From the NCBI GenBank assembly GCA_041650915.1, contig JBAZKE010000002.1, positions 80,638 through 144,637 on the forward strand: DNA of 64,000 nt. The letters are read 5' to 3'. Shown piece by piece: positions 1 to 64,000 of this stretch. The DNA comes from Patescibacteria group bacterium. Lineage in GTDB: Bacteria > Patescibacteriota > Patescibacteriia > UBA10025 > JAHIVO01. A program made the translations under genes and the position numbers. The notes under the pieces were generated by a model. It searched no databases. It worked only from the letters and a program-made list of their open reading frames with translations, and had not been told where the DNA came from. Every line of letters begins with the position of its first letter. Position 1 is the first letter of the stretch.

Positions 1-1
1 C

Positions 2-166
2 GCCTCAGCTGGGCTCAGCCCACATGTGTCCCCGCAGTCCCTCCGAGATGCCCATACGGCAGAGCTTCTCGCACGGGGCGCCGATATCAGCATGATTCAG
101 GCGCAGCTCGGATTCACATCGCGGGAAGTCGCACAGCAGTACGCGAAACGGATCCGATACGGTTGA
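2..166 (+). CDS. Tyrosine recombinase (integrase) C-terminal fragment, truncated by the window edge
   Basis: Frame 2 reads ...LRDAHTAELLARGADISMIQAQLGFTSREVAQQYAKRIRYG*, stop TGA at 164-166. The pattern R..H..(LL.GAD...IQ.LG..S...Q.Y) matches the RHR...Y catalytic C-terminus of XerC/XerD/phage integrases, including the terminal Tyr. Confidence 0.4.
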   Translation, partial: ASAGLSPHVSPQSLRDAHTAELLARGADISMIQAQLGFTSREVAQQYAKRIRYG

Positions 167-217
167 CGGAGCATGGATTTTTTGGTACAGTCCCGTTGTT
201 TTAAACAATGAGGGTAA

Positions 218-721
218 ATGAACGTGGCAAAAAACAACAGAGGTAAAAATAAAATCGTGATGTGCGACGACATATTCGGGAATCTGTACCGCATCCCCGC
301 ACGAAAGCTGCAATTCAGGCCATCTGTCTATGGCATCATTGTAGAGCGCGGCAAGGTACTGCTCTCAAAAATTTTCGGCGGGTACGACCTGCCGGGCGGG
401 GCGATTGAGCTCCATGAAACGATTGAGCAGGCGCTCATACGCGAAATCTGGGAAGAAACGGGCTTCAAGGTAAAACCCCAACAGCTGCTCTCATCAAATT
501 CGAATTTCTTCGTGCTCGTAACAACGAAACAGCCGGTCAACAGCATCCAGCTCTACTACCGGTGCAAAAAACTATCGGGCAGGCTGTCAACAAAAAATTT
601 CGATCACTACGAGAAAAAATACGCCGGCATGGCAGAGTGGGTAGACATCAACAAAATGGGTGGACTCAAGTACTACAGTTCAATTAATATCCCGGCGTTA
701 ATCAAACAGTCTGTACAATAA
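218..721 (+). CDS. Nudix hydrolase
   Basis: Nudix box GGYDLPGGAIELHETIEQALIREIWEETGF (GX5EX7REUXEEXGU); 167 aa. Confidence 0.75.
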   Translation: MNVAKNNRGKNKIVMCDDIFGNLYRIPARKLQFRPSVYGIIVERGKVLLSKIFGGYDLPGGAIELHETIEQALIREIWEETGFKVKPQQLLSSNSNFFVLVTTKQPVNSIQLYYRCKKLSGRLSTKNFDHYEKKYAGMAEWVDINKMGGLKYYSSINIPALIKQSVQ

Positions 722-816
722 ATTATCGCTCGGCGGAAGATGTCCCGGACCCGACCGATACGTTATGCAAAAAGGTAACTTGGGGGAACAATAATTAATG
801 TTTTCCCCATACGCAT

Positions 817-888
817 GCCTCCGTAGCTCAACGGATAGAGCGCCAGCCTTCTAAGCTGGACATAGAGGTTCGATTCCTCTCGGGGGCA
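817..888 (+). tRNA. tRNA-Arg (anticodon TCT)
   Basis: Manual cloverleaf: acceptor GCCTCCG/CGGGGGC with one G-U, D arm GCTC..GAGC, anticodon stem CCAGC/GCTGG, loop CTTCTAA, T arm AGAGG-TTCGATT-CCTCT, discriminator A. Confidence 0.85.
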
Positions 889-914
889 CGAGAATCATTA
901 TTGACTAAAAACGT

Positions 915-1253
915 ATGGCATGTTTTACAGCACCGGCAGCGGCGGCAATAGCGATTGCCGGCATTAAAAAAAAGATCCCCCCGAAATACCATATCGAATG
1001 GCTCACCACCATGCTCTGGGGCGGCGTCGTGATGCTCGCGGTCGAACACGTAACTCATGGCGAGGTCGTTTGGTATCCGCCATTCCTGACGGCAATGGAA
1101 AATCCGGCTGATATACCTGTTATGCTTAAAGAAATCGCAACAGTCGGCGGTGCCATGACCATTGCAATCGTTGTAGCATGGGCAGTTATGGCAGTAGTAG
1201 CAAATAATATGGCGAAAAAACGAGAAACAAGGACTCATACAATAACAGCATAA
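915..1253 (+). CDS. Small membrane protein (paralog 1 of a tandem pair)
   Basis: 112 aa with two hydrophobic segments. Shares the motif LWGGVVMLAVEHVTHGE with LWGATIMIAVDHIMGYE in the next ORF. Confidence 0.5.
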   Translation: MACFTAPAAAAIAIAGIKKKIPPKYHIEWLTTMLWGGVVMLAVEHVTHGEVVWYPPFLTAMENPADIPVMLKEIATVGGAMTIAIVVAWAVMAVVANNMAKKRETRTHTITA

Positions 1254-1259
1254 AAACAT

Positions 1260-1556
1260 ATGTGGTTACTAACGACTGGCACCGCCGCGCTCATCGCTAC
1301 CCTCTTGTGCCGCACGCTGAAAAACAAATATAGATTGGGGCTGTTAAGCTTGATGCTGTGGGGAGCAACGATTATGATCGCAGTTGACCATATCATGGGA
1401 TACGAGGGCGGCCAATTTCTGGAGATTACAACGGACGGGATGGTCACCAGCGGTACGTGGCTCGGGATAATAATGTTAGTTCCGGTATTCCTCATCTGGC
1501 TCGTTGCGATTATTGTACCGAGGCTGAAACATACGCAAACAGCGCACAACCAATAA
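1260..1556 (+). CDS. Small membrane protein (paralog 2)
   Basis: 98 aa, hydrophobic, paralogous to 915..1253. Confidence 0.5.
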   Translation: MWLLTTGTAALIATLLCRTLKNKYRLGLLSLMLWGATIMIAVDHIMGYEGGQFLEITTDGMVTSGTWLGIIMLVPVFLIWLVAIIVPRLKHTQTAHNQ

Positions 1557-1760
1557 CCGAAGCCTGTTCGATGGACATATCATGGCGGAATGTAAAGCTG
1601 CCCTGATTAACAATGCATACGCCCGGCCACACGGCGAGACGGGCCTGAATTAATAAAATAAAACGTTCATAGCAAACTCACGGCCAGGCGGCAAGGCGGA
1701 CCGTAATGCCGGGAACTCTTGAAAAATAATCCTCCTTTGTCTATACTTCAAACCACTTAC

Positions 1761-1781
1761 GCGCGCATAGCTCAGCCGGTA
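1761..1781 (+). repeat. 21-nt exact duplicate of the tRNA-Lys 5' end (GCGCGCATAGCTCAGCCGGTA)
   Basis: Identical to 2109..2129, the acceptor and D arm of tRNA-Lys, lying 348 bp upstream. Brackets the GIY-YIG ORF. Confidence 0.8.
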
Positions 1782-1851
1782 TCCCTTGTCCCGCAAAGCG
1801 GGACCGGGACCCCGGCCCAAAGGGCCAGGGGGAGCAATTACACACAGGTAC

Positions 1852-2118
1852 ATGCACTACCTATACATACTACACAGTAAAAAAGATGCAAACTTGTATG
1901 TTGGGACAACAAACAATGCCGAAAGAAGGCTTGCTGAGCATAATGCCGGGCAAGTAGCGTCAACAAAAAACCGCAGGCCTCTGGCAATCGTATATTTGAA
2001 ACCGTACCCAACAAAACGGGAAGCCGCTAAACAGGAATGGTTGATAAAACATACCCCCGGCGCCGGAAAAAATAAAAAAGACCTCATTAAACAGTATCAA
2101 CAAACCAAGCGCGCATAG
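1852..2118 (+). CDS. GIY-YIG nuclease family protein (UPF0213/YhbQ-like)
   Basis: HYLYILHSKKDANLYVGTTNNAERRLAEHNAG...RRPLAIVY...REAAKQEWLIK has the GIY-(10)-YIG core plus the conserved Arg and Glu. The stop codon overlaps the first 10 nt of tRNA-Lys. The upstream TTG-initiated extension lies in a GC-rich hairpin and is unlikely to be coding. Confidence 0.65.
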   Translation: MHYLYILHSKKDANLYVGTTNNAERRLAEHNAGQVASTKNRRPLAIVYLKPYPTKREAAKQEWLIKHTPGAGKNKKDLIKQYQQTKRA

Positions 2119-2181
2119 CTCAGCCGGTAGAGCAGTTGCCTCTTAAGCAAACGGTCGGGGGTTCGAATCCCTCTGCGCGCA
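2109..2181 (+). tRNA. tRNA-Lys (anticodon CTT)
   Basis: Acceptor GCGCGCA/TGCGCGC, D arm GCTC-AGCCGGTA-GAGC, anticodon loop CTCTTAA, T arm GGGGG-TTCGAAT-CCCTC, discriminator A. Confidence 0.85.
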
Positions 2182-2227
2182 TAGCAAAAGCACTCAGCAA
2201 AAACGAGCTGGGTGTTTTTGATTACCC
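2165..2227 (+). repeat. Direct repeat A: last 17 nt of tRNA-Lys plus 46 nt of 3' flank
   Basis: gaatccctctgcgcgcatagcaaaagcactcagcaaaaacgagctgggtgtttttgattaccc; repeated at 2328..2389. Confidence 0.8.
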
Positions 2228-2327
2228 GCAGACGTACTGCAAGCCGGGATTCGAACGGGCACGAACGAGGCGCAGCCGAGTGACAAACAATTCGAGCTTA
2301 CGCAGAATTGTTTGGTGCCCAGGACGA
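2228..2327 (+). repeat. tRNA-linked structured element, copy 1 (divergent member; 100-nt core between 62/63-nt direct repeats)
   Basis: Core starts GGGATTCGAACGGGCAC and ends GTGCCCAGGACGAGAATCCCTC. Closing helix GGGCAC/GTGCCC. Internal 11-bp hairpin ACAAACAATTC-GAGCTTACGCA-GAATTGTTTG. Same 5' and 3' signature as the elements at 11.8 kb and 37.7-38.0 kb. Confidence 0.55.
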
Positions 2328-2389
2328 GAATCCCTCTGCGCGCATAGCAAAAGCACTCAGCAAAAACGAGCTGGGTGTTTTGATTACCC
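2328..2389 (+). repeat. Direct repeat B (copy of tRNA-Lys 3' end plus flank)
   Basis: 62-nt copy of 2165..2227, differing by one T fewer. Confidence 0.8.
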
Positions 2390-2399
2390 ACTGGCAACA

Positions 2400-3215
2400 C
2401 TACACTGGCCGCAGCGTACTGGCCCACACCTGCCACGCGAGAAGCGACTTTGCGACGAGGCTCAAGATAATATACGCACGCTCGCCGTACAGGTAGTCGC
2501 GCCACTTGCCAACCTTCTTATACTGCAAGATCATGTTGACTGCGAAGGAATTGAAGAACAGGAAGATTGAGAAGTAAATCCAATACACGAACGCCGGCGC
2601 CTTTGCGTCGCCTTCCCCGGCCGTAAACAGGTAAAGCCCGACAACGATCCATGGCACAGCTCCCGCGAGCACGCCAAACCAGTATGAAGTCCAGTCGGTC
2701 TTTTCGGTCCGCTGGTTATGCAGCTCCATCATCCAGCCAAACAGGATCATCATCATATTCAAGAAAAAAATCATAACCAGCCCGAGGCCGTCGTAGAGGC
2801 CGGTGAGCATGGCGATAATCACAATCATGAGCGACGAGCTGAATGCGTACTCAATCCAGCGCGCAGGGTTGATTCCTCTTCTTAGGTTTGATGCGTACTT
2901 CCGGTAGCCTGCGGGCAGCGAAATGAGGAGATGGGCGAGCGCTGACAAAAACAGAAATGCCGCTACCATCGGGCCGAGCTGTACCGTAAATTCAGTCTTG
3001 AGCACCGGCTCTAACTTCAGAGATTGCCGATTCATTTCCACGAATGCGGAGGTAATCGGCAACGCGAAATCAGAGCTCAAAAAGAGCATCAGGAATCCCT
3101 GCACCGCATGCAGTGCAGCCATAATAATGTTGAACCGCCTGAGCTTACCGAATTTTGCTTCGTCTTGCTGCGGAATTGCATCCGCTGTCTGTTCATTTTC
3201 CATAGTGCTACGCAC
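2400..3215 (-). CDS. Heliorhodopsin
   Basis: Matches heliorhodopsin signature blocks across 7 TM helices: RWIEYAFSSSLMIVIIA, ILFGWMME, WFGVLAGAVPW, SIFLFFNSFA, LQYKKVGKW, YLYGERAYIILSLVAKSLLAWQ, the last containing the retinal Schiff-base Lys. 271 aa. Confidence 0.85.
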   Translation of the reverse strand: MRSTMENEQTADAIPQQDEAKFGKLRRFNIIMAALHAVQGFLMLFLSSDFALPITSAFVEMNRQSLKLEPVLKTEFTVQLGPMVAAFLFLSALAHLLISLPAGYRKYASNLRRGINPARWIEYAFSSSLMIVIIAMLTGLYDGLGLVMIFFLNMMMILFGWMMELHNQRTEKTDWTSYWFGVLAGAVPWIVVGLYLFTAGEGDAKAPAFVYWIYFSIFLFFNSFAVNMILQYKKVGKWRDYLYGERAYIILSLVAKSLLAWQVWASTLRPV

Positions 3216-3487
3216 AATAATGTTACATTCTAACTATATAGTTAACCGCGCTATAAAACAAGATCACTGGTTGGGTATTAAAATTCGTATCAGGTCCGAA
3301 ACCATCGTAACAAATAATCATCACACTCGTACGCTCCATCAACATTTGCCCATTGGACTGAATCCGTCTTCATGAAGAGTAGCCTTGAGGCTAACGGTAC
3401 CGGCATTTGAATATTTGTGCAAATCGTGCATTGTGATTACTCTCTAAAGTAGAGTATACTGACAGAGCTAATCTCTGCCGCTTTACT

Positions 3488-4618
3488 ATGAAAAAATGTA
3501 CCGTCATTGCACTCTCCGTGGTTCTCTTCCTGGCGCTTATCCCGGCGGTTGCCGCCGGGCAGCAGGATGACGAAATTTTTAAAGCCCGCGTGCTCGACAT
3601 TCTTGAAGAAAAAACGATAACGGATGAAATGGGTGAGTCGATCACGCTCCAGCGCCTTAAGCTGCGCGGGCTTGAGGGAACGTGGAAAGGCATGGAAATC
3701 GAATTTGACGGCACCGAGTACGAGGTCATGAGCGCCAATGAGTATGAGGCGGGTGACAAGGTCATGGTCGCGGCTTCCCGTGATGCGGAAGGCAACGACG
3801 TCTTCTACGTCACTGACCACGTGCGGCAGGGATCACTCTACTGGCTCGCGGCCATCTTTGCTACCGTCGTCGTGGCCATCGGCAGGCTCAAGGGAATGCG
3901 CGCGATCGCCGTGCTGGTTGCGTCATTTTTTATCATTTTAAAATTTATCATCCCGCTCATCCTGGACGGGAAGAGCCCGCTGCTCATCAGCATTATCGGA
4001 TCCGTCTTCATTCTCGTTATTGCCATCTACATCACCGAAGGATTCAAGCGCAGCTCAACGGTTGCCATCGGTGCCATTACGGTTTCGCTCCTCATTACCG
4101 GCTTCCTTTCCGTGTGGTTTACGAAGCTCGCGAGGCTCACCGGATACGCGAACGACGATGTATTTTTCCTCAAGAGCTCACTCGGCAGCGGCATCAATGT
4201 TGAGGGCCTGCTGCTCGCCGGCATTATTATCGGCGCGCTTGGCGTGCTCGATGACGTCGTCGTCGCGCAGATTGAAACGGTCAACCAGCTCACCGGGGCG
4301 AATCCCTCACTGAAAAAACGCGAGCTGTACGCGCGCGCCATGAAGGTCGGCGTGACCCACATGAGCGCGATGGTTAATACGCTTTTCCTCGCATACGCAG
4401 GCGCTTCACTGCCGCTCCTCATCCTCTTCAGCAACCGGCTCGAGGTGACATTCTCACAGGCGCTCAATAATGAGCTTATTGCAACAGAAATCGTACGTAC
4501 GGTCGCAGGAAGCATCGGCCTGATCCTCGCGGTGCCGCTCGCAACGCTGCTCGCGGTCCACTTCATTCGATCCAAAAAAATGAAGGTAAAAACCGCACCA
4601 GAGATCGCCTCCCAATAA
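3488..4618 (+). CDS. YibE/F-like integral membrane protein
   Basis: Signal/anchor followed by a ~110-aa extracytoplasmic domain and six or more TM helices. Overall YibE/F-like architecture; family assignment is tentative. Confidence 0.5.
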   Translation: MKKCTVIALSVVLFLALIPAVAAGQQDDEIFKARVLDILEEKTITDEMGESITLQRLKLRGLEGTWKGMEIEFDGTEYEVMSANEYEAGDKVMVAASRDAEGNDVFYVTDHVRQGSLYWLAAIFATVVVAIGRLKGMRAIAVLVASFFIILKFIIPLILDGKSPLLISIIGSVFILVIAIYITEGFKRSSTVAIGAITVSLLITGFLSVWFTKLARLTGYANDDVFFLKSSLGSGINVEGLLLAGIIIGALGVLDDVVVAQIETVNQLTGANPSLKKRELYARAMKVGVTHMSAMVNTLFLAYAGASLPLLILFSNRLEVTFSQALNNELIATEIVRTVAGSIGLILAVPLATLLAVHFIRSKKMKVKTAPEIASQ

Positions 4619-4620
4619 AC

Positions 4621-4641
4621 AATTGCAAATCATTTGCAATT
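4621..4641. promoter_or_regulatory. Perfect 10-1-10 palindrome AATTGCAAAT-C-ATTTGCAATT; candidate Zur/Fur operator
   Basis: 21-bp perfect inverted repeat lying 32 bp upstream of the Fur-family gene start at 4674 and heading the zur-zupT pair. Confidence 0.5.
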
Positions 4642-4673
4642 AAAAATTCATCGTGCTACCATGGTTACAACCT

Positions 4674-5051
4674 ATGGATTTTGTACGTGCGCTGCAAAAA
4701 GCAGGCTATAAATGCACCAAACCGCGCTTGGCGCTGCTGTCGCATTTTAAAAACAGTGCGTCCCCGCAAACCCCCCAGCAGATCCACCGTTCGGTCAAGC
4801 GGCAGGGAATTGATCTCACGACCGTTTACCGCACACTCGAGGTATTCAGAAAAGTGGGCATCGTATTCCGTGAAGAAATGATGAGCGAATCCCGATTCTT
4901 TTTGGCGGAAAAAGAACACCACCATATCATCTGCCGCACGTGCGGCACCATCAGGTGCCTCCCGTGCAATGTAAAGCTGCCGAAACCGAAAGGATTCTCA
5001 AAAATCAAGCACGCATTTACCCTGACCGGCATCTGCAGCGACTGCACATAA
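4674..5051 (+). CDS. zur: Fur-family metalloregulator, likely Zur
   Basis: MDFVRALQKAGYKCTKPRLALLSHF...TVYRTLEVFRKVGIV...HHHIIC..CG..CLPC: winged-helix DNA-binding region plus metal-site His and Cys. Sits directly upstream of a ZIP zinc transporter. Confidence 0.7.
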   Translation: MDFVRALQKAGYKCTKPRLALLSHFKNSASPQTPQQIHRSVKRQGIDLTTVYRTLEVFRKVGIVFREEMMSESRFFLAEKEHHHIICRTCGTIRCLPCNVKLPKPKGFSKIKHAFTLTGICSDCT

Positions 5052-5061
5052 CTAAAACAAT

Positions 5062-5811
5062 ATGACCACAACATGGCTCTACACCATCGGCAGCGTTCTC
5101 ATCGTCAGCCTCATATCGCTGATCGGATTGTTTACGCTCGCGATGAATCTCGACCGGCTGAAAAAAATACTCCTCCTACTCGTCAGCTTTGCGGCCGGTT
5201 CGCTGCTTGGGGGCGCATTCCTGCACCTCCTGCCGCACAGCATTGAGGAATCGGGTAACGTCGAGCTCACCGCCCTAATGATTCTCGCCGGTATCATACT
5301 TTTCCTCGTGCTCGAAAAAATACTCTGCTGGCGCCACTGCCACATACCAACATCAGAAGAGCACCCCCACCCGGTCGGCATCAACAACCTCATCGGCGAC
5401 GGCTTCCATAACCTCATCGATGGCATGATCATTGCTGGGTCCTATATGGTCAGCGTGCCGGTCGGCATCGCAACAACGATTGCGGTGCTGCTCCACGAAA
5501 TACCGCAGGAAATCGGCGACTTCGGCATCCTCATCCACGCCGGATACTCAAAAGCGAAAGCAATCTTCTTTAATTTCATTTCAGCGCTCACCGCCGTACT
5601 CGGCGCAGCCATGACTCTCCTCATCGGGACGTCAGTAGAGGAAACGCACCACTACCTGGTGCCCTTTACGATTGGCGGCTTCATTTATATCGCGACAGCA
5701 GACCTCATACCCGAGCTTAAAAAAGAAACAAACCTGAAAAAATCGATCACGCAGGTCATTGCACTCCTCTTCGGCATCAGCATCATGGGGCTGCTGCTCT
5801 TGCTCGAGTAG
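5062..5811 (+). CDS. zupT: ZIP-family zinc transporter (ZupT-like)
   Basis: HNLIDGM and HEIPQEIGDFGIL metal-binding motifs of the ZIP family; 8 TM; 249 aa. Confidence 0.8.
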   Translation: MTTTWLYTIGSVLIVSLISLIGLFTLAMNLDRLKKILLLLVSFAAGSLLGGAFLHLLPHSIEESGNVELTALMILAGIILFLVLEKILCWRHCHIPTSEEHPHPVGINNLIGDGFHNLIDGMIIAGSYMVSVPVGIATTIAVLLHEIPQEIGDFGILIHAGYSKAKAIFFNFISALTAVLGAAMTLLIGTSVEETHHYLVPFTIGGFIYIATADLIPELKKETNLKKSITQVIALLFGISIMGLLLLLE

Positions 5812-5836
5812 CACGCACGGTATACTATGAAAGCAT

Positions 5837-6214
5837 ATGAAACTGCAAGCCCACTTCATCTATACCTTCGTAGCGGGAGTCATTATCCTTATTGCGGTGT
5901 TAATGACGGCCGCTGCACTCTACTACCAGTACTGCCAGGATGACGCGCAGGGTTCGGTAGCCGTCATTTCCTCTTTCGAGGACTGCGCCGCCGCAGGAAA
6001 TCCCGTCATGGAAAGCTACCCGCGCCAGTGCGTGGCCGGTGGCAGAACATTTACCGAATCACCGGCAAATGCCAACCAGCTGCTCGGCGGCGATGAGGAC
6101 GAGCACGGATGCAAAGCATCGGCCGGGTATTCATGGTGCGAAGAAAAACAAAAATGCCTTCGGACATGGGAAGAAGCCTGCGAATCGGCTACGGATGCCG
6201 CCACTGGCGATTAG
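5837..6214 (+). CDS. Membrane-anchored Cys-rich hypothetical protein
   Basis: N-terminal TM anchor followed by an acidic, Cys-rich extracytoplasmic domain. Confidence 0.45.
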   Translation: MKLQAHFIYTFVAGVIILIAVLMTAAALYYQYCQDDAQGSVAVISSFEDCAAAGNPVMESYPRQCVAGGRTFTESPANANQLLGGDEDEHGCKASAGYSWCEEKQKCLRTWEEACESATDAATGD

Positions 6215-6254
6215 TGCGGCTCTTGCCCTGCAAATTGCATAACGACCATTCTCT

Positions 6255-6704
6255 ATGAAAAAAATGCGCATCGGCACGTTCGCACTCCCGCTCCTCGCGG
6301 TTCTTTTAATTGCAGCTCCGGCAGCGGGGCAAGTACACATCAACTCCGAACTTGGCATGACGTTCGGCCCGCCGCCTGAAGCTGATCTTGAATCAACCGT
6401 CATCAACATCGTACAGTGGCTGCTCTTCCTCATACTCATTGTTTCTTTCTTACTGCTCGCACTCGGCATTACGATGACCGCGTTAAAAACTCATGCAATG
6501 AAAAAAATGAGGGAGCGGCACGCGCTGCAGTATGGCATCAACGCTCCCTGGCAGGCTTCGGAACAGGAACAGTACCACGCATTCAGGCGAAGCAGAACGA
6601 TCTTCATCATCATCCTCTGCGCAGGCGGCGCGGGCATTGTGCTGTCGCTCATCGCATGGACAATTACAATTTTTGTCGTTTCCCAAACTGCTGTGGTATA
6701 CTAA
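6255..6704 (+). CDS. Secreted/membrane hypothetical protein (signal peptide plus two TM; VirB2/TrbC-pilin-like topology)
   Basis: MKKMRIGTFALPLLAVLLIAAPAAGQ signal peptide, then two long hydrophobic helices. Confidence 0.45.
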   Translation: MKKMRIGTFALPLLAVLLIAAPAAGQVHINSELGMTFGPPPEADLESTVINIVQWLLFLILIVSFLLLALGITMTALKTHAMKKMRERHALQYGINAPWQASEQEQYHAFRRSRTIFIIILCAGGAGIVLSLIAWTITIFVVSQTAVVY

Positions 6705-6920
6705 ATGCTGCTGCAGAAATTAATAGCAATACGTATGGATCAACAATCTGACAATACGCATAAGAATGGCCCCTGGCCGATTCTCATCACGATACTCTTC
6801 GTCATTATCGTCGCGGTTGGGATGGCATACGTCATCTTAACGACCGACAGCAACGAGAACAGTACGACGAATGCGGCGAATGCCCCGTTAAACGGGAATA
6901 CTGCCCCGACAAACACCTAG
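6705..6920 (+). CDS. Small single-TM protein
   Basis: 71 aa, one TM, Asn/Thr-rich tail. Start codon uncertain. Confidence 0.3.
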   Translation: MLLQKLIAIRMDQQSDNTHKNGPWPILITILFVIIVAVGMAYVILTTDSNENSTTNAANAPLNGNTAPTNT

Positions 6921-7034
6921 CGCGCCAGAATGCCTGTTCGGGCGCAAACTTCCCGTCGTGGCCCATCTTTCAGTCACTGGCTGGCAATACCAAAACCCTG
7001 TAGCAATCCTGGAGGGGGAATTTGTATTAAAAAA

Positions 7035-7067
7035 GAGCCACCGGTCTGGAACAACCAGTGGCTCTGC
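7035..7067. terminator. Bidirectional intrinsic terminator hairpin
   Basis: AGAGCCACtGG-tctggaacaa-CCaGTGGCTCT with a T-run on the minus strand (aaaaaag on plus). Lies between the convergent genes 6705..6920 (+) and 7081..8706 (-). Confidence 0.5.
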
Positions 7068-7080
7068 ACATGACTGAAGC

Positions 7081-8706
7081 TTACACCTCCATGAAGTTTG
7101 CGTCCGAACACCGTATCGTGATCGGCGACGACGCCTTACTGAACGTGCGCTCATGGCGCTGGACATACGTCTTGCCGGGCGGAATCCTCCAGCCGCTTTT
7201 TGACCTGGCAAGCTCATGCGCCGTTTTACTTGCCGTATATCCATCAGGGAGCCGGCGAAACCGCGCACGCATGATTCGAACCTCATCGCGCCTGGCCTGC
7301 CGGATGCACCGGACCATGGAACATCCTGGAACGGCTTCGACACTGCGCTGTTCGTCATCGGAGCCGACCACGATCGCGTGGAGCGCATAGACGATGACAC
7401 ACAGCAATACTTCGCGCAGATACCCGAGATCGGATTCGTAGGCATTCTCAAGCACGTGGTCATTGACAATGAGCTGAAAATCGACAAGCTCAGCCGGAAA
7501 CCAGCAGAGCGCATACGCGTCCTTGCGGACGCCGATCTTCAAGCCGCAGTTCGGAAACTCATGCCCGTTCGGATAAAAGGCAACGGCACGAATCCCGGAA
7601 AACCGCAGCGCGCTCAGGTCAATTTCGACCCGATCATGCCCGTCGGGCAAGAGTTCGCACTGCACGTTGTCGCGGATCTCATCGCACATGCGCCGAAAGG
7701 CGGCTCGCAAATCGTTTTGTCGGTCCACAAACCGCTCCTTAAATGCCCGGCTCTCGCGATACATCCGATCCTTGCTGGCGCGGTCAGCCGTGATGAAGTC
7801 AACCAGCGGCTGCTCGCAGTCATCAGGAATGAGAATGTGAGGCTTCTGAAAATCAAACTGCCCTGGCACTGGTTCCGCCGCAACTGCGGACTCCCCCTGC
7901 CGTTCGTCCAGCCACGCGGGGGTATAGATGGCGATGCTCCGATTGAGCGACGCGAGCAACTCGAGTATGCCCCTCAAGTAGTCATCGACATCACGATCTC
8001 CCTTGCCGGCTGCCCGAATCAGATTAACGATCCACCGCTTCGACGAAAAAGCTTCATCACACGGCAACACGGCGGCCTGTATCGTGATTCTCGCGAACAA
8101 CGGCGGCCGCTGCCCAAAATAAGCGCTTTGCTTCGCTTCCGGAAGCGAGATGCCGTGCTCGATGGTGGAGCTGATCTCGCGAAACAGAAGCTCACAGAAC
8201 CGCTTGGTGTTCTCGATTGATTCGCCGATCGCCCTGAAGATGAAACCGGACGTTGCCGAACAAACGCATACATACTCACGCGAAACATTTTCTGCCGGAG
8301 TCATCGCGACCTCCAGTAGCGACAGATCCCCCTTCGCAAGGCTGCGAAGGGCAATCTTGGAAATCAACTCAACGTAGGCTGGCGTATCAATTCGCCCGGC
8401 GAGCTTGCAGTAGCGCTTCGCGACAAAATTGAGTATCTTCCTGAAAATGGCCCTGCAATCACCTCCCGATACGCTGCCGTCGCTCGTACCGAACATAGAC
8501 TCGTAGATGCCGCCAACGGCCTGATTGGACAACTCGCCCGTGCGTCCCGACAATACTTCCGCCAGAAAATTCCCCAGGATTTGGTTCGCGCCTCCATCGG
8601 CGTGATTGGTTCCCTTCTTTTTCTTGTTCCTGTTTTTGGAGCTCAAGGCAGCCCCTCCTTTCTCTCTCGATCTATATGTATATTCTATTTTCAATGTTCC
8701 GATCAC
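7081..8706 (-). CDS. Large orphan hypothetical protein, 541 aa
   Basis: Longest ORF in the region. Followed on its own strand by a hairpin plus U-tract terminator. No recognisable motifs; no Walker A, HD or CxxC. Low-complexity Lys-rich N-terminus, so the true start may be internal. Confidence 0.5.
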   Translation of the reverse strand: MIGTLKIEYTYRSREKGGAALSSKNRNKKKKGTNHADGGANQILGNFLAEVLSGRTGELSNQAVGGIYESMFGTSDGSVSGGDCRAIFRKILNFVAKRYCKLAGRIDTPAYVELISKIALRSLAKGDLSLLEVAMTPAENVSREYVCVCSATSGFIFRAIGESIENTKRFCELLFREISSTIEHGISLPEAKQSAYFGQRPPLFARITIQAAVLPCDEAFSSKRWIVNLIRAAGKGDRDVDDYLRGILELLASLNRSIAIYTPAWLDERQGESAVAAEPVPGQFDFQKPHILIPDDCEQPLVDFITADRASKDRMYRESRAFKERFVDRQNDLRAAFRRMCDEIRDNVQCELLPDGHDRVEIDLSALRFSGIRAVAFYPNGHEFPNCGLKIGVRKDAYALCWFPAELVDFQLIVNDHVLENAYESDLGYLREVLLCVIVYALHAIVVGSDDEQRSVEAVPGCSMVRCIRQARRDEVRIMRARFRRLPDGYTASKTAHELARSKSGWRIPPGKTYVQRHERTFSKASSPITIRCSDANFMEV

Positions 8707-8775
8707 CCAACGTACCAGAAAACGGACTCCCCGTCAAGTACAATCGCATTGATTATTCAGTACTTTTTCAGTACA

Positions 8776-10266
8776 ATGAAAGCACGGAACCGTATGCGTG
8801 CAATCCAAAACCTCCTCAGAAAAAAAGAGCTCTCGTTCATCCCGAAACTCCTCAAGCGGCTGCCGAGAGCCGAGCTCTTTTTGGTTGGCGGCATCATCCG
8901 CGATACGGCGGTGAAGCGTCCGTCAAAAGACTTCGACTTCGTTATCCGCAACGTCGGGGCAGCCAAACTCCAGTCGGAGCTCAAGAAGCTTGGGTGGGTT
9001 GACCTTGTCGGAAAGCGGTTCGGCGTATTCAAGTTTATCCCACAAGGCCTCACGCTCCCTGAACCGATCGATCTGGCGCTGCCGCGTACCGAGCATGCGC
9101 TCCTGACCGGCGGATACCGCGACTTCGACGTGCAATCAGACCCCAAGCTGCCCATTGAGCAGGACCTCATGCGCCGCGATTTTACCATCAATGCGATGGC
9201 ATACGACATCAGAGAGCAAAAGCTCATTGACCGGTTCGGCGGCATGCATGACATCAAAAAAAAGCTGATCAGGACGGTTGGCAAGCCCAACGAACGCTTT
9301 ACCGAAGATTTGTCCCGTATGCTCCGCGCGCTCCGGTTTGCGTCACAGCTGCACTTTTCAATCGAAACGCAAACCTGGCGCTCGCTCAAGAAGCTCAGCG
9401 CGCGCATCAACAAGCTCATCGCCGGAGAATACGTCGTACCGCGTGAAACCGTCGCACGCGAGCTGACAAAGGCGCTCACCGCAGATCCCGTATACGCAAT
9501 CGGGCTCCTCACAAAATCCGGCATCACCGAAAAGCTCATGCCTGAACTCATGAAGATGAAAGGGTGCCGGCAGCCGCGGAACTTCCACAGCGAGGGAGAC
9601 GTGTGGAAACATACGATGATTTGCATGCAAAACCTCTACTCAAATCCGTTCAAAAAAAAATTCGGCCCCGAGCCGCCCTCACCGGAACTCATCTACGCGG
9701 CGCTGCTCCACGATATCGGCAAACCGTACACGATAGAGCGGGCTGACCGGCTGCGGTTCAACAACCATGACGCCGTGGGGGCCGAGCTCTCAAAAAAAAT
9801 CCTATCGCGCCTGAGGATATCCTCGTCGGGCGTCGATACGGACCGGATCGTATGGCTCATACGGATGCACCTCATCACCACCCACTCCAAAAAATCACCA
9901 ATGAAAAAGACGACGCTCGAAAAATACTTTTTCAACGACCAACTGCCCGGAGGAGACCTGCTAAGGCTCCTGTACGCTGACGTGCAGGCGACGATCCCGC
10001 CGAGCGGCTGCCCGGATTTTACCGAGCACCATGCGCTCGAACAGCAGATAAAAAAACTCAGCCCGGAAGCACGCCACAGGCGTTCATTGCCGCCCGTGAT
10101 CATGGACGGCAATGAGATCATGCAGCAGCTCCGCATGGAACCGGGACCGGCCGTCGGGCAGCTCAAGACGCTCCTGCGCGAAGAGCAGCTCCGCGGCGGC
10201 CTCAAGACAAAAAAACAAGCAATGGAATTCCTCAAAAAGCATGCCAACATTCGACGTTACGCCTGA
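8776..10266 (+). CDS. cca: CCA-adding enzyme / poly(A) polymerase family tRNA nucleotidyltransferase with HD domain
   Basis: N-terminal PolyA_pol head (FLVGGIIRD, DFDF) and C-terminal HD domain (LLHDIGKP). Start placed at the internal MKARNRM. Confidence 0.8.
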   Translation: MKARNRMRAIQNLLRKKELSFIPKLLKRLPRAELFLVGGIIRDTAVKRPSKDFDFVIRNVGAAKLQSELKKLGWVDLVGKRFGVFKFIPQGLTLPEPIDLALPRTEHALLTGGYRDFDVQSDPKLPIEQDLMRRDFTINAMAYDIREQKLIDRFGGMHDIKKKLIRTVGKPNERFTEDLSRMLRALRFASQLHFSIETQTWRSLKKLSARINKLIAGEYVVPRETVARELTKALTADPVYAIGLLTKSGITEKLMPELMKMKGCRQPRNFHSEGDVWKHTMICMQNLYSNPFKKKFGPEPPSPELIYAALLHDIGKPYTIERADRLRFNNHDAVGAELSKKILSRLRISSSGVDTDRIVWLIRMHLITTHSKKSPMKKTTLEKYFFNDQLPGGDLLRLLYADVQATIPPSGCPDFTEHHALEQQIKKLSPEARHRRSLPPVIMDGNEIMQQLRMEPGPAVGQLKTLLREEQLRGGLKTKKQAMEFLKKHANIRRYA

Positions 10267-11200
10267 CAATGCCAAACAACGGCTCGATAAATTCTTGACC
10301 GAGCGGCTTCCGGGGCGCTCACGCTCACAGATCCAGAAGCTGATCAAGTCGGGCGGCGTTGCCGTAAACGGAAAAACCGTGGCAGTCCACCACTTCTTGA
10401 GGGCAAAAGACTCCGTGAGCATTGATGATGCGAAGGTGCGCGAAGCAGCCGGCGGCGGTTTCATGAAAAAATTACTGCAACGGCAGCTGGCGCCGGAACT
10501 GGCGATTGTCCACGACGCTGGGGACTTCTGCGTGGTTAATAAGCCGGCCGGGCTGCTCGTCCATGAAGCGCCGGGCGATACAGGCACGACGCTTGTCGAC
10601 CTGATCCTGAAAAAATTCCCTTCGGTAAAAAAAGTCGGGGAAGACCCGATGCGCCCCGGCATCGTGCACCGACTTGATAAGGAGGTGTCCGGTCTCCTCG
10701 TCATCGCGAAAACGCAAAATATGTTTGACCACCTTAAAAACCAGTTCAAGCAGCGGAAGGTGGCGAAGGAGTACACCGCGCTCGTCCACGGCGCGCCCCA
10801 GCGGCACGGCGGCGAGATTACGTTTAACATTGACCGGAGCGAAACCGCAGGCCACAAGATGGCTGCGGTGCCGATAACAGGCTCAGACAACCGCGGCAAA
10901 CGTGCGGTAACTCAATTTGAAACTATTGAAAAAATTGGCAACTTCACGTTGCTCAAGATCATGCCAAAGACGGGCCGGACGCACCAAATCCGCGTCCACC
11001 TCAACGCGTATGGGCTGCCGATCGTCGGCGACCTTACGTACCGGCCGAAGAAGGTCATCTCAAAAATCGAAATGAAGCGCATCTTCCTGCACGCGAACCA
11101 CCTCGAATTCAACGACGTGAACGGGATCCGCCGGTCCTTTGATGCGCCGCTGCCCGATGAACTGGCGACCGTACTGTCACGGCTTAAAAGCCAGAGTTGA
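10241..11200 (+). CDS. rluD: RluA/RluD-family pseudouridine synthase
   Basis: S4 domain at the N-terminus; catalytic HRLDKEVSGLLV motif; TGRTHQIRVHL. Confidence 0.8.
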   Translation: MPTFDVTPDNAKQRLDKFLTERLPGRSRSQIQKLIKSGGVAVNGKTVAVHHFLRAKDSVSIDDAKVREAAGGGFMKKLLQRQLAPELAIVHDAGDFCVVNKPAGLLVHEAPGDTGTTLVDLILKKFPSVKKVGEDPMRPGIVHRLDKEVSGLLVIAKTQNMFDHLKNQFKQRKVAKEYTALVHGAPQRHGGEITFNIDRSETAGHKMAAVPITGSDNRGKRAVTQFETIEKIGNFTLLKIMPKTGRTHQIRVHLNAYGLPIVGDLTYRPKKVISKIEMKRIFLHANHLEFNDVNGIRRSFDAPLPDELATVLSRLKSQS

Positions 11201-11246
11201 CAGCTCGCATGAAAATCGCTATGCTGATGAAGCTAACTATTTCTAA

Positions 11247-11600
11247 TTGACGAATAAAGCAATGACAATCGCACACGAACTCAACAAATCGAAGCTCAAG
11301 AGCGGCATACCGGATATCCGGCCGGGTAATACGGTCATCGTACACCAGAAGATTCAGGAGGGTAAAAAAGAGCGCATCCAGAAATTCGAAGGGATTGTAA
11401 TCGCCCACAAGGGCGGCGGCGGCCTCGCGAGCACCATTACCGTTCGCAAATTATCGATGGGAATCGGCGTTGAAAAAATTTTTCCCCTGCACTCTCCGAC
11501 CATTACAAAAATAGAGGTTATTAAAAAAGCGAAGGTCAGGCGCTCAAAGCTGTACTACCTCCGCGGGTACAAGAAGAAGCTCGAAGAAACCGCAGTCTAA
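11247..11600 (+). CDS. rplS: 50S ribosomal protein L19
   Basis: [30 protein letters not shown]...ITVRK...[11 protein letters not shown]...KLYYLRG aligns with L19. Confidence 0.9.
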
Positions 11601-11620
11601 AACCTCACCATTCAATGCAT

Positions 11621-11706
11621 GCCCAGGTGGTGGAATTGGTATACACACTAGGTTGAGGGCCTAGGCACATTTGTGCGTGCGGGTTCAACTCCCGCCCTGG
11701 GCACCA
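11621..11706 (+). tRNA. tRNA-Leu (anticodon GAG), long variable arm, CCA encoded
   Basis: Acceptor GCCCAGG/CCTGGGC, anticodon arm CTAGG-TTGAGGG-CCTAG, variable arm GCACAtttTGTGC, T arm GCGGG-TTCAACT-CCCGC. Confidence 0.85.
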
Positions 11707-11707
11707 T

Positions 11708-11783
11708 GGTGGCTATAGCACAATGGTTCGTGCACCGGTCTGTGGCACCGGCAATGAGGGTTCGATTCCCTCTAGCCACCCCA
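11708..11783 (+). tRNA. tRNA-His (anticodon GTG) with G-1, CCA encoded
   Basis: G-1 plus acceptor GTGGCTA/TAGCCAC, anticodon arm CCGGT-CTGTGGC-ACCGG, T arm GAGGG-TTCGATT-CCCTC, discriminator C. Confidence 0.85.
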
Positions 11784-11837
11784 GAAAAAGTTACGACACC
11801 CCTTGCGGGTGGCGGAACTTTTTTTGATATAACTTGA

Positions 11838-11970
11838 AGAGGGAATCGAACGGGCAGAAGCGACCCTGAACTTGATTCAGGGGAGCGCCGGCGAATGCAA
11901 GCTGGCGCAGCATTCGGCGCTGCCCAGGACAAGGCTCCGCAGGAGCCGCGATAATCCCCCGAGCCGCCCT
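11838..11970 (+). repeat. tRNA-linked structured element, copy 2
   Basis: GGGAATCGAACGGGCAGAAGCGACCC-[hairpin 1]-GGGGAGCGCCG-[27-nt hairpin 2]-CGCTGCCCAGGACA, then hairpin GGCTCC-gca-GGAGCC and a tRNA-3'-end-like tail GATAATCCCCCGAGCCGCCC. Lies 55 nt after tRNA-His. Confidence 0.6.
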
Positions 11971-12143
11971 AGAAAAATTTTCAGCACCTACGCGCGGATA
12001 AAAAACTTTTTATTGTGTGCTCATCACGCCGGCAAAGCATAAAACTCCCGTCCTGCTAAAGGAAGATTGGAATTTACCAACACATCAATGCATAACCGCA
12101 TGTATTCTGATATACTTACCGTATCCCTGTAAATATAATTCTT

Positions 12144-14705
12144 ATGGATTTCTCCTCCTACGCCACCAAAACGGTTACTAAGACCGCCGCTGAACTGACA
12201 ACGTCCATCCGCGGCCTGGCGAACGATGAAACCCTACGGCGGCGCCAACAGTACGGCTTTAACGAAATCGCGAGCGCAGAGCCCATGTGGTGGCACATAC
12301 TCCGGCGCCAGTTTACCTCACCCTTCATCTATCTGCTTATCGGCGCTGCGCTCCTCTCGTTCTTTCTTGACGAGGCAATCAATGGCATCTTGATCCTCTT
12401 GTTCGTGCTCCTGAATGCCGGACTCGGGTTTTACCAGGAGTATCATTCAGAAAAAACGCTCAAGCTCCTCAAACAATATGTAACGCTAAAAGTCAAAGTG
12501 AGGCGCGAGGGAGCGGAAGCGGTTGTGCTGAGCCGGGAACTAGTCCCCGGCGATGTTATCATCGTTGAGGCGGGCGATATTATCCCGGCTGATATTCGAT
12601 TTTTTAAGGACAACGACCTTCTTATCAATGAATCCGTGCTAACGGGCGAATCAATCCACGTATCCAAGTCCAGCGAACCTCTCAACAAGCCGATACGTGA
12701 ACTGTATAAGGCTTCAAATATCGGCTTTTCCGGCACCACGGTTGCTAGCGGGCGAGGTGAAGGGTACGTGTTTGCAATCGGCCGCGAAACGGCGATGGGC
12801 GCCATCTCACGCCTGAGTACGGAAACGGTACGCACAAGCACGTTTGAAAAAGGCATCCGTAAGGTCAGCTCGTTTATACTGCGGCTTATCCTGGTCACGC
12901 TCGTATTTGTCTTTATCGCCAATATCGCGATCAAGGGGGGAAGCGCAAACGTAATCGAAATGGTAGTCTTCTCGGTTGCGCTGGCAGTCAGCGTCATTCC
13001 CGAGGCGCTCCCGATCGTGACGACATTCTCGCTATCCCGCGGCGCCCTGCACCTGGCGAAAAATAAGGTTGTCGTAAAGCGGCTTTCCGCGATCGAAGAC
13101 CTCGGCGGCATCGAAGTGCTCTGCAGCGATAAAACCGGCACCCTGACTGAAAACAAACTCAAGGTCGAACGGGTAAAGACCCCCGACCCTCATGCGGGCG
13201 GCGAACGAAGCGCAATACGCTATGCAAGCCTAGCCTCGGAATTCTTTACAGAAAAACTGACAGGAAAAAACCCAAATAATGCATTCGATCTCGCGCTCCT
13301 CAATGAGCTGTCAGCCGAAGAAAAAAAATCCCTCAATGCGTATGCAATGGTCAATGAGGTGCCATTTGATCCGCAACGCCGACGAAATAGCGTCCTCGTC
13401 CAGCGCAATGACGCGCATGAGCTCATCGTGCGAGGCGCTCCGGAAGCGGTGCTGCCGTACTGCGCAGGCCTGAGTGCGCAACAGACGGGTGAATTCAACG
13501 CATGGATCGCCAATGAGGGGGCGGCTGGCTGCCGCGTACTTGCAATCGCACATAAAAAATTCGGCGCCCAACACGAATATACTACAAATCAGGAAGAAAG
13601 GGGGCTTTCACTGGATGGAATCATATCTTTTGCCGATCCGATTAAGGAAAGTACAAAGCAAACCATTACGCGGGCGCTGCGGCTTGGCGTCCAATTAAAA
13701 ATATTGACGGGGGACAGCAAGGAGGTCGCCGGTGCAGTCGCCCAAAAAGTCGGACTTATCACCGATCCGAAAGATGTCATAACCGGCGACCAGTTCCAAG
13801 CAATGCCTGATCTGCGCCAGCAAAAAGCAGTAGGCCAACACGCGGTTTTTGCGCGCATCTCGCCGGAGCAAAAATTCCGCATCATTGAGCTTCTCAAGCA
13901 AAAATTCGAGGTCGGGTTCCTCGGGGAGGGCATCAATGACGCGCCCGCTCTCAAATCCGCCAATGTCGGCCTGGTTGTCCAAGGCGCGTCGGACATCGCG
14001 CGCGAAGCTTCAGACGTTATCCTGCTTGAAAAGAGCCTCGGGGTCATCATCGACGGAATCACCGAGGGGCGAAAAGTTTTTGCGAACACGATTAAATATA
14101 TCAAGGCAACGCTCGCTTCAAATTTCGGCAATTTTTTTGCTGTCGCGATCGCCTCGCTCCTCATCGATTTCCTGCCGATGCTGCCGCTCCAGATTCTGCT
14201 CCTCAACCTCCTGTCCGATTTTCCCATGATAGCGATCGCTGCGGATACTGTTGATACGAATGAGCTCAAGAAACCTCGGAATTACAACATTCGTGAAATC
14301 GCGCTTCTTGCGCTCGTCCTGGGAATCGTCAGTACCGTGTTCGACTTTATTTTCTTCGCAATATTTTACCGGATCGGGCCGTCAGTGCTCCAGACCAACT
14401 GGTTTATTGGAAGCATCCTTACGGAGCTTGCTTTGCTTTTCTCTATTCGGACAAAATTCTTCTGCCTCCGCGCCCGCCGCCCGGCACGACCGCTCCTCTG
14501 GCTGTCAGTTGTGGCAGCCGTGGTCGCTATCGCGTTGCCGGCAACCGGAATCGGACAATCCCTCTTCAAATTCACCGCGCCGCACATGCATGACATTCTC
14601 CTCATTGTCGGAATTGTCGTCTGCTATTTCGTCATTACCGAAACCGTAAAATTATTCTACTACCGGACATTTGAGCCGAAAAATGCGCAGTTGAAGCGCG
14701 CCTGA
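12144..14705 (+). CDS. Cation-transporting P-type ATPase (P2/P3-type, Ca2+/Mg2+-like)
   Basis: Phosphorylation motif CSDKTGTLT, hinge GEGINDAPALKSANVG and TGDSKEVA; 10 TM; 853 aa. Confidence 0.85.
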   Translation: MDFSSYATKTVTKTAAELTTSIRGLANDETLRRRQQYGFNEIASAEPMWWHILRRQFTSPFIYLLIGAALLSFFLDEAINGILILLFVLLNAGLGFYQEYHSEKTLKLLKQYVTLKVKVRREGAEAVVLSRELVPGDVIIVEAGDIIPADIRFFKDNDLLINESVLTGESIHVSKSSEPLNKPIRELYKASNIGFSGTTVASGRGEGYVFAIGRETAMGAISRLSTETVRTSTFEKGIRKVSSFILRLILVTLVFVFIANIAIKGGSANVIEMVVFSVALAVSVIPEALPIVTTFSLSRGALHLAKNKVVVKRLSAIEDLGGIEVLCSDKTGTLTENKLKVERVKTPDPHAGGERSAIRYASLASEFFTEKLTGKNPNNAFDLALLNELSAEEKKSLNAYAMVNEVPFDPQRRRNSVLVQRNDAHELIVRGAPEAVLPYCAGLSAQQTGEFNAWIANEGAAGCRVLAIAHKKFGAQHEYTTNQEERGLSLDGIISFADPIKESTKQTITRALRLGVQLKILTGDSKEVAGAVAQKVGLITDPKDVITGDQFQAMPDLRQQKAVGQHAVFARISPEQKFRIIELLKQKFEVGFLGEGINDAPALKSANVGLVVQGASDIAREASDVILLEKSLGVIIDGITEGRKVFANTIKYIKATLASNFGNFFAVAIASLLIDFLPMLPLQILLLNLLSDFPMIAIAADTVDTNELKKPRNYNIREIALLALVLGIVSTVFDFIFFAIFYRIGPSVLQTNWFIGSILTELALLFSIRTKFFCLRARRPARPLLWLSVVAAVVAIALPATGIGQSLFKFTAPHMHDILLIVGIVVCYFVITETVKLFYYRTFEPKNAQLKRA

Positions 14706-14892
14706 TGTGCTTCGTCGCTAAACAAAACCGGCATGGACTTACATCATCAATAACCTCCATAAGCTTTGTTCAATCAAATTTCCGACTGCGATCGTAAAAA
14801 AATTCAGCCCCTCAAGCGGGGATAGAATGTTTTACTATTGGGGACATGCACATCCCTGCTCCGCTATTCCGCCTATACCAAAAGGCGCCTGC

Positions 14893-14925
14893 CACTGTGG
14901 CCTGCGCCTTTTCGTTTATAATTCA
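14893..14925. terminator. Hairpin terminator downstream of cspA (possibly bidirectional)
   Basis: aaaaGGCGCctGCCACtGTGGCctGCGCCtttt: imperfect GC-rich hairpin flanked by A and T runs. Confidence 0.4.
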
Positions 14926-14933
14926 GGGTTGAA

Positions 14934-15131
14934 CTATGCTTTGCTGACCTTGACCGCTGCGGGGCCCTTGGGCGTGTCCGAGATCTCGAACGTGACTGCA
15001 TCACCCTCTTGGAGCTCGCTGAACGTGACTCCCTGGAGCTCATTGGCGTGGAAGAACAGGTCTTTCGCCTGGCCCTCAGCCGAGATGAACCCGAAGTTCT
15101 TGTCGGTCAACTTTTTGATCGTTCCTTGCAT
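14934..15131 (-). CDS. cspA: Cold-shock protein (CspA family)
   Basis: MQGTIKKLTDKNFGFISAEGQAKDLFFHANEL... carries the RNP1/RNP2 motifs of the cold-shock domain; 65 aa; long 5' UTR. Confidence 0.9.
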   Translation of the reverse strand: MQGTIKKLTDKNFGFISAEGQAKDLFFHANELQGVTFSELQEGDAVTFEISDTPKGPAAVKVSKA

Positions 15132-15440
15132 GTGTGTAGAAATAAAATTGAATTAGATAATATAGTAATTTCGAAATTCGACTTTATTTCTATACTTACT
15201 ATACGCTGTGGACAAGCCAGCGATAATTTTAAAATCAAACTATCAGCTGGATTGTTCACGGGCATGGTATCACTCTTCTAAAACTTTGTCAAGGATACGT
15301 TCTGAAGAGATAGGAGTGGGTGGTGTAATTTTTTTATCATTGGATTGCTGAACAAGCTCGCACATGACCCTGCCGCAGCCGCGCCAAAAAACTTGATTTT
15401 TTTCCTGGAGTATTGTACGATTGGATAATCACAAAAACCT

Positions 15441-16505
15441 TTGCTAAAGGCCTGCGAATCCAGCGGTCTTTTTTTACGGCAGGATGTGACAGATAAAAAT
15501 ATGAAACCAATTCCACGGACAGAACTCAACTGCGTCGGAGCGCTCCGCAGAGCGGCAGAGAAACTTGGCGTTGAGGTAGAAACGATTGATCGCGATGCCG
15601 GACTGCAGCTTTTTAAATACGGCACGGAAAGTTTTTTTGTACAGCGGCATATTCCGGATCTCAACACGTTTGTCCCCTCGAAAATAGTCAGCGATAAATA
15701 CCTAGCGAAAACAATCCTGGTGCAAGCAGGCATTCCCACTCCGCGCGGATTTAAATTCACAAATCTCCAAAAAGCCATCAAGCTGCTCGAAAACGGTACG
15801 ATTAAATTTCCGCTCGTCGTGAAACCCATCGAGGGGAGCGAAGGCGAGGCGGTCACGGTCGACATCACTAAACGGGAATGGTTCGTCACGGCAATCCAAG
15901 AGGTTTTTAAGTACAACCGGAGGAAAACCGGAAAGCCGGGCACCTTCTTGGTTGAAGACTACATTGCCGGCAATGATTACCGCTTCTTGGTGCTCGACGG
16001 CAAACTCCTGGCGGTCCTGATGCGCAAGCCGGCGTACGTTATCGGTGACGGAGTACACACGATCTCGGAGCTCATCGCTGAATATAATGGTCAGCCGGGG
16101 GTCGCGAAAGACCAGCCGCTCTGCCCCATTGTCAAAGATTTTGAGCTCAAGCGGAACCTGCTGAGCCTGAACCTGTCCCTCACAACGGTCGTGCCTCCGG
16201 GGAAGCAAGTATTCCTGAGAAAAAATTCTAACGTCAGCACCGGCGGCCGGTCGTTTGAATGCTACGAAAAAGCGGCTGCAGATTATAAAAAACTTGCGTT
16301 AAAAATCGCTCCCCTGTTCCGCCTCCGCTTTTACGCAGTTGATCTCATTGCAAAAGACATTAGCGAGTATAAAAATTTTGCAATCATCGAAATAAACAAT
16401 TCCCCCGGCTTTGACATACATGAAGCGCCGTACCGGGGGAAGTCCTTCCCGGTTGCGGAACACTTGGTGCGAGCCATGTTCAGGAAGAGCATGGGGCAGA
16501 AGTAG
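15441..16505 (+). CDS. ATP-grasp domain protein (RimK/cyanophycin-synthetase-like)
   Basis: ATP-grasp fold features: KYLAKTILVQAGIPTPRG, FPLVVKP..GSEG, EDYIAGNDYRFLVLDGKLLAV, IIEINNSPGF. True start may be the internal Met at 15501. Confidence 0.6.
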   Translation: MLKACESSGLFLRQDVTDKNMKPIPRTELNCVGALRRAAEKLGVEVETIDRDAGLQLFKYGTESFFVQRHIPDLNTFVPSKIVSDKYLAKTILVQAGIPTPRGFKFTNLQKAIKLLENGTIKFPLVVKPIEGSEGEAVTVDITKREWFVTAIQEVFKYNRRKTGKPGTFLVEDYIAGNDYRFLVLDGKLLAVLMRKPAYVIGDGVHTISELIAEYNGQPGVAKDQPLCPIVKDFELKRNLLSLNLSLTTVVPPGKQVFLRKNSNVSTGGRSFECYEKAAADYKKLALKIAPLFRLRFYAVDLIAKDISEYKNFAIIEINNSPGFDIHEAPYRGKSFPVAEHLVRAMFRKSMGQK

Positions 16506-16559
16506 GGGCGGGCATCCGTAAGGAAGCATCGGCTGCTCGGTGGAGATAAAAATATTTTT

Positions 16560-17210
16560 TTGCGCATGGGGGTTGAACGAGGAAAATTGCACCGCAAGCC
16601 AATGGGCAATAAAAAAATTAAGGGGATCGGCTTTGACTATTCTGGGGTTGTCGCCGGCATATCGGGCGCCCAGTTGTCCAATGCCATGTGCGAAATATTG
16701 AATGTGGCGTCCGAAGAATATAAGCGCCACTACTATAGCATCAACCACATTTTGAATACCGGGCACGTGAACCGTGACGATTTTTGGAAATTATTGCTCA
16801 AAAGACTCGGCAAAACCGACAAGCATGCGGAAGTCATACAATACCTTGACCGCATCCCTGCCCATAAAATAAATGAGGGGGTATTACATGTTGTACGCGG
16901 ATTACAATTGAGGGGATATAAGCTGGGATTACTCAGCAATTGTAATTATACGCAGGCCAAAAACATCAAAGAAAAACTTGCTGGGCATTTTGATGCGGTG
17001 GTCCTGTCAAGTGAAATAGGATTTATGAAACCATCGGTTGAAGCATACAATATTTTTTTTCATGCCTTGGGGGTTGAACCCTCGCAAGCTGTTTTTATCG
17101 ACGACGCGGAGCAGAATTTAATACCCTCAGATGAATTGGGATTCAAGCCCATTCTATTCACCGGCGTTGAATCGCTGCAAAAAGCTCTGGCAGATTTTGG
17201 CATTTGTTGA
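16560..17210 (+). CDS. HAD-superfamily hydrolase-like protein
   Basis: Motif I region GIGFDYSGVV (Ser in place of the second Asp), motif II LLSN, motif IV FIDDAEQN. Start uncertain (16560 or 16602). Confidence 0.5.
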   Translation: MRMGVERGKLHRKPMGNKKIKGIGFDYSGVVAGISGAQLSNAMCEILNVASEEYKRHYYSINHILNTGHVNRDDFWKLLLKRLGKTDKHAEVIQYLDRIPAHKINEGVLHVVRGLQLRGYKLGLLSNCNYTQAKNIKEKLAGHFDAVVLSSEIGFMKPSVEAYNIFFHALGVEPSQAVFIDDAEQNLIPSDELGFKPILFTGVESLQKALADFGIC

Positions 17211-17328
17211 TAGGCCGCTCTCCCGGCGATCAAACGATATCCGTGACCACATGCTCGCTAGCCAAGCAAATCGTCATACAATTTTACGCAACTTTTTGCT
17301 ATACTAGAAAGCAGATCGCCCAGAGAAT

Positions 17329-18441
17329 ATGCAATTCATTAAACTCATACTAAAAAACTTATTCAGCCGGAAAACCCGCACGGTGCTGACTATCGTGGGG
17401 ATTAGCATTGGCATTGCCACAATCGTTATCTTCGGTATGGTAACCAACGGCCTGAAAAACAGCATGGGAACGGCTTTGCGCCCGGGTTCCGCCGACTTCA
17501 CGATCGCGAAAGCTGACGCTACCGATATGATTCTGAGTGTCCTCACCACAGAGCAAATCAGCACCATTGAATCTACCGCCGGTGTTGAAACAGTAGTCCC
17601 CTACGTCATGGCAATGGCGGAATACGGCGGCAATCCCTACTTTATCATGAGCGGCATTGATCCACAGTACGCATCCGTGCTCGGTGCGACAATCATCGAA
17701 GGCCGGATGTACCAAAACGAAAATGAAATCGCGCTCGGCCGCATTGCCGCAAAAAACTACGGCCTCGCGGTGAATGGCACGATGGCCATCAACGGCAAGG
17801 CGTACAGCATCGTCGGTATTTTCGAGTCCGGCGTGACGATGCAGGATGGCGGTGCGGCTATAACCATCAAAGAAGCGCAACGGATCAATAGCATGCAAGA
17901 AGGCCAAGTAAGCATGGCTATGGTGAAAGTTAAACCGGGCCTCGAGCCGCGTGCCGTCGCAGATGAAATAGAAAAAGCCGATTCCGGCCTCATCGGCATC
18001 GTGGATGTTGATGACTTCAATTCAATTGACCAGGGCTTGAACATCGTCGACTCCGTATCCTGGGCGATTTCAGCGCTCGCCATGGTAATCGGGGGAGTCG
18101 GCGTTATGAATACAATCATCATGTCTGTGTTTGAGCGTACGCGGGAAATCGGCGTGCTGCGCGCGGTCGGCTGGAAACGGAAGCGCATTATGATGATGAT
18201 CCTGGGCGAAGCTATTTTCATCGCCCTCGCCTCCACCGTGCTCGGTGCGCTCCTGGGGCTTGGTATGGTATGGCTCACCATGCAAACCAACATGGGCAAA
18301 TCGTGGCTCGACATCTCTCTCGAACCGACCGTCTTTCTGCAGGCACTGCTCGTTGCACTCGTCGTCGTTATCATTGGAGCGGTATACCCATCCTACCGCG
18401 CTTCACGCTTTTCGCCCATGGAAGCGCTTCGCTACGAATAA
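17329..18441 (+). CDS. ABC transporter permease (FtsX/MacB-like)
   Basis: N-terminal TM, large periplasmic domain and three C-terminal TM helices typical of FtsX-like permeases; 370 aa. Confidence 0.75.
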   Translation: MQFIKLILKNLFSRKTRTVLTIVGISIGIATIVIFGMVTNGLKNSMGTALRPGSADFTIAKADATDMILSVLTTEQISTIESTAGVETVVPYVMAMAEYGGNPYFIMSGIDPQYASVLGATIIEGRMYQNENEIALGRIAAKNYGLAVNGTMAINGKAYSIVGIFESGVTMQDGGAAITIKEAQRINSMQEGQVSMAMVKVKPGLEPRAVADEIEKADSGLIGIVDVDDFNSIDQGLNIVDSVSWAISALAMVIGGVGVMNTIIMSVFERTREIGVLRAVGWKRKRIMMMILGEAIFIALASTVLGALLGLGMVWLTMQTNMGKSWLDISLEPTVFLQALLVALVVVIIGAVYPSYRASRFSPMEALRYE

Positions 18442-18445
18442 ATAT

Positions 18446-19108
18446 ATGGACGACTACATCATCCGAACTGAAAACGTAAAAAAATATTTTGAGGGAGGCC
18501 GGGTCAAAGCCTTGGACGGCGTTAACATTGCGATCAGGCGCGGAGAGTACGTGTCGATCATCGGGCGGTCAGGTTCCGGCAAATCCACCCTGCTCAACAT
18601 GATATCCGCCATGGATCGGCCAACCTCCGGCAAGGTTTTTTTCGACGGTATTGACTTAACCACATATAATAAGCTCGATGAAGTGCGCAGTCACAAAATC
18701 GGCTTTATTTTTCAGCTCCACAATCTTTTGCCGCACCTCACCGCCCAGGAAAACATCATGATCCCCATGCATGAGATTAAAAGCCCGGCATCCGATAAAG
18801 AAAAAAAGGCGCTCTCCCTGCTGGAACAGATTGGCATCGGATACCTTGCCGACAAGCCGCCGACGAGAATGTCGGGCGGCGAACGCCAGCGCGTGGCGAT
18901 TGCCCGGGCGCTCGCAAACGATCCGGCAGTCGTGCTCGGCGATGAGCCGACTGGCGATGTGGACACCAAAACCGGCAAGCTCATCATGGACACCCTCGAG
19001 CGCCTCAATCGGGAAAGGGGCGTTACGCTCGTCGTGGTAACGCACGCGCTCGACATCGCCAAGCAGGCGTCCCGCACGATCGAGATCCGCGACGGAAGAG
19101 TGGTTTAG
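18446..19108 (+). CDS. ABC transporter ATP-binding protein (LolD/MacB-type)
   Basis: Walker A GRSGSGKST, signature LSGGERQRVAIARAL, Walker B VVLGDEPTGDVD, H-loop. Confidence 0.85.
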   Translation: MDDYIIRTENVKKYFEGGRVKALDGVNIAIRRGEYVSIIGRSGSGKSTLLNMISAMDRPTSGKVFFDGIDLTTYNKLDEVRSHKIGFIFQLHNLLPHLTAQENIMIPMHEIKSPASDKEKKALSLLEQIGIGYLADKPPTRMSGGERQRVAIARALANDPAVVLGDEPTGDVDTKTGKLIMDTLERLNRERGVTLVVVTHALDIAKQASRTIEIRDGRVV

Positions 19109-19138
19109 AAACAGTACCGATCAGTAACGTTCCACACT

Positions 19139-19597
19139 ATGACATCTCTCGTCATATATGATTCCCAGTTCGGCAACACTCAGAAGGTCGCCGGGCAAAT
19201 CGCCCGGGGAGCCGGGGCTGTGCTCATGCCGCTATCTGAGGCCGGGCAAACCGACTGGAGCTCGCTGTCACTGCTTGTCGTAGGCTCACCGACGCACGGC
19301 GGCCGCCCGTCCCAGCTGGTACAGCAGCTCCTCAACCGTATCCCTCAAAACGCCTTGCACGGAATTCGTGCTGCTGCATTCGACACGGGAATGGCCGCAG
19401 AGGGGCAAAAATTTTTTATCCGCATGATCATTGGCTTTTTCGGCTACGCAGCAAAACGCACGGCAGCCCTGCTCACAGTGAAGGGGGCTGCGGTCATTGC
19501 GTCTGAAACATTCTTCGTGCGTGGCAAGGAAGGCCCGCTGATAGAAGGGGAAGAGCGGCGGGCGTACGAGTGGGGGCAACATTTAGGAAAAATATAA
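19139..19597 (+). CDS. Flavodoxin-like protein
   Basis: VIYDSQFGNTQKVA flavodoxin FMN-binding start motif; 152 aa. Confidence 0.6.
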   Translation: MTSLVIYDSQFGNTQKVAGQIARGAGAVLMPLSEAGQTDWSSLSLLVVGSPTHGGRPSQLVQQLLNRIPQNALHGIRAAAFDTGMAAEGQKFFIRMIIGFFGYAAKRTAALLTVKGAAVIASETFFVRGKEGPLIEGEERRAYEWGQHLGKI

Positions 19598-19617
19598 CCC
19601 GTGAGTTACGGAACGCT

Positions 19618-19836
19618 ATGCAGAAAAAAACTCTCCTGATCGCAGGAATCATTGCAATCGTCGCCATTGGAATGGCAATCATCTTCCTTACGGGCCCGAA
19701 AGAATGCGCCGAAATGGACGAAGAGGAGTGCAGAATGGCGGATGAGTGCATCAGCACCATCGTGCCGGTACCGTGCGAGACTGAACCGTGCGAGCTCAGG
19801 ACCGAATTCAAGGAGTGCAAAGCGAAAACTGAATAG
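19618..19836 (+). CDS. Small membrane-anchored Cys/Glu-rich protein
   Basis: MQKKTLLIAGIIAIVAIGMAIIFL TM helix followed by CAEMDEEECRMADECIS..PCETEPCE. Confidence 0.35.
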   Translation: MQKKTLLIAGIIAIVAIGMAIIFLTGPKECAEMDEEECRMADECISTIVPVPCETEPCELRTEFKECKAKTE

Positions 19837-19901
19837 CGGATACCGTTCTGTGGGCGCACGTTTGCATTGAAATAGTTGAGCAAGAGTGCACGTTTTTATC
19901 A

Positions 19902-20936
19902 TTGCTGTCCTCCGGCAGGAAACTTTGGTATACTGGAGATTACTTAACTACGGTAACCAACAAGGTTGTGCGCCTAAGAAAAATCAGTATCGTGGCTGCG
20001 TGTGCGGTAATGCTCGCGGCGTTCCTGTGGGCATTCGACGGTGTCGTGCTGACGCCGTGGGTTACCGATCTCGGCCTGTATGATGTCCCGACCTTTGTCT
20101 TTATGCTGCACGCAGTTGCGTCGGTTTTTTTGGCTTACTTCCTGATAAAACGCAGGGGTGAGCTCAAAAATCTCAACTCAAAGGACTGGGTCGCATTCAT
20201 CCTGACCGGAATCTTCGGCGGGGCAATCGGCACCATGGCAATTGTTGCCGCCATCATCGAGGTGCACACGGCACACCTCAACATTGCAGTCGTGCTCCTG
20301 CTGCAGAAGCTGCAGCCGATCTTCGCGATCCTCCTCGCGCTCGCCTGGCTCCGTGAGCGCCCCAAGAAAATATTTTACCTATGGGCGGCCGTCGCGCTAG
20401 TCGGGAGCTACCTGCTCACGTTCGGATTCGACAGGGCGGACTTCGATACCAGCGGCATGCTCAAACCCGCGCTGCTCGCCGTTCTCGCTGCATTCTCCTT
20501 CGGATCCTCGACTGTTTTCTCGAAAAAGGCGATTGCGAAGGTAAGCCACGGGCTCGGCACATCGCTCCGCTTTTCCATTACGACCGGCGTGATGATCGCC
20601 ATCATTGCCTGCATCACGCTGCTCAATGCGCTCGATGTCGATACTGGATACGAAGGAATACAAGGCTTCTCAATAATCAACTGGAATCTCATCGGCGCTT
20701 TCGTCATTATCGCGCTCACGACGGGGGGCACCGCGATCTTCATTTACTACTGGGGTCTGAAGCGCATGCTCGCCTCGCGCTCCACCATCTACGAGCTGAT
20801 GTTTCCGGTCAGTGCAATCGTGCTTGAGTTCTTCATCCACGACCAAACGTTCGCTGCAGGACAGTGGCTCGGGGCGGCGATCGTATTCGCCGCAATAGTC
20901 GCAATTGCCAACCTCAAAAGCACAACGGTGGCGTAG
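19902..20936 (+). CDS. EamA/DMT-family transporter
   Basis: About 10 TM helices in two repeated halves. Start codon uncertain. Confidence 0.6.
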   Translation: MLSSGRKLWYTGDYLTTVTNKVVRLRKISIVAACAVMLAAFLWAFDGVVLTPWVTDLGLYDVPTFVFMLHAVASVFLAYFLIKRRGELKNLNSKDWVAFILTGIFGGAIGTMAIVAAIIEVHTAHLNIAVVLLLQKLQPIFAILLALAWLRERPKKIFYLWAAVALVGSYLLTFGFDRADFDTSGMLKPALLAVLAAFSFGSSTVFSKKAIAKVSHGLGTSLRFSITTGVMIAIIACITLLNALDVDTGYEGIQGFSIINWNLIGAFVIIALTTGGTAIFIYYWGLKRMLASRSTIYELMFPVSAIVLEFFIHDQTFAAGQWLGAAIVFAAIVAIANLKSTTVA

Positions 20937-21016
20937 CGCTGCGCGAGAAGGGGAAACCTCGAGGCAGATAGTTGCAGGGCTGAATGGCAAACTTTCCGAA
21001 AAATTATATAGCAAAC

Positions 21017-21047
21017 CAAAAAGATCCCGTTTGACCGGGATCTTTTT
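21017..21047. terminator. Bidirectional intrinsic terminator
   Basis: aaaaAGATCCCG-tttgac-CGGGATCTtttt: 8-bp perfect stem flanked by A5 and T5. Lies between convergent genes (EamA on +, RRM on -). Confidence 0.55.
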
Positions 21048-21062
21048 GTATCTTTCGAAACC

Positions 21063-21350
21063 TTAGCGATCTTGGAAACTGCCGCCACCGCGGGGTCGAT
21101 TGGTCATCGGCCGCGCTTCGTTGACGACGATTGCTCGACCGTCGAGCTCCTGGCCGTTGAGTGAATCAACGGCTGCTTTCGCCTCGTCATCAGATGCCAT
21201 TTCGACGAAGCCGAAGCCCCGTGAACGGCCTGAAATGCGATCGATGATCACGCTTGCGCTCTCGACGGTCCCCGCCTGGGAGAAAAACTCCTTGAGCGAG
21301 TCGTCGTTAACGCCATAGGAAAGGTTTCCTACGTATAGCTTCTTTGCCAT
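21063..21350 (-). CDS. RRM-type RNA-binding protein
   Basis: RNP2 LYVGNL and RNP1 RGFGFVEM; Gly/Arg-rich tail. Confidence 0.85.
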   Translation of the reverse strand: MAKKLYVGNLSYGVNDDSLKEFFSQAGTVESASVIIDRISGRSRGFGFVEMASDDEAKAAVDSLNGQELDGRAIVVNEARPMTNRPRGGGSFQDR

Positions 21351-21505
21351 GTAATGTACGCGTGTTAGATGGATAAAACGCTATCTTTTAGGAAGACCTT
21401 TACCCCTAATGAAACCATTAGATTACCCTAAAAAGACTTGCAGCGTCATACTAGCAAACGGAGGCGCCACTGTCAAGCCTGGCCATACGGTGCCGGGTCC
21501 GACCG

Positions 21506-23026
21506 TCAATCCTCACGCCTGTACAGCAGCGCTGTTCCGATCGTATCGAGGTGGCGGTATCCGAATTCATTCAAGAGTGTGTGGTACTGCCGCGCATCGG
21601 GAGCCCAGTTGCCGATGACCGCAAAACTCGGGATCCGATGTGCAATCAGAATTTTAACGTCATCATACGAAAGGATGCGGTAGATCGCCCGTTCATCAGC
21701 TTCAACGCTGTCCCCGACTTCCACCCCGAAATGGTTCTCCATCCCGCGCACAATATGCTGGGAGGTGGCAATGACGTATCCGGGCCAAAAAGTGAGGACA
21801 TCGCCATGCGCCGTATTTTCACGATCAATAGCGCCCGCAATCCGGGTGACGGTGCTAATTTTCCAGTCTGCGGCGTGCCGGCTGGCGTCCACACCCGGCA
21901 CGTCAATGCCCGTCACGGTGTACCGGTACAGTTCCGCGGCGGCGACTGCTCCGTACACAACCAGTAGCATGCAGACCATGACGGTAATGCTCGTGCGCCC
22001 GATCCGCCTGAGAAAATCACCATAGAGGAGCACCGACTGCAAAACCATGAACGGGATCAGGATCGAAAAGTACTGGACAAAAGTCGGCGTCGGCAAAAAG
22101 CATACAACGAAAAGGGGCACGGTAAGCAGCAAAGCAAACGGCACTCTTCGCTTTGATACGTAGTGGCAAACTCCGTACGCTGCCGTAGCAATGAGCAGCA
22201 GCAGAAACTGCAGCCCGAGGAGCCTTTCGGTGCCACCAATCGCGAGCATCTGCTTGAACACCTCCACCTTCTGGCCAAAGTCGCCGATCAACCCTCCATT
22301 ACCCCTCAATGAATGGTACGTTATATTGTTAAATACAAATTGGTCGGGGAATAAACCGATATAGATAAAGCTCGGAACCAATCCGATCAGCAATCCGACC
22401 GTGAAGAGCGCGAGCAGGCGCAGTTGTCGGCGTTTTCCGGCGCAGCGGTAGATGTGGTAAAGAAAAAAAGGGACGAGAGCTGCGATGAACAAACGCACAT
22501 CAACCGCACATCCGAGGACAAGTCCGCTCCAAAAATATTTTTTCCCTGCCGCACTGCCCGATAGCAAATAAAACGCCGCAAACAGCAGCAATGCCACGAT
22601 GCTGTGTGTTTTGACGACAGTCAGCCAGCCGAAAACCAAGCTCGTCATGCTGTAGAGCGCGGCGGCAACGACACCCATCCACGCGTTACGGGTCCGTTTC
22701 TGAATGTACAGGTACAGCAGGCACCCCGTACACAGCGCAAAACACAGGGAGAGGATCCGCCCTGAATACCAGCCGATACCGGCGATTGTATCGACCGCGC
22801 CGTAGATGTAGGGAAGGAGCGGCATTTGAGGGTAGAAAAAATCTCTGTACAGCACGTCGCCGCCTGCAACGAGCTTGCTTGCCAGAATATAGAAACCCTC
22901 GTCGCCATCGATAATGCGCCAGAGAACCGCGGTCAATAAAAAAAGCAGTTGAATAACGGTAACAAGTATAAACCCGGCGCGGGCTGAAACAGGCGGAATG
23001 GAGGACAATCGGCTCAATGTAATCAT
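21506..23026 (-). CDS. GT-C-fold glycosyltransferase (ArnT/PMT, GT39/GT83-like)
   Basis: N-terminal DGDEGFY motif in the first loop, 11 or more TM helices, C-terminal soluble domain. Confidence 0.6.
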   Translation of the reverse strand: MITLSRLSSIPPVSARAGFILVTVIQLLFLLTAVLWRIIDGDEGFYILASKLVAGGDVLYRDFFYPQMPLLPYIYGAVDTIAGIGWYSGRILSLCFALCTGCLLYLYIQKRTRNAWMGVVAAALYSMTSLVFGWLTVVKTHSIVALLLFAAFYLLSGSAAGKKYFWSGLVLGCAVDVRLFIAALVPFFLYHIYRCAGKRRQLRLLALFTVGLLIGLVPSFIYIGLFPDQFVFNNITYHSLRGNGGLIGDFGQKVEVFKQMLAIGGTERLLGLQFLLLLIATAAYGVCHYVSKRRVPFALLLTVPLFVVCFLPTPTFVQYFSILIPFMVLQSVLLYGDFLRRIGRTSITVMVCMLLVVYGAVAAAELYRYTVTGIDVPGVDASRHAADWKISTVTRIAGAIDRENTAHGDVLTFWPGYVIATSQHIVRGMENHFGVEVGDSVEADERAIYRILSYDDVKILIAHRIPSFAVIGNWAPDARQYHTLLNEFGYRHLDTIGTALLYRRED

Positions 23027-23249
23027 CCTGTGATAATAAAAGTATTCGGACAGCTACTCTATTACTATAACACCCAAAGTCTATCCGTGGAATGCAAAAA
23101 AGGGACTTTTTTGCTACAATGGCACTGTAACAACAAAACAGCCCATCGCCGGCACCACCGGGGAAAGGGGAGCGGCATGGGCAGCTCCTTGCGCGATTGA
23201 GGGCAAAAAAGCTACACTTTACCATAGCTCAATAGTAACCAACAAACGT

Positions 23250-23477
23250 ATGGTCTTCGACTTCAAGGACGATGTCGTTGACGAGGACGGGATCCTCGAC
23301 CGTTACTCGTACAAGGATAAAATGAAAAAATTTCTCCCAGTCATGAAGACGGCAAAAGAGAAGAGGAAAAAACAGCAAATCGAGTTCAAACACCGCGGGA
23401 GAACGTACGAGTTCGTCGCCGACAAGGAGGGGACCGCGAGCCTCCGCAAAAAGCCAATCAAAGGCGGCTTTTTTTAG
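23250..23477 (+). CDS. Small basic hypothetical protein
   Basis: 75 aa ORF in an intergenic gap; no detectable similarity. Confidence 0.3.
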   Translation: MVFDFKDDVVDEDGILDRYSYKDKMKKFLPVMKTAKEKRKKQQIEFKHRGRTYEFVADKEGTASLRKKPIKGGFF

Positions 23478-23521
23478 CTCAACGCGGCAGCCCGTTTGCC
23501 CGCATCCAATTTAAAAATTCT

Positions 23522-24070
23522 ATGGTTTTACTGCACACGCCTGCGGCTGCGCTCGGCGAACGCATTCACCAATTCTCGCTTCCGGGAACGGACGGCAAGA
23601 TATACTCGCCCGCATCATTCACAGCGGCGCCTGCTGTCGTAATCGTATTTACCTGCAACCACTGCCCGTACGCCCAATACGCCAAGCCGAAGCTCATCGA
23701 GCTGAACAGGCTATTCGCGCCGCAGGGAGTGCAGTTCGTAGCAATCAATCCGAACGATGCCGATGCATACCCGGAAGATAGCTTCGAGAGCATGAAGCAG
23801 CCTGAATATAACCTCCCCTTCCCGTATCTCCGCGATGAATCCCAAGCTGTTGCACAAGAGTATGGCGCTGTCTGCACGCCAGATATTTTCGTATACGATG
23901 GGCGGCGGGAACTGGCATACCGAGGGCAGGTTGACAATGGCCGTCCAGGCCACGAATCAACCACCGATGACCTGAAACAGGCGCTGCAGCTGGTCCTCGA
24001 CGGCCAAAAAATTACGGCACCCCAGCAGCCGTCAGCAGGCTGCTCAATCAAATGGAAAGAAACCGCGTAG
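23522..24070 (+). CDS. Thioredoxin-fold redoxin (AhpC/TSA/TlpA-like)
   Basis: CxxC active site FTCNHCPY in a thioredoxin-fold context (VVIVF...VAINPND...CTPDIFVYD). Confidence 0.6.
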   Translation: MVLLHTPAAALGERIHQFSLPGTDGKIYSPASFTAAPAVVIVFTCNHCPYAQYAKPKLIELNRLFAPQGVQFVAINPNDADAYPEDSFESMKQPEYNLPFPYLRDESQAVAQEYGAVCTPDIFVYDGRRELAYRGQVDNGRPGHESTTDDLKQALQLVLDGQKITAPQQPSAGCSIKWKETA

Positions 24071-24116
24071 GGGTTGACAGTTTGCCGTTTATCAGCTATT
24101 GTGATCGATTAGAACC

Positions 24117-25739
24117 GTGCGGAAAACTATGGCAAATAAGAATACAATTTCACCGATAGCACGTGAACTCAGCGAAGTATTTCGCGCGCAGCGCGGCGTT
24201 GAGTCAATACGCGCGACAGTCGACGAGCCCAAGCTTAAAGTCGACGAAACGGTCGGTAAAGTGGCGTACGTCTACGAGAAAGTGCGCGTCGCGATCGATT
24301 ACCAAGAGGAGCACTTGATACGGAAAAACGCGATTGCACGCATGCTCAAGCGGCGCATTACCATGCGGGAGCGCGGCAGGAACATTGCAGCGCCCCTGCT
24401 CCGTGAACTCATCCGCGCCGGGTACCTCAAGAACAACTACTTCCCCGAGTCGAGGATCCCGGACATTGAACGCATGGTAGCAAAGTACGTACGGCTCATC
24501 GATATCGCAGCGAGCCGGAATCCGAACCTCAAAGAACGAAACAGGACGATAAAATGGATTACGCAGGTGGCATCTGCGGAAATTGAGGCATATCTCTCAC
24601 CGACGATTAAAGATGACGCGCTCGTCGAAGCAATGTATAAGACGATCCGAAGCCAGATCGACCTTACTGAACAGATGAGGGCAGTTGAGGACCAAGACAT
24701 CCAGGTCTACATCGCCATCCACCGGGCGCTTGTCAAGTCAGACCACGCGATACTCCGGTACCACCTCACATACTACTACGCACCGTGGTGGCGGTACGCG
24801 ACCGACGAAGAAATTGAAGCTTTTGCCGTGCAGCTTCCGCGTCTCATGCGGAAAATCGAGCTGCAAATTTCCAATAAGCTTTCTGACCGGCTCTTCCGGT
24901 ACGCAAAAAAGTTCGCGCCGCTTTTTCTCATATTCAAAGACATCCTCAATGAGCGCGCGGCTGACTACGAAGCACTGCTCGCTGACCCGAATCAGCTCGA
25001 GAGCGCGATACGGAAAACGTGCGATAAGCGTTATACTGAATCAAGTACCAAGCTCAGCCGCGGTGTTTTTCGAAGCATTATCTACATCTTTTTCACGAAG
25101 ACGATTATGGCATTTGCGCTCGAGCTCCCCTACGAAGCGATTTTCCTGAGCCAAATCAAGCTCCTGCCGCTCGCTATCAATGTCGTATTCCACCCGTTCC
25201 TCATGTTCATTATCGCCACCTCTATCCGCGTGCCGGCTGAAGAAAATACGCGAAAAATATTCCAGGGAATCTCCGAAATAGTGTACGATCCCGATGAGAA
25301 AGTCCTGCTCAAACAGCGCGAGCGCACCTTCAGGACGAGCCGAGCCCTCAATGCCGTCTTTTCGCTGCTCTACGCCGCCGCATTCATCATAACGTTCGGC
25401 GGCATTATCTGGCTCCTCCGCGTTCTTGACTTCTCGTCCGTCAGCTCATTCCTCTTCGTCTTCTTCCTCAGCGTCATCAGCTTTTTTGCCCTGCACCTCC
25501 GAAACAATGCAAAGGAACTCGTCATGGTATCAAAACGGGACAGCGCACTGATGGCAGTCATCGACTTTTTCGCCCTTCCGGTGCTCCGTGCGGGCCGGTG
25601 GATTTCGAGCAAAACATCGAAAGTCAATATTTTCATGTTTATCATGGACTTCGTCATCGAAGCTCCATTTAAGGTACTCATCGAAACGGTTGAAGACTGG
25701 CTCGCCTTCCAAAGGCAGAAAAAAGAAGAAATTATGTAA
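24117..25739 (+). CDS. Hypothetical membrane protein (N-terminal ~290-aa soluble domain plus ~8 C-terminal TM)
   Basis: No recognisable motifs. Hydrophobic C-terminal half. Confidence 0.45.
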   Translation: MRKTMANKNTISPIARELSEVFRAQRGVESIRATVDEPKLKVDETVGKVAYVYEKVRVAIDYQEEHLIRKNAIARMLKRRITMRERGRNIAAPLLRELIRAGYLKNNYFPESRIPDIERMVAKYVRLIDIAASRNPNLKERNRTIKWITQVASAEIEAYLSPTIKDDALVEAMYKTIRSQIDLTEQMRAVEDQDIQVYIAIHRALVKSDHAILRYHLTYYYAPWWRYATDEEIEAFAVQLPRLMRKIELQISNKLSDRLFRYAKKFAPLFLIFKDILNERAADYEALLADPNQLESAIRKTCDKRYTESSTKLSRGVFRSIIYIFFTKTIMAFALELPYEAIFLSQIKLLPLAINVVFHPFLMFIIATSIRVPAEENTRKIFQGISEIVYDPDEKVLLKQRERTFRTSRALNAVFSLLYAAAFIITFGGIIWLLRVLDFSSVSSFLFVFFLSVISFFALHLRNNAKELVMVSKRDSALMAVIDFFALPVLRAGRWISSKTSKVNIFMFIMDFVIEAPFKVLIETVEDWLAFQRQKKEEIM

Positions 25740-25799
25740 AAATAATCAAAAAAAGCTCCCCCCGCTAAAACGGAGGGAACTTTTTACTTTGGAATTATA

Positions 25800-26279
25800 T
25801 TACCTGGTTACGCTGATCGTTACGCCGAGCTCAGGATCGCACGTTGCAACCGTCACGCGGCCCGTCCCCGCATCCTGCGCTACGTAGTAGTCAGTATGGC
25901 CGTCAGTGCCGGTGCTCGGATCATAGGGCAGCCCTGTAATGTACGTCGGCACCAGATTTGCGGTCAAATCCAGGGTATCGGCTTCTGCTACGACCGCTCC
26001 GCAAGCATTAGGATTGTTGCCGTCAACCCCTGCCGTGCCGAAAACCTGGTAGGTCGCGTTGATCCCCGCGGGTATTGAACCGTTGTTGTCGACGGCGTAC
26101 TGGTGGATTGCATTGAGCAGCGCATTGACGTCGTTCCACCGCTGCGCGTTCCGTGCTTGCGCAAACTGGCGGCCAGGATTAATCGCAACGATTACGATCG
26201 CGGCTAAGATGCCAATAATGCCGATGACGACGAGCAGCTCGAGCAGTGTGAAACCCTGCTTATTACTTTGTTTGGCCAT
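25800..26279 (-). CDS. pilA: Type IV pilin (prepilin N-terminal methylation domain)
   Basis: MAKQSNKQ-GFTLLELLVVIGIIGILAAI class III signal and N-methylation motif with Glu at +5. Confidence 0.8.
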   Translation of the reverse strand: MAKQSNKQGFTLLELLVVIGIIGILAAIVIVAINPGRQFAQARNAQRWNDVNALLNAIHQYAVDNNGSIPAGINATYQVFGTAGVDGNNPNACGAVVAEADTLDLTANLVPTYITGLPYDPSTGTDGHTDYYVAQDAGTGRVTVATCDPELGVTISVTR

Positions 26280-26378
26280 AAGGATATTCCTATCCAATTT
26301 AATATATAAAGTTTTTAACCTGAAAATGCTCAGACTGCTAACATTATACCACAGATACGGCACTTTAGCAAGAAAAAT

Positions 26379-27713
26379 CTAATTGTCCGTACCAAATGAA
26401 GGGCTCCCGCCGGCACTGTAATCGACATTATAGTTCACATTCTCATCCCCGAACTGGGGCCGCAGAAACAACACAATTAAAAACAAGGCTACGAGAACCG
26501 AAAAAATAACGACCATCGTGACGAACCGCTTTTTCGAGCCTTCGGACCCGCCCATCCGTGAAAACTGCGGCTGTTCCGCTTTCGATTCCCGCTGCTCGGG
26601 CATGCTCTTCCCAACCCGCCCCTGGTCGCCGCTGCGTGCGTAAAGATTGATGCCGTTCCGTATGGAATCCGAGTCAACGCCCCGGAGCGCAAGGCCGACC
26701 GCAGTGCCGTACAAAACCGGCTCTTTAATCTTTTGCAGAGACTCGCTCGAGTACTGCAAGCCCTCGAGCGGATTGCTGAGAAGTACGTTCTCTCCGAACC
26801 GCATCCGAACGTGAGCCACAAAACCCGGCATCAAGCTCACCCCGCCGGTGAGTATGATCTGCTTAACCCGCGTGCCGGTGCGCCCGGCATAACTCGCCGC
26901 CGCACGCCCAATGGAACCGACGATCTCTTCAACGAGCGGCTCAATGGCCGACTGGAACGCTCCCTCGCTGCCTTTCTTAAACTCACGGACGAGCCCGACG
27001 GTCCGCAAGAGCTGCTCAGCGCGGGCAGGATCAACCCCAAGCGCCTCACTGATAGCGCGGATGAGAGTGCGTCCGCCTTCCTTGAGCGTGGACGAGTAGC
27101 GGATGCCTCCATTGTCGTAGATGGTGACGTTGGTCGTGCGTGCGCCGACGTCTGCCATCAGGATTGCGTCGTGCTCACCGCTGCGCACTACCGTGCGTGT
27201 GAGCGCAAGTGATTCGGGCTCGAGCACGATAGGATTAAGGCCCGCCTGCCGCACAGCGCTCCGGTACCCGTCAACAATTCCTCGGTAGCATGCCACGTAT
27301 AGCACCTCACGGTACTCGGCTGTCTGATCGACAATGCCGTAATCGTAGTACACCTGGTCAAATGAGAGCGGTATCGTTTCCTCTGCCCTGAACTGCACAG
27401 ATTCGCCGACGTTCTTTTCCGATATCACTGACGGCAGGCGGAACGTATGGATAAAGGTGCGCGACTCGGGAACCGAGAGTACGACATCGGCTGTCTTTGG
27501 CGGCTTCGGTTCTGCCTGCTTGAGCATGCGGCGGATCGCTTCAGCGAGCTCATTAGGCTCGCGCACCTCGCCGTTTTCTACAATCCCGTCGCGCAACTCC
27601 GCACGGCCGTATGAGACAACTTGGAACTTTTTGAATTTTTTTTTGAGCTCAAACATTTCGACCGTGCGGTCAGAAATATCAATTCCAAATGCATGAGATG
27701 ATTTCAGTGCCAT
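26379..27713 (-). CDS. pilM: Type IV pilus assembly protein PilM with C-terminal TM extension (PilM-PilN-like fusion)
   Basis: Actin-like ATPase fold (FGIDISDRTV...DVGARTTNV...LTGGVS). The C-terminus carries a TM helix KRFVTMVVIFSVLVALFLIVLFL and a periplasmic tail. Confidence 0.75.
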   Translation of the reverse strand: MALKSSHAFGIDISDRTVEMFELKKKFKKFQVVSYGRAELRDGIVENGEVREPNELAEAIRRMLKQAEPKPPKTADVVLSVPESRTFIHTFRLPSVISEKNVGESVQFRAEETIPLSFDQVYYDYGIVDQTAEYREVLYVACYRGIVDGYRSAVRQAGLNPIVLEPESLALTRTVVRSGEHDAILMADVGARTTNVTIYDNGGIRYSSTLKEGGRTLIRAISEALGVDPARAEQLLRTVGLVREFKKGSEGAFQSAIEPLVEEIVGSIGRAAASYAGRTGTRVKQIILTGGVSLMPGFVAHVRMRFGENVLLSNPLEGLQYSSESLQKIKEPVLYGTAVGLALRGVDSDSIRNGINLYARSGDQGRVGKSMPEQRESKAEQPQFSRMGGSEGSKKRFVTMVVIFSVLVALFLIVLFLRPQFGDENVNYNVDYSAGGSPSFGTDN

Positions 27714-27721
27714 AGCCGAGA

Positions 27722-28120
27722 CTAGCTGTTTAGTTCTTTCCACGCGTCGACGCTGACCACGCTGCCCGTGAGCGTAACCGTACTCTCGAACTTGCGCTGG
27801 ATGCCGGACACATCAGCGGTAACCGTAATCGTCTTCTGGACCGGCCCGCTGTCGACAACCGTAATAGTACACGAGCCGAACCCGACATTCAAACTGCCGC
27901 CGGCGTAGCTGCCGGATTGTTCGAGCCTGAGGTACGCTTCCTGCATGCACGCGTCAGCGGCCGTAAAACTCTGGACCGCTTGCTGCGTCCGGAGCCCGGA
28001 CTGCGTCTCGCCGATGCTGAGGACATTCATGCTCAATCCGATGCTGAGCGTTACGACAACAATAATGAGAACCGCGATAAGCGCAATGTATCCGCCTTGA
28101 TTGTGCTGGTTTGTATGCAT
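27722..28120 (-). CDS. PilX-like minor pilin
   Basis: N-terminal hydrophobic helix GGYIALIAVLIIVVVTLSIGL, TQQAVQSF..A..C. Small size. Confidence 0.45.
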   Translation of the reverse strand: MHTNQHNQGGYIALIAVLIIVVVTLSIGLSMNVLSIGETQSGLRTQQAVQSFTAADACMQEAYLRLEQSGSYAGGSLNVGFGSCTITVVDSGPVQKTITVTADVSGIQRKFESTVTLTGSVVSVDAWKELNS

Positions 28121-28121
28121 A

Positions 28122-28637
28122 CTAATGCTGATCCCTGAGCTCAATGGTCGTCTCAAAGGTATTGCTATAAGCCCATTCCTGCCGGTTTTCCGGATTGACG
28201 TGCTCGAGCGTAACGGTAAAAAAAACATTAACGGTCCGCGCATCAGTGCTCGACACGTTAACAAATTGCAGGTCCGCGATGACCACGCTGTCTGAGTGGA
28301 GCTTGGCAGCTGCACCGGCGCCTTCGCTCATTGTGAGCGAGCTGCCGCTGAAAGAAAAACGGACCGGGTCTTTTGAGGCATCCTGGTACTCAAGCTCGAG
28401 CGCTGTTCCGGCTACCCCCGTCCCTGGCAACGATACGGCTGATGCGCCGTGCGCCGCTTGGGCGACCTTCTCAACGATGAGGCGCCCGTTCTGCTCTACT
28501 TCTTGCATGACGAGCGCCTTCGTCTTGCTGTTGATGATCGTCCACGCAAAACTCGTCGCGGTAATGAGGATGCCGACGATGAGTGCTATATATATAACCA
28601 TTTCGATCAGGGAAAACCCCCGCTGCTTATGGCTCAT
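28122..28637 (-). CDS. Pseudopilin / minor pilin (prepilin-type N-terminus)
   Basis: MSHKQRGFSLIEMVIYIALIVGIL. Confidence 0.65.
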   Translation of the reverse strand: MSHKQRGFSLIEMVIYIALIVGILITATSFAWTIINSKTKALVMQEVEQNGRLIVEKVAQAAHGASAVSLPGTGVAGTALELEYQDASKDPVRFSFSGSSLTMSEGAGAAAKLHSDSVVIADLQFVNVSSTDARTVNVFFTVTLEHVNPENRQEWAYSNTFETTIELRDQH

Positions 28638-31503
28638 AGTCGATCGTTACGTCATGGAGTATGGGCGTCTCAACCCCATCGGATAGTAATTCAGCGCGGT
28701 ACTGGAGCCACCGGAGGCCTGTCGCTGCAGGATCCGCGCCAAGCACCTCGCCGGGGGCGGCGTAGTAGCTGCCGGCAGCGCCATCAGCGCCTACCCATGC
28801 CGCGCCGGCAAGGCCGGCTTCGGTATCCGCGGTACGGGTCTGCAGCCGCACTATGGTACCGGCAGGCTCAGACGCTGCCCAGGCAATATAATTCAAGACC
28901 GGATTAACCGCGCCGGTATCGTACGCTGATGATACAATGCTTCCACTGAGAGAAAATCCGGATGATGCAGAGACGAGGTACGCGAGCCGCACCGCGTCGA
29001 GCGAAACCTGCTGCACGCCGTCCGACCTGAGAAAGGCTTTGAAGGTAATCCGCCGGGCCTTCGGTAGGAATGAAGCGATGTGCGCATCAATATCGGCAGC
29101 TGTACTGTAATTATCCGATCCCGCGACCGCCCACGTGCCGCCGTCCCAGTACTGCCACGTCGCACCGCCATCATCCGAGAGCTGGTAGTAGATCTCGCCA
29201 CCGTTCTTGGTTGCGATCTCCTCGAACGAGTGCCAGGCGTACACGTCAGCCGAGCTGAACGAAATTTTCTGCATGATCGATGGGCTCGTAGTCGGGTATG
29301 ATGCGCCTGCGGCCTTTTCCCAGTACGCGAGTGCGTTGTCAAAACCGATGGTAAAGGGACCGGCCCGTACACCGGTTGTATCAACCCACACGGCGAGCTT
29401 GAGGTAGTACGTGCCGGGCGCCGCGATGCGGCTCGTAATGTCAATCGGGCCGAACGAAGCCCAGGCTGTGGTTCCGATGAGCTGGCCCGAGGTCCACGCT
29501 TCAGTGCCGATGGACGGCAAGCCCGGCTTTGTATCGACGAATACGTACGCCTGGAATTGCCGGGGCCTGCCGCCCAATCTAATGACCGATGTGTCAAACT
29601 GCACGAAAGCAGGGTCGGGATTCGACTCGGTAACCTCAAACGACTGCTCGAAGTAACCGCCAAGCCTGTCATCGCGACCGATGGGAATATAAATCTGCGC
29701 GAACGCGCCGGGGTTGCCGCCCAACAATTGGTAGCTGCCCCGTACATCCACTTCATTTAAACCCTGGTCCCAATCAGTATACTCCCATGGCTTGAGCTCC
29801 AGGTCAAAACCCGAATTGGCGGTACCGCCGGACAAGGTCGGGCTCTGGTTCACGAGTTGCGCCGCCGAATCAATAACCTCAATGTCGCCAGAATCGAATG
29901 AATAATCTGCGGGGATATCGAAGGTGGAATCAAACGCCCTAACCGCATCATACGTTACCCGCACAGCATCGAGTGACACCTGCTGCGCGCCATCAGAAGA
30001 CAAAAATGCGCGGAACAGGAGCCGCTGCGCACCCGCAGGGAAACTCAATATGTGCGAATTGATTTCCGCGGCGGTATTGAAATCGGTATCAGATGTAACG
30101 ACAATCCACGTGCCGCCGTCCCAGTACTGCCACGTCGCACCGTCATCATCCGAGAGCTGGTAGTAGATCTCGCCTCCGTTCTTGGTTGCGATCTCCTCGA
30201 ACGAGTGCCAGGCGTACACGTCAGCCGAGCTGAATGAAGCAGTTGGCGTAATCGGAGGTTCATCGGCCGGGTAGCTCGGCGTCCCGATTTTTTCCCAGTT
30301 CAGCCGCGCATCATCAAAACCGATGCGGAATAACCCATCACGGGTGCGGTCGCTCTCGACCCACACGGCGAGCTTGAGGTAGTACGTCCCGGGCGCCGCG
30401 ATGCGCGAGGCCACGTCGATCGGCCCGATCGACGTCCACGGCGCGGTACCGGTCAGCTCGCCAGATGACCACACCTCCGTACCGACAACCGGCTCGCCGG
30501 GCGCAGAATCAACGAATACGAACGCCTCGAGCGTAACAGGAATCCCATTGAAGGCAAGTACGCTGCCGTCGAAGGAAACGTACGCGGTCTCTGGATTGCT
30601 CTCCGTCACGGTAAAGCTCTGCCGAAAGTACCCGCCGACCTCGTCATAGGTGCCCTGCGGAATGATGATTTCGGCGTACCCGCCAGGATCCCCTCCGGAC
30701 AACTGCCGTAAACCGCGTACATTCACCTCATCACCGCCTTGGTTCCAATCGGCGTACTGCCAAGGCGTGAGTGCGGCATCAAAACCCGGATTCGTCGTGC
30801 CGCCGGACGCTGAGATGCTCTGGTTCACAAGCTGCGCCACCGAACCCGTTATTTCAATGTCTGCGGGATCAAAGGTATAGCCCGCCGGGTCGTCAAAGGG
30901 AGAGATGAAGTGCGGAGGCACTCCCGCCTCAACGAGGCGGACATCCCCCCCGTCTGTCCCGGTTGCGACCGCACTGCTCAATGTGCCCTGATTAAAATCA
31001 GCCTCCGTGGTCTGTACCCACTTCAGGCTCTGCCAATTCGTGAGATAGCTCGTCAACGACACTTCGGAAGGGCGTGAGGTGGTGAAATCCCACGTGAGCG
31101 TCGCCGTCAGCTTCTTGGTATCAAAATCAACAGTGCCCCCGGCCTCGACAATGTTTCCAGACGCATCCCGCTGTGCCGGCTCAACGGTAACCGTACGGAC
31201 GAAGGTGTCATCAATAACATTCGGCACCGGAGAGAGAGCCCACGTCCCGCCCGAGCGGTCAATTCCGTACGCCCCGTCGGCAAGGTCCCGCCACCCTCGG
31301 TTCGCGATGCTAACCGCAGCTTCATGCGTTTCTTGGGCGAGCAGGGCAGCCCGCGTGCGCTCTTTGCCCTGCCGATTTGCCGAGTGGGCATCGAGCGTTA
31401 GAAACATGACGCTCGAAACGACCAATACAAACACTCCCATCGCCACGATGAGCTCGATGACGCTCTGGCCGCGTTGGCTGTTGAAGCTACTGTACATTGA
31501 CAA
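28627..31503 (-). CDS. Giant pilin-like protein, 958 aa, with prepilin N-terminus and two ~320-aa internal repeats
   Basis: N-terminus QRGQSVIELIVAMGVFVLVV. The internal block ADVYAWHSFEEIATKNGGEIYYQLSDD[D/G]GATWQYWDGGTW... occurs twice, about 960 nt apart, with near-identical nucleotides at ~29.1 kb and ~30.1 kb. Confidence 0.7.
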   Translation of the reverse strand: MSMYSSFNSQRGQSVIELIVAMGVFVLVVSSVMFLTLDAHSANRQGKERTRAALLAQETHEAAVSIANRGWRDLADGAYGIDRSGGTWALSPVPNVIDDTFVRTVTVEPAQRDASGNIVEAGGTVDFDTKKLTATLTWDFTTSRPSEVSLTSYLTNWQSLKWVQTTEADFNQGTLSSAVATGTDGGDVRLVEAGVPPHFISPFDDPAGYTFDPADIEITGSVAQLVNQSISASGGTTNPGFDAALTPWQYADWNQGGDEVNVRGLRQLSGGDPGGYAEIIIPQGTYDEVGGYFRQSFTVTESNPETAYVSFDGSVLAFNGIPVTLEAFVFVDSAPGEPVVGTEVWSSGELTGTAPWTSIGPIDVASRIAAPGTYYLKLAVWVESDRTRDGLFRIGFDDARLNWEKIGTPSYPADEPPITPTASFSSADVYAWHSFEEIATKNGGEIYYQLSDDDGATWQYWDGGTWIVVTSDTDFNTAAEINSHILSFPAGAQRLLFRAFLSSDGAQQVSLDAVRVTYDAVRAFDSTFDIPADYSFDSGDIEVIDSAAQLVNQSPTLSGGTANSGFDLELKPWEYTDWDQGLNEVDVRGSYQLLGGNPGAFAQIYIPIGRDDRLGGYFEQSFEVTESNPDPAFVQFDTSVIRLGGRPRQFQAYVFVDTKPGLPSIGTEAWTSGQLIGTTAWASFGPIDITSRIAAPGTYYLKLAVWVDTTGVRAGPFTIGFDNALAYWEKAAGASYPTTSPSIMQKISFSSADVYAWHSFEEIATKNGGEIYYQLSDDGGATWQYWDGGTWAVAGSDNYSTAADIDAHIASFLPKARRITFKAFLRSDGVQQVSLDAVRLAYLVSASSGFSLSGSIVSSAYDTGAVNPVLNYIAWAASEPAGTIVRLQTRTADTEAGLAGAAWVGADGAAGSYYAAPGEVLGADPAATGLRWLQYRAELLSDGVETPILHDVTIDYEP

Positions 31504-31930
31504 TGCCGAGATTGTTAATGGTTAACGTGCGCGATCGGCCAGCCGCCGCGCTGATGGTGACCGTTGCCGGAGCAGCCGTGCCCGTGACAGCCTCAAAAAC
31601 GACATCAGCTGCTGTGACTGAAAGCGGCTGGCTAACGTCCACCACATCGTTAAATTGGTCCCCCGGAACGTAGGCGTGCCCGCGGAAAAGCACGAACTGC
31701 TGGCCATCGAAGTGGACGCCAAATGCTGACAGCGCATCCGACGCCATCGCCATTGACTGTGCACGCCGGAGCGCTTGGGCTGCCTCGTGCGCCGTATCAT
31801 CGAGGCGGCTGTCAACCTGGAACGACTGGTAAAAGGGGATTGCGAGGCCGCTGAGCAAACCGAGCATGCCGATCACAATGAGCACCTCAATAAAGGTAAA
31901 GCCATTCGACTGTACGCGGCATTGAATCAT
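31487..31930 (-). CDS. Pseudopilin (GspH/FimT-like)
   Basis: NGFTFIEVLIVIGMLGLLSGLAIP prepilin motif. Confidence 0.7.
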   Translation of the reverse strand: MIQCRVQSNGFTFIEVLIVIGMLGLLSGLAIPFYQSFQVDSRLDDTAHEAAQALRRAQSMAMASDALSAFGVHFDGQQFVLFRGHAYVPGDQFNDVVDVSQPLSVTAADVVFEAVTGTAAPATVTISAAAGRSRTLTINNLGIVNVQ

Positions 31931-31936
31931 AGGATG

Positions 31937-33166
31937 CTACCTGGATAGCGCGCCGGTAAACTGGTAGATCGGCGAAATGATAGCCACCGCCAGAAAACCG
32001 AGCACGACGCCGATTATAACTAAAAGGACCGGCTCAATTACACTCGACAAATTTTTTGTAATTGTATTCACCTCCTCCTCGTAAAAATCCGCGAGGTAGG
32101 CGAGGCTCTCCTCCAGCTTTCCAGTCGTTTCACCGACGCCCACTAACCGCCGAACCATAGGAGTGAAGATATCTTCATTATCCAAAGAGGAGGCGAGTGA
32201 ACCGCCCTTACTGATGCCGCTGAGCGCGCGGCCGAGCTCACGCTTAAAATGGATATTGCCCACTGCGCCTTCCGTGATTTCGATGCTCTCGGTAATGATA
32301 ATGCCGCTCTTGAGGAGCACCGAGAGCATGCGGGTGAGGCGCGCCAGGTTGAGATCCCGTACGAGCTTGCCGATAAACGGGAGCTTCAAAACCAGCTTAT
32401 GGAGGAGCGAGCGTACGTGCCGCACCCTGGCGATGAAGCGCAGCCCAATGATGAATGCGACAAATCCCACTATCACATACAACCCATAGTCAACGAGAAA
32501 AGTAGCGACGTCTAAGAATGTTTGCGTCAGCCCGGGCAACTCTACCCGGAACGTGTCGAACATCTTCACGAGCTTGGGAAGAATGAATATTGACAGGCCG
32601 ATCCCGAGCGCAAGCGTACCCGACAGGATAATCGCCGGGTAGATCATTGCGCTGACCACCTTCCGGCGCAGCTCGTAGTCACGTTCAAGCTCATCGGCGA
32701 TGTAGTCGAGGTTGCGTTCGAGCGTACCGCTCGCTTCGCCCGCGTGTACCATGCCGACAACCGTCTTTGAAAAAACATTCCCGTGCTGCTCCAGGCTTGC
32801 GGCGAGCGTCTTTCCGTTGCTGACATCCTTGAGTACGCTATCGGTAACGAGCTTGAGTTTCTTCGAATCCGCCTGATCACGCACGACGCTGAGCGTCTCA
32901 ACGAGCGGAAGCCCTGATTTCAGCATGGTGCCGAGGTTGCGTACGAACATGATTTTATCGAGCTGCGATACCCTACCGAAACGCAGGGAGCGTACGACTG
33001 CATTGGCGGCCGGCTTTGGTTGCCGCCCCTGTCCTTCGCCCGTCACAGACATAATGATCAGGCCCCGCTGGCGGAGCCCGTCTAAGACGGCACCCTTTGA
33101 GGCTGCCTGGACAGAGCCCTTCTCGATGTGGCCATCTTCAGTTGTGGCAACGTAATCAAACTTCAT
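31937..33166 (-). CDS. pilC: Type IV pilus platform protein PilC (GspF family)
   Basis: Two GspF repeats; three TM helices; 409 aa. Confidence 0.85.
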   Translation of the reverse strand: MKFDYVATTEDGHIEKGSVQAASKGAVLDGLRQRGLIIMSVTGEGQGRQPKPAANAVVRSLRFGRVSQLDKIMFVRNLGTMLKSGLPLVETLSVVRDQADSKKLKLVTDSVLKDVSNGKTLAASLEQHGNVFSKTVVGMVHAGEASGTLERNLDYIADELERDYELRRKVVSAMIYPAIILSGTLALGIGLSIFILPKLVKMFDTFRVELPGLTQTFLDVATFLVDYGLYVIVGFVAFIIGLRFIARVRHVRSLLHKLVLKLPFIGKLVRDLNLARLTRMLSVLLKSGIIITESIEITEGAVGNIHFKRELGRALSGISKGGSLASSLDNEDIFTPMVRRLVGVGETTGKLEESLAYLADFYEEEVNTITKNLSSVIEPVLLVIIGVVLGFLAVAIISPIYQFTGALSR

Positions 33167-33195
33167 ACTGATCCTCCCCCATGGTGAACGGCGTA

Positions 33196-34887
33196 TTACT
33201 CCGTCGATACCCGGAATACTTCTTCAATCGTGGTGACTCCCCGAATCGCTTTGTGCAGGCCATCGTCGAGCATCGTGGTCATCCCCTCGTGGAGCGCTGC
33301 CGTACGGATCTCGTCGCTATTTGCCTGCTTCATAATCAAACGCCGGATCGCTTCGGTCATTTCGAGCACCTCAAAAATCGCGATACGGCCTTCGTAACCC
33401 GTATTACTGCACAGCTTGCAACCCCTGCCGCGGTACAGGCGAAAACCGCGCTTATCCATGCCGAGTTGTGCAAAACGCTCGCCACCGATAACATCCCGTA
33501 TCCTCCGCAGCTCGTCTTCTGACGGGAGGTAGCTCTCCATGCAGCCCTGGTGCACCTTCCGTACGAGGCGCTGCGCGATTGCTACGTTAACGGTCGAAGC
33601 TATTAAAAATGGCTCAATCTTCATGTCAATAAGGCGGGGGAGCGTCGTCGGCGCATCGTTCGTGTGCAGCGTCGAGAGAACGAGATGGCCCGTCATCGCG
33701 GCGTTGATCGCAATGCTGGCAGTCTCCTCATCCCGTATCTCACCGACCATCACGATATCGGGATCCTGGCGAAGGATCGAGCGCAACCCATCGGCAAAGG
33801 TCAGATTGGTTTTCGGATTAACCTGGATCTGGTTAACGCCCTCGATGTCGTACTCCACGGGGTCTTCGATCGTCGCGATATTTACCTCGCGGGTATTGAG
33901 TATCTTGAGCACTGCGTAGAGCGTTGTCGTCTTGCCTGATCCGGTGGGGCCGGTTGCGAGAATCATGCCGTACGGCTTTTTGAATCCGCGCTCGACTTTA
34001 TCCAGGTCGTCCGACTCAAGGCCGAGCTCCGGCAGGCCAAACAGACGGGATTTCTCGGACAGTATCCGCATAACGACCTTTTCGCCATCCGAAACGGGAA
34101 CAATGGAAACCCTCGTATCCACCTTACCGTCATCGACTGTAAACTCCAAACGTCCATCCTGCGCAGCGCGGTGCTCATCAGTGCGCAATTTCGACAGTAT
34201 TTTTATCCTCGTTATGATGTAGGGTTGAATTTCTTTCGGGAGCGTCACGACATCGTGCAGTATCCCGTCGATCCGAAATCGGATCGCAACGCTCGCCTCA
34301 TGCGGCTCAATGTGAATGTCCGAAGCTTTATTGTGGTACGCATACTCGAGTACCGATGCCACGATCTGGGTTGCCGGCTGTTCCCGGGCGCTGTCGGTTG
34401 CGCCCTTCGCCGCTATGATGCTGTCTGAAATGATAGTATCAAATTCATCCGCAATGCTCTTGCGGTAGTGCACGAGTGCTTCCTTGATATCCTGCGCAGT
34501 AGCGTAGTACCGGAGAATTCGCTCACCGGTTTTTTTCGCCAAAAAGTTGACGATCTCCTCATTGCCGGGATCGGCCATGGCGAGTTTTATGCCCGCAGAA
34601 CCACGCTCGAATGCAATAATACGCTGCCGCTTCGCGACGATCTCGGGCACTATCTTGAGCGCCTGCTCATCAATGCTCTTCTTCTTGAGGCTTACGAACG
34701 GAACAGAACAGATATCAGCGATGATTTGCCCGAGATTTTCATCAGATATGAATTCACGCTCGACGAGTACCTCCTCGAGCGGCACGTTACGTTCCCGGGA
34801 CCGGCGCTCTGCCTCGGCGAGCCGCTCCCGGGTCAGGAGCTCCGACTCAGTCAGAACGCTCGCTAACTTTTTGTAGTCAAGTGCCAT
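33196..34887 (-). CDS. pilB: Type IV pilus assembly ATPase PilB (GspE family)
   Basis: Walker A GPTGSGKTT, Asp box, His box, tetracysteine CxxC...CxxC motif, N-terminal GspE_N domain. Confidence 0.9.
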   Translation of the reverse strand: MALDYKKLASVLTESELLTRERLAEAERRSRERNVPLEEVLVEREFISDENLGQIIADICSVPFVSLKKKSIDEQALKIVPEIVAKRQRIIAFERGSAGIKLAMADPGNEEIVNFLAKKTGERILRYYATAQDIKEALVHYRKSIADEFDTIISDSIIAAKGATDSAREQPATQIVASVLEYAYHNKASDIHIEPHEASVAIRFRIDGILHDVVTLPKEIQPYIITRIKILSKLRTDEHRAAQDGRLEFTVDDGKVDTRVSIVPVSDGEKVVMRILSEKSRLFGLPELGLESDDLDKVERGFKKPYGMILATGPTGSGKTTTLYAVLKILNTREVNIATIEDPVEYDIEGVNQIQVNPKTNLTFADGLRSILRQDPDIVMVGEIRDEETASIAINAAMTGHLVLSTLHTNDAPTTLPRLIDMKIEPFLIASTVNVAIAQRLVRKVHQGCMESYLPSEDELRRIRDVIGGERFAQLGMDKRGFRLYRGRGCKLCSNTGYEGRIAIFEVLEMTEAIRRLIMKQANSDEIRTAALHEGMTTMLDDGLHKAIRGVTTIEEVFRVSTE

Positions 34888-34894
34888 GTGCGTA

Positions 34895-35269
34895 CTAACC
34901 AATGTTTTTTTTAACCTTCGAAACGAGATCAACGAGGCTTACGTCCGACTTAACGAGATAATCGACGGCACCGAGCTCGAGCGCACGCTCGACATCGCCC
35001 TCCTGCCCAAGGTTCGATGAAATAATGACAGGGCAATCCTTCGTCCGCGGGTCAGCCTTGAGCTTCTCGAGGACGAGAAAACCGTCCATGCCGGGCAGGA
35101 TAAGATCAAGCAGGATAAGCTTCGGCTGCTCGACCTGCGCTTTCCGCAAACCCTCATCGCCGGTTGTCGCCATCGATACGTCATAACCGCTGATCCTGAG
35201 CTTATTGCCGTATATTTTCAATAATGAGAGGTCATCCTCAATCAGCAGCACTTTTGGTTCAACACTCAT
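34895..35269 (-). CDS. Stand-alone response-regulator receiver (CheY-like)
   Basis: VLLIEDD...LILLDLILPGMDG...VIISSNLGQ...LGAVDYLVK; 124 aa; overlaps the kinase gene by 4 nt. Confidence 0.8.
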   Translation of the reverse strand: MSVEPKVLLIEDDLSLLKIYGNKLRISGYDVSMATTGDEGLRKAQVEQPKLILLDLILPGMDGFLVLEKLKADPRTKDCPVIISSNLGQEGDVERALELGAVDYLVKSDVSLVDLVSKVKKNIG

Positions 35270-36108
35270 TGCGTGGATGGTGAATGCTTAGGTAACGAAA
35301 CATAAACGGTCGTGCCTGCGCCTTCTTTTGACTGGAACCAAATCTCTCCGCCGTGCGCACCGACGATCACGCGGGCGAGGTATAGCCCGAGCCCCGATCC
35401 CGTCGTGTTCTTGTGGAGGATATTTCTCGCGCGAAAAAACTTTGTGAAGATTGCTTCCTGTTCATCATCTGGAATGCCGACTCCGTTATCCCTGCAGGAA
35501 AAAACGATACTCCCATCCCGATCCTTGAGCGAGACGGCAACCTTGCCCTTGCCGCTCGTATACTTGATGGCATTCGCCAGTATATTTTCCACCACCTGCC
35601 GGAGCTTGATAGCGTCTCCCTGTATGGGCGGAAGGGATGCCGGGGGCTCGGCGAGCTCAATGGTGCAATTTGATGCTCGTGCGAGCGTCTGCATCTTGTC
35701 AATCTCTGCCCGGACAATGTCAGCCAGTTGCACCGTTTGCCTGTTCAGCTCCATTTTTTCGGGATCGAGCTTAACAATATTGAGGTAATCGTTAACAAGC
35801 TCTATCGTCTCCCTGCTCACCTTGAGCGCATCATCGAGATACTCCTTCTGCCCGGGCGATACCGCGCCCTGGTCGCCAGTAACGAGGCCCTCCAAGTATC
35901 CCTTGATAACCGAGAGTGGAGTCCTGAGCTGGTGGCTGATGATCGAGACGAAATTCGAACGGCGCTCTTCCATTTTTTTTATTGACCTGACCCGCGTCTG
36001 CCGTTCCCGCTGTACCAAATAAAAAATAAAAAAGAGCTCCCCAATGCAGATTATTATCAATGCGATCGTCAGCGCGTCCATAAGCGTTTTGTACTTTAAA
36101 AATGCCAC
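35266..36108 (-). CDS. Sensor histidine kinase
   Basis: H-box ISHQLRTPL, N-box, G1 DNGVGIP and G2 GSGLGL; N-terminal TM. Confidence 0.8.
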   Translation of the reverse strand: MAFLKYKTLMDALTIALIIICIGELFFIFYLVQRERQTRVRSIKKMEERRSNFVSIISHQLRTPLSVIKGYLEGLVTGDQGAVSPGQKEYLDDALKVSRETIELVNDYLNIVKLDPEKMELNRQTVQLADIVRAEIDKMQTLARASNCTIELAEPPASLPPIQGDAIKLRQVVENILANAIKYTSGKGKVAVSLKDRDGSIVFSCRDNGVGIPDDEQEAIFTKFFRARNILHKNTTGSGLGLYLARVIVGAHGGEIWFQSKEGAGTTVYVSLPKHSPSTQ

Positions 36109-36391
36109 GAACTAACCTATTTGTCAACGTCACAATTATTACTATCCTTAATAATTTTCCGTTAAAATCTTTATAATTTTCATTGACAAGAGCGCTTTAT
36201 TATGCTACAATGAAGGCAGTAAAAAATAAAAAGAAAAATTACAATGAAACAGTCACATAAGATTGTGTTCGATGGGCACCCTCACAATGCGGTCGTGCTC
36301 TATGCTCTCGGAAACAGCATGTACTATAAAAAGAGGAGGGCGACGCATATTTTGGGCCGTTTACTTGAAACTTTTTTAGTACCAAAAAGCT

Positions 36392-37441
36392 ATGCCAAAA
36401 ATCGATAGCATGCTCGTAGACGCTATTAAGCAGGGCGCGTCTGACGTCCACCTCGCAACGGGCAAGTCACCGGTTTTCCGCGTCGACGGCAAACTGATTG
36501 AGCAGAGCGGCCTCAAGGTGCTTACGCCGGAGAGCGTCAAGAGCCTCATCTTTGAGATCCTTTCGGAAAAGCAGCAGCAGATCTTCACACACGAGCGTGA
36601 ACTCGACCTGTCATACGAACTCGATGACCAATCGCGTTTTCGCGTTAACTGCTTTTGGGAACGGGGCAATGTCGCCCTCGCGGCCCGTATCATCGCTTCG
36701 CAGATCCCGAAACTCGAGGAGCTCATGATCCCTGACGTGATCCGAAACCTCATGGACCTCAAGCAGGGGCTCATTCTCGTCACCGGCCCGACCGGGTGCG
36801 GCAAATCAACATCGCTCGCAGCGATGATCAACTACGTCAACCTGAAACGCGCCGCGCACATCATAACGCTCGAGGACCCCATCGAATTCATCTACCCGCC
36901 CGATTCCGGCAAAAGCCTCATCGTTCAGCGCCAGCTCGGGACCGATATGCTCACGTTTGCGCAGGCGCTCAAACACATCCTCCGCCAGGACCCAAACGTC
37001 ATTCTCGTCGGTGAGATGCGCGATCTCGAAACGATCGCAGCGACAATTACGCTCGCCGAAACCGGGCACCTTGTCCTCGCGACGCTCCATACCTACAATG
37101 CAGCCCAGACGGTTGATAGGATTATCGACGTATTCCCGCCGTACCAGCAGCCCCAAATCCGCCTCCAGCTGTCGCTCTTCCTCAAGGGCATCATGTCGCA
37201 GCAGCTGCTTCCGAAAACCGACGGCGGCCGTGTCGCAGCCCGGGAAATCCTTATCAATACGCCGGCAGTCGCGAACTTAATTCGGGAAAATAAGATACCG
37301 CAGGTTAAAACGGTCATCCAGACGAGCGCAGCGGACGGAATGTTCACTATTGACCAGGATCTCAAGCGCCTCTACGAAGAGGGATTCATCTCTGACGATA
37401 CCGCAAAGACGTACATGGTAACGCCATCAATGATCGAGTAA
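36392..37441 (+). CDS. pilT: Twitching-motility ATPase PilT
   Basis: GASDVHL, Walker A GPTGCGKST, ILVGEMRD, AxTGHLV(L)ATLHT. Confidence 0.9.
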   Translation: MPKIDSMLVDAIKQGASDVHLATGKSPVFRVDGKLIEQSGLKVLTPESVKSLIFEILSEKQQQIFTHERELDLSYELDDQSRFRVNCFWERGNVALAARIIASQIPKLEELMIPDVIRNLMDLKQGLILVTGPTGCGKSTSLAAMINYVNLKRAAHIITLEDPIEFIYPPDSGKSLIVQRQLGTDMLTFAQALKHILRQDPNVILVGEMRDLETIAATITLAETGHLVLATLHTYNAAQTVDRIIDVFPPYQQPQIRLQLSLFLKGIMSQQLLPKTDGGRVAAREILINTPAVANLIRENKIPQVKTVIQTSAADGMFTIDQDLKRLYEEGFISDDTAKTYMVTPSMIE

Positions 37442-37545
37442 CTCCCCCCTGAGATGCCCCAGCCGACAGCCGCTCCCCGCACGTTGCCGGCTTGATTTTC
37501 TTTAACGCCCGTGCTACCGTACCATGGTCGCCAACGCGCCCGTAG

Positions 37546-37612
37546 CTCAACTGGATAGAGCGTGTGGCTTCGGACCACAAGGTTGGGAGTTCAAGTCTCT
37601 CCGGGCGCACCA
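37546..37612 (+). tRNA. tRNA-Arg (anticodon TCG), CCA encoded
   Basis: Acceptor GCGCCCG/CGGGCGC, anticodon arm TGTGG-CTTCGGA-CCACA, T arm GGGAG-TTCAAGT-CTCTC. Confidence 0.8.
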
Positions 37613-37628
37613 TCCATGTATCAGTTGC

Positions 37629-37705
37629 GGGCAACTAGCTCAGTTGGTTAGAGCGTCTCGTTTACACCGAGAAGGTCGGGGGTTCGACTCCCTCGTTGCC
37701 CACCA
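37629..37705 (+). tRNA. tRNA-Val (anticodon TAC), CCA encoded
   Basis: Acceptor GGGCAAC/GTTGCCC, anticodon arm TCTCG-TTTACAC-CGAGA, T arm GGGGG-TTCGACT-CCCTC. Confidence 0.85.
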
Positions 37706-37863
37706 TAAACGATAGCGAACAGCAGCGACGTTTACAAAATATCAACAGTGCTAGTTGGCCGGCAGGAGTCGAAGGGCAGCAGCGACCCCAAAGGGGAGCG
37801 CCGATACGTGCGATGCAAAGAGCACGGATCGCTGCCCCGGGAAGACTCCCTCGTTGCCCACCA
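37706..37863 (+). repeat. tRNA-linked structured element, copy 3 (tandem unit 1; ends in a 20-nt copy of the tRNA-Val 3' end)
   Basis: Unit: 60-nt flank taaacgatagcgaac...gttggcc, then core GGCAGGAGTCGAAGGGCAGCAGCGACCC-caaa-GGGGAGCGCCG-[26-nt hairpin]-CGCTGCCCCGGGAA, then GACTCCCTCGTTGCCCACCA identical to the tRNA-Val 3' end. Confidence 0.7.
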
Positions 37864-38031
37864 TAAACGATAGCGAACGGCAGCGACGTTTACAAAATAT
37901 CAACAGTGCTGGTTGGCCGGCAGGAGTCGAAGGGCAGCAGCGACCCTGAGCTTGGCACAGGGGAGCGCCGGTGCGCGCGACCAGGAGAAGCGCGGACCGC
38001 TGCCCCGGGAAGACTCCCTCGTTGCCCACCA
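37864..38031 (+). repeat. tRNA-linked structured element, copy 4 (tandem unit 2)
   Basis: Near-identical to copy 3 in flank and scaffold. Hairpin 1 is extended (CCCTG-agcttggca-CAGGG). Hairpin 2 is completely different in sequence but has the same length (27 vs 26 nt) and pairing. Ends again in the tRNA-Val 3' 20 nt. Confidence 0.7.
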
Positions 38032-38058
38032 CTAACAAACAATTATTACCTGAATACT

Positions 38059-38310
38059 ATGAAGTACGTTATCGGCATCATCTGCATCGGCATCGGATTC
38101 GTCATCGTTTGGAAAGCTGACTGGATCATGAATAATGTCGGCCGGATCGCATGGGCTGATGAAAAGCTCGGCGCCGAAGGGGGGACGCGCCTCTTTTACA
38201 AGCTTATCGGCATCGTCATCATCGTGTTCTCGTTCCTGTACATGTCCGGTGCGCTCGAATCAATGCTCGGTGCGATATTCGGCACCACCATAGAAACGGT
38301 TGCAGAGTAA
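38059..38310 (+). CDS. Small two-TM membrane protein
   Basis: MKYVIGIICIGIGFVIVW...IGIVIIVFSFLYM; 83 aa. The upstream part of the reported ORF overlaps the repeat units and is not coding. Confidence 0.5.
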   Translation: MKYVIGIICIGIGFVIVWKADWIMNNVGRIAWADEKLGAEGGTRLFYKLIGIVIIVFSFLYMSGALESMLGAIFGTTIETVAE

Positions 38311-38315
38311 CCTGC

Positions 38316-38392
38316 GGGCCCGTAGTTCAGCTGGTTAGAACGCTTCATTTGCAATGAAGAGGTCAGCGGTTCGAATCCGCTCGGGTCCACCA
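38316..38392 (+). tRNA. tRNA-Ala (anticodon TGC), CCA encoded
   Basis: Acceptor GGGCCCG/CGGGTCC, anticodon arm CTTCA-TTTGCAA-TGAAG, T arm AGCGG-TTCGAAT-CCGCT. Confidence 0.85.
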
Positions 38393-38521
38393 CACGCTGC
38401 CGGGCCATGGGGAAATCAGCGGCGGTTTGTCGCACCGGTTCACGGGAGATCCGTCCGGAAAAATTCCCACAACGCCATTCAGGAGGCCGCACGTACGGCA
38501 GAGGCATGAGTCCACACAACC

Positions 38522-38977
38522 ATGATTGCTTTTCCATACTACAAACAAAAAACGAGGTACACCTGCGGAGCGGCCTGTATGAGAACGGCCCTCGCGCTGT
38601 GCGGCATCCAAAAAACCGAAGAGCAAGTTGCTAAATTGTTGAACACCAACAGGGTCCGGGGCACGTGGCACAAATACTTTCCCCTCGCCGCGGAAAAATT
38701 CAGGCTGAACTATCGTACGATGAGAAACGCCGGTTTTGGCGATTTGAAAGAATGCCTTACAAAGGACCTTACGGTCATACTGTGCGTTTACTATCCCGCC
38801 AGGAACGTTGACCACTACCTTGTTCTGAAAAAGATAGACCGCGTACGCATCTACTGTTGGGATCCGCTCTTCGGTGAAGAGCATGCGTATTCCCTGGCTC
38901 ACTTTAAAAAAATATGGAGAGACGATCCTTCGTACGATAACGAAAAGGGTTGGTTTTTTGCGTTACAAAAACAGTAG
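38522..38977 (+). CDS. C39-like (papain-fold) cysteine peptidase domain protein
   Basis: QKTRYTCGAACMRTAL resembles the Q..C-G.A...M catalytic-Cys motif of Peptidase_C39-like domains; downstream His in NVDHYLVL. Confidence 0.5.
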   Translation: MIAFPYYKQKTRYTCGAACMRTALALCGIQKTEEQVAKLLNTNRVRGTWHKYFPLAAEKFRLNYRTMRNAGFGDLKECLTKDLTVILCVYYPARNVDHYLVLKKIDRVRIYCWDPLFGEEHAYSLAHFKKIWRDDPSYDNEKGWFFALQKQ

Positions 38978-39366
38978 CAACACAACAGGCGGCTCTCCGG
39001 AACTATTCGCCTCACAATGCGCGTTTTGGATGCGGTTGACACAATACGGAAGCTACGATAGAATAGCCGCACTACAAACAGCAACTTTAACAACGGCGAG
39101 GTTATACATGAACAGGCAACGGATCCCCCGTGCCATGAAGCAAGCCCGTGAGGCAGGAGCGCGGCGTCGTATTTCAAATGCGTTCCGCAGCGCGAAAAAA
39201 AATGCACGTGCCGCCAGAGGACAGGAGGCGCCTTCGCCTCCCGGCCGCCAAGAATAACGTTGACATTCAAGTTCCTGGTTGTATCGCACCCGCTTATGGG
39301 TGCTTTTTATTTAAAAAACAGCGCCTCGGAAAAACCGACGCGCTAAACACTCCCGCCTGTACAGCG

Positions 39367-41571
39367 CTAATCAACGCGCGTTATGAGCGTAAACGAGCCG
39401 CCCTGCACGACCGCACTTCCGTGCTCGACGGCAAACCGGCTGTAGTACAGCCCCGCATCCGGCGCGTTGAACAGGAATTCAAACGTGCCCGTCTCACCGG
39501 GCTTCACGCTCCACTCGGTGAGGCGCGCTGCCGTGGTCGAGTCCTGCCACCGCAGATCCTGGAACCTGCTTGCCGTATCGCCGAGGTCGTACGCCCGCAG
39601 GACGGTATTCCGGTCCCACGTTGAGAGCCCGACATTTTTAACGGTAACGACGGCGGGGAAGCGCCACGTATTCAGTACAGCCGGCGGTATGTTGTGCTCC
39701 ACGAGCTCCGCCTGGTAGGTTGAATCAACGCGAGTGATTGAACGGTCGATCTCCTGGACCATCTCATCGATGCCGATGAGCTCATACCGGTTATAATACA
39801 GCCCCGGTTCATGGGGGCTCACAAACGTAAAGGTAAACGTCGCGAGGCCATTCGGCGCGACTGCATCCTCTCCAAAGCTGAACGATCCGTTCTCGTTCGG
39901 CCAGCTCGGATGCCGGAACCTGCTCACCGCGTTTCCGAGATCGTAGATGTTGAGCTTCACACCGCCCCGCTCCCACGTCTCGAGCCCGCGGTTCTTGAAC
40001 TGGATCGTAACAGTCTGTGAAGCGCCCGTGAAGGTCGCCGGCGCGATGACCTGATTGTCGAGCTCCGCCGCGTACTCAAATCCGGTCACGTTTGCGGTGA
40101 CGGTAAATGCCGTCCCGCTGACTTCTTTGCCGTCCACCGCGAGTAAAAATTCCTCGGTAACCGTCAGCGCATCATCGGGGGCAGTGAGCATGAATACAAA
40201 CCTGCCGACTTCACCCGGCGCGACATTCGGGGTCACGAGCGTCATTGGCGGCTCGCCGGTGCTGCCCGCCGCGAGGTTGAGCAGCGAATAATCGCTCCGT
40301 GCGAGAACCGACGGCACTGACGAGGCGTAGCTCCGCCAGGTCACGTTGCCCTCATTCTTGAATTCTACCCACACTTCCTTCTGCTCTCCCGCATTGACTG
40401 AGAGCGGCTGCGCGCTCTGCCCGACGAACGATGCCTCCACAACCTTCTCTGCGGGGCCGCCCAGGCGCTCGTACTCCGCCTGTGCAGCAGAACGGATGTC
40501 GGGCAGCTGCCGGTACAGGTATGTTCCGGGGCAGTCGGTGCAATCTAAATCGCGGTGCCCGACGATATTCGGGTACGTGCCGTCGATGAGAAATCCTTCC
40601 CCGCCCGGAACAATGCCGAAATCCTTCGCCTTTGAAGCGATGAGCCGGGCGAGCGAATCCTGCACCGCCGGATTGAGGCTCTTGGCCTTCTGGTAGTCCC
40701 CGAGGATGACGATGCCGACCGTGCCCCTGTTGAAATTCGCTTCGAGCGACGCATCTCCGAAACGGGACCGAGCGCAGGTAGCGCTCCGATACACATGCGC
40801 GCCGACGACGCCATCGCCGCCGAAACGGCCTTCGTACACAGTGCCATGCTGATCGATAAGGTAATTGTAACCAATATCGCCCCACCCAAGTACCACGGCA
40901 TGCCAGTAATAAATACCGCGTATGGTGCCCTCGGGATCACTGCCCCCGTCGCTCCCCGCGGTATGGTGCAGCACGAACTTCTCAGGCCACTGGTATTCGG
41001 GCGCCCACAGTTCCTGCCCTGAAGCGTTACAGCGCCAGTCCTCGTCGGCTTCCCACGCATCGCGCGCCACGATGCTGAGTGATTCGCCTGCAGATGCCGC
41101 TGAAAAAAACTGCGTTAAAAAATCCTGCCATGCCGGCGCCATCCCACTCGGTGCGCCGAGATACGTTATGCGGACCCGCCGTATGCCGCCCGGCTGCTCG
41201 GCCCTGTACTGTACGGACGTCGCGGCATTGGTCAAAACCGGCTCGGTCAGTATTGACCAGCCATCCCGTTCAATGGATTCATACGATTCTATAGCGTACC
41301 ACTCACTCCAGCCGTCCGCATTCCCATACCGGACTGAGAGCGCTGCCTGCGTGCCGCCCTGCCAGCTCAAGCCCACGAGTACGGCAGGGTAGCCTGTTTC
41401 AAAAACGGGCGAAAGGTACGGCCCAGCGCGCTCCGCAATGGCGGTATCGATTATCTCCCCCTGCTCAATGCCTGCTGGTTCGGCAGCATCCACGCGAATA
41501 GCTAAAAAACTAATCGCGAGTAACGCAACTGTCCCCAAAGCAAGCAACTTTTTCGTTGCACGTTCGTTCAC
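39367..41571 (-). CDS. Secreted N-acetylmuramoyl-L-alanine amidase (Amidase_2/PGRP) with C-terminal Ig-like tandem repeats
   Basis: Signal peptide. Amidase_2 core VLHHTAGSD...WGDIGYNYLIDQHGTVYEGRFGG..VGAHV...NRGTVGIVILGDY. Then about four ~110-aa repeats with the conserved pattern ..W.R..V.L..YDLG...SRF...W......F.F..P...GLYY.R. Confidence 0.7.
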   Translation of the reverse strand: MNERATKKLLALGTVALLAISFLAIRVDAAEPAGIEQGEIIDTAIAERAGPYLSPVFETGYPAVLVGLSWQGGTQAALSVRYGNADGWSEWYAIESYESIERDGWSILTEPVLTNAATSVQYRAEQPGGIRRVRITYLGAPSGMAPAWQDFLTQFFSAASAGESLSIVARDAWEADEDWRCNASGQELWAPEYQWPEKFVLHHTAGSDGGSDPEGTIRGIYYWHAVVLGWGDIGYNYLIDQHGTVYEGRFGGDGVVGAHVYRSATCARSRFGDASLEANFNRGTVGIVILGDYQKAKSLNPAVQDSLARLIASKAKDFGIVPGGEGFLIDGTYPNIVGHRDLDCTDCPGTYLYRQLPDIRSAAQAEYERLGGPAEKVVEASFVGQSAQPLSVNAGEQKEVWVEFKNEGNVTWRSYASSVPSVLARSDYSLLNLAAGSTGEPPMTLVTPNVAPGEVGRFVFMLTAPDDALTVTEEFLLAVDGKEVSGTAFTVTANVTGFEYAAELDNQVIAPATFTGASQTVTIQFKNRGLETWERGGVKLNIYDLGNAVSRFRHPSWPNENGSFSFGEDAVAPNGLATFTFTFVSPHEPGLYYNRYELIGIDEMVQEIDRSITRVDSTYQAELVEHNIPPAVLNTWRFPAVVTVKNVGLSTWDRNTVLRAYDLGDTASRFQDLRWQDSTTAARLTEWSVKPGETGTFEFLFNAPDAGLYYSRFAVEHGSAVVQGGSFTLITRVD

Positions 41572-41707
41572 GGATGGTGTTTACTATTGGTTTTTATTTT
41601 CTACTGTTCCCTTCTATTATAGCGTATTTTCAGTGTTTTGTAAAGGTTTCTATAATCAAAACGGGCCCCCGCTCTTCGGGTGCCCGTTTTCCGGTTTCAT
41701 GATTGAT

Positions 41708-42532
41708 TTAATACACAACTACAATCTTATACGGCCCATCAATTTGGTCTGTCGTTCTGACCGTCCCGTCGCATACATTATCTACGAGCTTGTAGTTAAT
41801 GTAGACATACCCGTCAATAAACTTGACGTAATTGGGGTAATGGCCGCCACCAAGAAACTCCCATGCCTCTCCATCATTGGGCCATCCAGACGCAGCATTC
41901 TCCTCATACGCATAGACGTTGATCTCGGGCATATCGCTCATGTCTAGCTCTGGTACCGCAATCTTTGCCCAATGGTAATCATACGTCGCGGTGTAATCAT
42001 CAAATGGGCACTCAGGATTTTGATCAACGCTGACAACCTCATCGCCATCAGCGTCCATATCAAGCGTGCCTTGGTATACCTTCTTTTTTGCTACCGCAGC
42101 GCCATTCACGGTCAAATCGCCGACAACTTCCATATCATCATTCACGATAAACGGTTTATTGTCGTCAAGCCCAGCGCCTGCGGTTGCCCCGCGGTACACG
42201 CGACCGTCAATGCGGACATTGTCACCGAAGGTAATCGGATTATCAGCGCCGCCGGTTCCGGTCGTGTTGTTGAGAATCGTGCCATTGAACGCCGTAACGC
42301 CGCCTGCGGTCTGTGAGCCAACTTTTAACGAATTCACCGTCATCACGCCATCAACCACAAAATAATCCCCGGAAACGCCTCCGAGGGCTGTAGTGACATT
42401 ATGGGATGTTGCCGCACGTACGATTCCGGCGGTAATTGCGGTTGAAGCGATAATTACCACAGCCACAATCATTACTTTTTTCATGATATCACCCCCTTTC
42501 GTGTAATATTCTACTGATTCAGTATACCGCAT
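41708..42532 (-). CDS. Secreted hypothetical protein (paralog A)
   Basis: Signal peptide MKKVMIVAVVIIASTAITAGIVRA. The N-terminal ~130 aa are paralogous to 44617..45564 (GDYF.VDG.M.V..LKVG.Q..GGVT.FNGTI.N.T...GG..P.TFGDNVRIDGRVYRGATAG). Confidence 0.55.
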   Translation of the reverse strand: MRYTESVEYYTKGGDIMKKVMIVAVVIIASTAITAGIVRAATSHNVTTALGGVSGDYFVVDGVMTVNSLKVGSQTAGGVTAFNGTILNNTTGTGGADNPITFGDNVRIDGRVYRGATAGAGLDDNKPFIVNDDMEVVGDLTVNGAAVAKKKVYQGTLDMDADGDEVVSVDQNPECPFDDYTATYDYHWAKIAVPELDMSDMPEINVYAYEENAASGWPNDGEAWEFLGGGHYPNYVKFIDGYVYINYKLVDNVCDGTVRTTDQIDGPYKIVVVY

Positions 42533-42594
42533 ACTTTCTATTACTATGGGCCTCCGGGATGCCGGAGGCCCATATTGAACTTTTTACTGACACG

Positions 42595-44460
42595 CTACTC
42601 CCAGACTTGGTACGTTAGGTACAGCCAATCGTCGCCGTTTGACTCGCCAAACCACTCTTCGCCATTATCATCACGCACGGCAACCATCATGTTAATATTA
42701 GGGCCAACGTAATCATCGGTAATAGTCCACTGGTACGTACTGACACTGCTCCAATCCTGCACAACAGTACCTGAACCGCCGTAATCAAACAGCATAAATT
42801 TGTACTCAAGATCGTCGCTTTCCGTGTCTGTTGCCGCAGCGGTAAAGGTTATCATTTCGCCCACCTCAAGCATGGGGTACTCGGACCACTGGTAGGTGTC
42901 ATCTCCTTCGCCGGCAGCTGATTTATTTTGCGTATTGCCCAACGAATCTACCACAGAAACGAGAGTAGCATTTTCATTGTCGCCTCCGCCCAAAACCTTA
43001 TACGTCATATAGAGCCAGTCGTCGCCGTTGTCGCCTGCCGCGAGAATGTCGTTGTCATCCTTCACGCCGACTTGCACGTTCACCGACGGCCCGATGTCGC
43101 TGCTGCTGATATCCCACACGTAAGTACTGTCAGCGCTCCAATCCTGCACGGTCGTGCCAGAACCGTCCGCACCGTAGAATATAAACCGGTACATGATCGC
43201 ATCGCCTTCGGGATCTGTTGCGTTGACGGTAAAAGTGAGCTCATCGCCGACCGTGAGCTCGGGATACTCAGACCACTGGTACTGGCCGTCAGGCGTCCAG
43301 GAAAATTCCTGCACATTATCCTCCGAATCGGTCACGCTCGTAATGGTTGCATCCCCGTTGTCAGAACCGCTCTGTACCTGGTAGGTGAGGTATGTATAGT
43401 CGTCGCCGAGGCCAGAACCCATGCGCTCGATTGAATTGTTATCCTTCACCCAGGCCGTTACCGGCATCTGCCTGCCAACGTGATCAGCATCAACCGTCCA
43501 GGTAGCGGTATTGGTCGTTGACCAATCCTGGATAACGTCATTGCCGTTACCCACGGTAAACTTATAATAAACATAGTTAACCTTCTTGCCCTCGTACACG
43601 CTGACGCTGCCGGATTCGGATGTCGATGCCTCAACAATATCGTCAGAACTGATTTCCTCGTCATCAATGTAGTCCACGGCGTTCACCGTAAAAGTAATCT
43701 CATCGCCGACGGTAACAACGGGGTAGTTGCCGCTCGCGTACTCATCCATGCTCCACTCGCCGGTCCCCTCAACGGCCCACGAATTCTCCTGCTCATTGCC
43801 GAACGAGTCCTCAACCTTCACGATGAGCGGATTCCGTACGCCGCGTGCAATGCCGACAACATCCGCCCGGTCAGCGAGGAATGCGGCCAGCTCTTCATCG
43901 GTCGGTTCACGCCCGATTTCACTCATGACGATATTCCGCAGCACGAGCCGCCGCTCGGTACTTCCGTTCAAAACCGCCAGAATGTCGCCGACGTCCGAAC
44001 GGGTGACCTCAAAAAAATCGACATCCGGCTCTGGAGCTTCACGGTCAAGGTACCGGCGGTACACGTTCTGAATCGCGAGCGTACGCTCAATCGTATTAAA
44101 CACCTGCTCGCGGATGCGGTTATTCTCGGCGACCCACTGCTTGAGCTGCGTCAGCTCGCGCTCCATCGCAGCCCTCCCCAGCGCACGCTGGTAGATTGCA
44201 TGGATGGCGAGATCACGCTCCGGCCACTGGTTAAGCTCTGTTTTAATCGCCGCGCGGGTCGTAAAATTCGCACGGTTGTTTACGAGGTCTGCTGCGCTTG
44301 GATCCCGGTCGAGCATTTCCTGAAACGCAGCCTTAATCTCATCGTCGAGCGAGAGCGCTGCCGCTTCCTTCGGGAAGCTCATGCCTGCCAAGAGGACCGC
44401 AAAAAAAGCGAGCAGTATCGCTGAGCCCGCCAGCCCTCTCGTGGTCGTTGTCGTACCCAT
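42595..44460 (-). CDS. Secreted tandem-repeat protein, 621 aa
   Basis: Signal peptide. ~230-aa helical N-terminal domain. Then four ~115-aa repeats (QDWS..ST..W.I...D.G....V.V.VKDDN........GDDW.Y.TY.V), acidic. Confidence 0.6.
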   Translation of the reverse strand: MGTTTTTRGLAGSAILLAFFAVLLAGMSFPKEAAALSLDDEIKAAFQEMLDRDPSAADLVNNRANFTTRAAIKTELNQWPERDLAIHAIYQRALGRAAMERELTQLKQWVAENNRIREQVFNTIERTLAIQNVYRRYLDREAPEPDVDFFEVTRSDVGDILAVLNGSTERRLVLRNIVMSEIGREPTDEELAAFLADRADVVGIARGVRNPLIVKVEDSFGNEQENSWAVEGTGEWSMDEYASGNYPVVTVGDEITFTVNAVDYIDDEEISSDDIVEASTSESGSVSVYEGKKVNYVYYKFTVGNGNDVIQDWSTTNTATWTVDADHVGRQMPVTAWVKDNNSIERMGSGLGDDYTYLTYQVQSGSDNGDATITSVTDSEDNVQEFSWTPDGQYQWSEYPELTVGDELTFTVNATDPEGDAIMYRFIFYGADGSGTTVQDWSADSTYVWDISSSDIGPSVNVQVGVKDDNDILAAGDNGDDWLYMTYKVLGGGDNENATLVSVVDSLGNTQNKSAAGEGDDTYQWSEYPMLEVGEMITFTAAATDTESDDLEYKFMLFDYGGSGTVVQDWSSVSTYQWTITDDYVGPNINMMVAVRDDNGEEWFGESNGDDWLYLTYQVWE

Positions 44461-44616
44461 AGCTTTTTTGTTAAGTATTAAGCCTTACGGGGGGTAAGTT
44501 CCATTATTATAGCATACTATTTTACCCGCACGAAAAAACAGCATTGTGCGTAGTTACAGACAAAAAGCAGCACCATCCGATGCCGGAGCGCTGCTTTTTG
44601 GGGAAAACAACGTATG

Positions 44617-45564
44617 TTACCGCTTCAGCTCGACCACGTCGAGCGTATTATTGTACATGCTTGCTGTTGTTCCATCATCGGTGTTCCACCCGACCTGAAA
44701 TGTATGGTCGCCGGCTTCGACATCAACGAGCGCCGTGAAGGCGAGCGTAAACGTTTCATCGGCAGTATTGGAAGTCCCGCGACGAATCGTATGCGATACG
44801 ATGGAATCATCAACTACCAGGAAAATCCTGGCAGAACTGTTATTCGTATCGTTCGATAGCACGCCGCTGAACATGACGAGGGCAACGCTGTCTCCGGTGG
44901 TCATGTCGACCTCGGTTGTCAGGAGGTCATAATCGTCCGCGACCTCGGTTGTTGTCTGTGCCGCTGTTCCGCTATCCTCGGTCGCCTGTGTTACCGCGCT
45001 AGCCGCGAGTGCGGCTGTTCCGACCGCACCATCACCGATCGCAGCCGCCGTAACGGCATCGTCGGCAATCTGATCTGCGGTAATCGCATCGTCGGCAATC
45101 TGGTCTGCGGTAATCGCATCGTCGGCGACATTTGCAGTCGCTACGATGCCGTCACCTGAGAACGCAGTTGCGGTCAAGGTATCAACCGACAGATCGCCAA
45201 CCACCTCCATGTTATCGTTCACGATGAACGGCAGATCATCGGTTACTCCCGCCGTTGCCCCGCGGTACACGCGCCCGTCAATGCGGACATTGTCGCCAAA
45301 GGTAACCGGAATATCGCCACCTTCGCTGTCGGTCGTCTGATTGATGATCGTACCGTTAAAAAAAGTTACGCCACCGACTCCCTGCTCGCCGACCTTGAGC
45401 GCATCGACGAACATAATGCCGTCTACCTCAAAGTAGTCGCCGGCGACGCCGCCGAGCGTCGAGGTAACATTGTGGAGTGAAGCTGCCCGTACGATCCCCG
45501 CCGTGAGGGCAATCGATGCTACAACTACCATGGCGGCTGTAAGTGTTCGCTTCATTCGAATCAC
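44617..45564 (-). CDS. Secreted hypothetical protein (paralog B) with C-terminal DDAITADQIA repeats
   Basis: Signal peptide MKRTLTAAMVVVASIALTAGIVRA. N-terminal domain paralogous to 41708..42532, including a ~55-nt near-identical nucleotide stretch. Confidence 0.55.
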   Translation of the reverse strand: MIRMKRTLTAAMVVVASIALTAGIVRAASLHNVTSTLGGVAGDYFEVDGIMFVDALKVGEQGVGGVTFFNGTIINQTTDSEGGDIPVTFGDNVRIDGRVYRGATAGVTDDLPFIVNDNMEVVGDLSVDTLTATAFSGDGIVATANVADDAITADQIADDAITADQIADDAVTAAAIGDGAVGTAALAASAVTQATEDSGTAAQTTTEVADDYDLLTTEVDMTTGDSVALVMFSGVLSNDTNNSSARIFLVVDDSIVSHTIRRGTSNTADETFTLAFTALVDVEAGDHTFQVGWNTDDGTTASMYNNTLDVVELKR

Positions 45565-45600
45565 CTCCTTTCGCTAAATTTTATGAGCAACCGTATTATA

Positions 45601-46887
45601 TCACACCTGCGCCTTTTCTGCCCGGCTCAGCTGGGAAAGGATAACGGCAATGCCAACTAAAATCCAAAATTCCACCGCGAGATCATTCTTGAAGTACGGC
45701 GTATCCAAAAAGCCGTGCGCTAAAATCGCGACCATGGCTGCCATCAGCCCCACTGCATATGGCCGGTACGTCCGGAGCGACTGAATGGCGGCCCTGAAAT
45801 AACGGAGGATAACCCATCCGAATGCAACGAGGCCTAGTGCGCCCATCTCGATCCAGAGGGTTAAAATCAGGTGATCGGGATTGGGGAAATACTCTGTATG
45901 CGACGCCTCCTTGTAATCCTCGTACACCACCGGAAAGCTCGCCAAGCCGGTGCCAAAAATCGGATGGTTCTCAATAATCCGCCATGCGCCTTTCCACATC
46001 ACGAGCCGCACGTCCGTTGACGCGTCTGAAGCATCAAATACGCTCCCAACATTGCTCCGCACTTGCGGGACGAGCATCATGGCGGCCATGGCAACGACGA
46101 TACCGATCCAGAGCCACGTGCGCCACCGGGAAAAAAAACTGGCAAAAACAACCGCAACGAGCACCCCGAGCAGTGCGCCCCGTGAGACTGAAAACAGCAG
46201 GCCGACCGTGCCGAATACAATAACGCCGACAGGAAAAATAGCGCGCTGCACGAGCTCCCAGAGCGGCCGTGCTTGGCCGAGCCCGCGGGTGATGAGAATG
46301 CCCGCAAAGAGCGCTACGATGGGACCGACATACTTCCCGACCGCGGTCGGGAAGGGAAATACCGACGTCGCCCGGCGCGGCATCTCGAATCCGTAGTGGG
46401 CGGGAATATCGGCGATGCCAAGGTACTGCAGCATGGCGTAGAACCCGACGAAAACCGCGCTCGACCCGAGCCCCCACAGCACCTGGCGCACCTGCTGCTT
46501 TGTCCTGATGACATTGACGAATACGAAAAAAAACATGAGTGGCTCGAGTACGTACGCCTTCCACAAGCCTGCAGCCGCACGCAGGTCAGGAGCGATAAAC
46601 AGCGCGGCCGTACCGGCACACAAAAATCCCGCCAACGTCCAGAGCCAAGGCTTGGATGCAGGGCATGCCCTTGACCGAAAGTACGTTTGAATGTTACGGG
46701 CTGTCCAGACGCAAAACAAAGCCAGTACCATCACCTCGAGCACGGTCATCGGCAAAAACCATGCCTGGAACCGTATCAGATACGCCGGGAGCAGGACAAC
46801 GCAGAGCGTGATTGCCCAGTCGAGCTTCCACCAGGCAATGTACAGAAAGCAAACGGTGAACAATGCTAGTAACATTCCTTCGAACAT
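45601..46887 (-). CDS. O-antigen ligase/polymerase-like membrane protein (Wzy_C family)
   Basis: About 12 TM. Contains the SVSRGALLGVLVAVV block typical of the Wzy_C O-antigen ligase domain. Confidence 0.55.
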   Translation of the reverse strand: MFEGMLLALFTVCFLYIAWWKLDWAITLCVVLLPAYLIRFQAWFLPMTVLEVMVLALFCVWTARNIQTYFRSRACPASKPWLWTLAGFLCAGTAALFIAPDLRAAAGLWKAYVLEPLMFFFVFVNVIRTKQQVRQVLWGLGSSAVFVGFYAMLQYLGIADIPAHYGFEMPRRATSVFPFPTAVGKYVGPIVALFAGILITRGLGQARPLWELVQRAIFPVGVIVFGTVGLLFSVSRGALLGVLVAVVFASFFSRWRTWLWIGIVVAMAAMMLVPQVRSNVGSVFDASDASTDVRLVMWKGAWRIIENHPIFGTGLASFPVVYEDYKEASHTEYFPNPDHLILTLWIEMGALGLVAFGWVILRYFRAAIQSLRTYRPYAVGLMAAMVAILAHGFLDTPYFKNDLAVEFWILVGIAVILSQLSRAEKAQV

Positions 46888-46996
46888 AGCTGCATTGTAC
46901 CACAGTACGGAACAGATACAGAAGCCTCATTCGACTCGGCAAAAAAGAGCATCCAAAAAGATGCTCTGCACTACACATGAAAGCGCCCATGCCTCC

Positions 46997-47392
46997 CTAC
47001 AGCGGCAAACACCCTTCAACGTACCGGCGATTACCCCGCTCAACAATAACCTGCGCGTGTTCAAGCTGCGCAACCAGGTCAGCTCTGCTGCCGCCCGTCC
47101 AGTCAATGAGTTCCGAAACGCTCGGCCCGCGTACGCAATACTGATTAAACAGCACTGCAATATCAGCAGCCGAAAGCCCTGGCTCCGCGAGTGCAGGCTC
47201 CTCGACCTCGACGCCGAGAACCCGCATGGCAGGGCGTTGGTACGTGATTGCGACGTGCGTATCGCGCGGCTGCGCCTCCGTACTGTAGTAGAGCAAAAAA
47301 CCGCTGCTCCCGAGCCCGACGAGCGCTGCGAGGATAAGGTAGATAGCTACGGCCGCCCGTGATTCATGCATAAGTTTAAAATCTCGAATCAA
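46997..47392 (-). CDS. Membrane-anchored hypothetical protein
   Basis: 131 aa, single N-terminal TM. Confidence 0.35.
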   Translation of the reverse strand: MIRDFKLMHESRAAVAIYLILAALVGLGSSGFLLYYSTEAQPRDTHVAITYQRPAMRVLGVEVEEPALAEPGLSAADIAVLFNQYCVRGPSVSELIDWTGGSRADLVAQLEHAQVIVERGNRRYVEGCLPL

Positions 47393-47460
47393 CTGTAGCG
47401 AATTATCGATAAAACGTCAACGGCGGGCCACATGCAGAAACCGCCAGCGGTGGAGCGATA

Positions 47461-47892
47461 CTACCCGTCGGCATGTACGAGCCGGCGGAGGTACCGCCGC
47501 TCTTCCGAACGGATGAGCCACAGCACCCCCACGATGGCAGCTGTATCAATAAAATACAGGTGGCCGGTAAACGCCGGCGGAATGATGAGCAGCAAATCCT
47601 TCCACCGAAAAAATTCGGCAATAAAAGGATGTGATGAACGGTCGCCGCGGAATGCGCTGAGTTCAACGTACGCCTTCCTGCTCCGCTTGATCGCCCGATA
47701 GTACATCCGGTATACGATCCCCGTGCCGATGAGTACGAACGCAAAAATCCAGACATACCATGGAGACGAAACCTCGATCTTTGCCATGACGGTAATAACA
47801 ACGCTCATTCCGAGCAGAATGTCCCACAGCGTATCGGCACGGTGTTCATACTGGTTAAAGGCACGAACCGCTTGTTGAAATTCCCTAGTCAT
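47461..47892 (-). CDS. Hypothetical membrane protein
   Basis: Start set at the internal MTREFQQ. Three TM helices. Confidence 0.4.
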   Translation of the reverse strand: MTREFQQAVRAFNQYEHRADTLWDILLGMSVVITVMAKIEVSSPWYVWIFAFVLIGTGIVYRMYYRAIKRSRKAYVELSAFRGDRSSHPFIAEFFRWKDLLLIIPPAFTGHLYFIDTAAIVGVLWLIRSEERRYLRRLVHADG

Positions 47893-49396
47893 CGGCACCC
47901 CCCTTCCGTACAGAAAAAATAGTGACATTTCCAATGCTGTGCCGCGTAATGCCGCTGGAAGAGATGAACCACTCAGGGGGCGCAGCGGAAAAACCGACAA
48001 CCGCCGCGTACTCCAGCCCGGCCTCCTGCGCTGCCGGCGAGAGTCCGGCCCGCTCAAAAAGGTATGTATAGCCCGAATCGTACGCTCCGACAGGCAGGCT
48101 CACAAACACAAACGGTTCGCCCCTGCTGTCATCATGAATGTACTCCACGGCAGACTCCATTTCCGAAAGGGTGATGGGGTACGAGCTTGCTCTCGATCCT
48201 CCGGGAGAGAGGTCACGAAGCAGTATGACCGAATAGTACAGCTGTAATCCCGCCAGCCCGAAGAGTAACCCGAAGAGCGGAATTCGCAGCGATCTAGCGC
48301 GCCAACCGTACCCGAAAACCCACCCGAAAAAAATAAACGGCAGTGGAAAAACGATGCAGAAGTAGTGTACCGGTATCTTCGCCTGATACAGTACGTACGA
48401 ACAGAGCGGCAGCACGAGCCAGATCAGCATGAGCGTCCCTGCGACGTGCCGGCGTTTTCGTTTAACCGCGGCAGCAAGCTCAGCGAGCAACACCGCCGCC
48501 GAAGCGGCTGCCAGTGCATAGAACAGCACGGCTGATTGCTTGTGGGTCAGGCTCTCAAACCAAAAATCCCTGACGACGTTCTTCGCCTCCCGCGCACGCT
48601 CAAAAAGGCTCACTGGATTGTCTGTCTCCGACTGGGTGAGTATTTGTGTGAACCCGTTAACATTTTGGAAGCCGTGCGTCACGTCGTACGCAATCATCGG
48701 CGCATTCAGCGCTACAATAATCGCGGCCGCAGCTGCGTACTTCTGCCACGGAATCCGCGGACGGAAAATGATAAAATAAACAACGAGCATTGCCGGTACG
48801 AGAATCAGCGCTGTGCCGTGCAGCTGAACCACAAGACCGACTGCGACTGCAAGCACGTACAGGTACCATGCACTCTTCCGGTTGCGTTCCAGGTGCGCGA
48901 GCTCATACAGCGAGAGGAATATGAGGAGCATAAAAAACGGAACGACGTTCGGATGCCATACCCAGCGCCCGTAGTACACCATGAGGTAGCTCGCCGAAAA
49001 GAGCGCTGCGGCAGACAGGCCGGCAGCGGCATTCACAAACTTTTTTCCGACAAGGTACACGAGCACAATGCTCGCGCTCGTCACGAGCGCCGCGGCGGCA
49101 GCGCCACCGGCTGGCGACAGTCCGCTCATCCAGTAGAAGGGCACGAGCAGGTAGTAAAAAAACGGTCCAAGGTGGAAGCCCGACCAATTGTTCGGCGCTG
49201 CAGGCCCGAGGGCAACGAGATCTTCTCCCGTTGCAATGCTGCGGACAACGCGGGCCACATTTCCCTCATCCTGACCAAAGTGCATCCAGCCGCCAACCTG
49301 GTAAAGCCGGAGTGCCGACCCTGCCAGGACGATAATGACCAGGAGCGCAAATTCGATCCTGTTCCTACGAATCCAGCTGAGTGCCCGCTGTACCAT
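47885..49396 (-). CDS. GT-C-fold glycosyltransferase (ArnT/PMT-like)
   Basis: GQDEGNVARVV-type first-loop motif; 11 or more TM; C-terminal soluble domain; 503 aa. Resembles 21506..23026. Confidence 0.6.
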   Translation of the reverse strand: MVQRALSWIRRNRIEFALLVIIVLAGSALRLYQVGGWMHFGQDEGNVARVVRSIATGEDLVALGPAAPNNWSGFHLGPFFYYLLVPFYWMSGLSPAGGAAAAALVTSASIVLVYLVGKKFVNAAAGLSAAALFSASYLMVYYGRWVWHPNVVPFFMLLIFLSLYELAHLERNRKSAWYLYVLAVAVGLVVQLHGTALILVPAMLVVYFIIFRPRIPWQKYAAAAAIIVALNAPMIAYDVTHGFQNVNGFTQILTQSETDNPVSLFERAREAKNVVRDFWFESLTHKQSAVLFYALAAASAAVLLAELAAAVKRKRRHVAGTLMLIWLVLPLCSYVLYQAKIPVHYFCIVFPLPFIFFGWVFGYGWRARSLRIPLFGLLFGLAGLQLYYSVILLRDLSPGGSRASSYPITLSEMESAVEYIHDDSRGEPFVFVSLPVGAYDSGYTYLFERAGLSPAAQEAGLEYAAVVGFSAAPPEWFISSSGITRHSIGNVTIFSVRKGGADD

Positions 49397-50810
49397 GAAA
49401 TCTAAAAATTAAATTCTGGCATGTAACCATCAATCCAATGAGGAACCAGACGTGGACAATGTAGAGCGTCGAGAACGTCTGATACTGCACGATCGTTCCG
49501 ATGAACGCCGCAACGAGGCCGACCATGAGCGCCCGCAAGTACGTATTCGGTGTGAGTCGCACCGCGCGTACCGAACGCACAATAAGCACCGCGATGAGTG
49601 CGAGAAAAGCAGTGAAGCCGAGAATGCCATTCTCAGCGAGCACTTCAATAAATTCATTATTGACGATGCGCCATCCGTCTTTCGGCACGTAGTAGGGATG
49701 CGGGGCAGCATACGGGCCGAATGATCCGGGTCCGATCCCGATAACCGGATGGCCTCTCCACGCAGCGTACGCCTGCTCAAATGTCACGATCCTCTCATCA
49801 TACGACGCGCCGTAGAATGCGTTGACGACGTGCGCTTCGAACTTTTCGATGGTAAAGAGCTCCCCGCTCGAGCTGAGGGTCTGCACGACAATCCACCCGA
49901 CGAGTGCAATTGCAGCAACGAGGATGATCACATTCCGGGGAGTAAAAAGTTTCTTAAAGAAAAAAATGCTGACGACAAAGAGCGCTGCGGCCATCGCGAG
50001 GTACCCGCCGCGAGAGACTGTCAGCACGAGATTGACTGCTCCGAGGCCGAAGAGGGCGATCAGCCAGCCGACACGTACGACGTTCGTACCGACGAGGAAA
50101 AAGGCGAACAGAACTGAGACGGGGATGAGAAGGTAGTTTGCAAAATAGAGCGGCTCGTACGCGGTAGATTGTACGCGGGTAAAACCCAGGATATCCTTCG
50201 AGTACAAGTCACGCAGGCCGGTGACCTCAGGCGGGAGCCCGGTCATATCACCGAGAAACTGGAACAGCCCAAAAATCGACACGGCGACGAAAGCGATGAG
50301 AAGCGCCGCGAGGATGCGGCGCATGTTGCGCTCCGTCAGAACTAAATTTGGGATCACGAAAGCGAGCATTGCCGTAAAGACTATATAGCCGAGAATGGTC
50401 AGCGAGCGCCCGAGATTCACGGCATTCATCAGAGAAAAAACGTTGACCGCCAAGAAAATTCCGAGCGGAATGAGTGCGGGATTCTTTGCAAAATGAAATT
50501 GCTTTTTCTGTGCCGCGTAAACGGCCCAGGCAGCTGTAGTCACCGCTAAAAAAATTTGGCTTATCCTGATTGTCATATCGCCGAACTCATACGCCCCGAT
50601 CCGCTCAAAGGGAAGTGCGAGCGCAATGAGCACGATTCCCGTAGCCGGATCCCGGATAATGAGCGCACATAACACCAGAAACAGCAGCCCGGCTACGACA
50701 AAAAACCAGGGGAGCGCACTCGAGCCGATTCCCATGACGATGACGGCGAGCAGCGCCACGCCCGCAACTGCCCAGTACCGCCCGTGATGTACGATGAGGC
50801 CCTTTGCCAT
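49365..50810 (-). CDS. O-antigen ligase-like membrane protein (Wzy_C family)
   Basis: Multi-TM with an LVLTVSRGGYLAMAAAL block; C-terminal periplasmic segment. Start set at MAKGLIV so as not to overlap the upstream GT4 gene. Confidence 0.55.
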   Translation of the reverse strand: MAKGLIVHHGRYWAVAGVALLAVIVMGIGSSALPWFFVVAGLLFLVLCALIIRDPATGIVLIALALPFERIGAYEFGDMTIRISQIFLAVTTAAWAVYAAQKKQFHFAKNPALIPLGIFLAVNVFSLMNAVNLGRSLTILGYIVFTAMLAFVIPNLVLTERNMRRILAALLIAFVAVSIFGLFQFLGDMTGLPPEVTGLRDLYSKDILGFTRVQSTAYEPLYFANYLLIPVSVLFAFFLVGTNVVRVGWLIALFGLGAVNLVLTVSRGGYLAMAAALFVVSIFFFKKLFTPRNVIILVAAIALVGWIVVQTLSSSGELFTIEKFEAHVVNAFYGASYDERIVTFEQAYAAWRGHPVIGIGPGSFGPYAAPHPYYVPKDGWRIVNNEFIEVLAENGILGFTAFLALIAVLIVRSVRAVRLTPNTYLRALMVGLVAAFIGTIVQYQTFSTLYIVHVWFLIGLMVTCQNLIFRFHGTAGTQLDS

Positions 50811-50814
50811 ACCC

Positions 50815-51939
50815 CTACTTGCGGAATAGTAAATAAAAGTCCCGTTCCATTCGCTCGAGGCTGAAGCGCTCTTCAACCTTCACCCGCGCCCGGAGCGCCA
50901 TTTCCTTCGCCTCCGACCTATTATTGTAGAGGTAGAGGAGCTGGTCGGCAAGATCCCGCCCGCTGCCCGGCTCGGCAAGCAGCCCCGTTTTTCCCGGATC
51001 GATGATCTCCTGCGTTCCGCCGATTTTTGAAGCCACGACAGGCACGCCCGATGCCATTGCCTCAACCAGCGTCACGCCAAATGACTCCCGCTTTACCGAC
51101 GGCAGGACGTACGCGTCAAAGTACCCGTACCAGCGCTCAACCTCCCGCTGATAGCCGATCCACTGAATGATTTCCTTCAATCCGAGCTGCTCGGAGAGCC
51201 ACACGAGCTTTTTCCGCTCGCTGCCTTCGCCGACGACGATGAGCCGGACGGACGGCACGAATTCGCGGATGATGTTGATCGCCTGCAGCAAGTACTCAAT
51301 GCCCTTCTCAGATTCGAGGCGGGCAACGCATCCGACATTGAACCGCGCTGCGTGCTCCCACCGCCGCTCCCGCATCACAAAACGGCTGGTATCTACCCCG
51401 CAGTATACGAGTTTCACGCTCCGGTCAGGGACACCAATTACATTCGTGAGCTGCTCGCGAATAACGGCTGATATCGCTATAACGGTCGCGCAACGAGAAA
51501 GAAACCGGTAGAGCGGCCGCAGCGGATTCTTCGTCAGCCAGCGTTCGAACGTCACATGCTCGGCCCAGTACACCCGCATTCCGAGCATGCGCGCCGGAAG
51601 CGTCGCCGCAATTTTCTCGGTGAGCGAGAGACAGTAGACGGCGGTAACTCCCTTCCGAAAACGGTAGTACGAGAGGATGAGCGATAGATAGAGCACGGTG
51701 TATACAATGGTGAACGGCCACATGAGGAGGGCTCCTTTTGATACCGGCTCAAGCCCGACCCGCGCCCTCCGGGCATGCCACTTGCGCGCCCTGAATTCGC
51801 GGAGCAGCACCGGGCACGATGAAACGAGAAAAAAATCGAATCCCTTCTTCCGCAAACCTTCGACGAGCAGCAGCGTATGCCTTTCTCCGCCGCCGAAGAG
51901 CGAAGAGAAGGGAAATTTTAAAATGAGTATCTTTTTCAT
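50815..51939 (-). CDS. Glycosyltransferase family 4 (GT-B)
   Basis: N-terminal GGGERHT; C-terminal EsFGvtlvEAMAsGvPVVAskiGG..EII motif. Confidence 0.8.
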   Translation of the reverse strand: MKKILILKFPFSSLFGGGERHTLLLVEGLRKKGFDFFLVSSCPVLLREFRARKWHARRARVGLEPVSKGALLMWPFTIVYTVLYLSLILSYYRFRKGVTAVYCLSLTEKIAATLPARMLGMRVYWAEHVTFERWLTKNPLRPLYRFLSRCATVIAISAVIREQLTNVIGVPDRSVKLVYCGVDTSRFVMRERRWEHAARFNVGCVARLESEKGIEYLLQAINIIREFVPSVRLIVVGEGSERKKLVWLSEQLGLKEIIQWIGYQREVERWYGYFDAYVLPSVKRESFGVTLVEAMASGVPVVASKIGGTQEIIDPGKTGLLAEPGSGRDLADQLLYLYNNRSEAKEMALRARVKVEERFSLERMERDFYLLFRK

Positions 51940-51941
51940 AG

Positions 51942-53360
51942 CTACTCTCCTGACCTTACAATTTCCCGCAGGTCACGTGCGCTGACTCCCCGCAGCATGA
52001 GCAGCGTAACAACGTACGTAACCCCCCCGAGGGCAATCTGCATGAAGAGGTTTGTGCCAGCCGCACCGTAGAGGACAATGGCCATGATTACGCATGCAGC
52101 GGCCGACTTCATGAATACCACGGGCGAAGGCCACGCCCGAGTCGCTAACGAAACGATAAGGAGTGCCGCAAGCGTTACGAGGAGTTCAGAAACGACGGTC
52201 ATGCCGGCTGCACCGAAATACGAATATCGGGGAATGAAGACGAGATACCCAACCAGCGAAATTACGGCAACGCCGAGGTATACCCACATCATAGTCAGCT
52301 GCCGACCAATTGCAACGACCGTGTTGCCGAATAGATTGCCGATGAATATCGTCGCCGTCGCAAAGATGAGCACCTTGAGCAGCGCCGCGGAGTCGTCAAA
52401 GCCCGGCGCGACGAGCTCCATCACCGGCCCGGCCACGAAGAGCGTTCCGACAACCAGCGGGAGTGCGACCATCGCCATTGCATCGAATCCGCGCCGGAGA
52501 ACCCGTTTGAAGCGCTCGTGGTCAGCTGCTGCCCATGCCGCCGTCAGCAGCGGCAGCACGAGTCCGGCAAACATCGCCGGAAGCGTCGTGAGGACCTCGA
52601 GTACCTTGTAGGCAGCGCCATAAATGCCGACTGCCTCTTCGCTGTGGTACAGGGAGAGGATTACCGTATCAATCTTGAAGTACACGAGGTTGAAAGCGAT
52701 TGAGAGCGCGATTGGCCACGTTTCTTTGATAATATTTTTCCAAACGCCAAACTCGAACACGAGCTTGATCTTCACGAAGCGACGGCTGAAAAAAAACGTC
52801 ATGAGAAAATTAACAACGCTCCCGATGACGACGGATCCCATCACCCACAGCAGGCCGCAGTCTGCGCGGATGACCAGGAACGTTGCAGCAAGCAAAAAAA
52901 TTCTTCCGATCACCTCGGCGATGACGACGCGGTCCATGCGCAGGTGCTTTTGGAATACGCCGGCCAGCGCCTGGTTAAGCGTAATGCCGAGAAACGACAG
53001 CGAGGTGACGAGCACGCCGGCCTTGATGATCGCCGGCTAGGGAAAGAAGAGCACGACGACCGGAGCGAGCCCGAGAAAAATTACAGCAGACACGAGCCGG
53101 AGCGTGAAGATGTTGCTCACGATTTGCCGCTCGTCAGTCCCCGGTTCGGAAATCTTTTTTACGAGAATAATGTACAGCCCCATGTCAACGAGCACGCCAA
53201 AAAACTGCAAGAACGCCATGATAGTCGTATACTGCCCGAAGCCGCCCTGCCCGAGGTAACGGGTCAGCATGCCAATGACGACGATGCCGATTACCGTGCT
53301 GACCCCCTTCCCAACAATTTGGACAATGGTGTTGTGCGCGATCTTTCTCGTGTACGACAT
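51942..53360 (-). pseudogene. Wzx-type polysaccharide flippase (MOP superfamily) interrupted by a single in-frame TAG at 53037-53039
   Basis: ORFs 53037..53360 (the N-terminal 107 aa, IAHNTIVQIVGKGVSTVIGIVVIGMLTRYLGQGGFGQY) and 51942..53015 are in the same frame. The read-through is ...VVLFFP*PAIIKAGVLVTSLSF..., about 470 aa total with ~14 TM. Confidence 0.6.
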
Positions 53361-53683
53361 CGAGTGGAGATAAAAAAATTACGCTGAAATCACTTTCGGT
53401 ACCGCTGTCATACTGTATCCTATCACTTATGACACTGATTGACAATTGAAAAAAAATGTGCTAATATTACCGTAGAGTACAGAAAACTCCAAAACAAAAA
53501 ATAAAAAGCTCCCAAGAATTTAAACGGGGCTCACCAGTCAGCTGACGCTGCACTAGGAAAAAAACAAAACAAAAAGTCAATAAAAACGAGATATGCGTGC
53601 ATAATGACGCACTGTAGGAGTGGGAGCATACAGCGGTGCTGTTTTTCTATCATAAAAAAATAAAAATAAATACAACCGACACC

Positions 53684-55624
53684 ATGTATAAAAAACACTA
53701 CACGCCCCTGTTCGCGATGGTTATGCTCATGATGCTCGCGCCGTTTGCATCACAAGTTCTTTCGACAAAACCGGCTGATGCCGATACGGTTGCGCATGAA
53801 GCCGTCTTTCCCGCAGGGTACGATGCCGCAACGGCCGTCAGCATGACCGATATCATCAGCACGGGTTATGTTGGCCAGTACCGGTGGATTGAAATGCCCG
53901 AGCGGGCCAGGAATCCTCAGGTGCTCGGCATTTCGACTGTCGCGAGCCCGCCACCGGCATACCGCGCGGAAGTCGTCGAAAAGAGCCACGGTTACCTTAC
54001 CCTCAGTCCCGGTCAGTCCATCACTGTCTGGGTTGATTTTTTAAATACCGGCGGAGCAACATGGCGCAGGACGGGCGATCATTTCGTTGCACTCAATGTT
54101 GCCGGGCCTGCCGGCCGTGACAGCTTATTCCGGCACGCATTCTGGAATGAGTACTACTACCGTCCGGCCCGGCTCTTGCAGGACGAAGTGAAACCAGGCG
54201 AGATGGGCAGGTTTCGTTTTGCGCTGCAGGCTCCTGCAACGGTAGCGACGTACCTCGAAGAATTCCACCTCGTTGCCGAGAACCTCACCTGGATCGAGGG
54301 GGGATATACAAACTTTACCATCGGAGTCGGCCAGAATCCGGAGAACGTTCCCCAGTACCGGGCGCAGGAAGTGGAACGGAGCATTGGCGGCATGATCGCG
54401 GTTGAGCCTGGAGCGGAGTTTACCTTCTGGGTTGACTTCAAAAACACTGGAACAAAAACGTGGTACAACACGGGCAGCCGGTTCATCGCGCTCAATGTAA
54501 CAAATCCCGTCGGCAGGGTCAGCCCGTTCAAACACGACTACTGGAATGAGTACTACTACCGCCCGGCTCGGCTCGAGCAAAGTGCCGTACACCCCGGCGA
54601 AACGGGACGGTTTCGCTTTGCCCTCACGGTGCCGAATGTAGACGATTACTACGTTGAATCATTCGGCCTCGTCGCGGAAAATTTCCAATGGATTGCAGGT
54701 GGATCGCTTACGCTCGGATTCAAGGTTGGCGATCCGCCGGCCATTGAACCGGTCTACGCCATTGAAGACGAACCGGCGATCAGGGTCGGATTGTACGCAA
54801 CCGACGAACCGGTGAACATTACGGCGAGCACACCATACTCGGTGACCGACGTGGCAGCTGATGAGACAACGAGCATGCCTGCCGACGAGATAACGAAAGT
54901 GAATATCACCGACGGCACGTACGTCCGCATCATACCGCAGAGCGCCGATGGCATCGTAACCGTGACAAACTGCGACAATTCCCCGCTCTGGAACTCCTCG
55001 CTCAACGACAACACGTTCCGCGGCACGATCGAAGTGCGCTACTCAGAAGAAGCAGATACGACGTGGGTCATCAACGAACTCCCGCTCGAATCATACCTGC
55101 GCGGACTCGCCGAGGTATCCAACGGCCAGCCCGACGAGTACCTCAAGGCGCTCATCACCGCAGCGCGATCGTATGCGCTATGGCATATGCTGAACGGAGG
55201 CAAGCATCCGGACGAATTCTACGACATCAACGCAACGACCGACCAGGTATACCGTGGGTACGGATTTGAGCAGCGCTCGGAAGATCCGCTCAGCGCGGTC
55301 ATCGCAACGACCGGTACGGTCATTACGCATCCCGATGCCGTATCCCAGATCAACCCCGACGGCGTTGCGATCGCGGCATACTCATCCGGCACCGACGGTC
55401 GGACCCGGAACTGGACCGAGGTATGGGCGGGGAGCGGATTTCCCTGGCTTGTATCGGTCGACGACCCGCATGGCGCGATTCCGAATTGGAATACGCTCCA
55501 AGGCAACCACATGGTCGGCATGTCGGCGATGGGCGCGCGCGGGTATGCGGTCGAAGAACTAAAAACGTACGACTGGATACTCAAACACTACTACACCGGC
55601 GTAGCGGTCGAAAAACTATACTAG
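53684..55624 (+). CDS. Secreted SpoIID/LytB-domain protein with N-terminal Ig-like tandem repeats
   Basis: Signal peptide. Three ~115-aa repeats (WV.F.NTG...W...G..F.ALNV..P.GR.S.F.H..WNEYYYRPARL....V.PGE.GRFRFAL..P) of the same family as those in the amidase at 39.4-41.6 kb. C-terminal SpoIID domain (ELPLESYLRGLAEV...ALITAARSYAL). Confidence 0.7.
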   Translation: MYKKHYTPLFAMVMLMMLAPFASQVLSTKPADADTVAHEAVFPAGYDAATAVSMTDIISTGYVGQYRWIEMPERARNPQVLGISTVASPPPAYRAEVVEKSHGYLTLSPGQSITVWVDFLNTGGATWRRTGDHFVALNVAGPAGRDSLFRHAFWNEYYYRPARLLQDEVKPGEMGRFRFALQAPATVATYLEEFHLVAENLTWIEGGYTNFTIGVGQNPENVPQYRAQEVERSIGGMIAVEPGAEFTFWVDFKNTGTKTWYNTGSRFIALNVTNPVGRVSPFKHDYWNEYYYRPARLEQSAVHPGETGRFRFALTVPNVDDYYVESFGLVAENFQWIAGGSLTLGFKVGDPPAIEPVYAIEDEPAIRVGLYATDEPVNITASTPYSVTDVAADETTSMPADEITKVNITDGTYVRIIPQSADGIVTVTNCDNSPLWNSSLNDNTFRGTIEVRYSEEADTTWVINELPLESYLRGLAEVSNGQPDEYLKALITAARSYALWHMLNGGKHPDEFYDINATTDQVYRGYGFEQRSEDPLSAVIATTGTVITHPDAVSQINPDGVAIAAYSSGTDGRTRNWTEVWAGSGFPWLVSVDDPHGAIPNWNTLQGNHMVGMSAMGARGYAVEELKTYDWILKHYYTGVAVEKLY

Positions 55625-55807
55625 GCGGTTGGGTAGTAACGGTGCCCGCAAGTATGGTAGAATGTACCATGCGGAACGTTTGACATGCGCAACAGCATAC
55701 CCATCACGAAACTGGAGTCAGTACAAGGCCTGGGCCGGACGATCAACGACAGAGGAAAGGGGAGCTGGTGAGGGGTGCGCTTGGGCTGCCCCCTTACAAA
55801 AAACACT

Positions 55808-56476
55808 ATGACAATCATCGGCCCCAACATGGAAGTGACTGAGTACGACTGGGATCACATGAAAGCCGAACTCGAGAACTACTCCCGCGGCAAATTTTGG
55901 CCTGACTACACGTGGCATGCCGCACGCATGGCCGTCATCGACCCTGAACGCTTCAAAGAAGTGCTCATCACCGATAACGAATGGGTTGGTATGCTCCGCC
56001 AGCTCGAGAACTACCGGCGCCAGGAAAATTGGGATGCCTTTGCGGCACGGCTCGCACGGATGAAAATTATCGATCAGGAGCGGGCGAAAGATATTGACGT
56101 TACCGATGAGCAGTGGAGCAAGCTGTACGCGATCCTCAAAAAAACGGTCGCGATGAACAACTGGACCCTTTTCGCATCGCACGCGCACCACATGAAGACG
56201 ATTGATCCGGAACGGTTTCAAAAAATCCAAATCGAGGACAAAGCATGGAATGGAATGGTGGGCATGCTCAATGACTACCGGACGCAGGACATCCGCGGAA
56301 AGTTCACCAAGCACGCGTCATACATGAAAACGATCGTGCCTGACCGAGCAAAAGAAATCCGCATATCCGCAAATGACTGGGAGCAAATCGCCCTTGAGCT
56401 ACAGCTGAAACGCCAAAAAAACTACTGGGCGGCTTTTGCCGCCCAGGCGAGCAGAATAAAAACATTGCTCGAGTAA
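55808..56476 (+). CDS. Hypothetical protein of five tandem ~42-aa repeats
   Basis: Repeat W..FA...A.MK.IDPERF.....I.D..W..M...L..YR..... Confidence 0.5.
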   Translation: MTIIGPNMEVTEYDWDHMKAELENYSRGKFWPDYTWHAARMAVIDPERFKEVLITDNEWVGMLRQLENYRRQENWDAFAARLARMKIIDQERAKDIDVTDEQWSKLYAILKKTVAMNNWTLFASHAHHMKTIDPERFQKIQIEDKAWNGMVGMLNDYRTQDIRGKFTKHASYMKTIVPDRAKEIRISANDWEQIALELQLKRQKNYWAAFAAQASRIKTLLE

Positions 56477-56481
56477 CAACC

Positions 56482-57129
56482 ATGCAGCCTATTCAAAAAC
56501 AGATGTGGGGTGCCTCGCTGGCTACAGCGGCTATTTTGCTCGTGGCGCTGCTCGTCTATGCGTTCATCTACCATGGTGCGGCCGGTCTCCTCGCAATCAG
56601 CCAGGCCGTAGCAGGCGCAGCTGGCTTTCTTATTGGCATATCATTCCTCCTGGGGCCCCTCGCTTATTTTTACAAACCAGTAAGCCTCACGGTGGCATAC
56701 CGCAAGTACATCGGCTTGACCGGATTCTGGCTCGCGCTCGCATACTCTGTCCTGCTCATGTTCGTTGATTCGGACACATACTACGCCAATCTCTTCGCTA
56801 ACGTCGATAGCGCCGAAGTGCTGCTCGGCCTTATCGCTATTGCTATCCTCGCGTTCATGGCGCTCATTTCAAACCAGTGGGGCATCAGGCTGCTCGGCCC
56901 GAAACGCTGGCGGTGGGGTTTGCGGCTCGGATATATCGCGTATACGCTCCTCGTCGTGCGCGGATACCTGTTAGAAAAAAATATCTGGCACGACTGGATC
57001 GTCGGCGCCACTGGCGGCCTGCCGCCGCCGCGGCTCATACTCACGCTCTTCGCGCTCTCGGTCATGCTCCTCCGAATTGTTGTCATGATACAAAAAAAAT
57101 GGAAAAAAGAGCGCCTGCAGAGCGGGTGA
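56482..57129 (+). CDS. Hypothetical 6-TM membrane protein
   Basis: 215 aa, hydrophobic throughout; KKWKKE tail. Confidence 0.5.
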   Translation: MQPIQKQMWGASLATAAILLVALLVYAFIYHGAAGLLAISQAVAGAAGFLIGISFLLGPLAYFYKPVSLTVAYRKYIGLTGFWLALAYSVLLMFVDSDTYYANLFANVDSAEVLLGLIAIAILAFMALISNQWGIRLLGPKRWRWGLRLGYIAYTLLVVRGYLLEKNIWHDWIVGATGGLPPPRLILTLFALSVMLLRIVVMIQKKWKKERLQSG

Positions 57130-57189
57130 GCGCCACTGGTACGCGGCCATTATGCAGCGGCAGCCTGCATGAATGAAAACTGCCGCGCT

Positions 57190-58203
57190 CTACTGAATAA
57201 ACATTCCGTCGCCAAAGCTGTAGAACCGGTACTTTTTCCGTATCGCCTTTCTATACGTGTCGAGTATGAGCGTTCTGCCGGCAAATGCCGAAACCAGCAT
57301 GAGCAGGGTTGACCGGGGGAGGTGAAAATTTGTCACCATAGCGTCGACGAATCTGAACCGGTAGCCGGGATACATAAACGTATCGAGCCATCCGCGGTAT
57401 GCGTTTTTTCTGCGCGGCGCCATGACGCTCTCGAGTACACGGACCGATGTCGTGCCGACCGCGATAATCCTCCTGCCCTCACGTTTTGCACTCGCAAGGC
57501 GCCCCACCGTCTGCGCGTCAACCTCTGCGTATTCTGCGTGGATCTTATGTCGCTCAATAGTCAATTCTTTAACCGGCTGAAACGTGCCGAGCCCAACGTG
57601 CAGCGTGACGTACTCGAGCTGGACGCCCCTGCGCGTGAGCTCCCGCAGTAACCGCCTGGTAAAATGAAATCCGGCGGTCGGTGCTGCGGCAGAACCTACC
57701 TTTTTTGCATACACGGTCTGGTAGTCGGACATCCGTGCTCGCCGCTTGACATACGGCGGCGTCGGCGTGCTGCCGATTTTTTCCGCTATAGCGAACACGT
57801 CTTTCGCGGCCTTATTAAAGCGAGCATGCCATGCGCCGCTGTCCCGTTGTCCAATCGGCGTACACCGCAATCCTTCGCCAAATGAAATTTCTAAACCTGC
57901 CCGGCGCACTTTTCCGCCGATAAGCACCTCCCACACCCTGCCGCGCAGCGGCCGAAGCAAAAAAACCTCATTCTTCCCTCCGGTAGGCCGCCTGCCGATA
58001 AGGCGGGCAGGAAATACCTTCGAATCATTGAAAACGAGCACATCGCCAGGCCGGAGGTAACGGGTAAAATGTGCAAACGTATCGTGCCGGATACGCAGCG
58101 TTTTTCTGTCCACCACGAGCAGTCTCGAACTGTCACGCGGCCGGGCCGGCCGCTGTGCGATACACTCCTTCGGCAGCCGATAATCAAATAGTGCAGTCTT
58201 CAT
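57190..58203 (-). CDS. queA: S-adenosylmethionine:tRNA ribosyltransferase-isomerase
   Basis: MKTALFDYRLPKECIAQRP...SRLLVV...VFNDSKV...GTTS.R.LES QueA signature along its full length. Confidence 0.85.
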   Translation of the reverse strand: MKTALFDYRLPKECIAQRPARPRDSSRLLVVDRKTLRIRHDTFAHFTRYLRPGDVLVFNDSKVFPARLIGRRPTGGKNEVFLLRPLRGRVWEVLIGGKVRRAGLEISFGEGLRCTPIGQRDSGAWHARFNKAAKDVFAIAEKIGSTPTPPYVKRRARMSDYQTVYAKKVGSAAAPTAGFHFTRRLLRELTRRGVQLEYVTLHVGLGTFQPVKELTIERHKIHAEYAEVDAQTVGRLASAKREGRRIIAVGTTSVRVLESVMAPRRKNAYRGWLDTFMYPGYRFRFVDAMVTNFHLPRSTLLMLVSAFAGRTLILDTYRKAIRKKYRFYSFGDGMFIQ

Positions 58204-58212
58204 ACGCGACAG

Positions 58213-59922
58213 CTAGTTCATTTCCAAAAAATCAGCGAGTGACTGGTATTGGACGATAAGCTCCTCGATCCGATCAAGCTGCTCGTCGCGCTCTTGTACC
58301 TTCAAAGCATGCTCCTGCTCATGGAGTTCCAGCTGGGTTTGCACGTCGCGGTACGCGTCGTAATCTTCAAAAAGCTGCGTCGCATGGTACGTCTCGAGCG
58401 CGGCGGCAACCTGAAGCCGGGAGGTTTCAATCGACGTCTCAAGGTTAGCGATCTCCAGCTCAATGCCATTGAGCGATGAAATCTCCTGGCTGTATGTTTC
58501 TTCAAGGTCTCTCAAAGCTGCCACTATCGGCTCACGCTTACCGTAACCGCCGTAGCTCTTACCACCCGAAACCTTAAAAACACGGACGTTGCTGACGACA
58601 AGGTCGTCACTGCTGATATCGATGGCGCTCGCGGAAACGCCCTGAATATTCTGCTGTACTGCCTGCCCGAACTGCTCGACCTCGGTCGGCACCTGGCCCA
58701 CCACGAATCCCGTCACAGTCGTTTCAATATAACAGAAGCCTGAATTGAACGACGAGTGCTCTGGAGGGCACTGGACGCCGGGAGCGACGTGCCGATCCAT
58801 GTCAAAGAGTGCCGTGCCATAACCCATTTTCTGCAGCAGCACGATTGTCAAAAACGTCTTATCAGTGCAAATTCCCTTCCGGTCATAGAGCGTCTCATAC
58901 GGAAAACGGGGGAAGAAGCTCGCATCAATATCATCAACCACGGCCTGCGTTTCCGCATTGCTCTCAGTGCGGGCATCGAGCATCGACTGGCGTTTCTCAA
59001 AATCATATGGGATCGATTGGACAAAACTCGCGACAAAATCGACAGTCTCATCCTCGGTAAGCCCGCTCTCGCCTGCCATGCTGCTCAACGCTCCAGCTAC
59101 CTCCACTATCGTACCATCACGGTCAGTCTCCAGGTTGCCCAGAAACTTGCTATAATACTCAGTGGGGCTCGTCTCTCCCTCAAAAACCTTCACGGGGTGC
59201 TGCGCATAGAAGTCGTCGATCTCCCTATACAAATTCCTCTCGAGAGTATACTCCTCTCCGCGGTAATTCCACGTATACGTGTTCGAAATTATATCGACGG
59301 TGAGCTCCGGAAATTTTTTCTCATACCTGCCGATTTCACCGGGATACAGGTACAGGAAGGCCACCGCTATGAGGAGCGCAAATAATCCCGAGCAGGCGTA
59401 GTAGAGGTGCCTCCGCCGCTTTTTCTTGCGGTGCAGCGCTCCGGAATCCTCCCTGCTCGCTTCGTTCTGTGGCTTCGGAGTGAGCATTGATGCAACTTTT
59501 TCCACCACTTCCTCGGGCGTGTGCTCGGTATGCATCCAGTAATCGTCAATGAGGAGGTTGTTCGCCCACCGGACGCCGACCCACGAATCAACATCAGACA
59601 GCCCAAGGACGGGAATCGAACTCGTATCCTTGTGCTGCTTAAGGAGCTGGACCGCGGAAAAACCGTCCATCTTCGGCATGCTCGTATCCATGATGATCAG
59701 GTCGGGCTCCTCGTCGCGGATGAAACGGAGAAAGTGCTTCGGCGGATGCTGAAAGTGGTGGTAGGAAAAATGCCGCCTTGAGAAGGCTTTCCCATAGGCC
59801 ACGGCGAAATTGGCGTTGTTTTCAAAATGAAAAACTTTATAAGGCCGCTGTAAATCTGACCGCCGCGGTTTACTCTTTCGTTTTGCTTTTTCCTCCATTA
59901 TACTCATCAGTGTACTACTCAT
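58213..59922 (-). CDS. Receiver-domain membrane protein with a possible transglutaminase-like core and C-terminal coiled coil
   Basis: N-terminal degenerate receiver (DLIIMDTSMPKMDGF). TM helix YYACSGLFALLIAVAFLYL. Extracytoplasmic region containing GICTDKTFLTIVLLQKMGYG, a Cys-containing block reminiscent of the transglutaminase-like fold. About 100-aa coiled coil. Confidence 0.5.
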   Translation of the reverse strand: MSSTLMSIMEEKAKRKSKPRRSDLQRPYKVFHFENNANFAVAYGKAFSRRHFSYHHFQHPPKHFLRFIRDEEPDLIIMDTSMPKMDGFSAVQLLKQHKDTSSIPVLGLSDVDSWVGVRWANNLLIDDYWMHTEHTPEEVVEKVASMLTPKPQNEASREDSGALHRKKKRRRHLYYACSGLFALLIAVAFLYLYPGEIGRYEKKFPELTVDIISNTYTWNYRGEEYTLERNLYREIDDFYAQHPVKVFEGETSPTEYYSKFLGNLETDRDGTIVEVAGALSSMAGESGLTEDETVDFVASFVQSIPYDFEKRQSMLDARTESNAETQAVVDDIDASFFPRFPYETLYDRKGICTDKTFLTIVLLQKMGYGTALFDMDRHVAPGVQCPPEHSSFNSGFCYIETTVTGFVVGQVPTEVEQFGQAVQQNIQGVSASAIDISSDDLVVSNVRVFKVSGGKSYGGYGKREPIVAALRDLEETYSQEISSLNGIELEIANLETSIETSRLQVAAALETYHATQLFEDYDAYRDVQTQLELHEQEHALKVQERDEQLDRIEELIVQYQSLADFLEMN

Positions 59923-60094
59923 AGTAAAATAAAAAAAGGCAGCTCACGATACACCACCGCAGTTTAGCTCAACACCCAACATGCCCGACCACGGGACGTT
60001 GACCGAAGGCAGCCTGGTTAACGGAAGCGCTAATGCTGCAGGCAGTCAATCACATTTGATAAGATAGCGCTCACTTGGTACAATAATCCCACGT

Positions 60095-60766
60095 ATGAAA
60101 TTAAAGAAAAATAGGAAGCCCCCCAGCTTCAACGCGATCATTACGGTCATGCTTTTTATCGCCGTACTCGTTGTCGGCTACTTTGTTTTTCTGAGCTGGC
60201 AGAACAGGCAGCAGGTCATAGAAGTAACAAACGTTAACATCGGATCCCTGCCGGAGAGCGGCGACCGCGAGGTGCCGGAGCGTACCCCGCTGGGGACAGC
60301 GCAGCCGGACTACCTCTGGATACCAGACCGGGGGATTGAAGCTCCTGTTGTTTATGTCAATGAAACAACTGAAGAAGCATTTCAAAAAGGACTCGAAGGC
60401 GGGGTTGTACACTATCCCGGCACCGCGGTCCCCGGTGAACCCGGAAACCCGTACCTCTTCGGCCACTCTTCAGACTACCTCTGGAAAGCGGGGGACTACA
60501 AACAGGTTCTCAAGGACCTCATCGATATTCCCCTTGAAACCAAAGTGCGGATCACCAACCATGCCGGAGAGCTGTTCATCTTCCGCGTTATCGAGACAAA
60601 AATTGTCGGCCCAAAAGAAGTATCCGTGCTCGACCAGCAAAACTACGAACGGGTGCTTCTCACGCTGCAAACCTCATATCCGCTCGGCACGGCTCTCAAG
60701 CGGTACATTGCCGTCTGTGAACTAGACGATGAAGCTACCTACGGGCCGGCAGGCACAGCGCAGTAA
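60095..60766 (+). CDS. Sortase-like protein with Ser at the canonical Cys nucleophile position
   Basis: N-terminal TM anchor. Sortase fold markers: YLWIPDRGIEAPVVY, catalytic His in LFGHS, then LLTLQTSYP where sortases have TLxTC, followed 9 residues later by the conserved Arg (ALKRYIAV). Confidence 0.55.
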   Translation: MKLKKNRKPPSFNAIITVMLFIAVLVVGYFVFLSWQNRQQVIEVTNVNIGSLPESGDREVPERTPLGTAQPDYLWIPDRGIEAPVVYVNETTEEAFQKGLEGGVVHYPGTAVPGEPGNPYLFGHSSDYLWKAGDYKQVLKDLIDIPLETKVRITNHAGELFIFRVIETKIVGPKEVSVLDQQNYERVLLTLQTSYPLGTALKRYIAVCELDDEATYGPAGTAQ

Positions 60767-60810
60767 TACACCGAAACAAAAAACAGGCACAATGCCTGTT
60801 TTTGTAACCA

Positions 60811-61836
60811 CTAAACCAACTTGCTCTGCAGGTTTCCTGGCGGCTTTTTTCCTAAGTGCCGGTACGCCATCTCAGTTGCAGCACGGCCGCGCGGGGTACG
60901 CGCCAGAAATCCGATCTGCATCAGGTATGGCTCATATACGTCCTCCAGCGTTGACTGGTCCTCTGATATTGCCGCGGCAATGGTATTAAGCCCGACAGGC
61001 CCGCCGCCGAACTTATCTATTATGGTAGTGAGTATCTTGCGGTCTACCTCGTCGAGTCCCCGCTCATCGACCTCGAGCTGCGAGAGTGCGTCAAGAGCGA
61101 TATTCGAGGTAACCCTTCCATCAGCCTTTACCTGCGCATAATCGCGCACGCGTTTTAGCAATCGGTTCGCGACCCTCGGTGTCCTGCGGGCGCGGCCCGC
61201 GATATGCTGCAACGCCTCCGGCTCCACAGCGACATCTAAAATCCGAGCGGACCGGCCGACAATCTGTTCTATGTCGCCATGCTCGTAGAAATCGAGCTTA
61301 TATACCGAGCCAAATCGGTCCCTCAGCGGGGATGAGAGGAGGTGTACGCGTGTCGTCGCGCCAACGAGGGTGAACTTCGGGAGGTCGAGGCGGAGCGTCC
61401 GCGCGGACGGACCCTTACCGACGACGAGGTCGAGTGCATAGTCCTCCATTGCCGGGTAGAGCACCTCCTCGACGATACGGTTCAAACGGTGGATCTCGTC
61501 GATGAATAGAATATCGCCATCCTCAAGATTGGTGAGGATAGCCCCGAGATCGCCGGCTTTCTCAATCGCAGGGCCGGATGTCACGCGAACGTTGACACCC
61601 ATTTCACCCGCGATGATGTGGGCGAGCGTTGTCTTGCCGATGCCGGGCGGCCCGTGCAAGAGCACGTGCTCAATCGGCTCGCCGCGCTTGCGCGCTGCCT
61701 CCATAAAAATGGTTAAGTTATCCTTAACCTTCTGCTGGCCAATAAACTCATCAAGCTGCTGCGGCCTGAGCGTAGCGTCGAGCGTCCGGTCTTCCGCCCG
61801 TTCACCTGAGGTTACAATTCTATTTGACGGAGCCAT
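60811..61836 (-). CDS. ruvB: Holliday-junction branch-migration helicase RuvB
   Basis: Walker [12 protein letters not shown], Walker [11 protein letters not shown], sensor motifs, C-terminal winged helix. Confidence 0.9.
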
Positions 61837-61841
61837 GGGGA

Positions 61842-62861
61842 TTATTTCCGCTGCCTTTTCTTCTTCCGTGCCGCCCGCTTCTTGCCCTTGAACCGCTGCA
61901 CACGGATGAGGCCGGAGCAGGGAATGACCTCAACGCCGCGCTGCTCGATCTCATCAAGAAACAAGTTCATGCCGACGGAGTCGGATGACATGTGCCCCGC
62001 GATTATTACATTGAGGTGGTGCTTCTCTGCCTCCTTCTTATAATCCTCATGGAGGTGCATGCCGATGATCGTGCCAATCCCGGCTTGCGCAAGCCGTTCG
62101 TACATGTCTTTTGAGCCCTCAGTTCCACCCGTGATTTCAGTGACCGCAATTTTTCCCGCGAAGCGGTCCTCCCTGCCGGTGAAGAGCATGGGGCCCGCCT
62201 TCTGCTTCATCGCGAGCGCGTACTCGGGAATTTTCTTCAGGAGCCTGATGACATCGCCCACGTACTCAAGGTTCTTCCGCTCACGCCGCAAGAGGCGCTC
62301 GAGGTACGTCGCCACCATATTGTCCGTTGCCGTATGGGTGCACATCATATCGAAACCCAAAAGCCGGGCTGCATCGAGCTCACGGTTATGGTTTACCGAC
62401 GATACTGAGCGGGAGACCTCAGCGAGCCTGATCTTCACGAGGCTTTCGGCAATCGTGATCGGAACCCCATACTGCGCGAGTACCTCCGCCTGCAGCTCCA
62501 TAACCTCATGGAGGCCGGCAAGCGCTGACCCTATCGGGTGGTGCGACAGGATGAGGTCGATCGGCCTCGTCTGTGCGATCTGCTGCGCTAACAGCACCTC
62601 CGCTGTTTTTATATCGATGCCCGCGAGGATCCTCTTCACTGGTTTATTGGGATCGGCAGCGAACATCCGCGTATCTGAAAAGGGATTAGCGAGGCTCTCA
62701 ATATCAAATTCTTTCTTCTGCTCAGTGGGGAGCTTCTCGTACTGCTCACGTTGCCGCTTAAGCCTGCGCCGCACCGTTGCGGCCCCCCGCAAGTCATTCT
62801 CAATGCCGAGCTTGATTGCGAGCTCATAAATCTGGCGTACTGTCATCATAAAATTGTCCAC
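61842..62861 (-). CDS. Nif3-family dinuclear metal-centre protein (YqfO/YbgI-like)
   Basis: LILSHHP and IIAGHMSSD metal-binding blocks typical of NIF3/DUF34; Lys-rich tail. Confidence 0.65.
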
Positions 62862-62991
62862 GTTTACAGGGATTAACGCACTGGCATTGTACCATCAGGG
62901 AGGAGCCCTTGACAAGCATTTCAAGGTATGATACGATGTCCTGTTCGCGCAGTAAATACCTTACCATTCGAATTTTTTCGGCTCAATAAAC

Positions 62992-63184
62992 GCAGCCAGA
63001 ATCACCTGCCCGCCGCCCAATTTACACGGGCGTTCGGTGTGCCTAGCAGCCTGCAGTCACGACAAGCGTGGGGGTTGTTCATCAGGATAACCGGGGTTTC
63101 GACTTTGGTTACTCCTCCGAACAACCTTCTTGACTGCAGACTACTGGGTACACTACAATGACGTGGCCCGCTTATTCTGGCTGC
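62992..63184. ncRNA. Candidate structured ncRNA of ~190 nt (nested long-range helices); strand and identity unknown
   Basis: Three perfectly nested helices: GCAGCCAGAAT/ATTCTGGCTGC (11 bp, 62992-63002 with 63174-63184), TGCAGTCA/TGACTGCA (8 bp), GGTTGTTC/GAACAACC (8 bp). About 48-nt symmetric internal loops. Sits in a 500-bp intergenic gap. Confidence 0.3.
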
Positions 63185-63357
63185 TCCTGTTATAGAGTCA
63201 AAAGTCAATTAACTTACAACACATAAAAACAGAGAAAGGAGGCTTACTCCAACGAAACCGTTCTTTCCATTTCAAGTGAGCATTGGATGCGCAGCAACAC
63301 ATAGGATCAGTGTACTGACCGTAAAAAACGTTAACCGTTTAATAGAGGAAGTACACG

Positions 63358-63900
63358 ATGATTCAAACAATGTTGAACTACAGCGTCGTCGTCGGGATCG
63401 TTATCCTGGCGGTGATCGGATGGGTAAAATCCGAAAGCAAGGGCTGGCGGAGGACTTCATTCGTCTGCCTGCTCATCATGTTTCCCTTCGCAATGTCATT
63501 CGGGGAACAGTGGTTCATATCACACAAGTCGCTGCTGTGGCTTTTTGGCATCGAGCAGGAGTTCGTTAACCGCACCGACTGGGGGCCCGTTTTCTTTCTC
63601 ATGATTCTCGGCCTCCTGATTCCACGCCTGCTGCGGTGGCCGATTAATTTCGCGGCCTCGTGGTATTCAAAGAGCGAAAAAACTCCCGGCTCGATCTCGC
63701 CGTATGCCGTCGTCGCTACGTTTCTCGCGCTCTCGCTGTACCTCGTCGCAGGTGCCGGCGCTTACCTCAACAAGACAAAGGGGTACCAGGTCGGCACAAA
63801 CGTCGTGGCGAGCATGAGCGAAACCGCATCGGATATTTTTGCGGCGGGAGATGATCTCTCGCGAGAGATCGGAAACAAGAAAAAACAGACGCGACCGTAG
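63358..63900 (+). CDS. Hypothetical multi-TM membrane protein
   Basis: 180 aa with 4-5 hydrophobic helices. Confidence 0.45.
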   Translation: MIQTMLNYSVVVGIVILAVIGWVKSESKGWRRTSFVCLLIMFPFAMSFGEQWFISHKSLLWLFGIEQEFVNRTDWGPVFFLMILGLLIPRLLRWPINFAASWYSKSEKTPGSISPYAVVATFLALSLYLVAGAGAYLNKTKGYQVGTNVVASMSETASDIFAAGDDLSREIGNKKKQTRP

Positions 63901-63942
63901 CTCAATGCCCGACTACCCACCGTACATACATAGGAGGTTCGT

Positions 63943-64000
63943 ATGTACACGATTTCAAACAAACTACCCGGCACACATAGGATATACGTGACCGGGTTTT
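63943..64000 (+). CDS. 5' end of an ORF running off the window (MYTISNKLPG...)
   Basis: ATG preceded by an AGGAGG Shine-Dalgarno sequence 7 nt upstream. Confidence 0.3.
   Translation, partial: MYTISNKLPGTHRIYVTGF

Follow-up and report, generated by a model that had tools for sequence, protein, structure and literature searches.

A structured element with tRNA-derived arms follows tRNA-Lys in a Patescibacteria group bacterium and recurs beside tRNA genes of many isotypes

The stretch of DNA analysed here, referred to as the window, comprises 64,000 nt from a Patescibacteria group bacterium, and all features below lie on its forward strand. An intact tRNA-Lys(CTT) gene occupies 2109..2181 (ARAGORN; Rfam tRNA model, 70.2 bits), with GTTC (G53-C56) at 2161-2164, G57 at 2165 and no encoded CCA. 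Nucleotides 57-73 of this tRNA (2165-2181) and a 46-nt downstream flank, F, form the first copy of a direct repeat (2165..2227), which returns at 2328..2389. The initial annotation had reported this duplication, and both repeat family D14 and local alignment bear it out: 2165-2218 and 2328-2381 agree at 54 of 54 positions, and the match continues past a T5 versus T4 length difference to 2227 and 2389, giving copies of 63 and 62 nt. The repeat begins exactly at G57, in the T-loop. Flank F forms a 14-bp hairpin with a U-run after it, T5 in the first copy (-20.7 kcal/mol, z -5.75), and therefore the intrinsic terminator of tRNA-Lys has been duplicated as well.

Exactly 100 nt separate the two copies (2228-2327), as first described, but the boundaries proposed for a core within this interval need two small corrections. 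The interval opens with an 18-nt spacer, x (GCAGACGTACTGCAAGCC, 2228..2245), so that GGGATTCGAAC, taken as the beginning of the core, starts only at 2246, and GAATCCCTC, taken as its end, belongs to the repeat. The hexamer CGCAGA (2227-2232, its first base being the last of repeat copy 1) complements tRNA-Lys nt 64-69 (UCUGCG) and pairs with 2172-2177 in the minimum free energy (MFE) fold of 2109-2389. Next come a left arm, GGGATTC, and a junction, J (GAAC), at 2246..2256, which together are the exact, contiguous 11-bp reverse complement of tRNA-Lys nt 53-63 (GTTCGAATCCC) and could act as the 3' strand of a helix with the tRNA, helix H, or else as the 5' strand of an alternative local helix, P1. 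A three-way-junction core follows at 2257..2320 (covariance model R1, 64.4 bits; RNAalifold and pair counts; MFE folds), comprising P2 (GGGCAC/GTGCCC), a GC/GC step with GA/GA at the base of P3, a short P3 hairpin and a 9-10-bp P4 hairpin. Alignments place a 3' junction, AGGACGA, at 2321..2327 (family consensus AGGAC...), where other copies may carry an extra hairpin, P5. The right arm (2328-2344), a sense copy of tRNA-Lys nt 57-73, and the second flank F with its T4 run complete the unit as repeat copy 2 (D14; alignment). In the MFE fold of 2109-2389 (z -6.1), which represents a read-through transcript, tRNA nt 53-69 pair with the left arm side and the 5' acceptor strand (2109-2115) pairs with 2338-2344 of the distal copy.

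The 5' side of tRNA-Lys has been duplicated too. Sequence, fold and promoter scan define a feature at 1761..1836 in which a copy of tRNA-Lys nt 1-21 (1761-1781) is followed by a 50-nt two-hairpin insert and GAGCA (nt 22-26), with the D-stem GCUC/GAGC closing it. A sigma-70-like promoter is predicted just upstream (1719-1747), and the promoter scan gave none evident in the 18-nt spacer. Between this 5' fragment and the intact tRNA lies an 88 aa GIY-YIG ORF (1852..2118, from the ORF list; PF01541, E = 1.6e-17), whose TAG stop codon falls inside tRNA-Lys nt 8-10. A second GIY-YIG ORF adjoins a nested tRNA-Phe locus elsewhere (L023), and these are the only 2 of about 45 loci with such a gene. The supposed truncated integrase at 2-166 is not a truncated gene: the edge of the window cuts through a tyrosine recombinase and leaves only its C-terminus (PF00589 positions 121-167 of 172), which lies about 2 kb from the Lys repeats and outside them. 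A Pfam search covered the 30 largest window ORFs out of 47 with at least 150 aa and returned no reverse transcriptase (RT), transposase, Cas, TnpB or IscB, and no integrase besides this edge fragment.

Additional copies of the element occur near 11.8 and 37.7 kb, and the signature said to be common to these places and the Lys locus is real: a pattern built from the four copies matches only those four in the window and nothing in 100 shuffles, and the covariance model scores the four at 63-82 bits and anything else in the window at no more than 12 bits. The second member (11838..11971; 82.1 bits, alignment and arm complementarity) follows tRNA-His (11709-11783). Its left arm and J, AGAGGGAATCGAAC (11838-11851), complement tRNA-His nt 53-66 at 14 of 14 positions, its core spans 11852-11925, a P5 hairpin is present at 11933-11947, and its right arm (11950-11971) has diverged, as has the copy of the His terminator flank after it. 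At 37.7 kb, two units lie in tandem after tRNA-Val (37629-37705). Unit 1 (37765..37863; repeat families D4 and D5, 63.2 bits) has the left arm GGAGTC plus GAA, a core at 37774-37837 and a right arm (37844-37863) that is an exact copy of the final 20 nt of tRNA-Val, CCA included. Unit 2 (37923..38031; 68 bits, repeats and alignment) has a spacer 98% identical to that of unit 1 and a right arm at 38012-38031, and its P3 and P4 hairpins differ from those of unit 1 in a compensatory way. A remnant of the 5' end of a core is visible inside the Val spacer, and other small palindromes are inserted at places that differ between genomes.

These elements constitute a widespread family beside tRNA genes in Patescibacteria. 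As defined here, members have P2 (GGGCAG/CUGCCC) and AGCGA-[P3]-GAGCGCC-[P4], preceded by a helix ending in GAAC; they run in the direction of an adjacent tRNA, pieces of which lie on either side of them. The Lys copy has these features, scoring 64.4 bits, with left arm and J complementary to nt 53-63 and a right arm equal to nt 57-73. A pattern search of species genomes yielded 44 matches, of which 29 are genuine loci; the other 15 are chance matches inside coding sequence of high-GC genomes and were left out. Metagenomes add 12 loci, three of them near-identical copies of others, for some 40 further loci in all, nearly all from Patescibacteria metagenome-assembled genomes (MAGs). Near-identical copies were recovered on contigs from three samples (L049, L053 and L057). 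Every core with a nearby tRNA runs in the same direction as that tRNA, with more than 15 isotypes represented, and the distance from tRNA to core is 39-165 nt at all loci. Several copies have no upstream tRNA (L049, L051, L015, L022 and L031), and about six right arms are decayed in their acceptor part (including the tRNA-His member, L012-L014 and L039). No unit contains a gene between tRNA and core or between core and 3' copy. A scan of IMG/VR viral contigs with the core pattern gave no matches. In Rfam 15, only tRNAs pass the gathering score in the window, and relaxing the threshold to E<=10 for the Lys, His and Val loci returned chance-level matches and no family, ribozymes, group I/II introns and omega RNAs included. 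Literature word searches (CPR tRNAs, tRNA insertions and introns, RNA downstream of tRNA, scaffolds) found no description of the motif.

The core is a three-way junction of 70-90 nt with strong covariation and a strand bias toward the tRNA sense strand. Across 811 cells of the alignment, 96.9% are paired (31-41% in slid controls), double-change cells number 138 against 38 in shuffles, and compensatory changes occur at 13 of 19 core pairs; these counts come from alignment A3, which was fitted to the model and whose sequences are related. The covariation proposed for the closing helix, GGGCAC/GTGCCC against GGGCAG/CTGCCC, is among them, with pair 11-94 being GC in 41 sequences and CG in 2. G.U pairs outnumber A.C pairs by 15 to 3 in the core, which favours the tRNA sense strand as RNA. 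Hairpin interiors also switch abruptly between otherwise identical repeats, as in Val unit 1 versus unit 2 and in the terminators of L009 versus L042. Such switches could reflect a process at the DNA level that gives compensatory changes without selection at the RNA level.

The arms, by contrast with the single shared core, are tailored to each tRNA. Apart from the roughly six decayed cases, the right arm repeats the last 15-21 nt of the upstream tRNA without a mismatch. Left arm and J complement their own tRNA contiguously from nt 53 or 54, over a median of 10.5 bp and a maximum of 20 bp, and follow T-loop variants (GUCC/GGAC, GUUCA/UGAAC); position 59 pairs with the left arm as A:U, U:A, G:U or C:G. 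Covariation of helix H is seen across 23 loci. Pairing with the downstream copy, or templated inverted copying of DNA, would account just as well for the covariation of the left arm with nt 57-65. Nucleotides 53-56 alone discriminate, and the GUCC/GGAC case represents a single lineage (L009/L042). In L024, L026 and L027, the left arm has an A opposite T64 where the 5' strand of the tRNA T-stem has G, which identifies the left arm as a complement and not a direct copy. P1 contains three G.U pairs in L030 (GGGGUUU/GAGUCCC). An ungapped P1 finder proved too crude, many right arms having 1-2 extra A's, and duplex energies of left arm against right flank were uninformative relative to shuffles in such GC-rich sequence. 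The same core also occurs in the D-loop or T-loop region of partial tRNA copies. In these D-loop and 5'-copy configurations, J (GAAC) pairs with a local GUUC; helices formed by J and a local strand include GUUCCGCC/GGCGGAAC, GUUUCACC/GGUGGAAC, GCCCCGC/GCGGGGC and GUUCAG/CUGAAC. Since J finds a local partner strand here, helix H belongs to the module.

Comparison of orthologous sites shows that the elements are conserved there and that the 3' copy evolves in concert with the tRNA. In orthologous pairs, spacers and downstream flanks are only 40-60% identical, cores are 75-97% identical with compensatory P4 changes, and left arm plus J are identical wherever comparable. One acceptor-stem substitution, AGAGCGC versus AGGGCGC, is mirrored in the 3' copy, and the 3' copy is still exact where the flank copies have diverged. 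Of the predicted folds of 19 loci, 17 join the acceptor strand to the distal copy and 10 contain helix H.

The Lys locus resembles a tRNA-integrated island. Islander describes such islands as a regenerated tRNA plus a displaced 3' fragment (PMC4383910), and the attB site of mycobacteriophage Ms6 is located in the T-loop of tRNA-Ala (PMC1762012). As in tRNA-integrated islands and prophages, an intact tRNA, inserted DNA and a displaced 3' copy stand in order, the identity block starts in the T-loop (at Lys, from G57 to the tRNA end and past it), and tandem and serial arrays of 3' fragments occur. The resemblance stops at the cargo. Here the 'island' is 100-250 nt, gene-free and one conserved sequence for more than 15 isotypes; an antisense copy of the target precedes it, the displaced fragment is conserved and co-evolving, and D-loop and 5'-side versions exist. 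No integrase lies inside the 163-nt Lys unit, the lone recombinase fragment being outside the repeats. The att-like geometry initially proposed thus stands, but four results sit poorly with passive cargo between att scars: one core of about 80 nt adjoins more than 15 tRNA isotypes with arms tailored to each; an antisense copy of tRNA nt 53-63 or beyond lies 5' of the core, which an att model does not predict; at orthologous sites where spacer identity has dropped to 40-60%, the 3' copy is still exact and changes along with its tRNA; and the roughly 40 units are gene-free, the tRNA-to-core gap being just 39-165 nt. The earlier remark that no integrase is adjacent extends to the whole family, none of these units containing an integrase or any other gene. 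A strain-level empty site was not found among the nearest relatives, which are 65-84% identical at the protein level and non-syntenic. Neighbours of the heliorhodopsin gene (80-84% identity) are not syntenic and lack both core and tRNA-Lys, the closest MgtA relatives are 65% identical and gave no usable orthologue of the His locus, and a metagenome scan for the tRNA-Lys 3' end plus flank returned no matches.

Two readings at the DNA level deserve weight. The unit could be a miniature integrative element, a 'naked attP' of some 160-250 nt that carries a tRNA 3' end and terminator and integrates at the T-loop with the help of a tyrosine recombinase acting in trans. The recombinase-binding arm would then consist of core and left arm, possibly as folded single-stranded DNA like the CTX phage attP or integron attC, and the result would be a regenerated tRNA and a displaced 3' fragment; the expected junctions are tRNA-Lys/F/ACTGGCAAC for the empty site and ...GGACGA|GAATCCC...F|GCAGACG for a circle. 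An identity block from T-loop nt 57 to or past the tRNA end is textbook geometry for such events (PMC4383910, PMC1762012), and the 100% identity of the Lys repeats across 54 nt, the tandem units at tRNA-Val, serial 3' copies (including an anticodon-loop-type copy in L005) and the recombinase gene ending at 166, about 2 kb upstream, all agree with it. So do the difference in presence between the window (Leu-His-element) and L044 (Leu-element-His), albeit a distant comparison, and the tRNA-His member, where the displaced copy has decayed but the left arm agrees with the regenerated tRNA at 14 of 14 positions, a pattern predicted by pairing of the arm with the element-borne copy. We nevertheless consider this reading unlikely. 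Integrases are site-specific, whereas a single conserved core serves more than 15 isotypes; no full-length parent element was seen for about 40 units that lack an integrase, the edge fragment remains the only one in the Pfam search of the 30 largest window ORFs, and the viral contigs of IMG/VR are without matches. D-loop copies and 5' partial copies upstream of an intact tRNA are left unexplained, the displaced fragment has been kept, and has changed in step with its tRNA, at orthologous sites amid diverged DNA, and the excess of G.U over A.C points to the sense strand as RNA. The other reading, a non-autonomous selfish DNA element passed between tRNA genes when double-strand breaks are repaired from other copies through the conserved T-loop sequence, seems improbable as well. 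The breaks might be made by, for example, GIY-YIG endonucleases encoded beside tRNAs; the inverted arm would come from template switching, and palindrome dynamics, not RNA function, would have produced the compensatory changes incidentally. It accounts for the GIY-YIG ORF in an analogous layout of insert plus regenerated tRNA 5' of tRNA-Lys and the other beside L023, for a left arm that complements rather than copies the tRNA (the A opposite T64), for mosaic cores within flanks 98-100% identical, for the core remnant in the Val spacer and for small palindromes at differing places across genomes. Against this, GIY-YIG genes are confined to those two loci, and the three G.U pairs in P1 of L030 suggest pairing at the RNA level. 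Moreover, junction sequences are conserved across very divergent Patescibacteria lineages with elements retained at orthologous sites, and all insertions fall in loops of the tRNA fold, D-type arms becoming plain hairpins, which suggests that an RNA fold is preserved.

Two further explanations carry far less weight. A guide-RNA-like transcript, in which the core is a scaffold and the 17-20-nt 3' segment marks tRNA genes as targets of a TnpB, IscB or Cas12-like RNA-guided nuclease or transposase for which GTTC is the adjacent motif, would fit a 3' segment identical to a neighbouring target preceded by invariant GTTC, and one scaffold with differing 3' segments (the 3' part of the T-loop or of the D-loop). 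It is nonetheless very improbable, since no such enzyme, other Cas protein or transposase was found among the 30 largest window ORFs and none lies beside any of the loci, a complementary arm masks the supposed guide, no GTTC-type motif precedes the 'guide' in D-type copies, and no Rfam omega-RNA or CRISPR repeat matched. A mis-joined or expanded repeat might be feared in a MAG with repeats as short as 62-63 nt; an architecture with tRNA-specific arms that recurs in dozens of independent assemblies, at four places in the window and as near-identical copies from three samples makes an assembly artefact scarcely credible.

The reading we prefer, at a probability of roughly one half, is that the Lys feature is a copy of a family of structured RNA modules located at the tRNA elbow, and that its repeats are working parts of an RNA and not just scars. 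The module would have two parts: helix H, with a 3' strand ending in GAAC paired with GUUC, and, abutting it, the conserved P2-P3-P4 three-way junction. In the configuration found in the window, the 5' strand of helix H would be provided by the T-loop and 3' strand of the intact tRNA (nt 53-63 or beyond) and its 3' strand by the antisense left arm, followed by the core and then by sense nt 57-73/76 with their own terminator. Transcription of the unit would proceed by read-through past the first terminator; a good terminator hairpin before the element and no evident spacer promoter make it dependent on this. The long transcript would then be able to refold: the left arm would sequester tRNA nt 53-6x, and the acceptor and T stems would be completed by the duplicated 3' end. 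The resulting RNA would be shaped like a tRNA and end normally at its 3' terminus, with the three-way-junction domain where the elbow would be. As an alternative, or where a copy is an orphan, a stand-alone hairpin with a tRNA-like 3' tail might be made.

Putative expression of the module as a stable RNA from the tRNA strand is suggested, indirectly, by its sequence features, namely the bias of G.U over A.C, the co-orientation with tRNAs and the terminator after the 3' copy. A transcript that folds as it is made and is quickly processed as a tRNA would tend towards the ordinary tRNA fold, and the MFE predictions take no account of tRNA tertiary structure or modifications. Some copies lack an upstream tRNA and some right arms have decayed, so not every copy can adopt the refolded form, and many may be on the way to being lost. 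Mobility of the module is plausible. Duplicative insertion at an elbow position (after C56 or G19), which regenerates an intact tRNA, is the probable source of new copies, together with gene conversion among copies. More tentatively, and as a conjecture we think rather doubtful, Patescibacteria may use alternative 3'-end choice on tRNA transcripts to make a second class of tRNA-shaped RNAs with an isoacceptor-specific non-decoding role, the module spreading by pairing of GAAC and the arm to the T-loop. Such RNAs would retain the anticodon arm, acceptor stem and NCCA end of a given tRNA, with the elbow replaced by the conserved three-way-junction domain, and might serve in sensing, as decoys, in priming or in partner recruitment. 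The module would then act as a kind of RNA 'expansion segment' for tRNAs.

A tRNA-type 3' end on an acceptor/T-arm-like helix that bears a foreign structured domain is the arrangement of the tRNA-like domain of tmRNA and of YrlA/Y RNA-like molecules (RF02553). The module motifs UUCGAAC-GGG... and ...GGAC resemble the strands flanking tmRNA helix P2. Unlike these RNAs, the elements occur in many copies per genome, each mimicking its own neighbouring tRNA, with arms copied locally and no fixed tRNA-Ala-like domain. ARAGORN detected no tmRNA in the window, and YrlA gave only a sub-threshold match (15 bits versus a gathering score of 69 bits) over the tRNA-Lys 3' half and flank (2129-2217), not the core. 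Integron attC and the CTX phage attP hairpin are recombination sites defined by structure in single strands. They too are gene-free imperfect hairpins of 60-140 nt in which pairing is kept and sequence varies, with a short conserved ...AAC motif at the 5' base. The present elements differ from attC in lacking R''/R' core sites, in having their junction at nt 56/57 and not at G|TT, in being co-oriented with a tRNA and flanked by its pieces, and, with no integrase found by Pfam among the 30 largest window ORFs other than the edge fragment, in having no integron integrase or array; by eye, TTCGAAC and GTTCGAA each agree at 5 of 7 positions with RYYYAAC and GTTRRRY but do not lie at both ends, and attC was rejected.

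Disrupted tRNA genes of archaea, with non-canonical introns and split and permuted tRNAs, are the subject of reviews (PMC4033280, PMC4390854). They share with our elements foreign sequence at tRNA loops and flanks complementary to tRNA parts, by which the pieces can be united; they differ in that the hosts here are bacterial, and neither a bulge-helix-bulge nor a splicing endonuclease is among the features seen. Splicing would be superfluous here, as each disrupted copy has an intact, uninterrupted tRNA beside it. The engineered tRNA scaffolds used to express structured RNAs (an approach mentioned in PMC10155629) likewise place a structured RNA in a tRNA body, where tRNA processing enzymes could set the ends and stabilise the product. 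The present elements differ in being natural, in using the elbow (D- or T-loop) and not the anticodon arm, and, for the type in the window, in sharing the scaffold with a functional tRNA through a duplicated 3' end. A MITE was rejected, as the inverted arms are local tRNA copies that differ per locus, the duplication ranges from about 18 to more than 60 nt and is not fixed, and Pfam gave no transposase among the 30 largest window ORFs. A retron or other RT-linked ncRNA was likewise set aside, with no gene within any unit and no RT among those ORFs. Hammerhead, twister and hatchet cores, k-turn or box C/D guides and IS91-type GTTC targeting were dropped by eye, as was a retroviral-type primer-binding site, the arm stopping short of the CCA end.

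In practice, repeats of tRNA fragments such as these will mislead island finders, which take a displaced tRNA fragment for an island boundary. If the unit is a selfish element, we know of no smaller insertion that targets tRNA genes and regenerates its target, and the lack of an enzyme of its own would point to machinery acting in trans. If it is an expressed RNA, it would represent a widespread structured RNA class of the Candidate Phyla Radiation, without an Rfam family and not found in the literature searched, and of unusual construction in that the 3' end of a neighbouring tRNA is borrowed and a spare copy supplied. Such an RNA would make testable the role of tRNA-shaped non-decoding RNAs in reduced genomes and the ways in which tRNA genes tolerate insertions and are regenerated after them.

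The direct repeat that the initial annotation placed at the 3' end of tRNA-Lys is borne out. The tRNA-Lys(CTT) gene lies at 2109-2181 on the forward strand (ARAGORN, Rfam), and positions 2165-2218 recur at 2328-2381 with 54 of 54 nucleotides identical, the match extending to 2227 and 2389 through a T run of five in the first copy and four in the second. The repeat opens with G57, base five of the T-loop segment GTTCGAAT (nt 53-60 of tRNA-Lys), and holds the final 17 nt of the tRNA plus a 46-nt flank. Because this flank forms a hairpin of 14 bp with a U-run behind it (-20.7 kcal/mol, z -5.75), the tRNA-Lys terminator is duplicated as well. The 100 nt between the repeats open with an 18-nt spacer, after which the forward strand reads GGGATTC, the left arm (2246-2252), a GAAC junction (2253-2256), a core running from GGGCAC to GTGCCC (2257-2320), and AGGACGA (2321-2327). 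A heliorhodopsin gene (2400-3215, reverse strand) is convergent with this locus, its stop codon about 10 nt from the second terminator of the element.

The other copies reported in the window are likewise present, one after tRNA-His (W_His) and two in tandem after tRNA-Val (Val units 1 and 2). A pattern built from the four copies finds no further match in the window and none in 100 shuffles, and a covariance model scores them at 63-82 bits, with the next best window match at no more than 12 bits. Among contigs representing one genome per species, the core pattern gave 44 matches, 29 of them genuine; the remaining 15 were dropped on inspection as chance occurrences inside high-GC coding sequence. 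A narrower pattern recovered 12 metagenomic loci, three duplicating others, and a scan of IMG/VR with the core pattern returned none. Genuine loci, numbered here with the prefix L, come almost entirely from MAGs of Patescibacteria (Parcubacteria, Kerfeld-, Veblen-, Jackson- and Saccharibacteria), with a few under other labels. The window, too, is of patescibacterial origin: the heliorhodopsin and MgtA encoded on it are 100% matches to MAG proteins. Nine loci (L011, L013, L014, L017, L018, L026, L028, L032 and L039) are in MAGs labelled 'uncultured Gammaproteobacteria' or 'Acidobacteriaceae'; perhaps these labels are mistaken, or perhaps the family reaches beyond Patescibacteria.

The core consensus, from 43 sequences, is a three-way junction in which P2 is GGGCAG/CUGCCC, the variable P3 has at its base a two-pair GC/GC step flanked by GA/GA, and P4 is a hairpin of 9-10 bp. 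Covariation in the core is strong: 96.9% of alignment cells are paired versus 31-41% in slid controls, two-sided changes occupy 138 cells versus 38 in shuffles, and 13 of the 19 pairs show compensatory changes, figures to be read with an alignment fitted to the model, related sequences and rough E-values in mind. G.U pairs outnumber A.C pairs by 15 to 3, an excess that favors formation of the structure on the tRNA sense strand.

The arms on either side of the core are derived from the neighboring tRNA. In 24 of 29 genome loci a tRNA gene lies beside the core and in the same orientation, usually 39-165 nt upstream, and more than 15 isotypes are represented. The right arm, 3' of the core, repeats exactly the final 15-21 nt of that tRNA; it begins at T-loop nt 57/58 and continues to the 3' terminus, with CCA wherever the gene encodes it. 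The left arm with GAAC, 5' of the core, is instead the reverse complement of the same tRNA from G53/U54, contiguous over a median of 10.5 bp and a maximum of 20 bp. For Lys the stretch is GGGATTCGAAC, complementary to tRNA-Lys nt 53-63 at 11 of 11 positions; for His and Val the figures are 14/14 and 9/9. The complement tracks T-loop variants, GUCC occurring with GGAC and GUUCA with UGAAC, and faces tRNA position 59 as A:U, U:A, G:U or C:G. In L024, L026 and L027 the left arm carries A facing T64 while the 5' strand of the tRNA T-stem carries G; the left arm is therefore a complement, not a direct copy of that strand.

In a second configuration the core interrupts a tRNA copy, partial or complete, in its D-loop behind G18-G19, next to an intact tRNA (L017, L018, L023, L028, L052, L056 and L060); in some of these, a plain GC hairpin replaces, or is carried by, the anticodon arm or T arm. 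At L038, a copy of tRNA-Gly nt 1-48 with the core behind it lies 5' of the intact gene. In both cases GAAC closes a local hairpin on its 3' side, opposite a 5' strand that starts with GUUC or a compensating variant, the strand pairs being GUUCCGCC/GGCGGAAC, GUUUCACC/GGUGGAAC, GCCCCGC/GCGGGGC and GUUCAG/CUGAAC. Since GAAC pairs with a local strand here, the helix abutting P2 (helix H) is part of the module; in the window configuration the downstream copy starts at nt 57, so that G53-C56 of the real tRNA is the only partner for GAAC. Insertion points of the module are after G19 and after C56, two nucleotides that are each other's pairing partners in the tRNA elbow. Beside tRNA-Phe, nested tRNA-like genes occur in L023 (identical to L054; oriented positions 1460-1930), L056 and L060. 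One, a tRNA-like shell lacking an anticodon loop, encloses a complete, intact tRNA-Phe within its D-loop, accompanied on its flank by an inverted copy of the 3' end and trailer of that tRNA-Phe; another, a pseudo-tRNA-Phe, carries separate insertions in its D-loop (here the core), anticodon loop and variable loop. The arrangement is kept across the three genomes.

The 5' side of tRNA-Lys reads as a mirror image of its 3' side. Downstream of a sigma-70-like promoter, TTGAAA-17-TATACT (1719-1747, promoter scan), come in order a copy of tRNA-Lys nt 1-21 (21 nt), a two-hairpin insert of 50 nt closed by D-stem pairing, GAGCA (nt 22-26), and an 88-aa GIY-YIG ORF (PF01541) whose stop codon falls inside nt 8-10 of the intact tRNA. 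This symmetry shows that tRNA-Lys was invaded at both elbow-side loops, the intact gene being regenerated each time, and 1719-2118 looks like a D-loop-inserted cassette that supplied the replacement 5' end and uses the tRNA promoter.

The minimum free energy fold of a read-through transcript (2109-2389) has z -6.1; in it GAAC, the left arm and the spacer CGCAGA pair with tRNA-Lys nt 53-69, this helix has the first terminator hairpin as its loop, and the downstream copy pairs with the 5' acceptor strand, a thermodynamic argument for refolding that ignores co-transcriptional folding. At other loci, the same acceptor closure is found in 17 of 19 and helix H in 10 of 19. On the basis of this fold and its recurrence, two products are proposed. 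Transcripts ending at the first terminator would give a normal tRNA; those reading through could give a tRNA-shaped RNA whose elbow carries the three-way junction and whose tRNA-type 3' end comes from the copy. D-loop versions would make such a product too, encoded by a separate tRNA-like gene, and copies lacking an upstream tRNA (orphans) would form a left arm:right arm hairpin with a tRNA-like 3' tail.

The Lys repeats had been read as site-specific integration into a tRNA 3' end, and the geometry fits, a regenerated tRNA with a displaced fragment being that of tRNA-integrated islands (PMC4383910, PMC1762012). The agreement is in geometry only: classical integration does not account for one cargo at more than 15 targets, an antisense arm, D-loop and 5'-side versions, conservation at orthologous sites, or the lack of an enzyme gene in any unit. 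Pfam searches of the 30 largest of 47 window ORFs (at least 150 aa) detected no RT, transposase, Cas/TnpB or integrase, and the only recombinase is a gene of which the C-terminal end alone lies in the window, the remainder falling before the window start. Mobility of the module is plausible. Signs of duplication and turnover include the 100% identical Lys repeats, the tandem Val units, with spacers 98% identical and differing P3 and P4, a possible remnant of a core 5' end in the Val spacer, serial 3' fragments in L005, and a Leu/His difference between the window and L044. Two explanations remain live rivals, a miniature element mobilized in trans, possibly acting as folded single-stranded DNA, and break repair driven by a homing endonuclease. 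The tRNA-Val spacer (37706-37763) contains ATAGCGAACAGCAGCGACG, resembling the junction of D-loop copies (TAGCGAA) joined to the 5' end of the core (AGCAGCGAC), and is perhaps left over from an older copy. Between L009 and L042, and between Val units 1 and 2, hairpin interiors (terminators, P3, P4) are wholly replaced with pairing kept and flanks 98-100% identical; this localized turnover might reflect gene conversion among copies or palindrome template switching.

Five orthologous-looking pairs (L020/L059, L009/L042, L033/L055, L049/L058 and L056/L060) indicate which parts are retained. Identity is only 40-60% in the spacers, the interiors of terminators and the DNA downstream, as against 75-97% in the cores; P4 changes are compensatory, the 3' copy is exact, and the left arm with GAAC is identical where comparable. 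Between L020 and L059 the acceptor stem of tRNA-Arg differs (AGAGCGC versus AGGGCGC), and the 3' copy shows the matching change, in a stretch beyond the reach of left-arm pairing. In L003, L009, L020, L030 and W_His the two terminator flanks have diverged, with the tRNA-derived 15-20 nt usually still exact. As judged from these comparisons, such conservation argues against the repeats being neutral integration scars. Some copies are clearly in decay, with degraded right arms in W_His, L012-L014 and L039 and no upstream tRNA at several units, which implies turnover.

Other structured sequences accompany some elements. In L005 (oriented 2423-2530), a second partial tRNA-Asp copy, starting in the anticodon loop, lies between tRNA-Asp and the element and is preceded by a distinct small hairpin with the motif GGAGCGAAGCGAC, which also makes the optional hairpin 3' of the core (P5) in L003, L020, L027 and L058. 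A perfect palindrome, (C)CTGCCTGCCGGCAGGCAG(G), stands before P2 in L003 (5051-5068) and in P5 in L009 (724-741), and may be a tiny mobile palindrome. In L015, L049 and L051, a long GC hairpin (in L015, GCGGGGCGGAATTCC...TTCCGCCCCGC) lies ~100-250 nt upstream of orphan elements, followed in L015 and L051 by a tRNA-3'-like piece, ...AAAATAGGTTC...CCATACCA; together these possibly form a further structured RNA that ends like a tRNA. Within the window, a CCA-adding enzyme (PolyA_pol head plus HD) and an RluA-type pseudouridine synthase (8581-11200) lie directly upstream of the tRNA-Leu/tRNA-His/element cluster, a placement that is probably coincidental. Large diverged direct repeats (families D1-D3; 150-280 nt, 70-93% identical) at 29112-30530 and 42177-45530 are inside long ORFs with no Pfam match and are unrelated to the tRNA element.

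The element belongs to none of the families tested: no Rfam 15 family matches any window copy, and the searched literature holds no description of the core motif. It is best described as a new family of structured RNA modules joined to tRNA genes at positions of the elbow, the tRNA-derived arms being functional parts of the module fold, and there is a substantial chance that it is more distinct than a variant of tRNA-targeting insertions or tRNA-like RNAs.

Follow-up and report, generated by a model that had tools for sequence, protein, structure and literature searches.

An intact, standalone heliorhodopsin gene between a tRNA-Lys gene and YibE/F, Fur-family and ZIP-family genes in a Patescibacteria contig

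Gene layout around the heliorhodopsin gene

The window (the whole 64-kb stretch of DNA that was analysed) carries a heliorhodopsin (HeR) gene on the minus strand, lying between a tRNA-Lys region and a group of metal-related genes. Heliorhodopsins are light-sensing membrane proteins that bind retinal. The features of the locus are the following.

1761-1781 and 2109-2129: first 21 nt of tRNA-Lys, duplicated exactly; the two copies flank the GIY-YIG ORF
1852-2118, opposite strand to HeR: GIY-YIG ORF of 88 aa, overlapping the start of tRNA-Lys
2109-2181, plus strand: tRNA-Lys(CTT)
2165-2218 and 2328-2381, plus strand: exact 54-nt repeat, consisting of the last 17 nt of tRNA-Lys and a 37-nt terminator hairpin
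2400-3215, minus strand: HeR coding sequence, matched by PF18761, NF038020 and TaHeR (6is6)
3216-3487, unstranded: divergent intergenic region of 272 bp between HeR and YibE/F
3488-4618, plus strand: YibE/F-family membrane protein (PF07907, E=2.6e-66)
4653-5051, plus strand: Fur-family regulator (Pfam)
5062-5811, plus strand: ZIP-family transporter (Pfam)

The HeR frame covers 271 aa from a GTG at 3215 and 267 aa from an ATG at 3203, four codons in. The ATG, which is used by NCBI, is likely the true start, and the 267-aa product is 100% identical to NCBI MFA5134869.1, 'MAG: heliorhodopsin HeR [Patescibacteria group bacterium]', which is encoded on a contig of 229 kb. Since tRNA-Lys and the GIY-YIG ORF (downstream) and YibE/F (upstream) are on the opposite strand, HeR is monocistronic by layout. 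A test for an operon with a partner gene found no co-directional adjacent gene, the neighbours being YibE/F, tRNA-Lys and the GIY-YIG ORF. An earlier sequence-only reading of this DNA had described the gene as monocistronic and divergent from YibE/F, and this description holds, with both flanking genes on the opposite strand and a gap of 272 bp to YibE/F.

HeR lies 1.4 kb from the Fur-family gene and 1.8 kb from the ZIP gene, a pair which had been referred to as Zur-ZupT. These names could not be established. The best NCBIfam matches of the regulator are Fur/PerR models at 35-45 bits, compared to cut-offs of 146-220, and the transporter scores 57 bits against NCBIfam ZupT, for which the cut-off is 252. 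As both are far below the equivalog cut-offs, we refer to them by family only. The database identity of HeR places the window in a bacterium of the candidate phyla radiation (CPR), and the remaining gene content is in keeping with this, as it includes genes for type IV pili, a sortase and several small membrane proteins that have no annotation.

The promoter of HeR must sit in 3216-3487, as this is the region between the divergent HeR and YibE/F genes. A putative minus-strand promoter was picked by eye, with TTGTTT at 3261-3256, a 17-nt spacer and TATAGT at 3238-3233; the promoter consensus scan gave no minus-strand site for HeR. The putative -10 element overlaps a perfect palindrome of 14 bp, TAACTATATAGTTA (3231-3244), which is unique in the window. 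It is not above chance, however, given that 48 of 100 shuffles have at least one match at up to 3 mismatches. There was no Fur-type box in the HeR/YibE-F intergenic region. The Rfam scan of positions 1-6500 at E<=1 returned two tRNAs only; neither the gap between HeR and YibE/F nor the surroundings of the GIY-YIG ORF gave a riboswitch or an intron. On the other side of the gene, a convincing HeR terminator was not found. The hairpin past the HeR stop codon has z=-4.75 (first copy) and z=-2.67 (second copy) on the plus strand and is weak on the HeR strand (z=-0.73).

Between tRNA-Arg and the GIY-YIG/tRNA-Lys region, a pair of small membrane proteins, paralogues of 112 and 98 aa, are encoded side by side (915-1253 and 1260-1556). 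They share the motif L..MLWG....M.AV.H, and neither has a Pfam or NCBIfam match.

Identity of the protein

The ORF matches the Pfam Heliorhodopsin profile PF18761 end to end (model positions 1-242 of 242) with E=7.2e-101 and 337 bits, compared to a cut-off of 26.7. It also matches the NCBIfam equivalog NF038020, 'heliorhodopsin HeR', over model positions 1-244 of 244 with 345.5 bits, the cut-off being 100. These profile matches cannot be chance. At E<=0.01 the Pfam scan of the ORF gave only PF18761 and a chance match to BacA, with no type-1 Bac_rhodopsin. Sequence matches among solved structures are all heliorhodopsins, TaHeR (6IS6) being first with E=1e-80, followed by 48C12 with E=1.6e-61. 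The positions that matter most for retinal binding are listed below.

Residues 251-262 of HeR: motif LSLVAKSLLAWQ, containing the Schiff-base lysine
2448-2450, minus strand: codon of K256, the retinal Schiff-base lysine, in S252-L-V-A-K256 of TM7; aligns to TaHeR K238
2850-2852, minus strand: codon of E122, the single Glu counterion in TM3 (ARWIEY); aligns to TaHeR E108

In the alignment, residues H36, S91, H95, R119, E122, S126, E164, S252 and K256 correspond to TaHeR H23, S78, H82, R105, E108, S112, E150, S234 and K238, respectively. The protein thus has all the residues with an established requirement in retinal binding and in the photoreaction of HeRs. The retinal-lysine motif is SxxxK in HeRs and DxxxK in type-1 rhodopsins, and that of the present protein is SxxxK (SLVAK), not DxxxK. 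We also aligned 24 Patescibacteria HeRs having 64-84% identity to the protein. K256, E122, H36 and H95 are invariant in all of them, and the intact frame together with the invariant functional residues across relatives points to purifying selection on the gene.

The same alignment was used as input for AlphaFold2, which gave a model with a mean pLDDT of 82.5, seven helices and two strands between TM1 and TM2 at 51-62 and 67-79. A long two-stranded beta-hairpin between TM1 and TM2 is peculiar to HeRs. When the model was searched against PDB with Foldseek, ranks 1-10 were HeR chains (TM 0.80-0.91, E<=1.4e-14). The best type-1 rhodopsin had E=1.5e-3, TM 0.58 and 16% identity, and type-1 entries overall had TM values of about 0.5-0.6 and identities of 10-17%.

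Curated profiles, alignment to solved HeRs, structure prediction and fold search thus agree with the original assignment of the ORF as a heliorhodopsin carrying the retinal lysine. The two outcomes that would have spoken against it did not occur, as K256 stays aligned to TaHeR K238 and the protein groups with HeRs instead of type-1 rhodopsins. Judging from sequence and predicted fold, it is near certain that this is a bona fide heliorhodopsin. The gene is already known as such: it is annotated, it is typical of an established family, and that family is documented in the phylum. More than 100 homologues having 64-84% identity carry the name 'heliorhodopsin HeR [Patescibacteria group bacterium]', and HeRs in Patescibacteria have been published (PMC9166423, PMC8612252). 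As a discovery it therefore matters little, as an ordinary and correctly named HeR in a phylum where HeRs are known.

Retinal supply, known relatives and proposed function

Families corresponding to blh, crtB, crtI, crtY and polyprenyl synthase were absent from the about 58 window ORFs scanned with Pfam, which are nearly all those of at least 80 aa kept by a greedy ORF call in the 64-kb window. A tblastn search of the window using CrtB, GGPP synthase, CrtI and Caroten_synth from a related locus also returned nothing, in agreement with the initial statement that no blh or crt genes are visible here. A lateral fenestration has been described for TaHeR, and retinal scavenged by the cell may enter the present protein in the same manner. 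In published work, HeRs quickly absorb exogenous retinal via a lateral opening (PMC9296517, PMC9385722), and rhodopsin-bearing CPR genomes are generally without blh (PMC9296517). Given this general lack of blh and the lack of a pathway in the 64-kb window, we infer that scavenging of the chromophore, from the environment or from a host, is most likely.

A different situation is seen in one of the near relatives. The contig of locus L084, with an HeR of 80% identity, has phytoene synthase, polyprenyl synthase, a phytoene-desaturase-like amino oxidase and Caroten_synth at 3750-8859. These carotenoid genes are 2-8 kb from HeR and count against the scavenging explanation; some near relatives, then, have carotenoid genes next to HeR.

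The closest solved relative is TaHeR from Thermoplasmatales archaeon SG8-52-1 (PDB 6IS6, 7U55, 7CLJ), with 52.7% identity over 256 aligned positions and, for the predicted model, TM values of 0.84/0.91 and a Foldseek E of 2e-20. The two proteins share length class, the nine key residues and the long TM1-TM2 beta-hairpin, and the TaHeR host is without a visible retinal pathway, as is the present host within the 64-kb window. They differ in that the TaHeR host is archaeal whereas the present host is bacterial (Patescibacteria), and in that our protein has an N-terminus longer by 13 residues and a 4-residue insertion in the TM5-TM6 loop. 48C12, from a freshwater actinobacterial fosmid (PDB 6SU3, 6SU4, 6UH3; E=1.6e-61, TM 0.82/0.86, 43% identity), has the same fold and the same Lys/Glu/His set but belongs to a more distant clade. 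Compared to the HeRs of Patescibacteria/CPR (Chiriac et al. 2022, Bulzu et al. 2021), which have the same phylum-level host and the same SLVAK motif, the sole difference is a local gene context peculiar to this genome.

Three members of the same family regulate a partner protein, which is glutamine synthetase (GS) for AbHeR, a photolyase for TfHeR and the OmrDE ABC transporter for OcHeR. The present protein resembles them in its basic cytoplasmic surface, having 13 K/R on the N-terminus and the inside loops (2, 4 and 6) and 5 on the opposite side. As a prediction only, this charge distribution fits the inverted membrane topology with a cytoplasmic N-terminus. AbHeR, TfHeR and OcHeR share an operon with their partner, whereas our gene has no co-directional neighbour, and GS, photolyase and ABC-transporter genes are absent from beside it.

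Our preferred reading, which we regard as probable, is that the locus encodes an intact standalone HeR that scavenges retinal and serves as a photosensor modulating an unlinked partner, and that the metal-unit neighbours are unrelated to it. Based on conservation and on TaHeR and 48C12, the protein would bind all-trans retinal at K256 with E122 as counterion. Its photocycle would be slow and without net ion transport, as in TaHeR, 48C12, AbHeR, TfHeR and OcHeR. The cytoplasmic loops would then modulate a partner protein encoded elsewhere in the genome, and the adjacent YibE/F, Fur-family and ZIP genes would form an unrelated metal-homeostasis unit. By analogy to AbHeR-GS, TfHeR-photolyase and OcHeR-ABC transporter, we give roughly even chances or better to the narrower proposal of a slow photosensor acting on an unlinked partner via its basic cytoplasmic face.

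The alternative that survives best, which we nevertheless find unlikely, is a light-driven or light-gated proton transporter, or a light-harvesting pigment with an exogenous carotenoid antenna. The viral V2HeR3 is reportedly a light-driven or light-gated proton transporter. Like viral HeRs, the present gene stands alone without an operon partner (PMC11109279), a preprint of 2025 suggests that HeRs have a conserved carotenoid site and harvest light (10.1101/2025.11.27.691015), and energy-poor CPR cells would gain from either activity. However, the nearest characterised relatives, TaHeR (53%) and 48C12 (43%), are without ion transport in published work, and the checked positions show no departure from either of them. 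An antenna, moreover, could add to a sensory role and need not replace it. The call between sensor and transporter, as made from sequence, is one that we make without confidence.

The tRNA-Lys repeats and the recurrence of the neighbouring genes

The sequence-only reading had placed HeR beside a tRNA integration hotspot, and we considered whether it could be the cargo of an element integrated at tRNA-Lys, with the locus as a remnant genomic island. Both ends of the tRNA-Lys gene are indeed duplicated exactly, the second 54-nt copy (2328-2381) ends 19 nt beyond the HeR stop codon, and close HeR relatives share no synteny. The two 54-nt copies are, however, 163 nt apart and bracket 109 bp only, not HeR. 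Further copies of the tRNA-Lys repeats are absent from the 64 kb, including a third copy of the 54-nt repeat, and neither pair encloses HeR. The scanned window ORFs include no member of an integrase, transposase or recombinase family, and the G+C of HeR (about 0.53) equals that of its surroundings. We consequently think the island improbable. The duplications resemble scars left by small insertions within or beside the tRNA gene and could be the trace of small insertions that target tRNAs, but they are not evidence for HeR as mobile cargo. What stands of the hotspot is thus the exact tRNA-Lys duplications and the GIY-YIG ORF, and what falls is any integrase, transposase or repeat bracketing HeR. 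An intron or homing cassette made up of the tRNA 5' duplicate and GIY-YIG was considered separately and set aside, as neither group I nor group II intron models gave a match.

The neighbourhood of YibE/F and the metal genes had also been proposed as worth recording for guilt-by-association. Put explicitly, HeR would have a functional link to metal (zinc) homeostasis, for example by modulating YibE/F or ZIP in response to light or Zn, with a Zur-like regulator in control. The divergent position of HeR beside YibE/F and near the Fur-family and ZIP genes would seem to favor such a tie. Specific binding of Zn2+ has also been reported for TaHeR and 48C12 (Hashimoto 2020, cited in PMC8612252 and PMC9385722), and Zn-ribbon fusions occur on some archaeal HeRs (PMC8612252).

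In a comparison of gene neighbourhoods, we collected 80 HeR loci from species-representative genomes, mostly Patescibacteria with some Chloroflexota and Actinomycetota, with a flank of up to 10 kb on each side. Four further loci came from the three closest homologues (80-84% identity). The counts below refer to 83 loci left after redundancy was removed, with a flank of 1.13 Mb in all. Using window proteins in tblastn at E<=0.01, we found YibE/F in 1 of the 83 loci, the Fur-family regulator in 1, ZIP in 2 and GIY-YIG in 1, which is roughly the chance level for single-copy genes in genomes of about 1 Mb. The nearest neighbours of HeR were then classified with Pfam (147 adjacent and 141 next ORFs, 288 in the 83 loci). 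YibE_F, FUR and Zip were absent from these 288 ORFs, and each family occurred at most 3 times per set and at most 5 times overall. The commonest in both sets together were MsrA (5), the NAD-dependent epimerase family (5) and DegV (4), followed by DUF1295, DUF2177, MFS and ABC ATPases (3 each) and by photolyase, pyrimidine-dimer glycosylase, AhpC and MerR/B12-binding regulators (2 each). When the approximately 1,270 flanking ORFs were clustered all-against-all, the largest clusters other than HeR itself were generic, namely response regulators (10 loci), ABC ATPases (9) and a putative histidine kinase (8), the last being a cluster of membrane proteins that we read as such. MsrA and ATP-synthase subunits were found in 5 loci each.

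This suggests a mild light- or oxidative-damage flavour without a fixed partner, in agreement with reports that HeRs have no consistent gene neighbourhood (PMC8612252, PMC11109279, PMC9385722). Recurrent partner groups have also been described, including GS, photolyase, ABC transporter, MerR, TerC and DUF2177 (PMC11109279). Among the closest relatives, HeR lies by a P-type ATPase (L001), a cytochrome b5 protein (L081), unannotated genes (L083), or a GDSL lipase and the carotenoid cluster (L084). HeRs of 80-84% identity are thus in four different contexts, and no shared synteny emerged when 25 window proteins were compared by tblastn with the 84 HeR loci. The P-type ATPase was considered as a shared neighbour and rejected, the window copy being only 29% identical to that of L001 and hence not orthologous. 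A small secreted-looking protein at 5837-6214, 2.6 kb from HeR, has a Cys-rich C-terminus that shares 64% identity, over 53 aa, with a stretch of L083 (13942-14100), located 3.1 kb from an HeR of 80% identity. Nothing else points to a context shared by close relatives, and this likeness may be a coincidence.

The reverse comparison gave a similar picture. Six metagenomic YibE/F loci (46-59% identity) were without HeR. A Fur-family homologue occurred within about 3 kb of YibE/F in two of the three loci with usable flank (L086 and L087, YibE/F 57-59%), for which reason YibE/F may belong with this Fur-family regulator; the ZIP gene is absent from both loci. The regulator is also preceded by a candidate operator.

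4621-4641, directly upstream of the Fur-family gene: perfect 10-1-10 palindrome AATTGCAAATcATTTGCAATT, 21 bp

The box AATTGCAAAT-N-ATTTGCAATT occurs only once in the window, with 20/20 matches at 4621-4641; the next best site, at 14/20, is at the shuffle background. It recurs upstream of Fur homologues (41-43% identity) in L086 at 4564-4584 (20/20, at a distance of 32 nt from the gene) and in L087 at 6852-6872 (17/20, 23 nt). The palindrome is probably the regulator's own autoregulatory operator. At 16/20 or better the operator was found neither in any of the 84 HeR loci nor at the HeR promoter region, and most simply HeR would be outside the control of the Fur-family operator.

The lack of recurrence of the neighbours together with the absence of the operator near HeR removes the basis for an HeR-zinc link at this locus, and HeR is furthermore on the opposite strand. 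We regard the zinc tie as very improbable, and hold the same view of a variant in which a Zn2+-binding HeR was recruited beside the YibE/F-Fur-ZIP unit in this lineage only, coupling light to metal uptake. If true, such light-metal coupling would give HeR a new class of partner and YibE/F a function. The useful outcome of the comparison is a negative one. A link between a Zn-binding rhodopsin and Fur-ZIP-YibE/F fails against 83 HeR loci and 6 YibE/F loci; its use for guilt-by-association is therefore unwarranted. The neighbourhood carries no transferable functional signal and should not spread as evidence of that kind.

That HeR is a functionless relic of a cell unable to make retinal is hardly credible, since, despite the lack of retinal and carotenoid genes in the window and the general lack of blh in CPR rhodopsin genomes (PMC9296517), the frame is full-length, its functional residues are all preserved and do not vary among relatives of 64-84% identity, and external retinal is taken up fast by HeRs (PMC9296517, PMC9385722).

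Farther along the window, an ORF of 541 aa on the minus strand (7081-8706) is without a Pfam or NCBIfam family and without a homologue in any fetched locus. It is overlapped by an antisense ORF of 334 aa on the plus strand (7216-8220).

Follow-up and report, generated by a model that had tools for sequence, protein, structure and literature searches.

In the 64-kb stretch of Patescibacteria DNA analysed here, which we refer to as the window, an intact tRNA gene is followed by two structured repeats, each ending in a copy of that tRNA's own 3' end, and the question is what such units are and how they come to stand directly behind a tRNA.

The array occupies 37629-38031 on the + strand. It is anchored by tRNA-Val(TAC) at 37629-37705, an intact gene with an encoded CCA (ARAGORN; Rfam tRNA model, 71.1 bits), which is followed head-to-tail by unit 1 at 37706-37863 (158 nt) and unit 2 at 37864-38031 (168 nt). 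An earlier note, made from the letters alone, had described two such units of about 165 nt, each ending in the last 20 nt of the tRNA; the sequence, ARAGORN and BLAST bear out the arrangement, and right arms placed by BLAST give the two actual lengths stated above in place of the single one. Each unit begins with a leader or flank, F (37706-37763 and 37864-37921), whose copies are 97% identical, with 2 differences over about 58 aligned nt. The left arm and core come next (37764-37843 in unit 1 and 37922-38011 in unit 2), and the unit closes with a right arm (37844-37863 and 38012-38031) that is an exact copy of tRNA-Val nt 58-77, GACTCCCTCGTTGCCCACCA, from the T-loop to CCA, as found when the tRNA was compared with the window by BLAST (20/20 for unit 1). 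The left arm of unit 1, GGAGTCGAA, is the reverse complement of the T-loop/T-stem sequence of tRNA-Val, TTCGACTCC. After the right arm of unit 2, F is not repeated.

Pairwise alignment found the scaffold segments GGAGTCGAAGGGCAGCAGCGACC, GGGGAGCGCCG and CGCTGCCCCGGGAAGACTCC identical in the two units, in keeping with the earlier description of flank and scaffold as near-identical. The predicted folds of both units contain the two helices that had been proposed by eye, an outer GGAGUC/GACUCC and an inner GGGCAGC/GCUGCCC, together with two hairpins, and their fold-energy z-scores are -3.0 and -2.0 on the + strand and -1.8 and -1.0 on the - strand for units 1 and 2. The core of unit 1 consists of helix P2 (GGGCAGC/GCTGCCC), hairpin 1 (CCCC-AAA-GGGG between GA and GA) and hairpin 2. 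Hairpin 1 does vary as the note had said, unit 2 having a 9-nt extension relative to unit 1. Hairpin 2 measures 26 nt in one unit and 27 nt in the other, as had been counted, but its two versions are not "completely unrelated": they are homologous and can be aligned, and the stem in unit 2 differs from that in unit 1 by two compensatory transition pairs (A-U to G-C and U-A to C-G) and by one further change at a stem mismatch, with the loop diverged. A promoter and terminator scan found neither a terminator-like nor a promoter-like site in F of unit 1. Exact-protein look-ups yielded no strain variants of the Val locus, the one 3.5-kb Logan contig lying outside it, and the first metagenome pattern search yielded no close Val-type relatives.

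Two further tRNAs carry a unit, so that units are present at 3 of the 7 tRNAs of the window. At the His locus, tRNA-His(GTG) (11709-11783, + strand; ARAGORN) is followed by a terminator-like hairpin (11784-11830) and then by a unit at 11838-11969 on the + strand, with hairpins 1, 2 and 3 in its core. In BLAST the left arm of this unit (11838-11851) gave an inverted 14/14 match to tRNA-His nt 52-65, of which it is the reverse complement; the right arm (11950-11969) is degenerate, with about 15/20 identity to the tRNA 3' end. At the Lys locus, tRNA-Lys(CTT) at 2109-2181 and its 46-nt terminator flank at 2182-2227 (together 2109-2227, + strand; ARAGORN and sequence) precede a unit at 2246-2344 on the + strand, placed by the covariance model and BLAST, whose core is without hairpin 3. 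The left arm here (2246-2256) repeats tRNA-Lys nt 53-63 as the reverse complement, and the right arm (2328-2344) repeats nt 57-73 exactly. A second copy of the terminator flank, one T shorter and 97% identical over 40 nt, follows at 2345-2389 (+ strand); the duplication at this locus comprises the tRNA 3' end plus 45-46 nt of flank. A decayed small GIY-YIG gene (1852-2097) lies immediately upstream of tRNA-Lys. The earlier reading had included neither the left arm as an inverted T-loop/T-stem copy nor the flank duplication, which is seen at the Lys locus and at about one in four of the related loci described below.

The copies at what prove to be the His and Lys loci, each directly 3' of a tRNA, had been recognised from the start, and a covariance-model search for more had been proposed. 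On both strands of the 64 kb, a model built from related sequences gives exactly four matches, each of them on the + strand just 3' of a tRNA (Val unit 1, 37764-37850, 54.2 bits; Val unit 2, 37922-38018, 55.2 bits; His, 11841-11958, 95.6 bits; Lys, 2246-2334, 69.4 bits), and these matches hold by construction since the window copies are part of the model's seed. The 128 kb of searched strand contains nothing beyond the four, a specificity far above chance expectation. A pattern scan of other sequences gave 53 genome loci and 93 metagenome stretches, and the model confirms 43 genome and 66 metagenome copies, that is 109 beyond the window, mostly in Patescibacteria MAGs and metagenome contigs, the genome matches coming mostly from CPR MAGs. 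Nearly all true matches of the genome set lie 25-150 nt 3' of a same-strand tRNA; in the metagenome set, where 66 of 80 pattern matches are true, a same-strand tRNA stands within 200 nt of 44 of the 80, at a median of 60 nt. The tRNAs upstream are those for Glu, Gln, Gly, Ser, His, Lys, Arg, Tyr, Trp, Met, Asn, Asp, Ala and Thr, with Val in the window, and the shared core follows at least 15 tRNA species at more than 100 loci in many lineages. The units are a Patescibacteria-wide family of non-coding structured elements of about 90-150 nt. Full-text literature searches found no published description of the family, which is apparently undescribed.

Within a genome, cores at different tRNA species resemble one another. 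Core identity is 75-88% among the Gly, Ser, Glu and Lys units of one MAG (ELA292) and 90% between the Arg and Glu units of another (C12 bin 87), and the same cores have only 37-59% identity to cores at the same tRNA in other genomes. Three tandem arrays mix core subtypes (L091, L097 and L012). One locus (L010) has a unit of L-small hairpin-R form as well as a core whose arms are of reversed polarity and which is joined to a tRNA-Gly 5' fragment. Another copy (L039) is at a non-tRNA site, where just the final 9 nt of tRNA-His stand before it. At orthologous tRNA-Glu loci of three genomes the unit is retained with structure-preserving compensatory stem changes; the terminator flank diverges there and the right arm is still identical to the tRNA. 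At most loci an intrinsic-terminator-like hairpin stands between tRNA and unit, with too little space for a separate promoter. That the units form a lineage-wide family and not a local curiosity was no part of the earlier reading.

In the family as a whole, the core is a three-way junction that helix P2 (GGGCAG/CUGCCC) closes and from which two hairpins with tandem G·A pairs extend, and a third hairpin, missing from the Val and Lys copies of the window, is frequent. The core is clamped by helix P1, whose 5' strand is the left arm and whose 3' strand is the right arm, and the acceptor 3' strand of the right arm (plus CCA) is left as a tail outside P1. In two alignments, one of them the model's own seed and the other fitted to that model, paired cells amount to 87.6% and 89.2% against about 70% in shuffles, and covariation scores are 0.37 and 0.43 against 0.13 when shuffled and 0.05-0.08 with partners slid. 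The top mutual-information pairs all fall within the proposed helices, and the same analysis gave no pseudoknot signal or long-range covariation beyond nested helices in the core of about 70-110 nt. Tandem G·A motifs occur in all three hairpins, where they can be replaced by Watson-Crick pairs, and are located on the tRNA-sense strand; in a strand test the G·U and A·C counts (42 vs 37) are too close to favour either strand, or either nucleic acid, as the functional form. Covariation and the invariant junction nucleotides are kept across deep CPR lineages. The structure of the core is under selection, and the conserved scaffold with compensatory changes first suspected from the window is confirmed by strong covariation over more than 100 copies.

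The arms are of local origin and match the neighbouring tRNA. Nearly every locus repeats two parts of its tRNA, about nt 52-66 in inverted and about nt 57-76 in direct orientation, and each core begins at its 5' end with the reverse complement of the neighbouring T-loop and T-stem. Compared with tRNA nt 61-72 the right arm is 93% identical, perfectly so in 68% of right arms. The left arm is far less conserved (identity 0.58 against 0.93 for the right arm, the unpaired acceptor part of the latter included; p = 2e-11). Besides tRNA nt 58-65, the left arm is complementary to nt 53-57, a segment that the right arm of the same unit does not contain; subtype B (L091) is without this complementarity. 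Because TCGAAC was part of the search pattern, its apparent invariance is partly ascertainment bias. Pairing of the left arm with the acceptor 3' strand extends over 15-19 bp at a few loci (L017, L022 and L045); an acceptor-stem minihelix mimic was rejected as a general model, as the left-arm match to tRNA nt 61-72 is at chance level across the family. The start of identity with the tRNA shifts between nt 56 and 58 among loci, and the duplications, which start in the T-loop, are 17-72 nt long. In about 20 of 76 units, the Lys unit of the window among them, the first 40 nt behind the right arm share at least 70% identity with the first 40 nt behind the tRNA, and at 5 loci this identity is 100%. 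Where CCA is not encoded, the right arm runs on into genomic flank and not into CCA, which points to genomic DNA and not mature tRNA as the source of the copy; a retro-copy of mature tRNA, on PBS-like logic, is ruled out by the same observation.

A known Rfam family, which the earlier note had allowed for, does not explain the units, which have no match in Rfam 15. At gathering score the window yields tRNAs only, and eight related loci yield tRNAs and one unrelated LOOT RNA only; at E <= 10 nothing meaningful falls over the units in window positions 37500-38450 or in positions 3700-4420 of a related locus (L017), and the group I intron and small-ribozyme models give no match. Neither ARAGORN nor Rfam calls the units as tRNA or tmRNA, and no cloverleaf or acceptor plus T-arm was detected. 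The "GGAUUCGAAC...AGGAC" of the units is reminiscent of the ends of E. coli tmRNA. A tmRNA-like domain was nevertheless discarded, given that a real CPR tmRNA (L029) has unrelated 5' and 3' sequences and that no covariance model lends it support. Neighbouring ORFs within about 2.5 kb were clustered at 39 and then at 114 loci, and in these clusters, of which only the top ones were annotated with Pfam, no transposase, integrase, reverse transcriptase or nuclease recurs near units, nor does TnpB, IscB, Tas or Cas or any large ORF; the recurrent neighbours are only synteny-type genes (HSP20, TsaD, VanW and a sigma factor). No recombinase is present among the 20 window ORFs scanned. Small GIY-YIG genes lie immediately upstream of several unit-bearing tRNAs; as a partner they were rejected, being as common at unit-less tRNAs (7/72 vs 3/67, p = 0.33).

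Taking these observations together, we tentatively favour a non-autonomous mobile element for which the universal T-loop is the docking point and whose insertion copies the tRNA 3' end; the earlier note had likewise put forward a tRNA-3'-targeting miniature mobile element, and we too rank it first. Such an element would be selfish and would use the universally conserved T-loop of the tRNA as its docking site, inserting just downstream of the tRNA gene with its junctions within T-loop sequence. The tRNA 3' end, often with the terminator flank, would be copied from the target during insertion, so that the tRNA gene would stay intact and both arms would match the local tRNA. Tandem arrays such as the two Val units would represent repeated insertions at one tRNA. 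The structured core would be recognised by a putative trans-acting machinery, or by an RNA or single-stranded intermediate; mobility, the copying step and the active form of the nucleic acid, RNA or single-stranded DNA, are inferred. Against the mobile element stands the fact that no mobilisation gene recurs nearby and that no pair of empty and filled sites was found, the two tRNA-Arg loci compared (L027 and L038) being highly diverged. Since F is unrepeated after the second Val unit, a simple rule by which the tRNA 3' end and F are duplicated at every insertion fails there. We know of no transposition mechanism that yields both an inverted and a direct copy of its target.

Several of the same observations would also suit a host-useful small RNA gene family that mimics the tRNA 3' end, an explanation we consider possible though rather unlikely. 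The RNA would be transcribed with the tRNA, as at the Val locus where no terminator-like site intervenes, or by read-through, and its P1-clamped core with a free acceptor-3'-strand/CCA tail could act as surrogate, decoy or partner for whatever recognises the cognate tRNA by its T-arm and 3' end, for example toxins, the CCA-adding enzyme, or enzymes of processing or modification. In its favour, covarying pairs and unchanging junction nucleotides persist across deep lineages, the right arm is conserved far above the left even where unpaired, and G·A motifs stand on the tRNA-sense strand in all three hairpins. Retention of the unit at orthologous tRNA-Glu loci, with compensatory stem changes and a right arm equal to the tRNA despite flank divergence, looks like long-term purifying selection, and it suits a host-useful RNA equally well or better than a selfish element. 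Yet units occur at only some tRNAs, even within the window, and in variable copy number; most stand behind a terminator-like hairpin with no room for a promoter of their own, and the similarity of cores across tRNA species within a genome, like the mixed-subtype arrays, resembles the dynamics of repeated elements. We give only a small probability to a new class of functional, possibly catalytic RNA acting on its cognate tRNA through a programmable, T-loop-complementary guide arm and a 3'-end copy; it would, for example, exchange or repair the 3' terminal segment, or spread in a self-templated manner into tRNA loci via an RNA intermediate, as a natural analogue of engineered trans-splicing ribozymes. 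Still less probable is the specific case of a 3'-exon-donor ("half-intron" or trans-splicing-like) ribozyme, in which the left arm would be an internal guide to both sides of the T-loop junction (nt 53-57 and 58-65) and the core would catalyse or assist the swap of the tRNA 3' end for the right arm, in repair, replacement or removal of read-through. Complementarity to these two segments is arranged as P1 plus P10 are on the internal guide sequence of a group I intron, the right arm equals the tRNA 3' end even in its unpaired part, and the order guide, structured core, 3' exon is reportedly that of engineered trans-splicing ribozymes. However, the putative 5' splice site lacks a U·G pair, no G precedes the 3' exon, the start of identity varies, the small core gives no pseudoknot signal or ribozyme match in Rfam, and the invariance of TCGAAC is in part an artefact of the search, with subtype B lacking the complementarity.

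Mobilisation in trans by a tyrosine integrase (a CIME-like miniature integrative element) is about as improbable as the new RNA class. A circular form [tRNA 3' end - flank - left arm - core] would recombine at the T-loop of the gene and then complete the tRNA with the 3' end that it carries, the displaced original 3' end would become the right arm, and tandem integration would build the arrays, some of which hold units of different subtypes. The block of identity from the T-loop (nt 56-58) through the tRNA 3' end is said to be the classical signature of integrase sites in tRNA genes; the Val flank F acts like a piece of the element in that no copy of it follows the final right arm, and the graded identity of flanks after the tRNA and after the right arm would fit a difference between donor and recipient. 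But no integrase recurs within about 2.5 kb at the 114 loci or appears among the scanned window ORFs, and integration at a different tRNA species would give a chimeric, dead tRNA, whereas near-identical cores stand at four tRNA species of one genome with their arms perfectly re-matched. Base-pair covariation is unexplained by integrase arm sites, and exact flank duplication at the Lys locus and four or five others also speaks against it. The suggestion of a guide- or spacer-like module, in which the variable hairpins would hold target information on CRISPR, TIGR or bridge-RNA logic, or, in a variant, the tRNA-derived 3' tail would guide a TnpB/IscB-like nuclease, has become barely credible. 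TnpB omega-RNAs combine a scaffold from the right end of the transposon with a 3' guide taken from flanking DNA, next to or overlapping a tnpB gene; the units, with about 19 nt of flanking target behind their scaffold, are similar in layout. The variable segments, however, are covarying, self-complementary paired stems and not single-stranded guides, no TnpB, IscB, Tas or Cas gene recurs nearby, and a tail-guided nuclease would cut the intact adjoining tRNA gene. The protospacer-like search that had been recommended gave no exact IMG/VR match for either Val hairpin 2 version; the sole near-match within the window (4685-4705, 3 mismatches) lies inside an ORF read by eye as Fur-like and is treated as coincidence. 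TIGR-Tas systems do occur in CPR, and their units are 36 nt with dual single-stranded spacers, unlike the tRNA-anchored units (PMC12045711). Plain tandem-duplication debris of the tRNA locus with no conserved element, which had been named as a possible refutation, would account for direct repeats that include the tRNA 3' end, plus flank at some loci; it is almost certainly wrong, for one and the same core, its helices covarying and its junction nucleotides unchanged, recurs at so many tRNA species and loci.

If the mobile-element reading is true, reduced Patescibacteria genomes carry tiny structured elements that exploit the T-loop, biology's most conserved sequence, and leave the tRNA unharmed; and if the arms are truly copied from the target on insertion, this would be a mode of transposition of which we know no description. 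For RNA biology, the family adds a new motif of about 130 nt that is backed by covariation, has more than 100 examples and contains two three-way junctions as well as three tandem-G·A modules. Its built-in copy of a tRNA 3' end opens it to biochemistry, including RNase P/RNase Z processing, CCA addition, self-cleavage or ligation and a search for protein partners; a candidate gene for a CCA-adding enzyme lies in the window at 8581-10266. Partial tRNA copies and palindromes at CPR tRNA loci could, moreover, mislead tRNA counts, genomic-island prediction and assembly.

Among known systems, integrative elements and CIMEs share with the units an intact tRNA, a direct repeat from the T-loop to the 3' end on the far side, and tandem arrays at one tRNA, and repeats of the attL/attR type are present as exact 17-20-nt copies from tRNA nt 57-58 in the window and at nearly all related loci. 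The insert of the units, however, is only about 100-230 bp, gene-free and with a covarying RNA-like core; it includes an inverted T-loop/T-stem copy, duplication takes in the terminator flank at roughly one locus in four, and no integrase recurs nearby. Because a CIME supplies the tRNA 3' end, its lineage is tied to one tRNA species, whereas one core of the units is found at many tRNA species per genome. In common with MITEs and REPINs, the units occur as many small intergenic copies that encode nothing, form hairpins and presumably depend on mobilisation in trans. In contrast to those elements, their inverted repeats are copied from the local tRNA and change with it instead of being fixed termini, duplications of 17-72 nt from the T-loop replace a short fixed target-site duplication, and the units are tied to tRNA 3' ends and enclose conserved junctions with tandem G·A pairs.

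Group I introns and trans-splicing ribozymes are similar in their guide-like 5' segment, structured core, 3' "exon" and complementarity at the T-loop junction, and T-loops of tmRNA genes are known to harbour group I introns, which also occur at position 35/36 of CPR tRNAs (PMC13011429); neither that paper nor the one on TIGR-Tas (PMC12045711) describes the present element. The units differ in having no U·G pair, omega-G, P3-P9 core, pseudoknot or Rfam (RF00028) match: the T-loop junction pairs are all Watson-Crick, the nucleotide before the right arm is A, the core is about half the size of the smallest group I introns, and the upstream tRNA is complete, usually with a terminator between. IS200/IS605 omega-RNAs resemble the units in combining a scaffold with a flank-derived 3' segment, but the intact tRNA that is the matching target of the units stands directly upstream of them, and this speaks against guidance of a nuclease. 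In E. coli, tyrT is followed by tandem repeats that each end in the 3'-terminal nucleotides of tRNA-Tyr, a duplication at a single locus. The units agree with these repeats in standing head-to-tail directly after a tRNA gene and in ending in its 3' nucleotides, and differ from them in a structured core that is common to many tRNA species and genomes.

All seven tRNAs identified in the window by ARAGORN and Rfam lie on the + strand, and tRNA-Val(TAC) (37629-37705) is followed directly on its 3' side by two head-to-tail units, small structured non-coding elements. A BLAST comparison of this tRNA with the window placed exact copies of its nt 58-77 (the last 20 nt, GACTCCCTCGTTGCCCACCA) at 37844-37863 and 38012-38031, and so bounds unit 1 at 37706-37863 and unit 2 at 37864-38031, confirming the tandem arrangement described in an earlier note made from the sequence alone. 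Pairwise alignment bore out the near-identity claimed for leader and scaffold, with 2 differing positions in the approximately 58 aligned nt of leader and none in the scaffold, as well as the variation in hairpin 1, which has a 9-nt extension in one unit relative to the other. Hairpin 2 (26 vs 27 nt) had been called completely unrelated in sequence, which was overstated; identity is only about 65%, but the two versions can be aligned: the stem has compensatory transitions at two base pairs and a single substitution at a mismatch, and the loop has diverged. Divergence between the units is clearly mosaic; a near-constant leader and scaffold beside diverged hairpins is not explained by uniform divergence after tandem duplication. 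The folds drawn in the note agree with the computed predicted folds, the energies of which correspond to z = -3.0 and -2.0 on the + strand and are weaker on the - strand. A site scan from the 3' end of tRNA-Val through unit 2 detected no promoter-like or terminator-like sites. Elsewhere in the window, a 30-nt tandem repeat (2.4 copies, 97% identity, 45056-45126) lies within a - strand ORF (44617-45564).

On the tRNA-sense strand, the usual order is tRNA, leader (F), left arm (L), the junction CGAAC, helix P2, hairpins 1 and 2, the junction AGGACAA, hairpin 3, the junction GCG(G/A)A, and right arm (R). F is usually an intrinsic-terminator-like hairpin, L is the reverse complement of tRNA nt ~53-65, and R corresponds to the tRNA from nt 56-58 through the discriminator or CCA. 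L pairs with R to form helix P1, and since R is identical to the tRNA 3' end, the tRNA 3' half, F and L together also form one long palindrome with the terminator loop at its centre. The three-way junction is closed by P2 (GGGCAG/CUGCCC), which is essentially invariant. Hairpin 1 consists of 2 bp, a tandem GA/GA and a stem; hairpin 2 has about 10 bp with one A·G and often a GA/GA near its tip; and hairpin 3, which is missing from the Val and Lys copies of the window and from the related loci L024 and L030, has one closing pair, a GA/GA and a stem.

The complementarity of the 5' end of the core to the T-loop and T-stem of the adjacent tRNA, overlooked in the earlier note, is found in the Val (GGAGTCGAA, T-loop TTCGACTCC), Lys (GGGATTCGAAC) and His (AGAGGGAATCGAAC) units. 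In 30/30 loci examined, reverse-complemented L can be aligned with the tRNA from G53, over 9-20 nt, and at almost every locus BLAST recovers an inverted copy of tRNA nt ~52-66 together with a direct copy of nt ~57-76. Over tRNA nt 61-72, R is 93% identical to the tRNA (68% of right arms are perfect), whereas L is at chance (0.58 vs 0.56; R-L contrast, Wilcoxon p = 2e-11), so P1 typically spans 8-12 bp and leaves the acceptor 3' strand, with CCA, as a single-stranded tail, an arrangement also predicted for the Val units. Where CCA is not encoded, R runs on into genomic flank instead of CCA, which rules out R as a copy of the mature tRNA. At the Lys locus the duplicated segment comprises the last 17 nt of the tRNA and a 45-46-nt terminator flank (2182-2227 vs 2345-2389). 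In approximately 20 of 76 units, the 40-nt stretches that follow R and the tRNA share 70-100% identity, and in the remainder R is followed by a different hairpin or unrelated sequence.

An exact pattern derived from the His and Lys copies was used to scan one-genome-per-species GTDB contigs, yielding 53 loci, of which 40 were real. Most of these come from Patescibacteria/CPR MAGs (Moran-, Kerfeld-, Uhr-, Komeili- and Doudnabacteria, Parcubacteria group), and a few from MAGs labelled Gammaproteobacteria or Bdellovibrionales. The same pattern had zero matches in IMG/VR; a slightly relaxed form recovered 93 metagenome stretches. Forty sequences, the four window copies among them, went into a covariance model, R1 (125 positions, 42 pairs), which over both strands of the 64-kb window matched exactly these four input copies. 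It found 43 copies in genome loci and 66 in metagenome loci, so that additional copies, the lack of which would have told against a functional element, are plentiful. Units with the same L/core/R logic but different cores, which R1 does not detect, stand in tandem with standard units at L091 (~3470-3580; P2 GGGCGC/GCGCCC), L097 (~8790-8950) and L012 (7560-7670, - strand), the latter two of GCCGAC type, and the superfamily is therefore broader than the copies counted.

Covariation supports the note's view of the scaffold as a structured element with compensatory changes. In the seed alignment (A2), 87.6% of cells held standard pairs vs 70.6% in shuffles, 264 cells were changed on both sides (shuffles 86), and the covariation score was 0.374 vs 0.130 in shuffles and 0.05-0.08 for slid partners. 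The corresponding values for A3, a second alignment of 62 distinct sequences that was aligned to R1 and therefore tilts toward its structure, were 89.2% vs 69.4%, 467 (shuffles 142), and 0.429 vs 0.136 and 0.05-0.07. The observed value was matched by 0/500 shuffles for either alignment. The top mutual-information column pairs all fall within the proposed helices, with no sign of a pseudoknot, and a minority of sequences have Watson-Crick pairs at the G·A positions. Selection acts on the structure. Counts of G·U vs A·C (42 vs 37) do not discriminate between the strands; what favours the tRNA-sense strand is its three tandem-G·A modules and better predicted fold energies.

Within the MAG ELA292, cores at Gly, Ser, Glu and Lys tRNAs are 75-88% identical, and within C12 bin 87 those at Arg and Glu tRNAs are 90% identical, whereas identity between either set and cores found elsewhere at the same tRNA species is only 37-59%. 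Single arrays can combine core subtypes, as with the GGGCGC/GCGCCC (L091) and GCCGAC-type (L097, L012) variants. At L010, a normal unit is followed by one in which a 29-nt hairpin, not the standard core, lies between L and R (2090-2160, - strand), and at 5200-5480 (+) a core is joined to a 5' tRNA-Gly fragment (nt 1-49) upstream of an intact tRNA-Gly, its P1 being formed by GAAAAGG(G)TC and GACCTTTTC with arm polarity reversed (tRNA-derived arm left, complement right). L039 carries at 1375-1552, away from any tRNA, a unit identical to that of L033 in the same MAG; before it stand just the final 9 nt of tRNA-His (GCCACCCCA) and a terminator, the same 9 nt close it, and it may have arisen by transposition or reflect strain or assembly variation. 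Together, the cross-tRNA similarity, mixed arrays and odd copies point to the behaviour of a repeated element. A contrary observation is that at orthologous tRNA-Glu loci of three genomes the unit is retained in all, with the same slightly imperfect L, structure-preserving hairpin differences and a perfectly conserved R. Five loci (L005, L059, L063, L071, L085) have units with a tRNA-Glu-like R and no detectable tRNA, and 100-200 nt upstream a conserved AAAATAGGTTCG(G/T)A(T/C)TT(G/C)GT...CATACCA at which Rfam reports nothing; a second motif, GTTCCAACTTCGTCCCA..CCCCAAC, lies upstream of units in L098, L123 and L125. Both motif types may be unusual or interrupted tRNA genes. L123 also has a LOOT RNA (RF03000, 81.7 bits) at 6669-6788 (-), ~1.1 kb from two tandem units.

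When ORFs around 39 and then 114 loci were clustered, genes for a transposase, integrase, reverse transcriptase or RNA-guided nuclease did not recur. Small GIY-YIG proteins form the only family found repeatedly at a constant short spacing; their genes lie immediately 5' of the tRNA, and ahead of the gene there is usually a degenerating 5' copy of that tRNA, dotted with GC-rich mini-hairpins. These genes are equally frequent at unit-less tRNAs (7/72 vs 3/67, p = 0.33) and are thus treated as a separate phenomenon. The window has a remnant of this kind (1761-2097) just upstream of the intact tRNA-Lys, comprising the first 21 nt of tRNA-Lys (1761-1781), two GC-rich AAA-loop hairpins and a frameshifted GIY-YIG ORF (1852-2097). 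The layout of 5' pseudo-tRNA, GIY-YIG gene and intact tRNA recurs in L019, L022, L023 and L030, the pseudo-tRNA breaking off at its D-loop, variable region or T-loop. GC-rich hairpins that are short and perfectly paired (among them TCCGCC-N3-4-GGCGGA, TGCGCC-AAA-GGCGCA and CCTGCC-TACC-GGCAGG) occur in L022 (upstream of tRNA-Glu 1803-1878), L030 (upstream of tRNA-Gln 1947), L019, L009, L034, L017 and L038, inserted in the D-, anticodon- and T-loops of pseudo-tRNAs and in right arms, and as hairpin 3 of units; one TCCGCC-stem hairpin recurs across genomes and contexts. Such hairpins are ~3-fold over-represented relative to block shuffles (378 vs 128) and may form a class of mini-palindromic insertions in their own right. 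Annotated window genes are ordinary cellular ones (heliorhodopsin, P-type ATPase, PilB, candidate CCA-adding enzyme, pseudouridine synthase). The heliorhodopsin gene (2400-3215, - strand) directly follows the Lys unit in the opposite orientation, and the candidate CCA-adding enzyme gene (8581-10266, + strand; PolyA_pol head and HD domain) is ~1.3 kb upstream of the tRNA-Leu/His pair.

We rank first, tentatively and at a little under an even chance, the reading of the units as a non-autonomous mobile element that would dock on the T-loop sequence and copy the tRNA 3' end, often with flank, from its target. Such an element would account for arms that always match the local tRNA, cores spread across tRNA species, tandem and mixed arrays, and a tRNA that always stays intact. 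The reading has serious weaknesses: no mobilising gene recurs near units in the ORF clusters of 114 loci, no insertion event was observed, the Val locus misfits a simple rule of tRNA-end-plus-F duplication, and we know of no mechanism that yields both an inverted and a direct target copy. Vertical conservation of units and strict conservation of the unpaired right arm speak instead for a host-useful RNA mimicking the tRNA 3' end, which we consider unlikely.

A mini-element mobilised by an integrase, as the earlier note proposed, would fit the T-loop identity block and the arrays, yet the spread over multiple tRNAs and the covariation make it distinctly improbable, and no integrase, RT or RNA-guided nuclease gene recurred near units in the 114 loci. 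The note's other suggestion, a guide or spacer module, is unsupported because the variable parts are stems, the variable hairpins had no protospacer-like matches in IMG/VR, and no effector recurs near units. Plain tandem-duplication debris, also raised there, is excluded by the conserved, covarying core. Complementarity of L to both sides of the T-loop junction lends appeal to a 3'-exon-donor ribozyme, but with every group I hallmark missing this reading is very improbable. As for known RNA families, none in Rfam 15 matches the units, even at E <= 10, in the parts of the window searched, L017 and eight related loci, in line with the note, which could not match them to a known family by eye, and full-text literature searches turned up no description of such units. 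The units are a real, lineage-wide feature with a well-supported structure, and are worth experimental follow-up.
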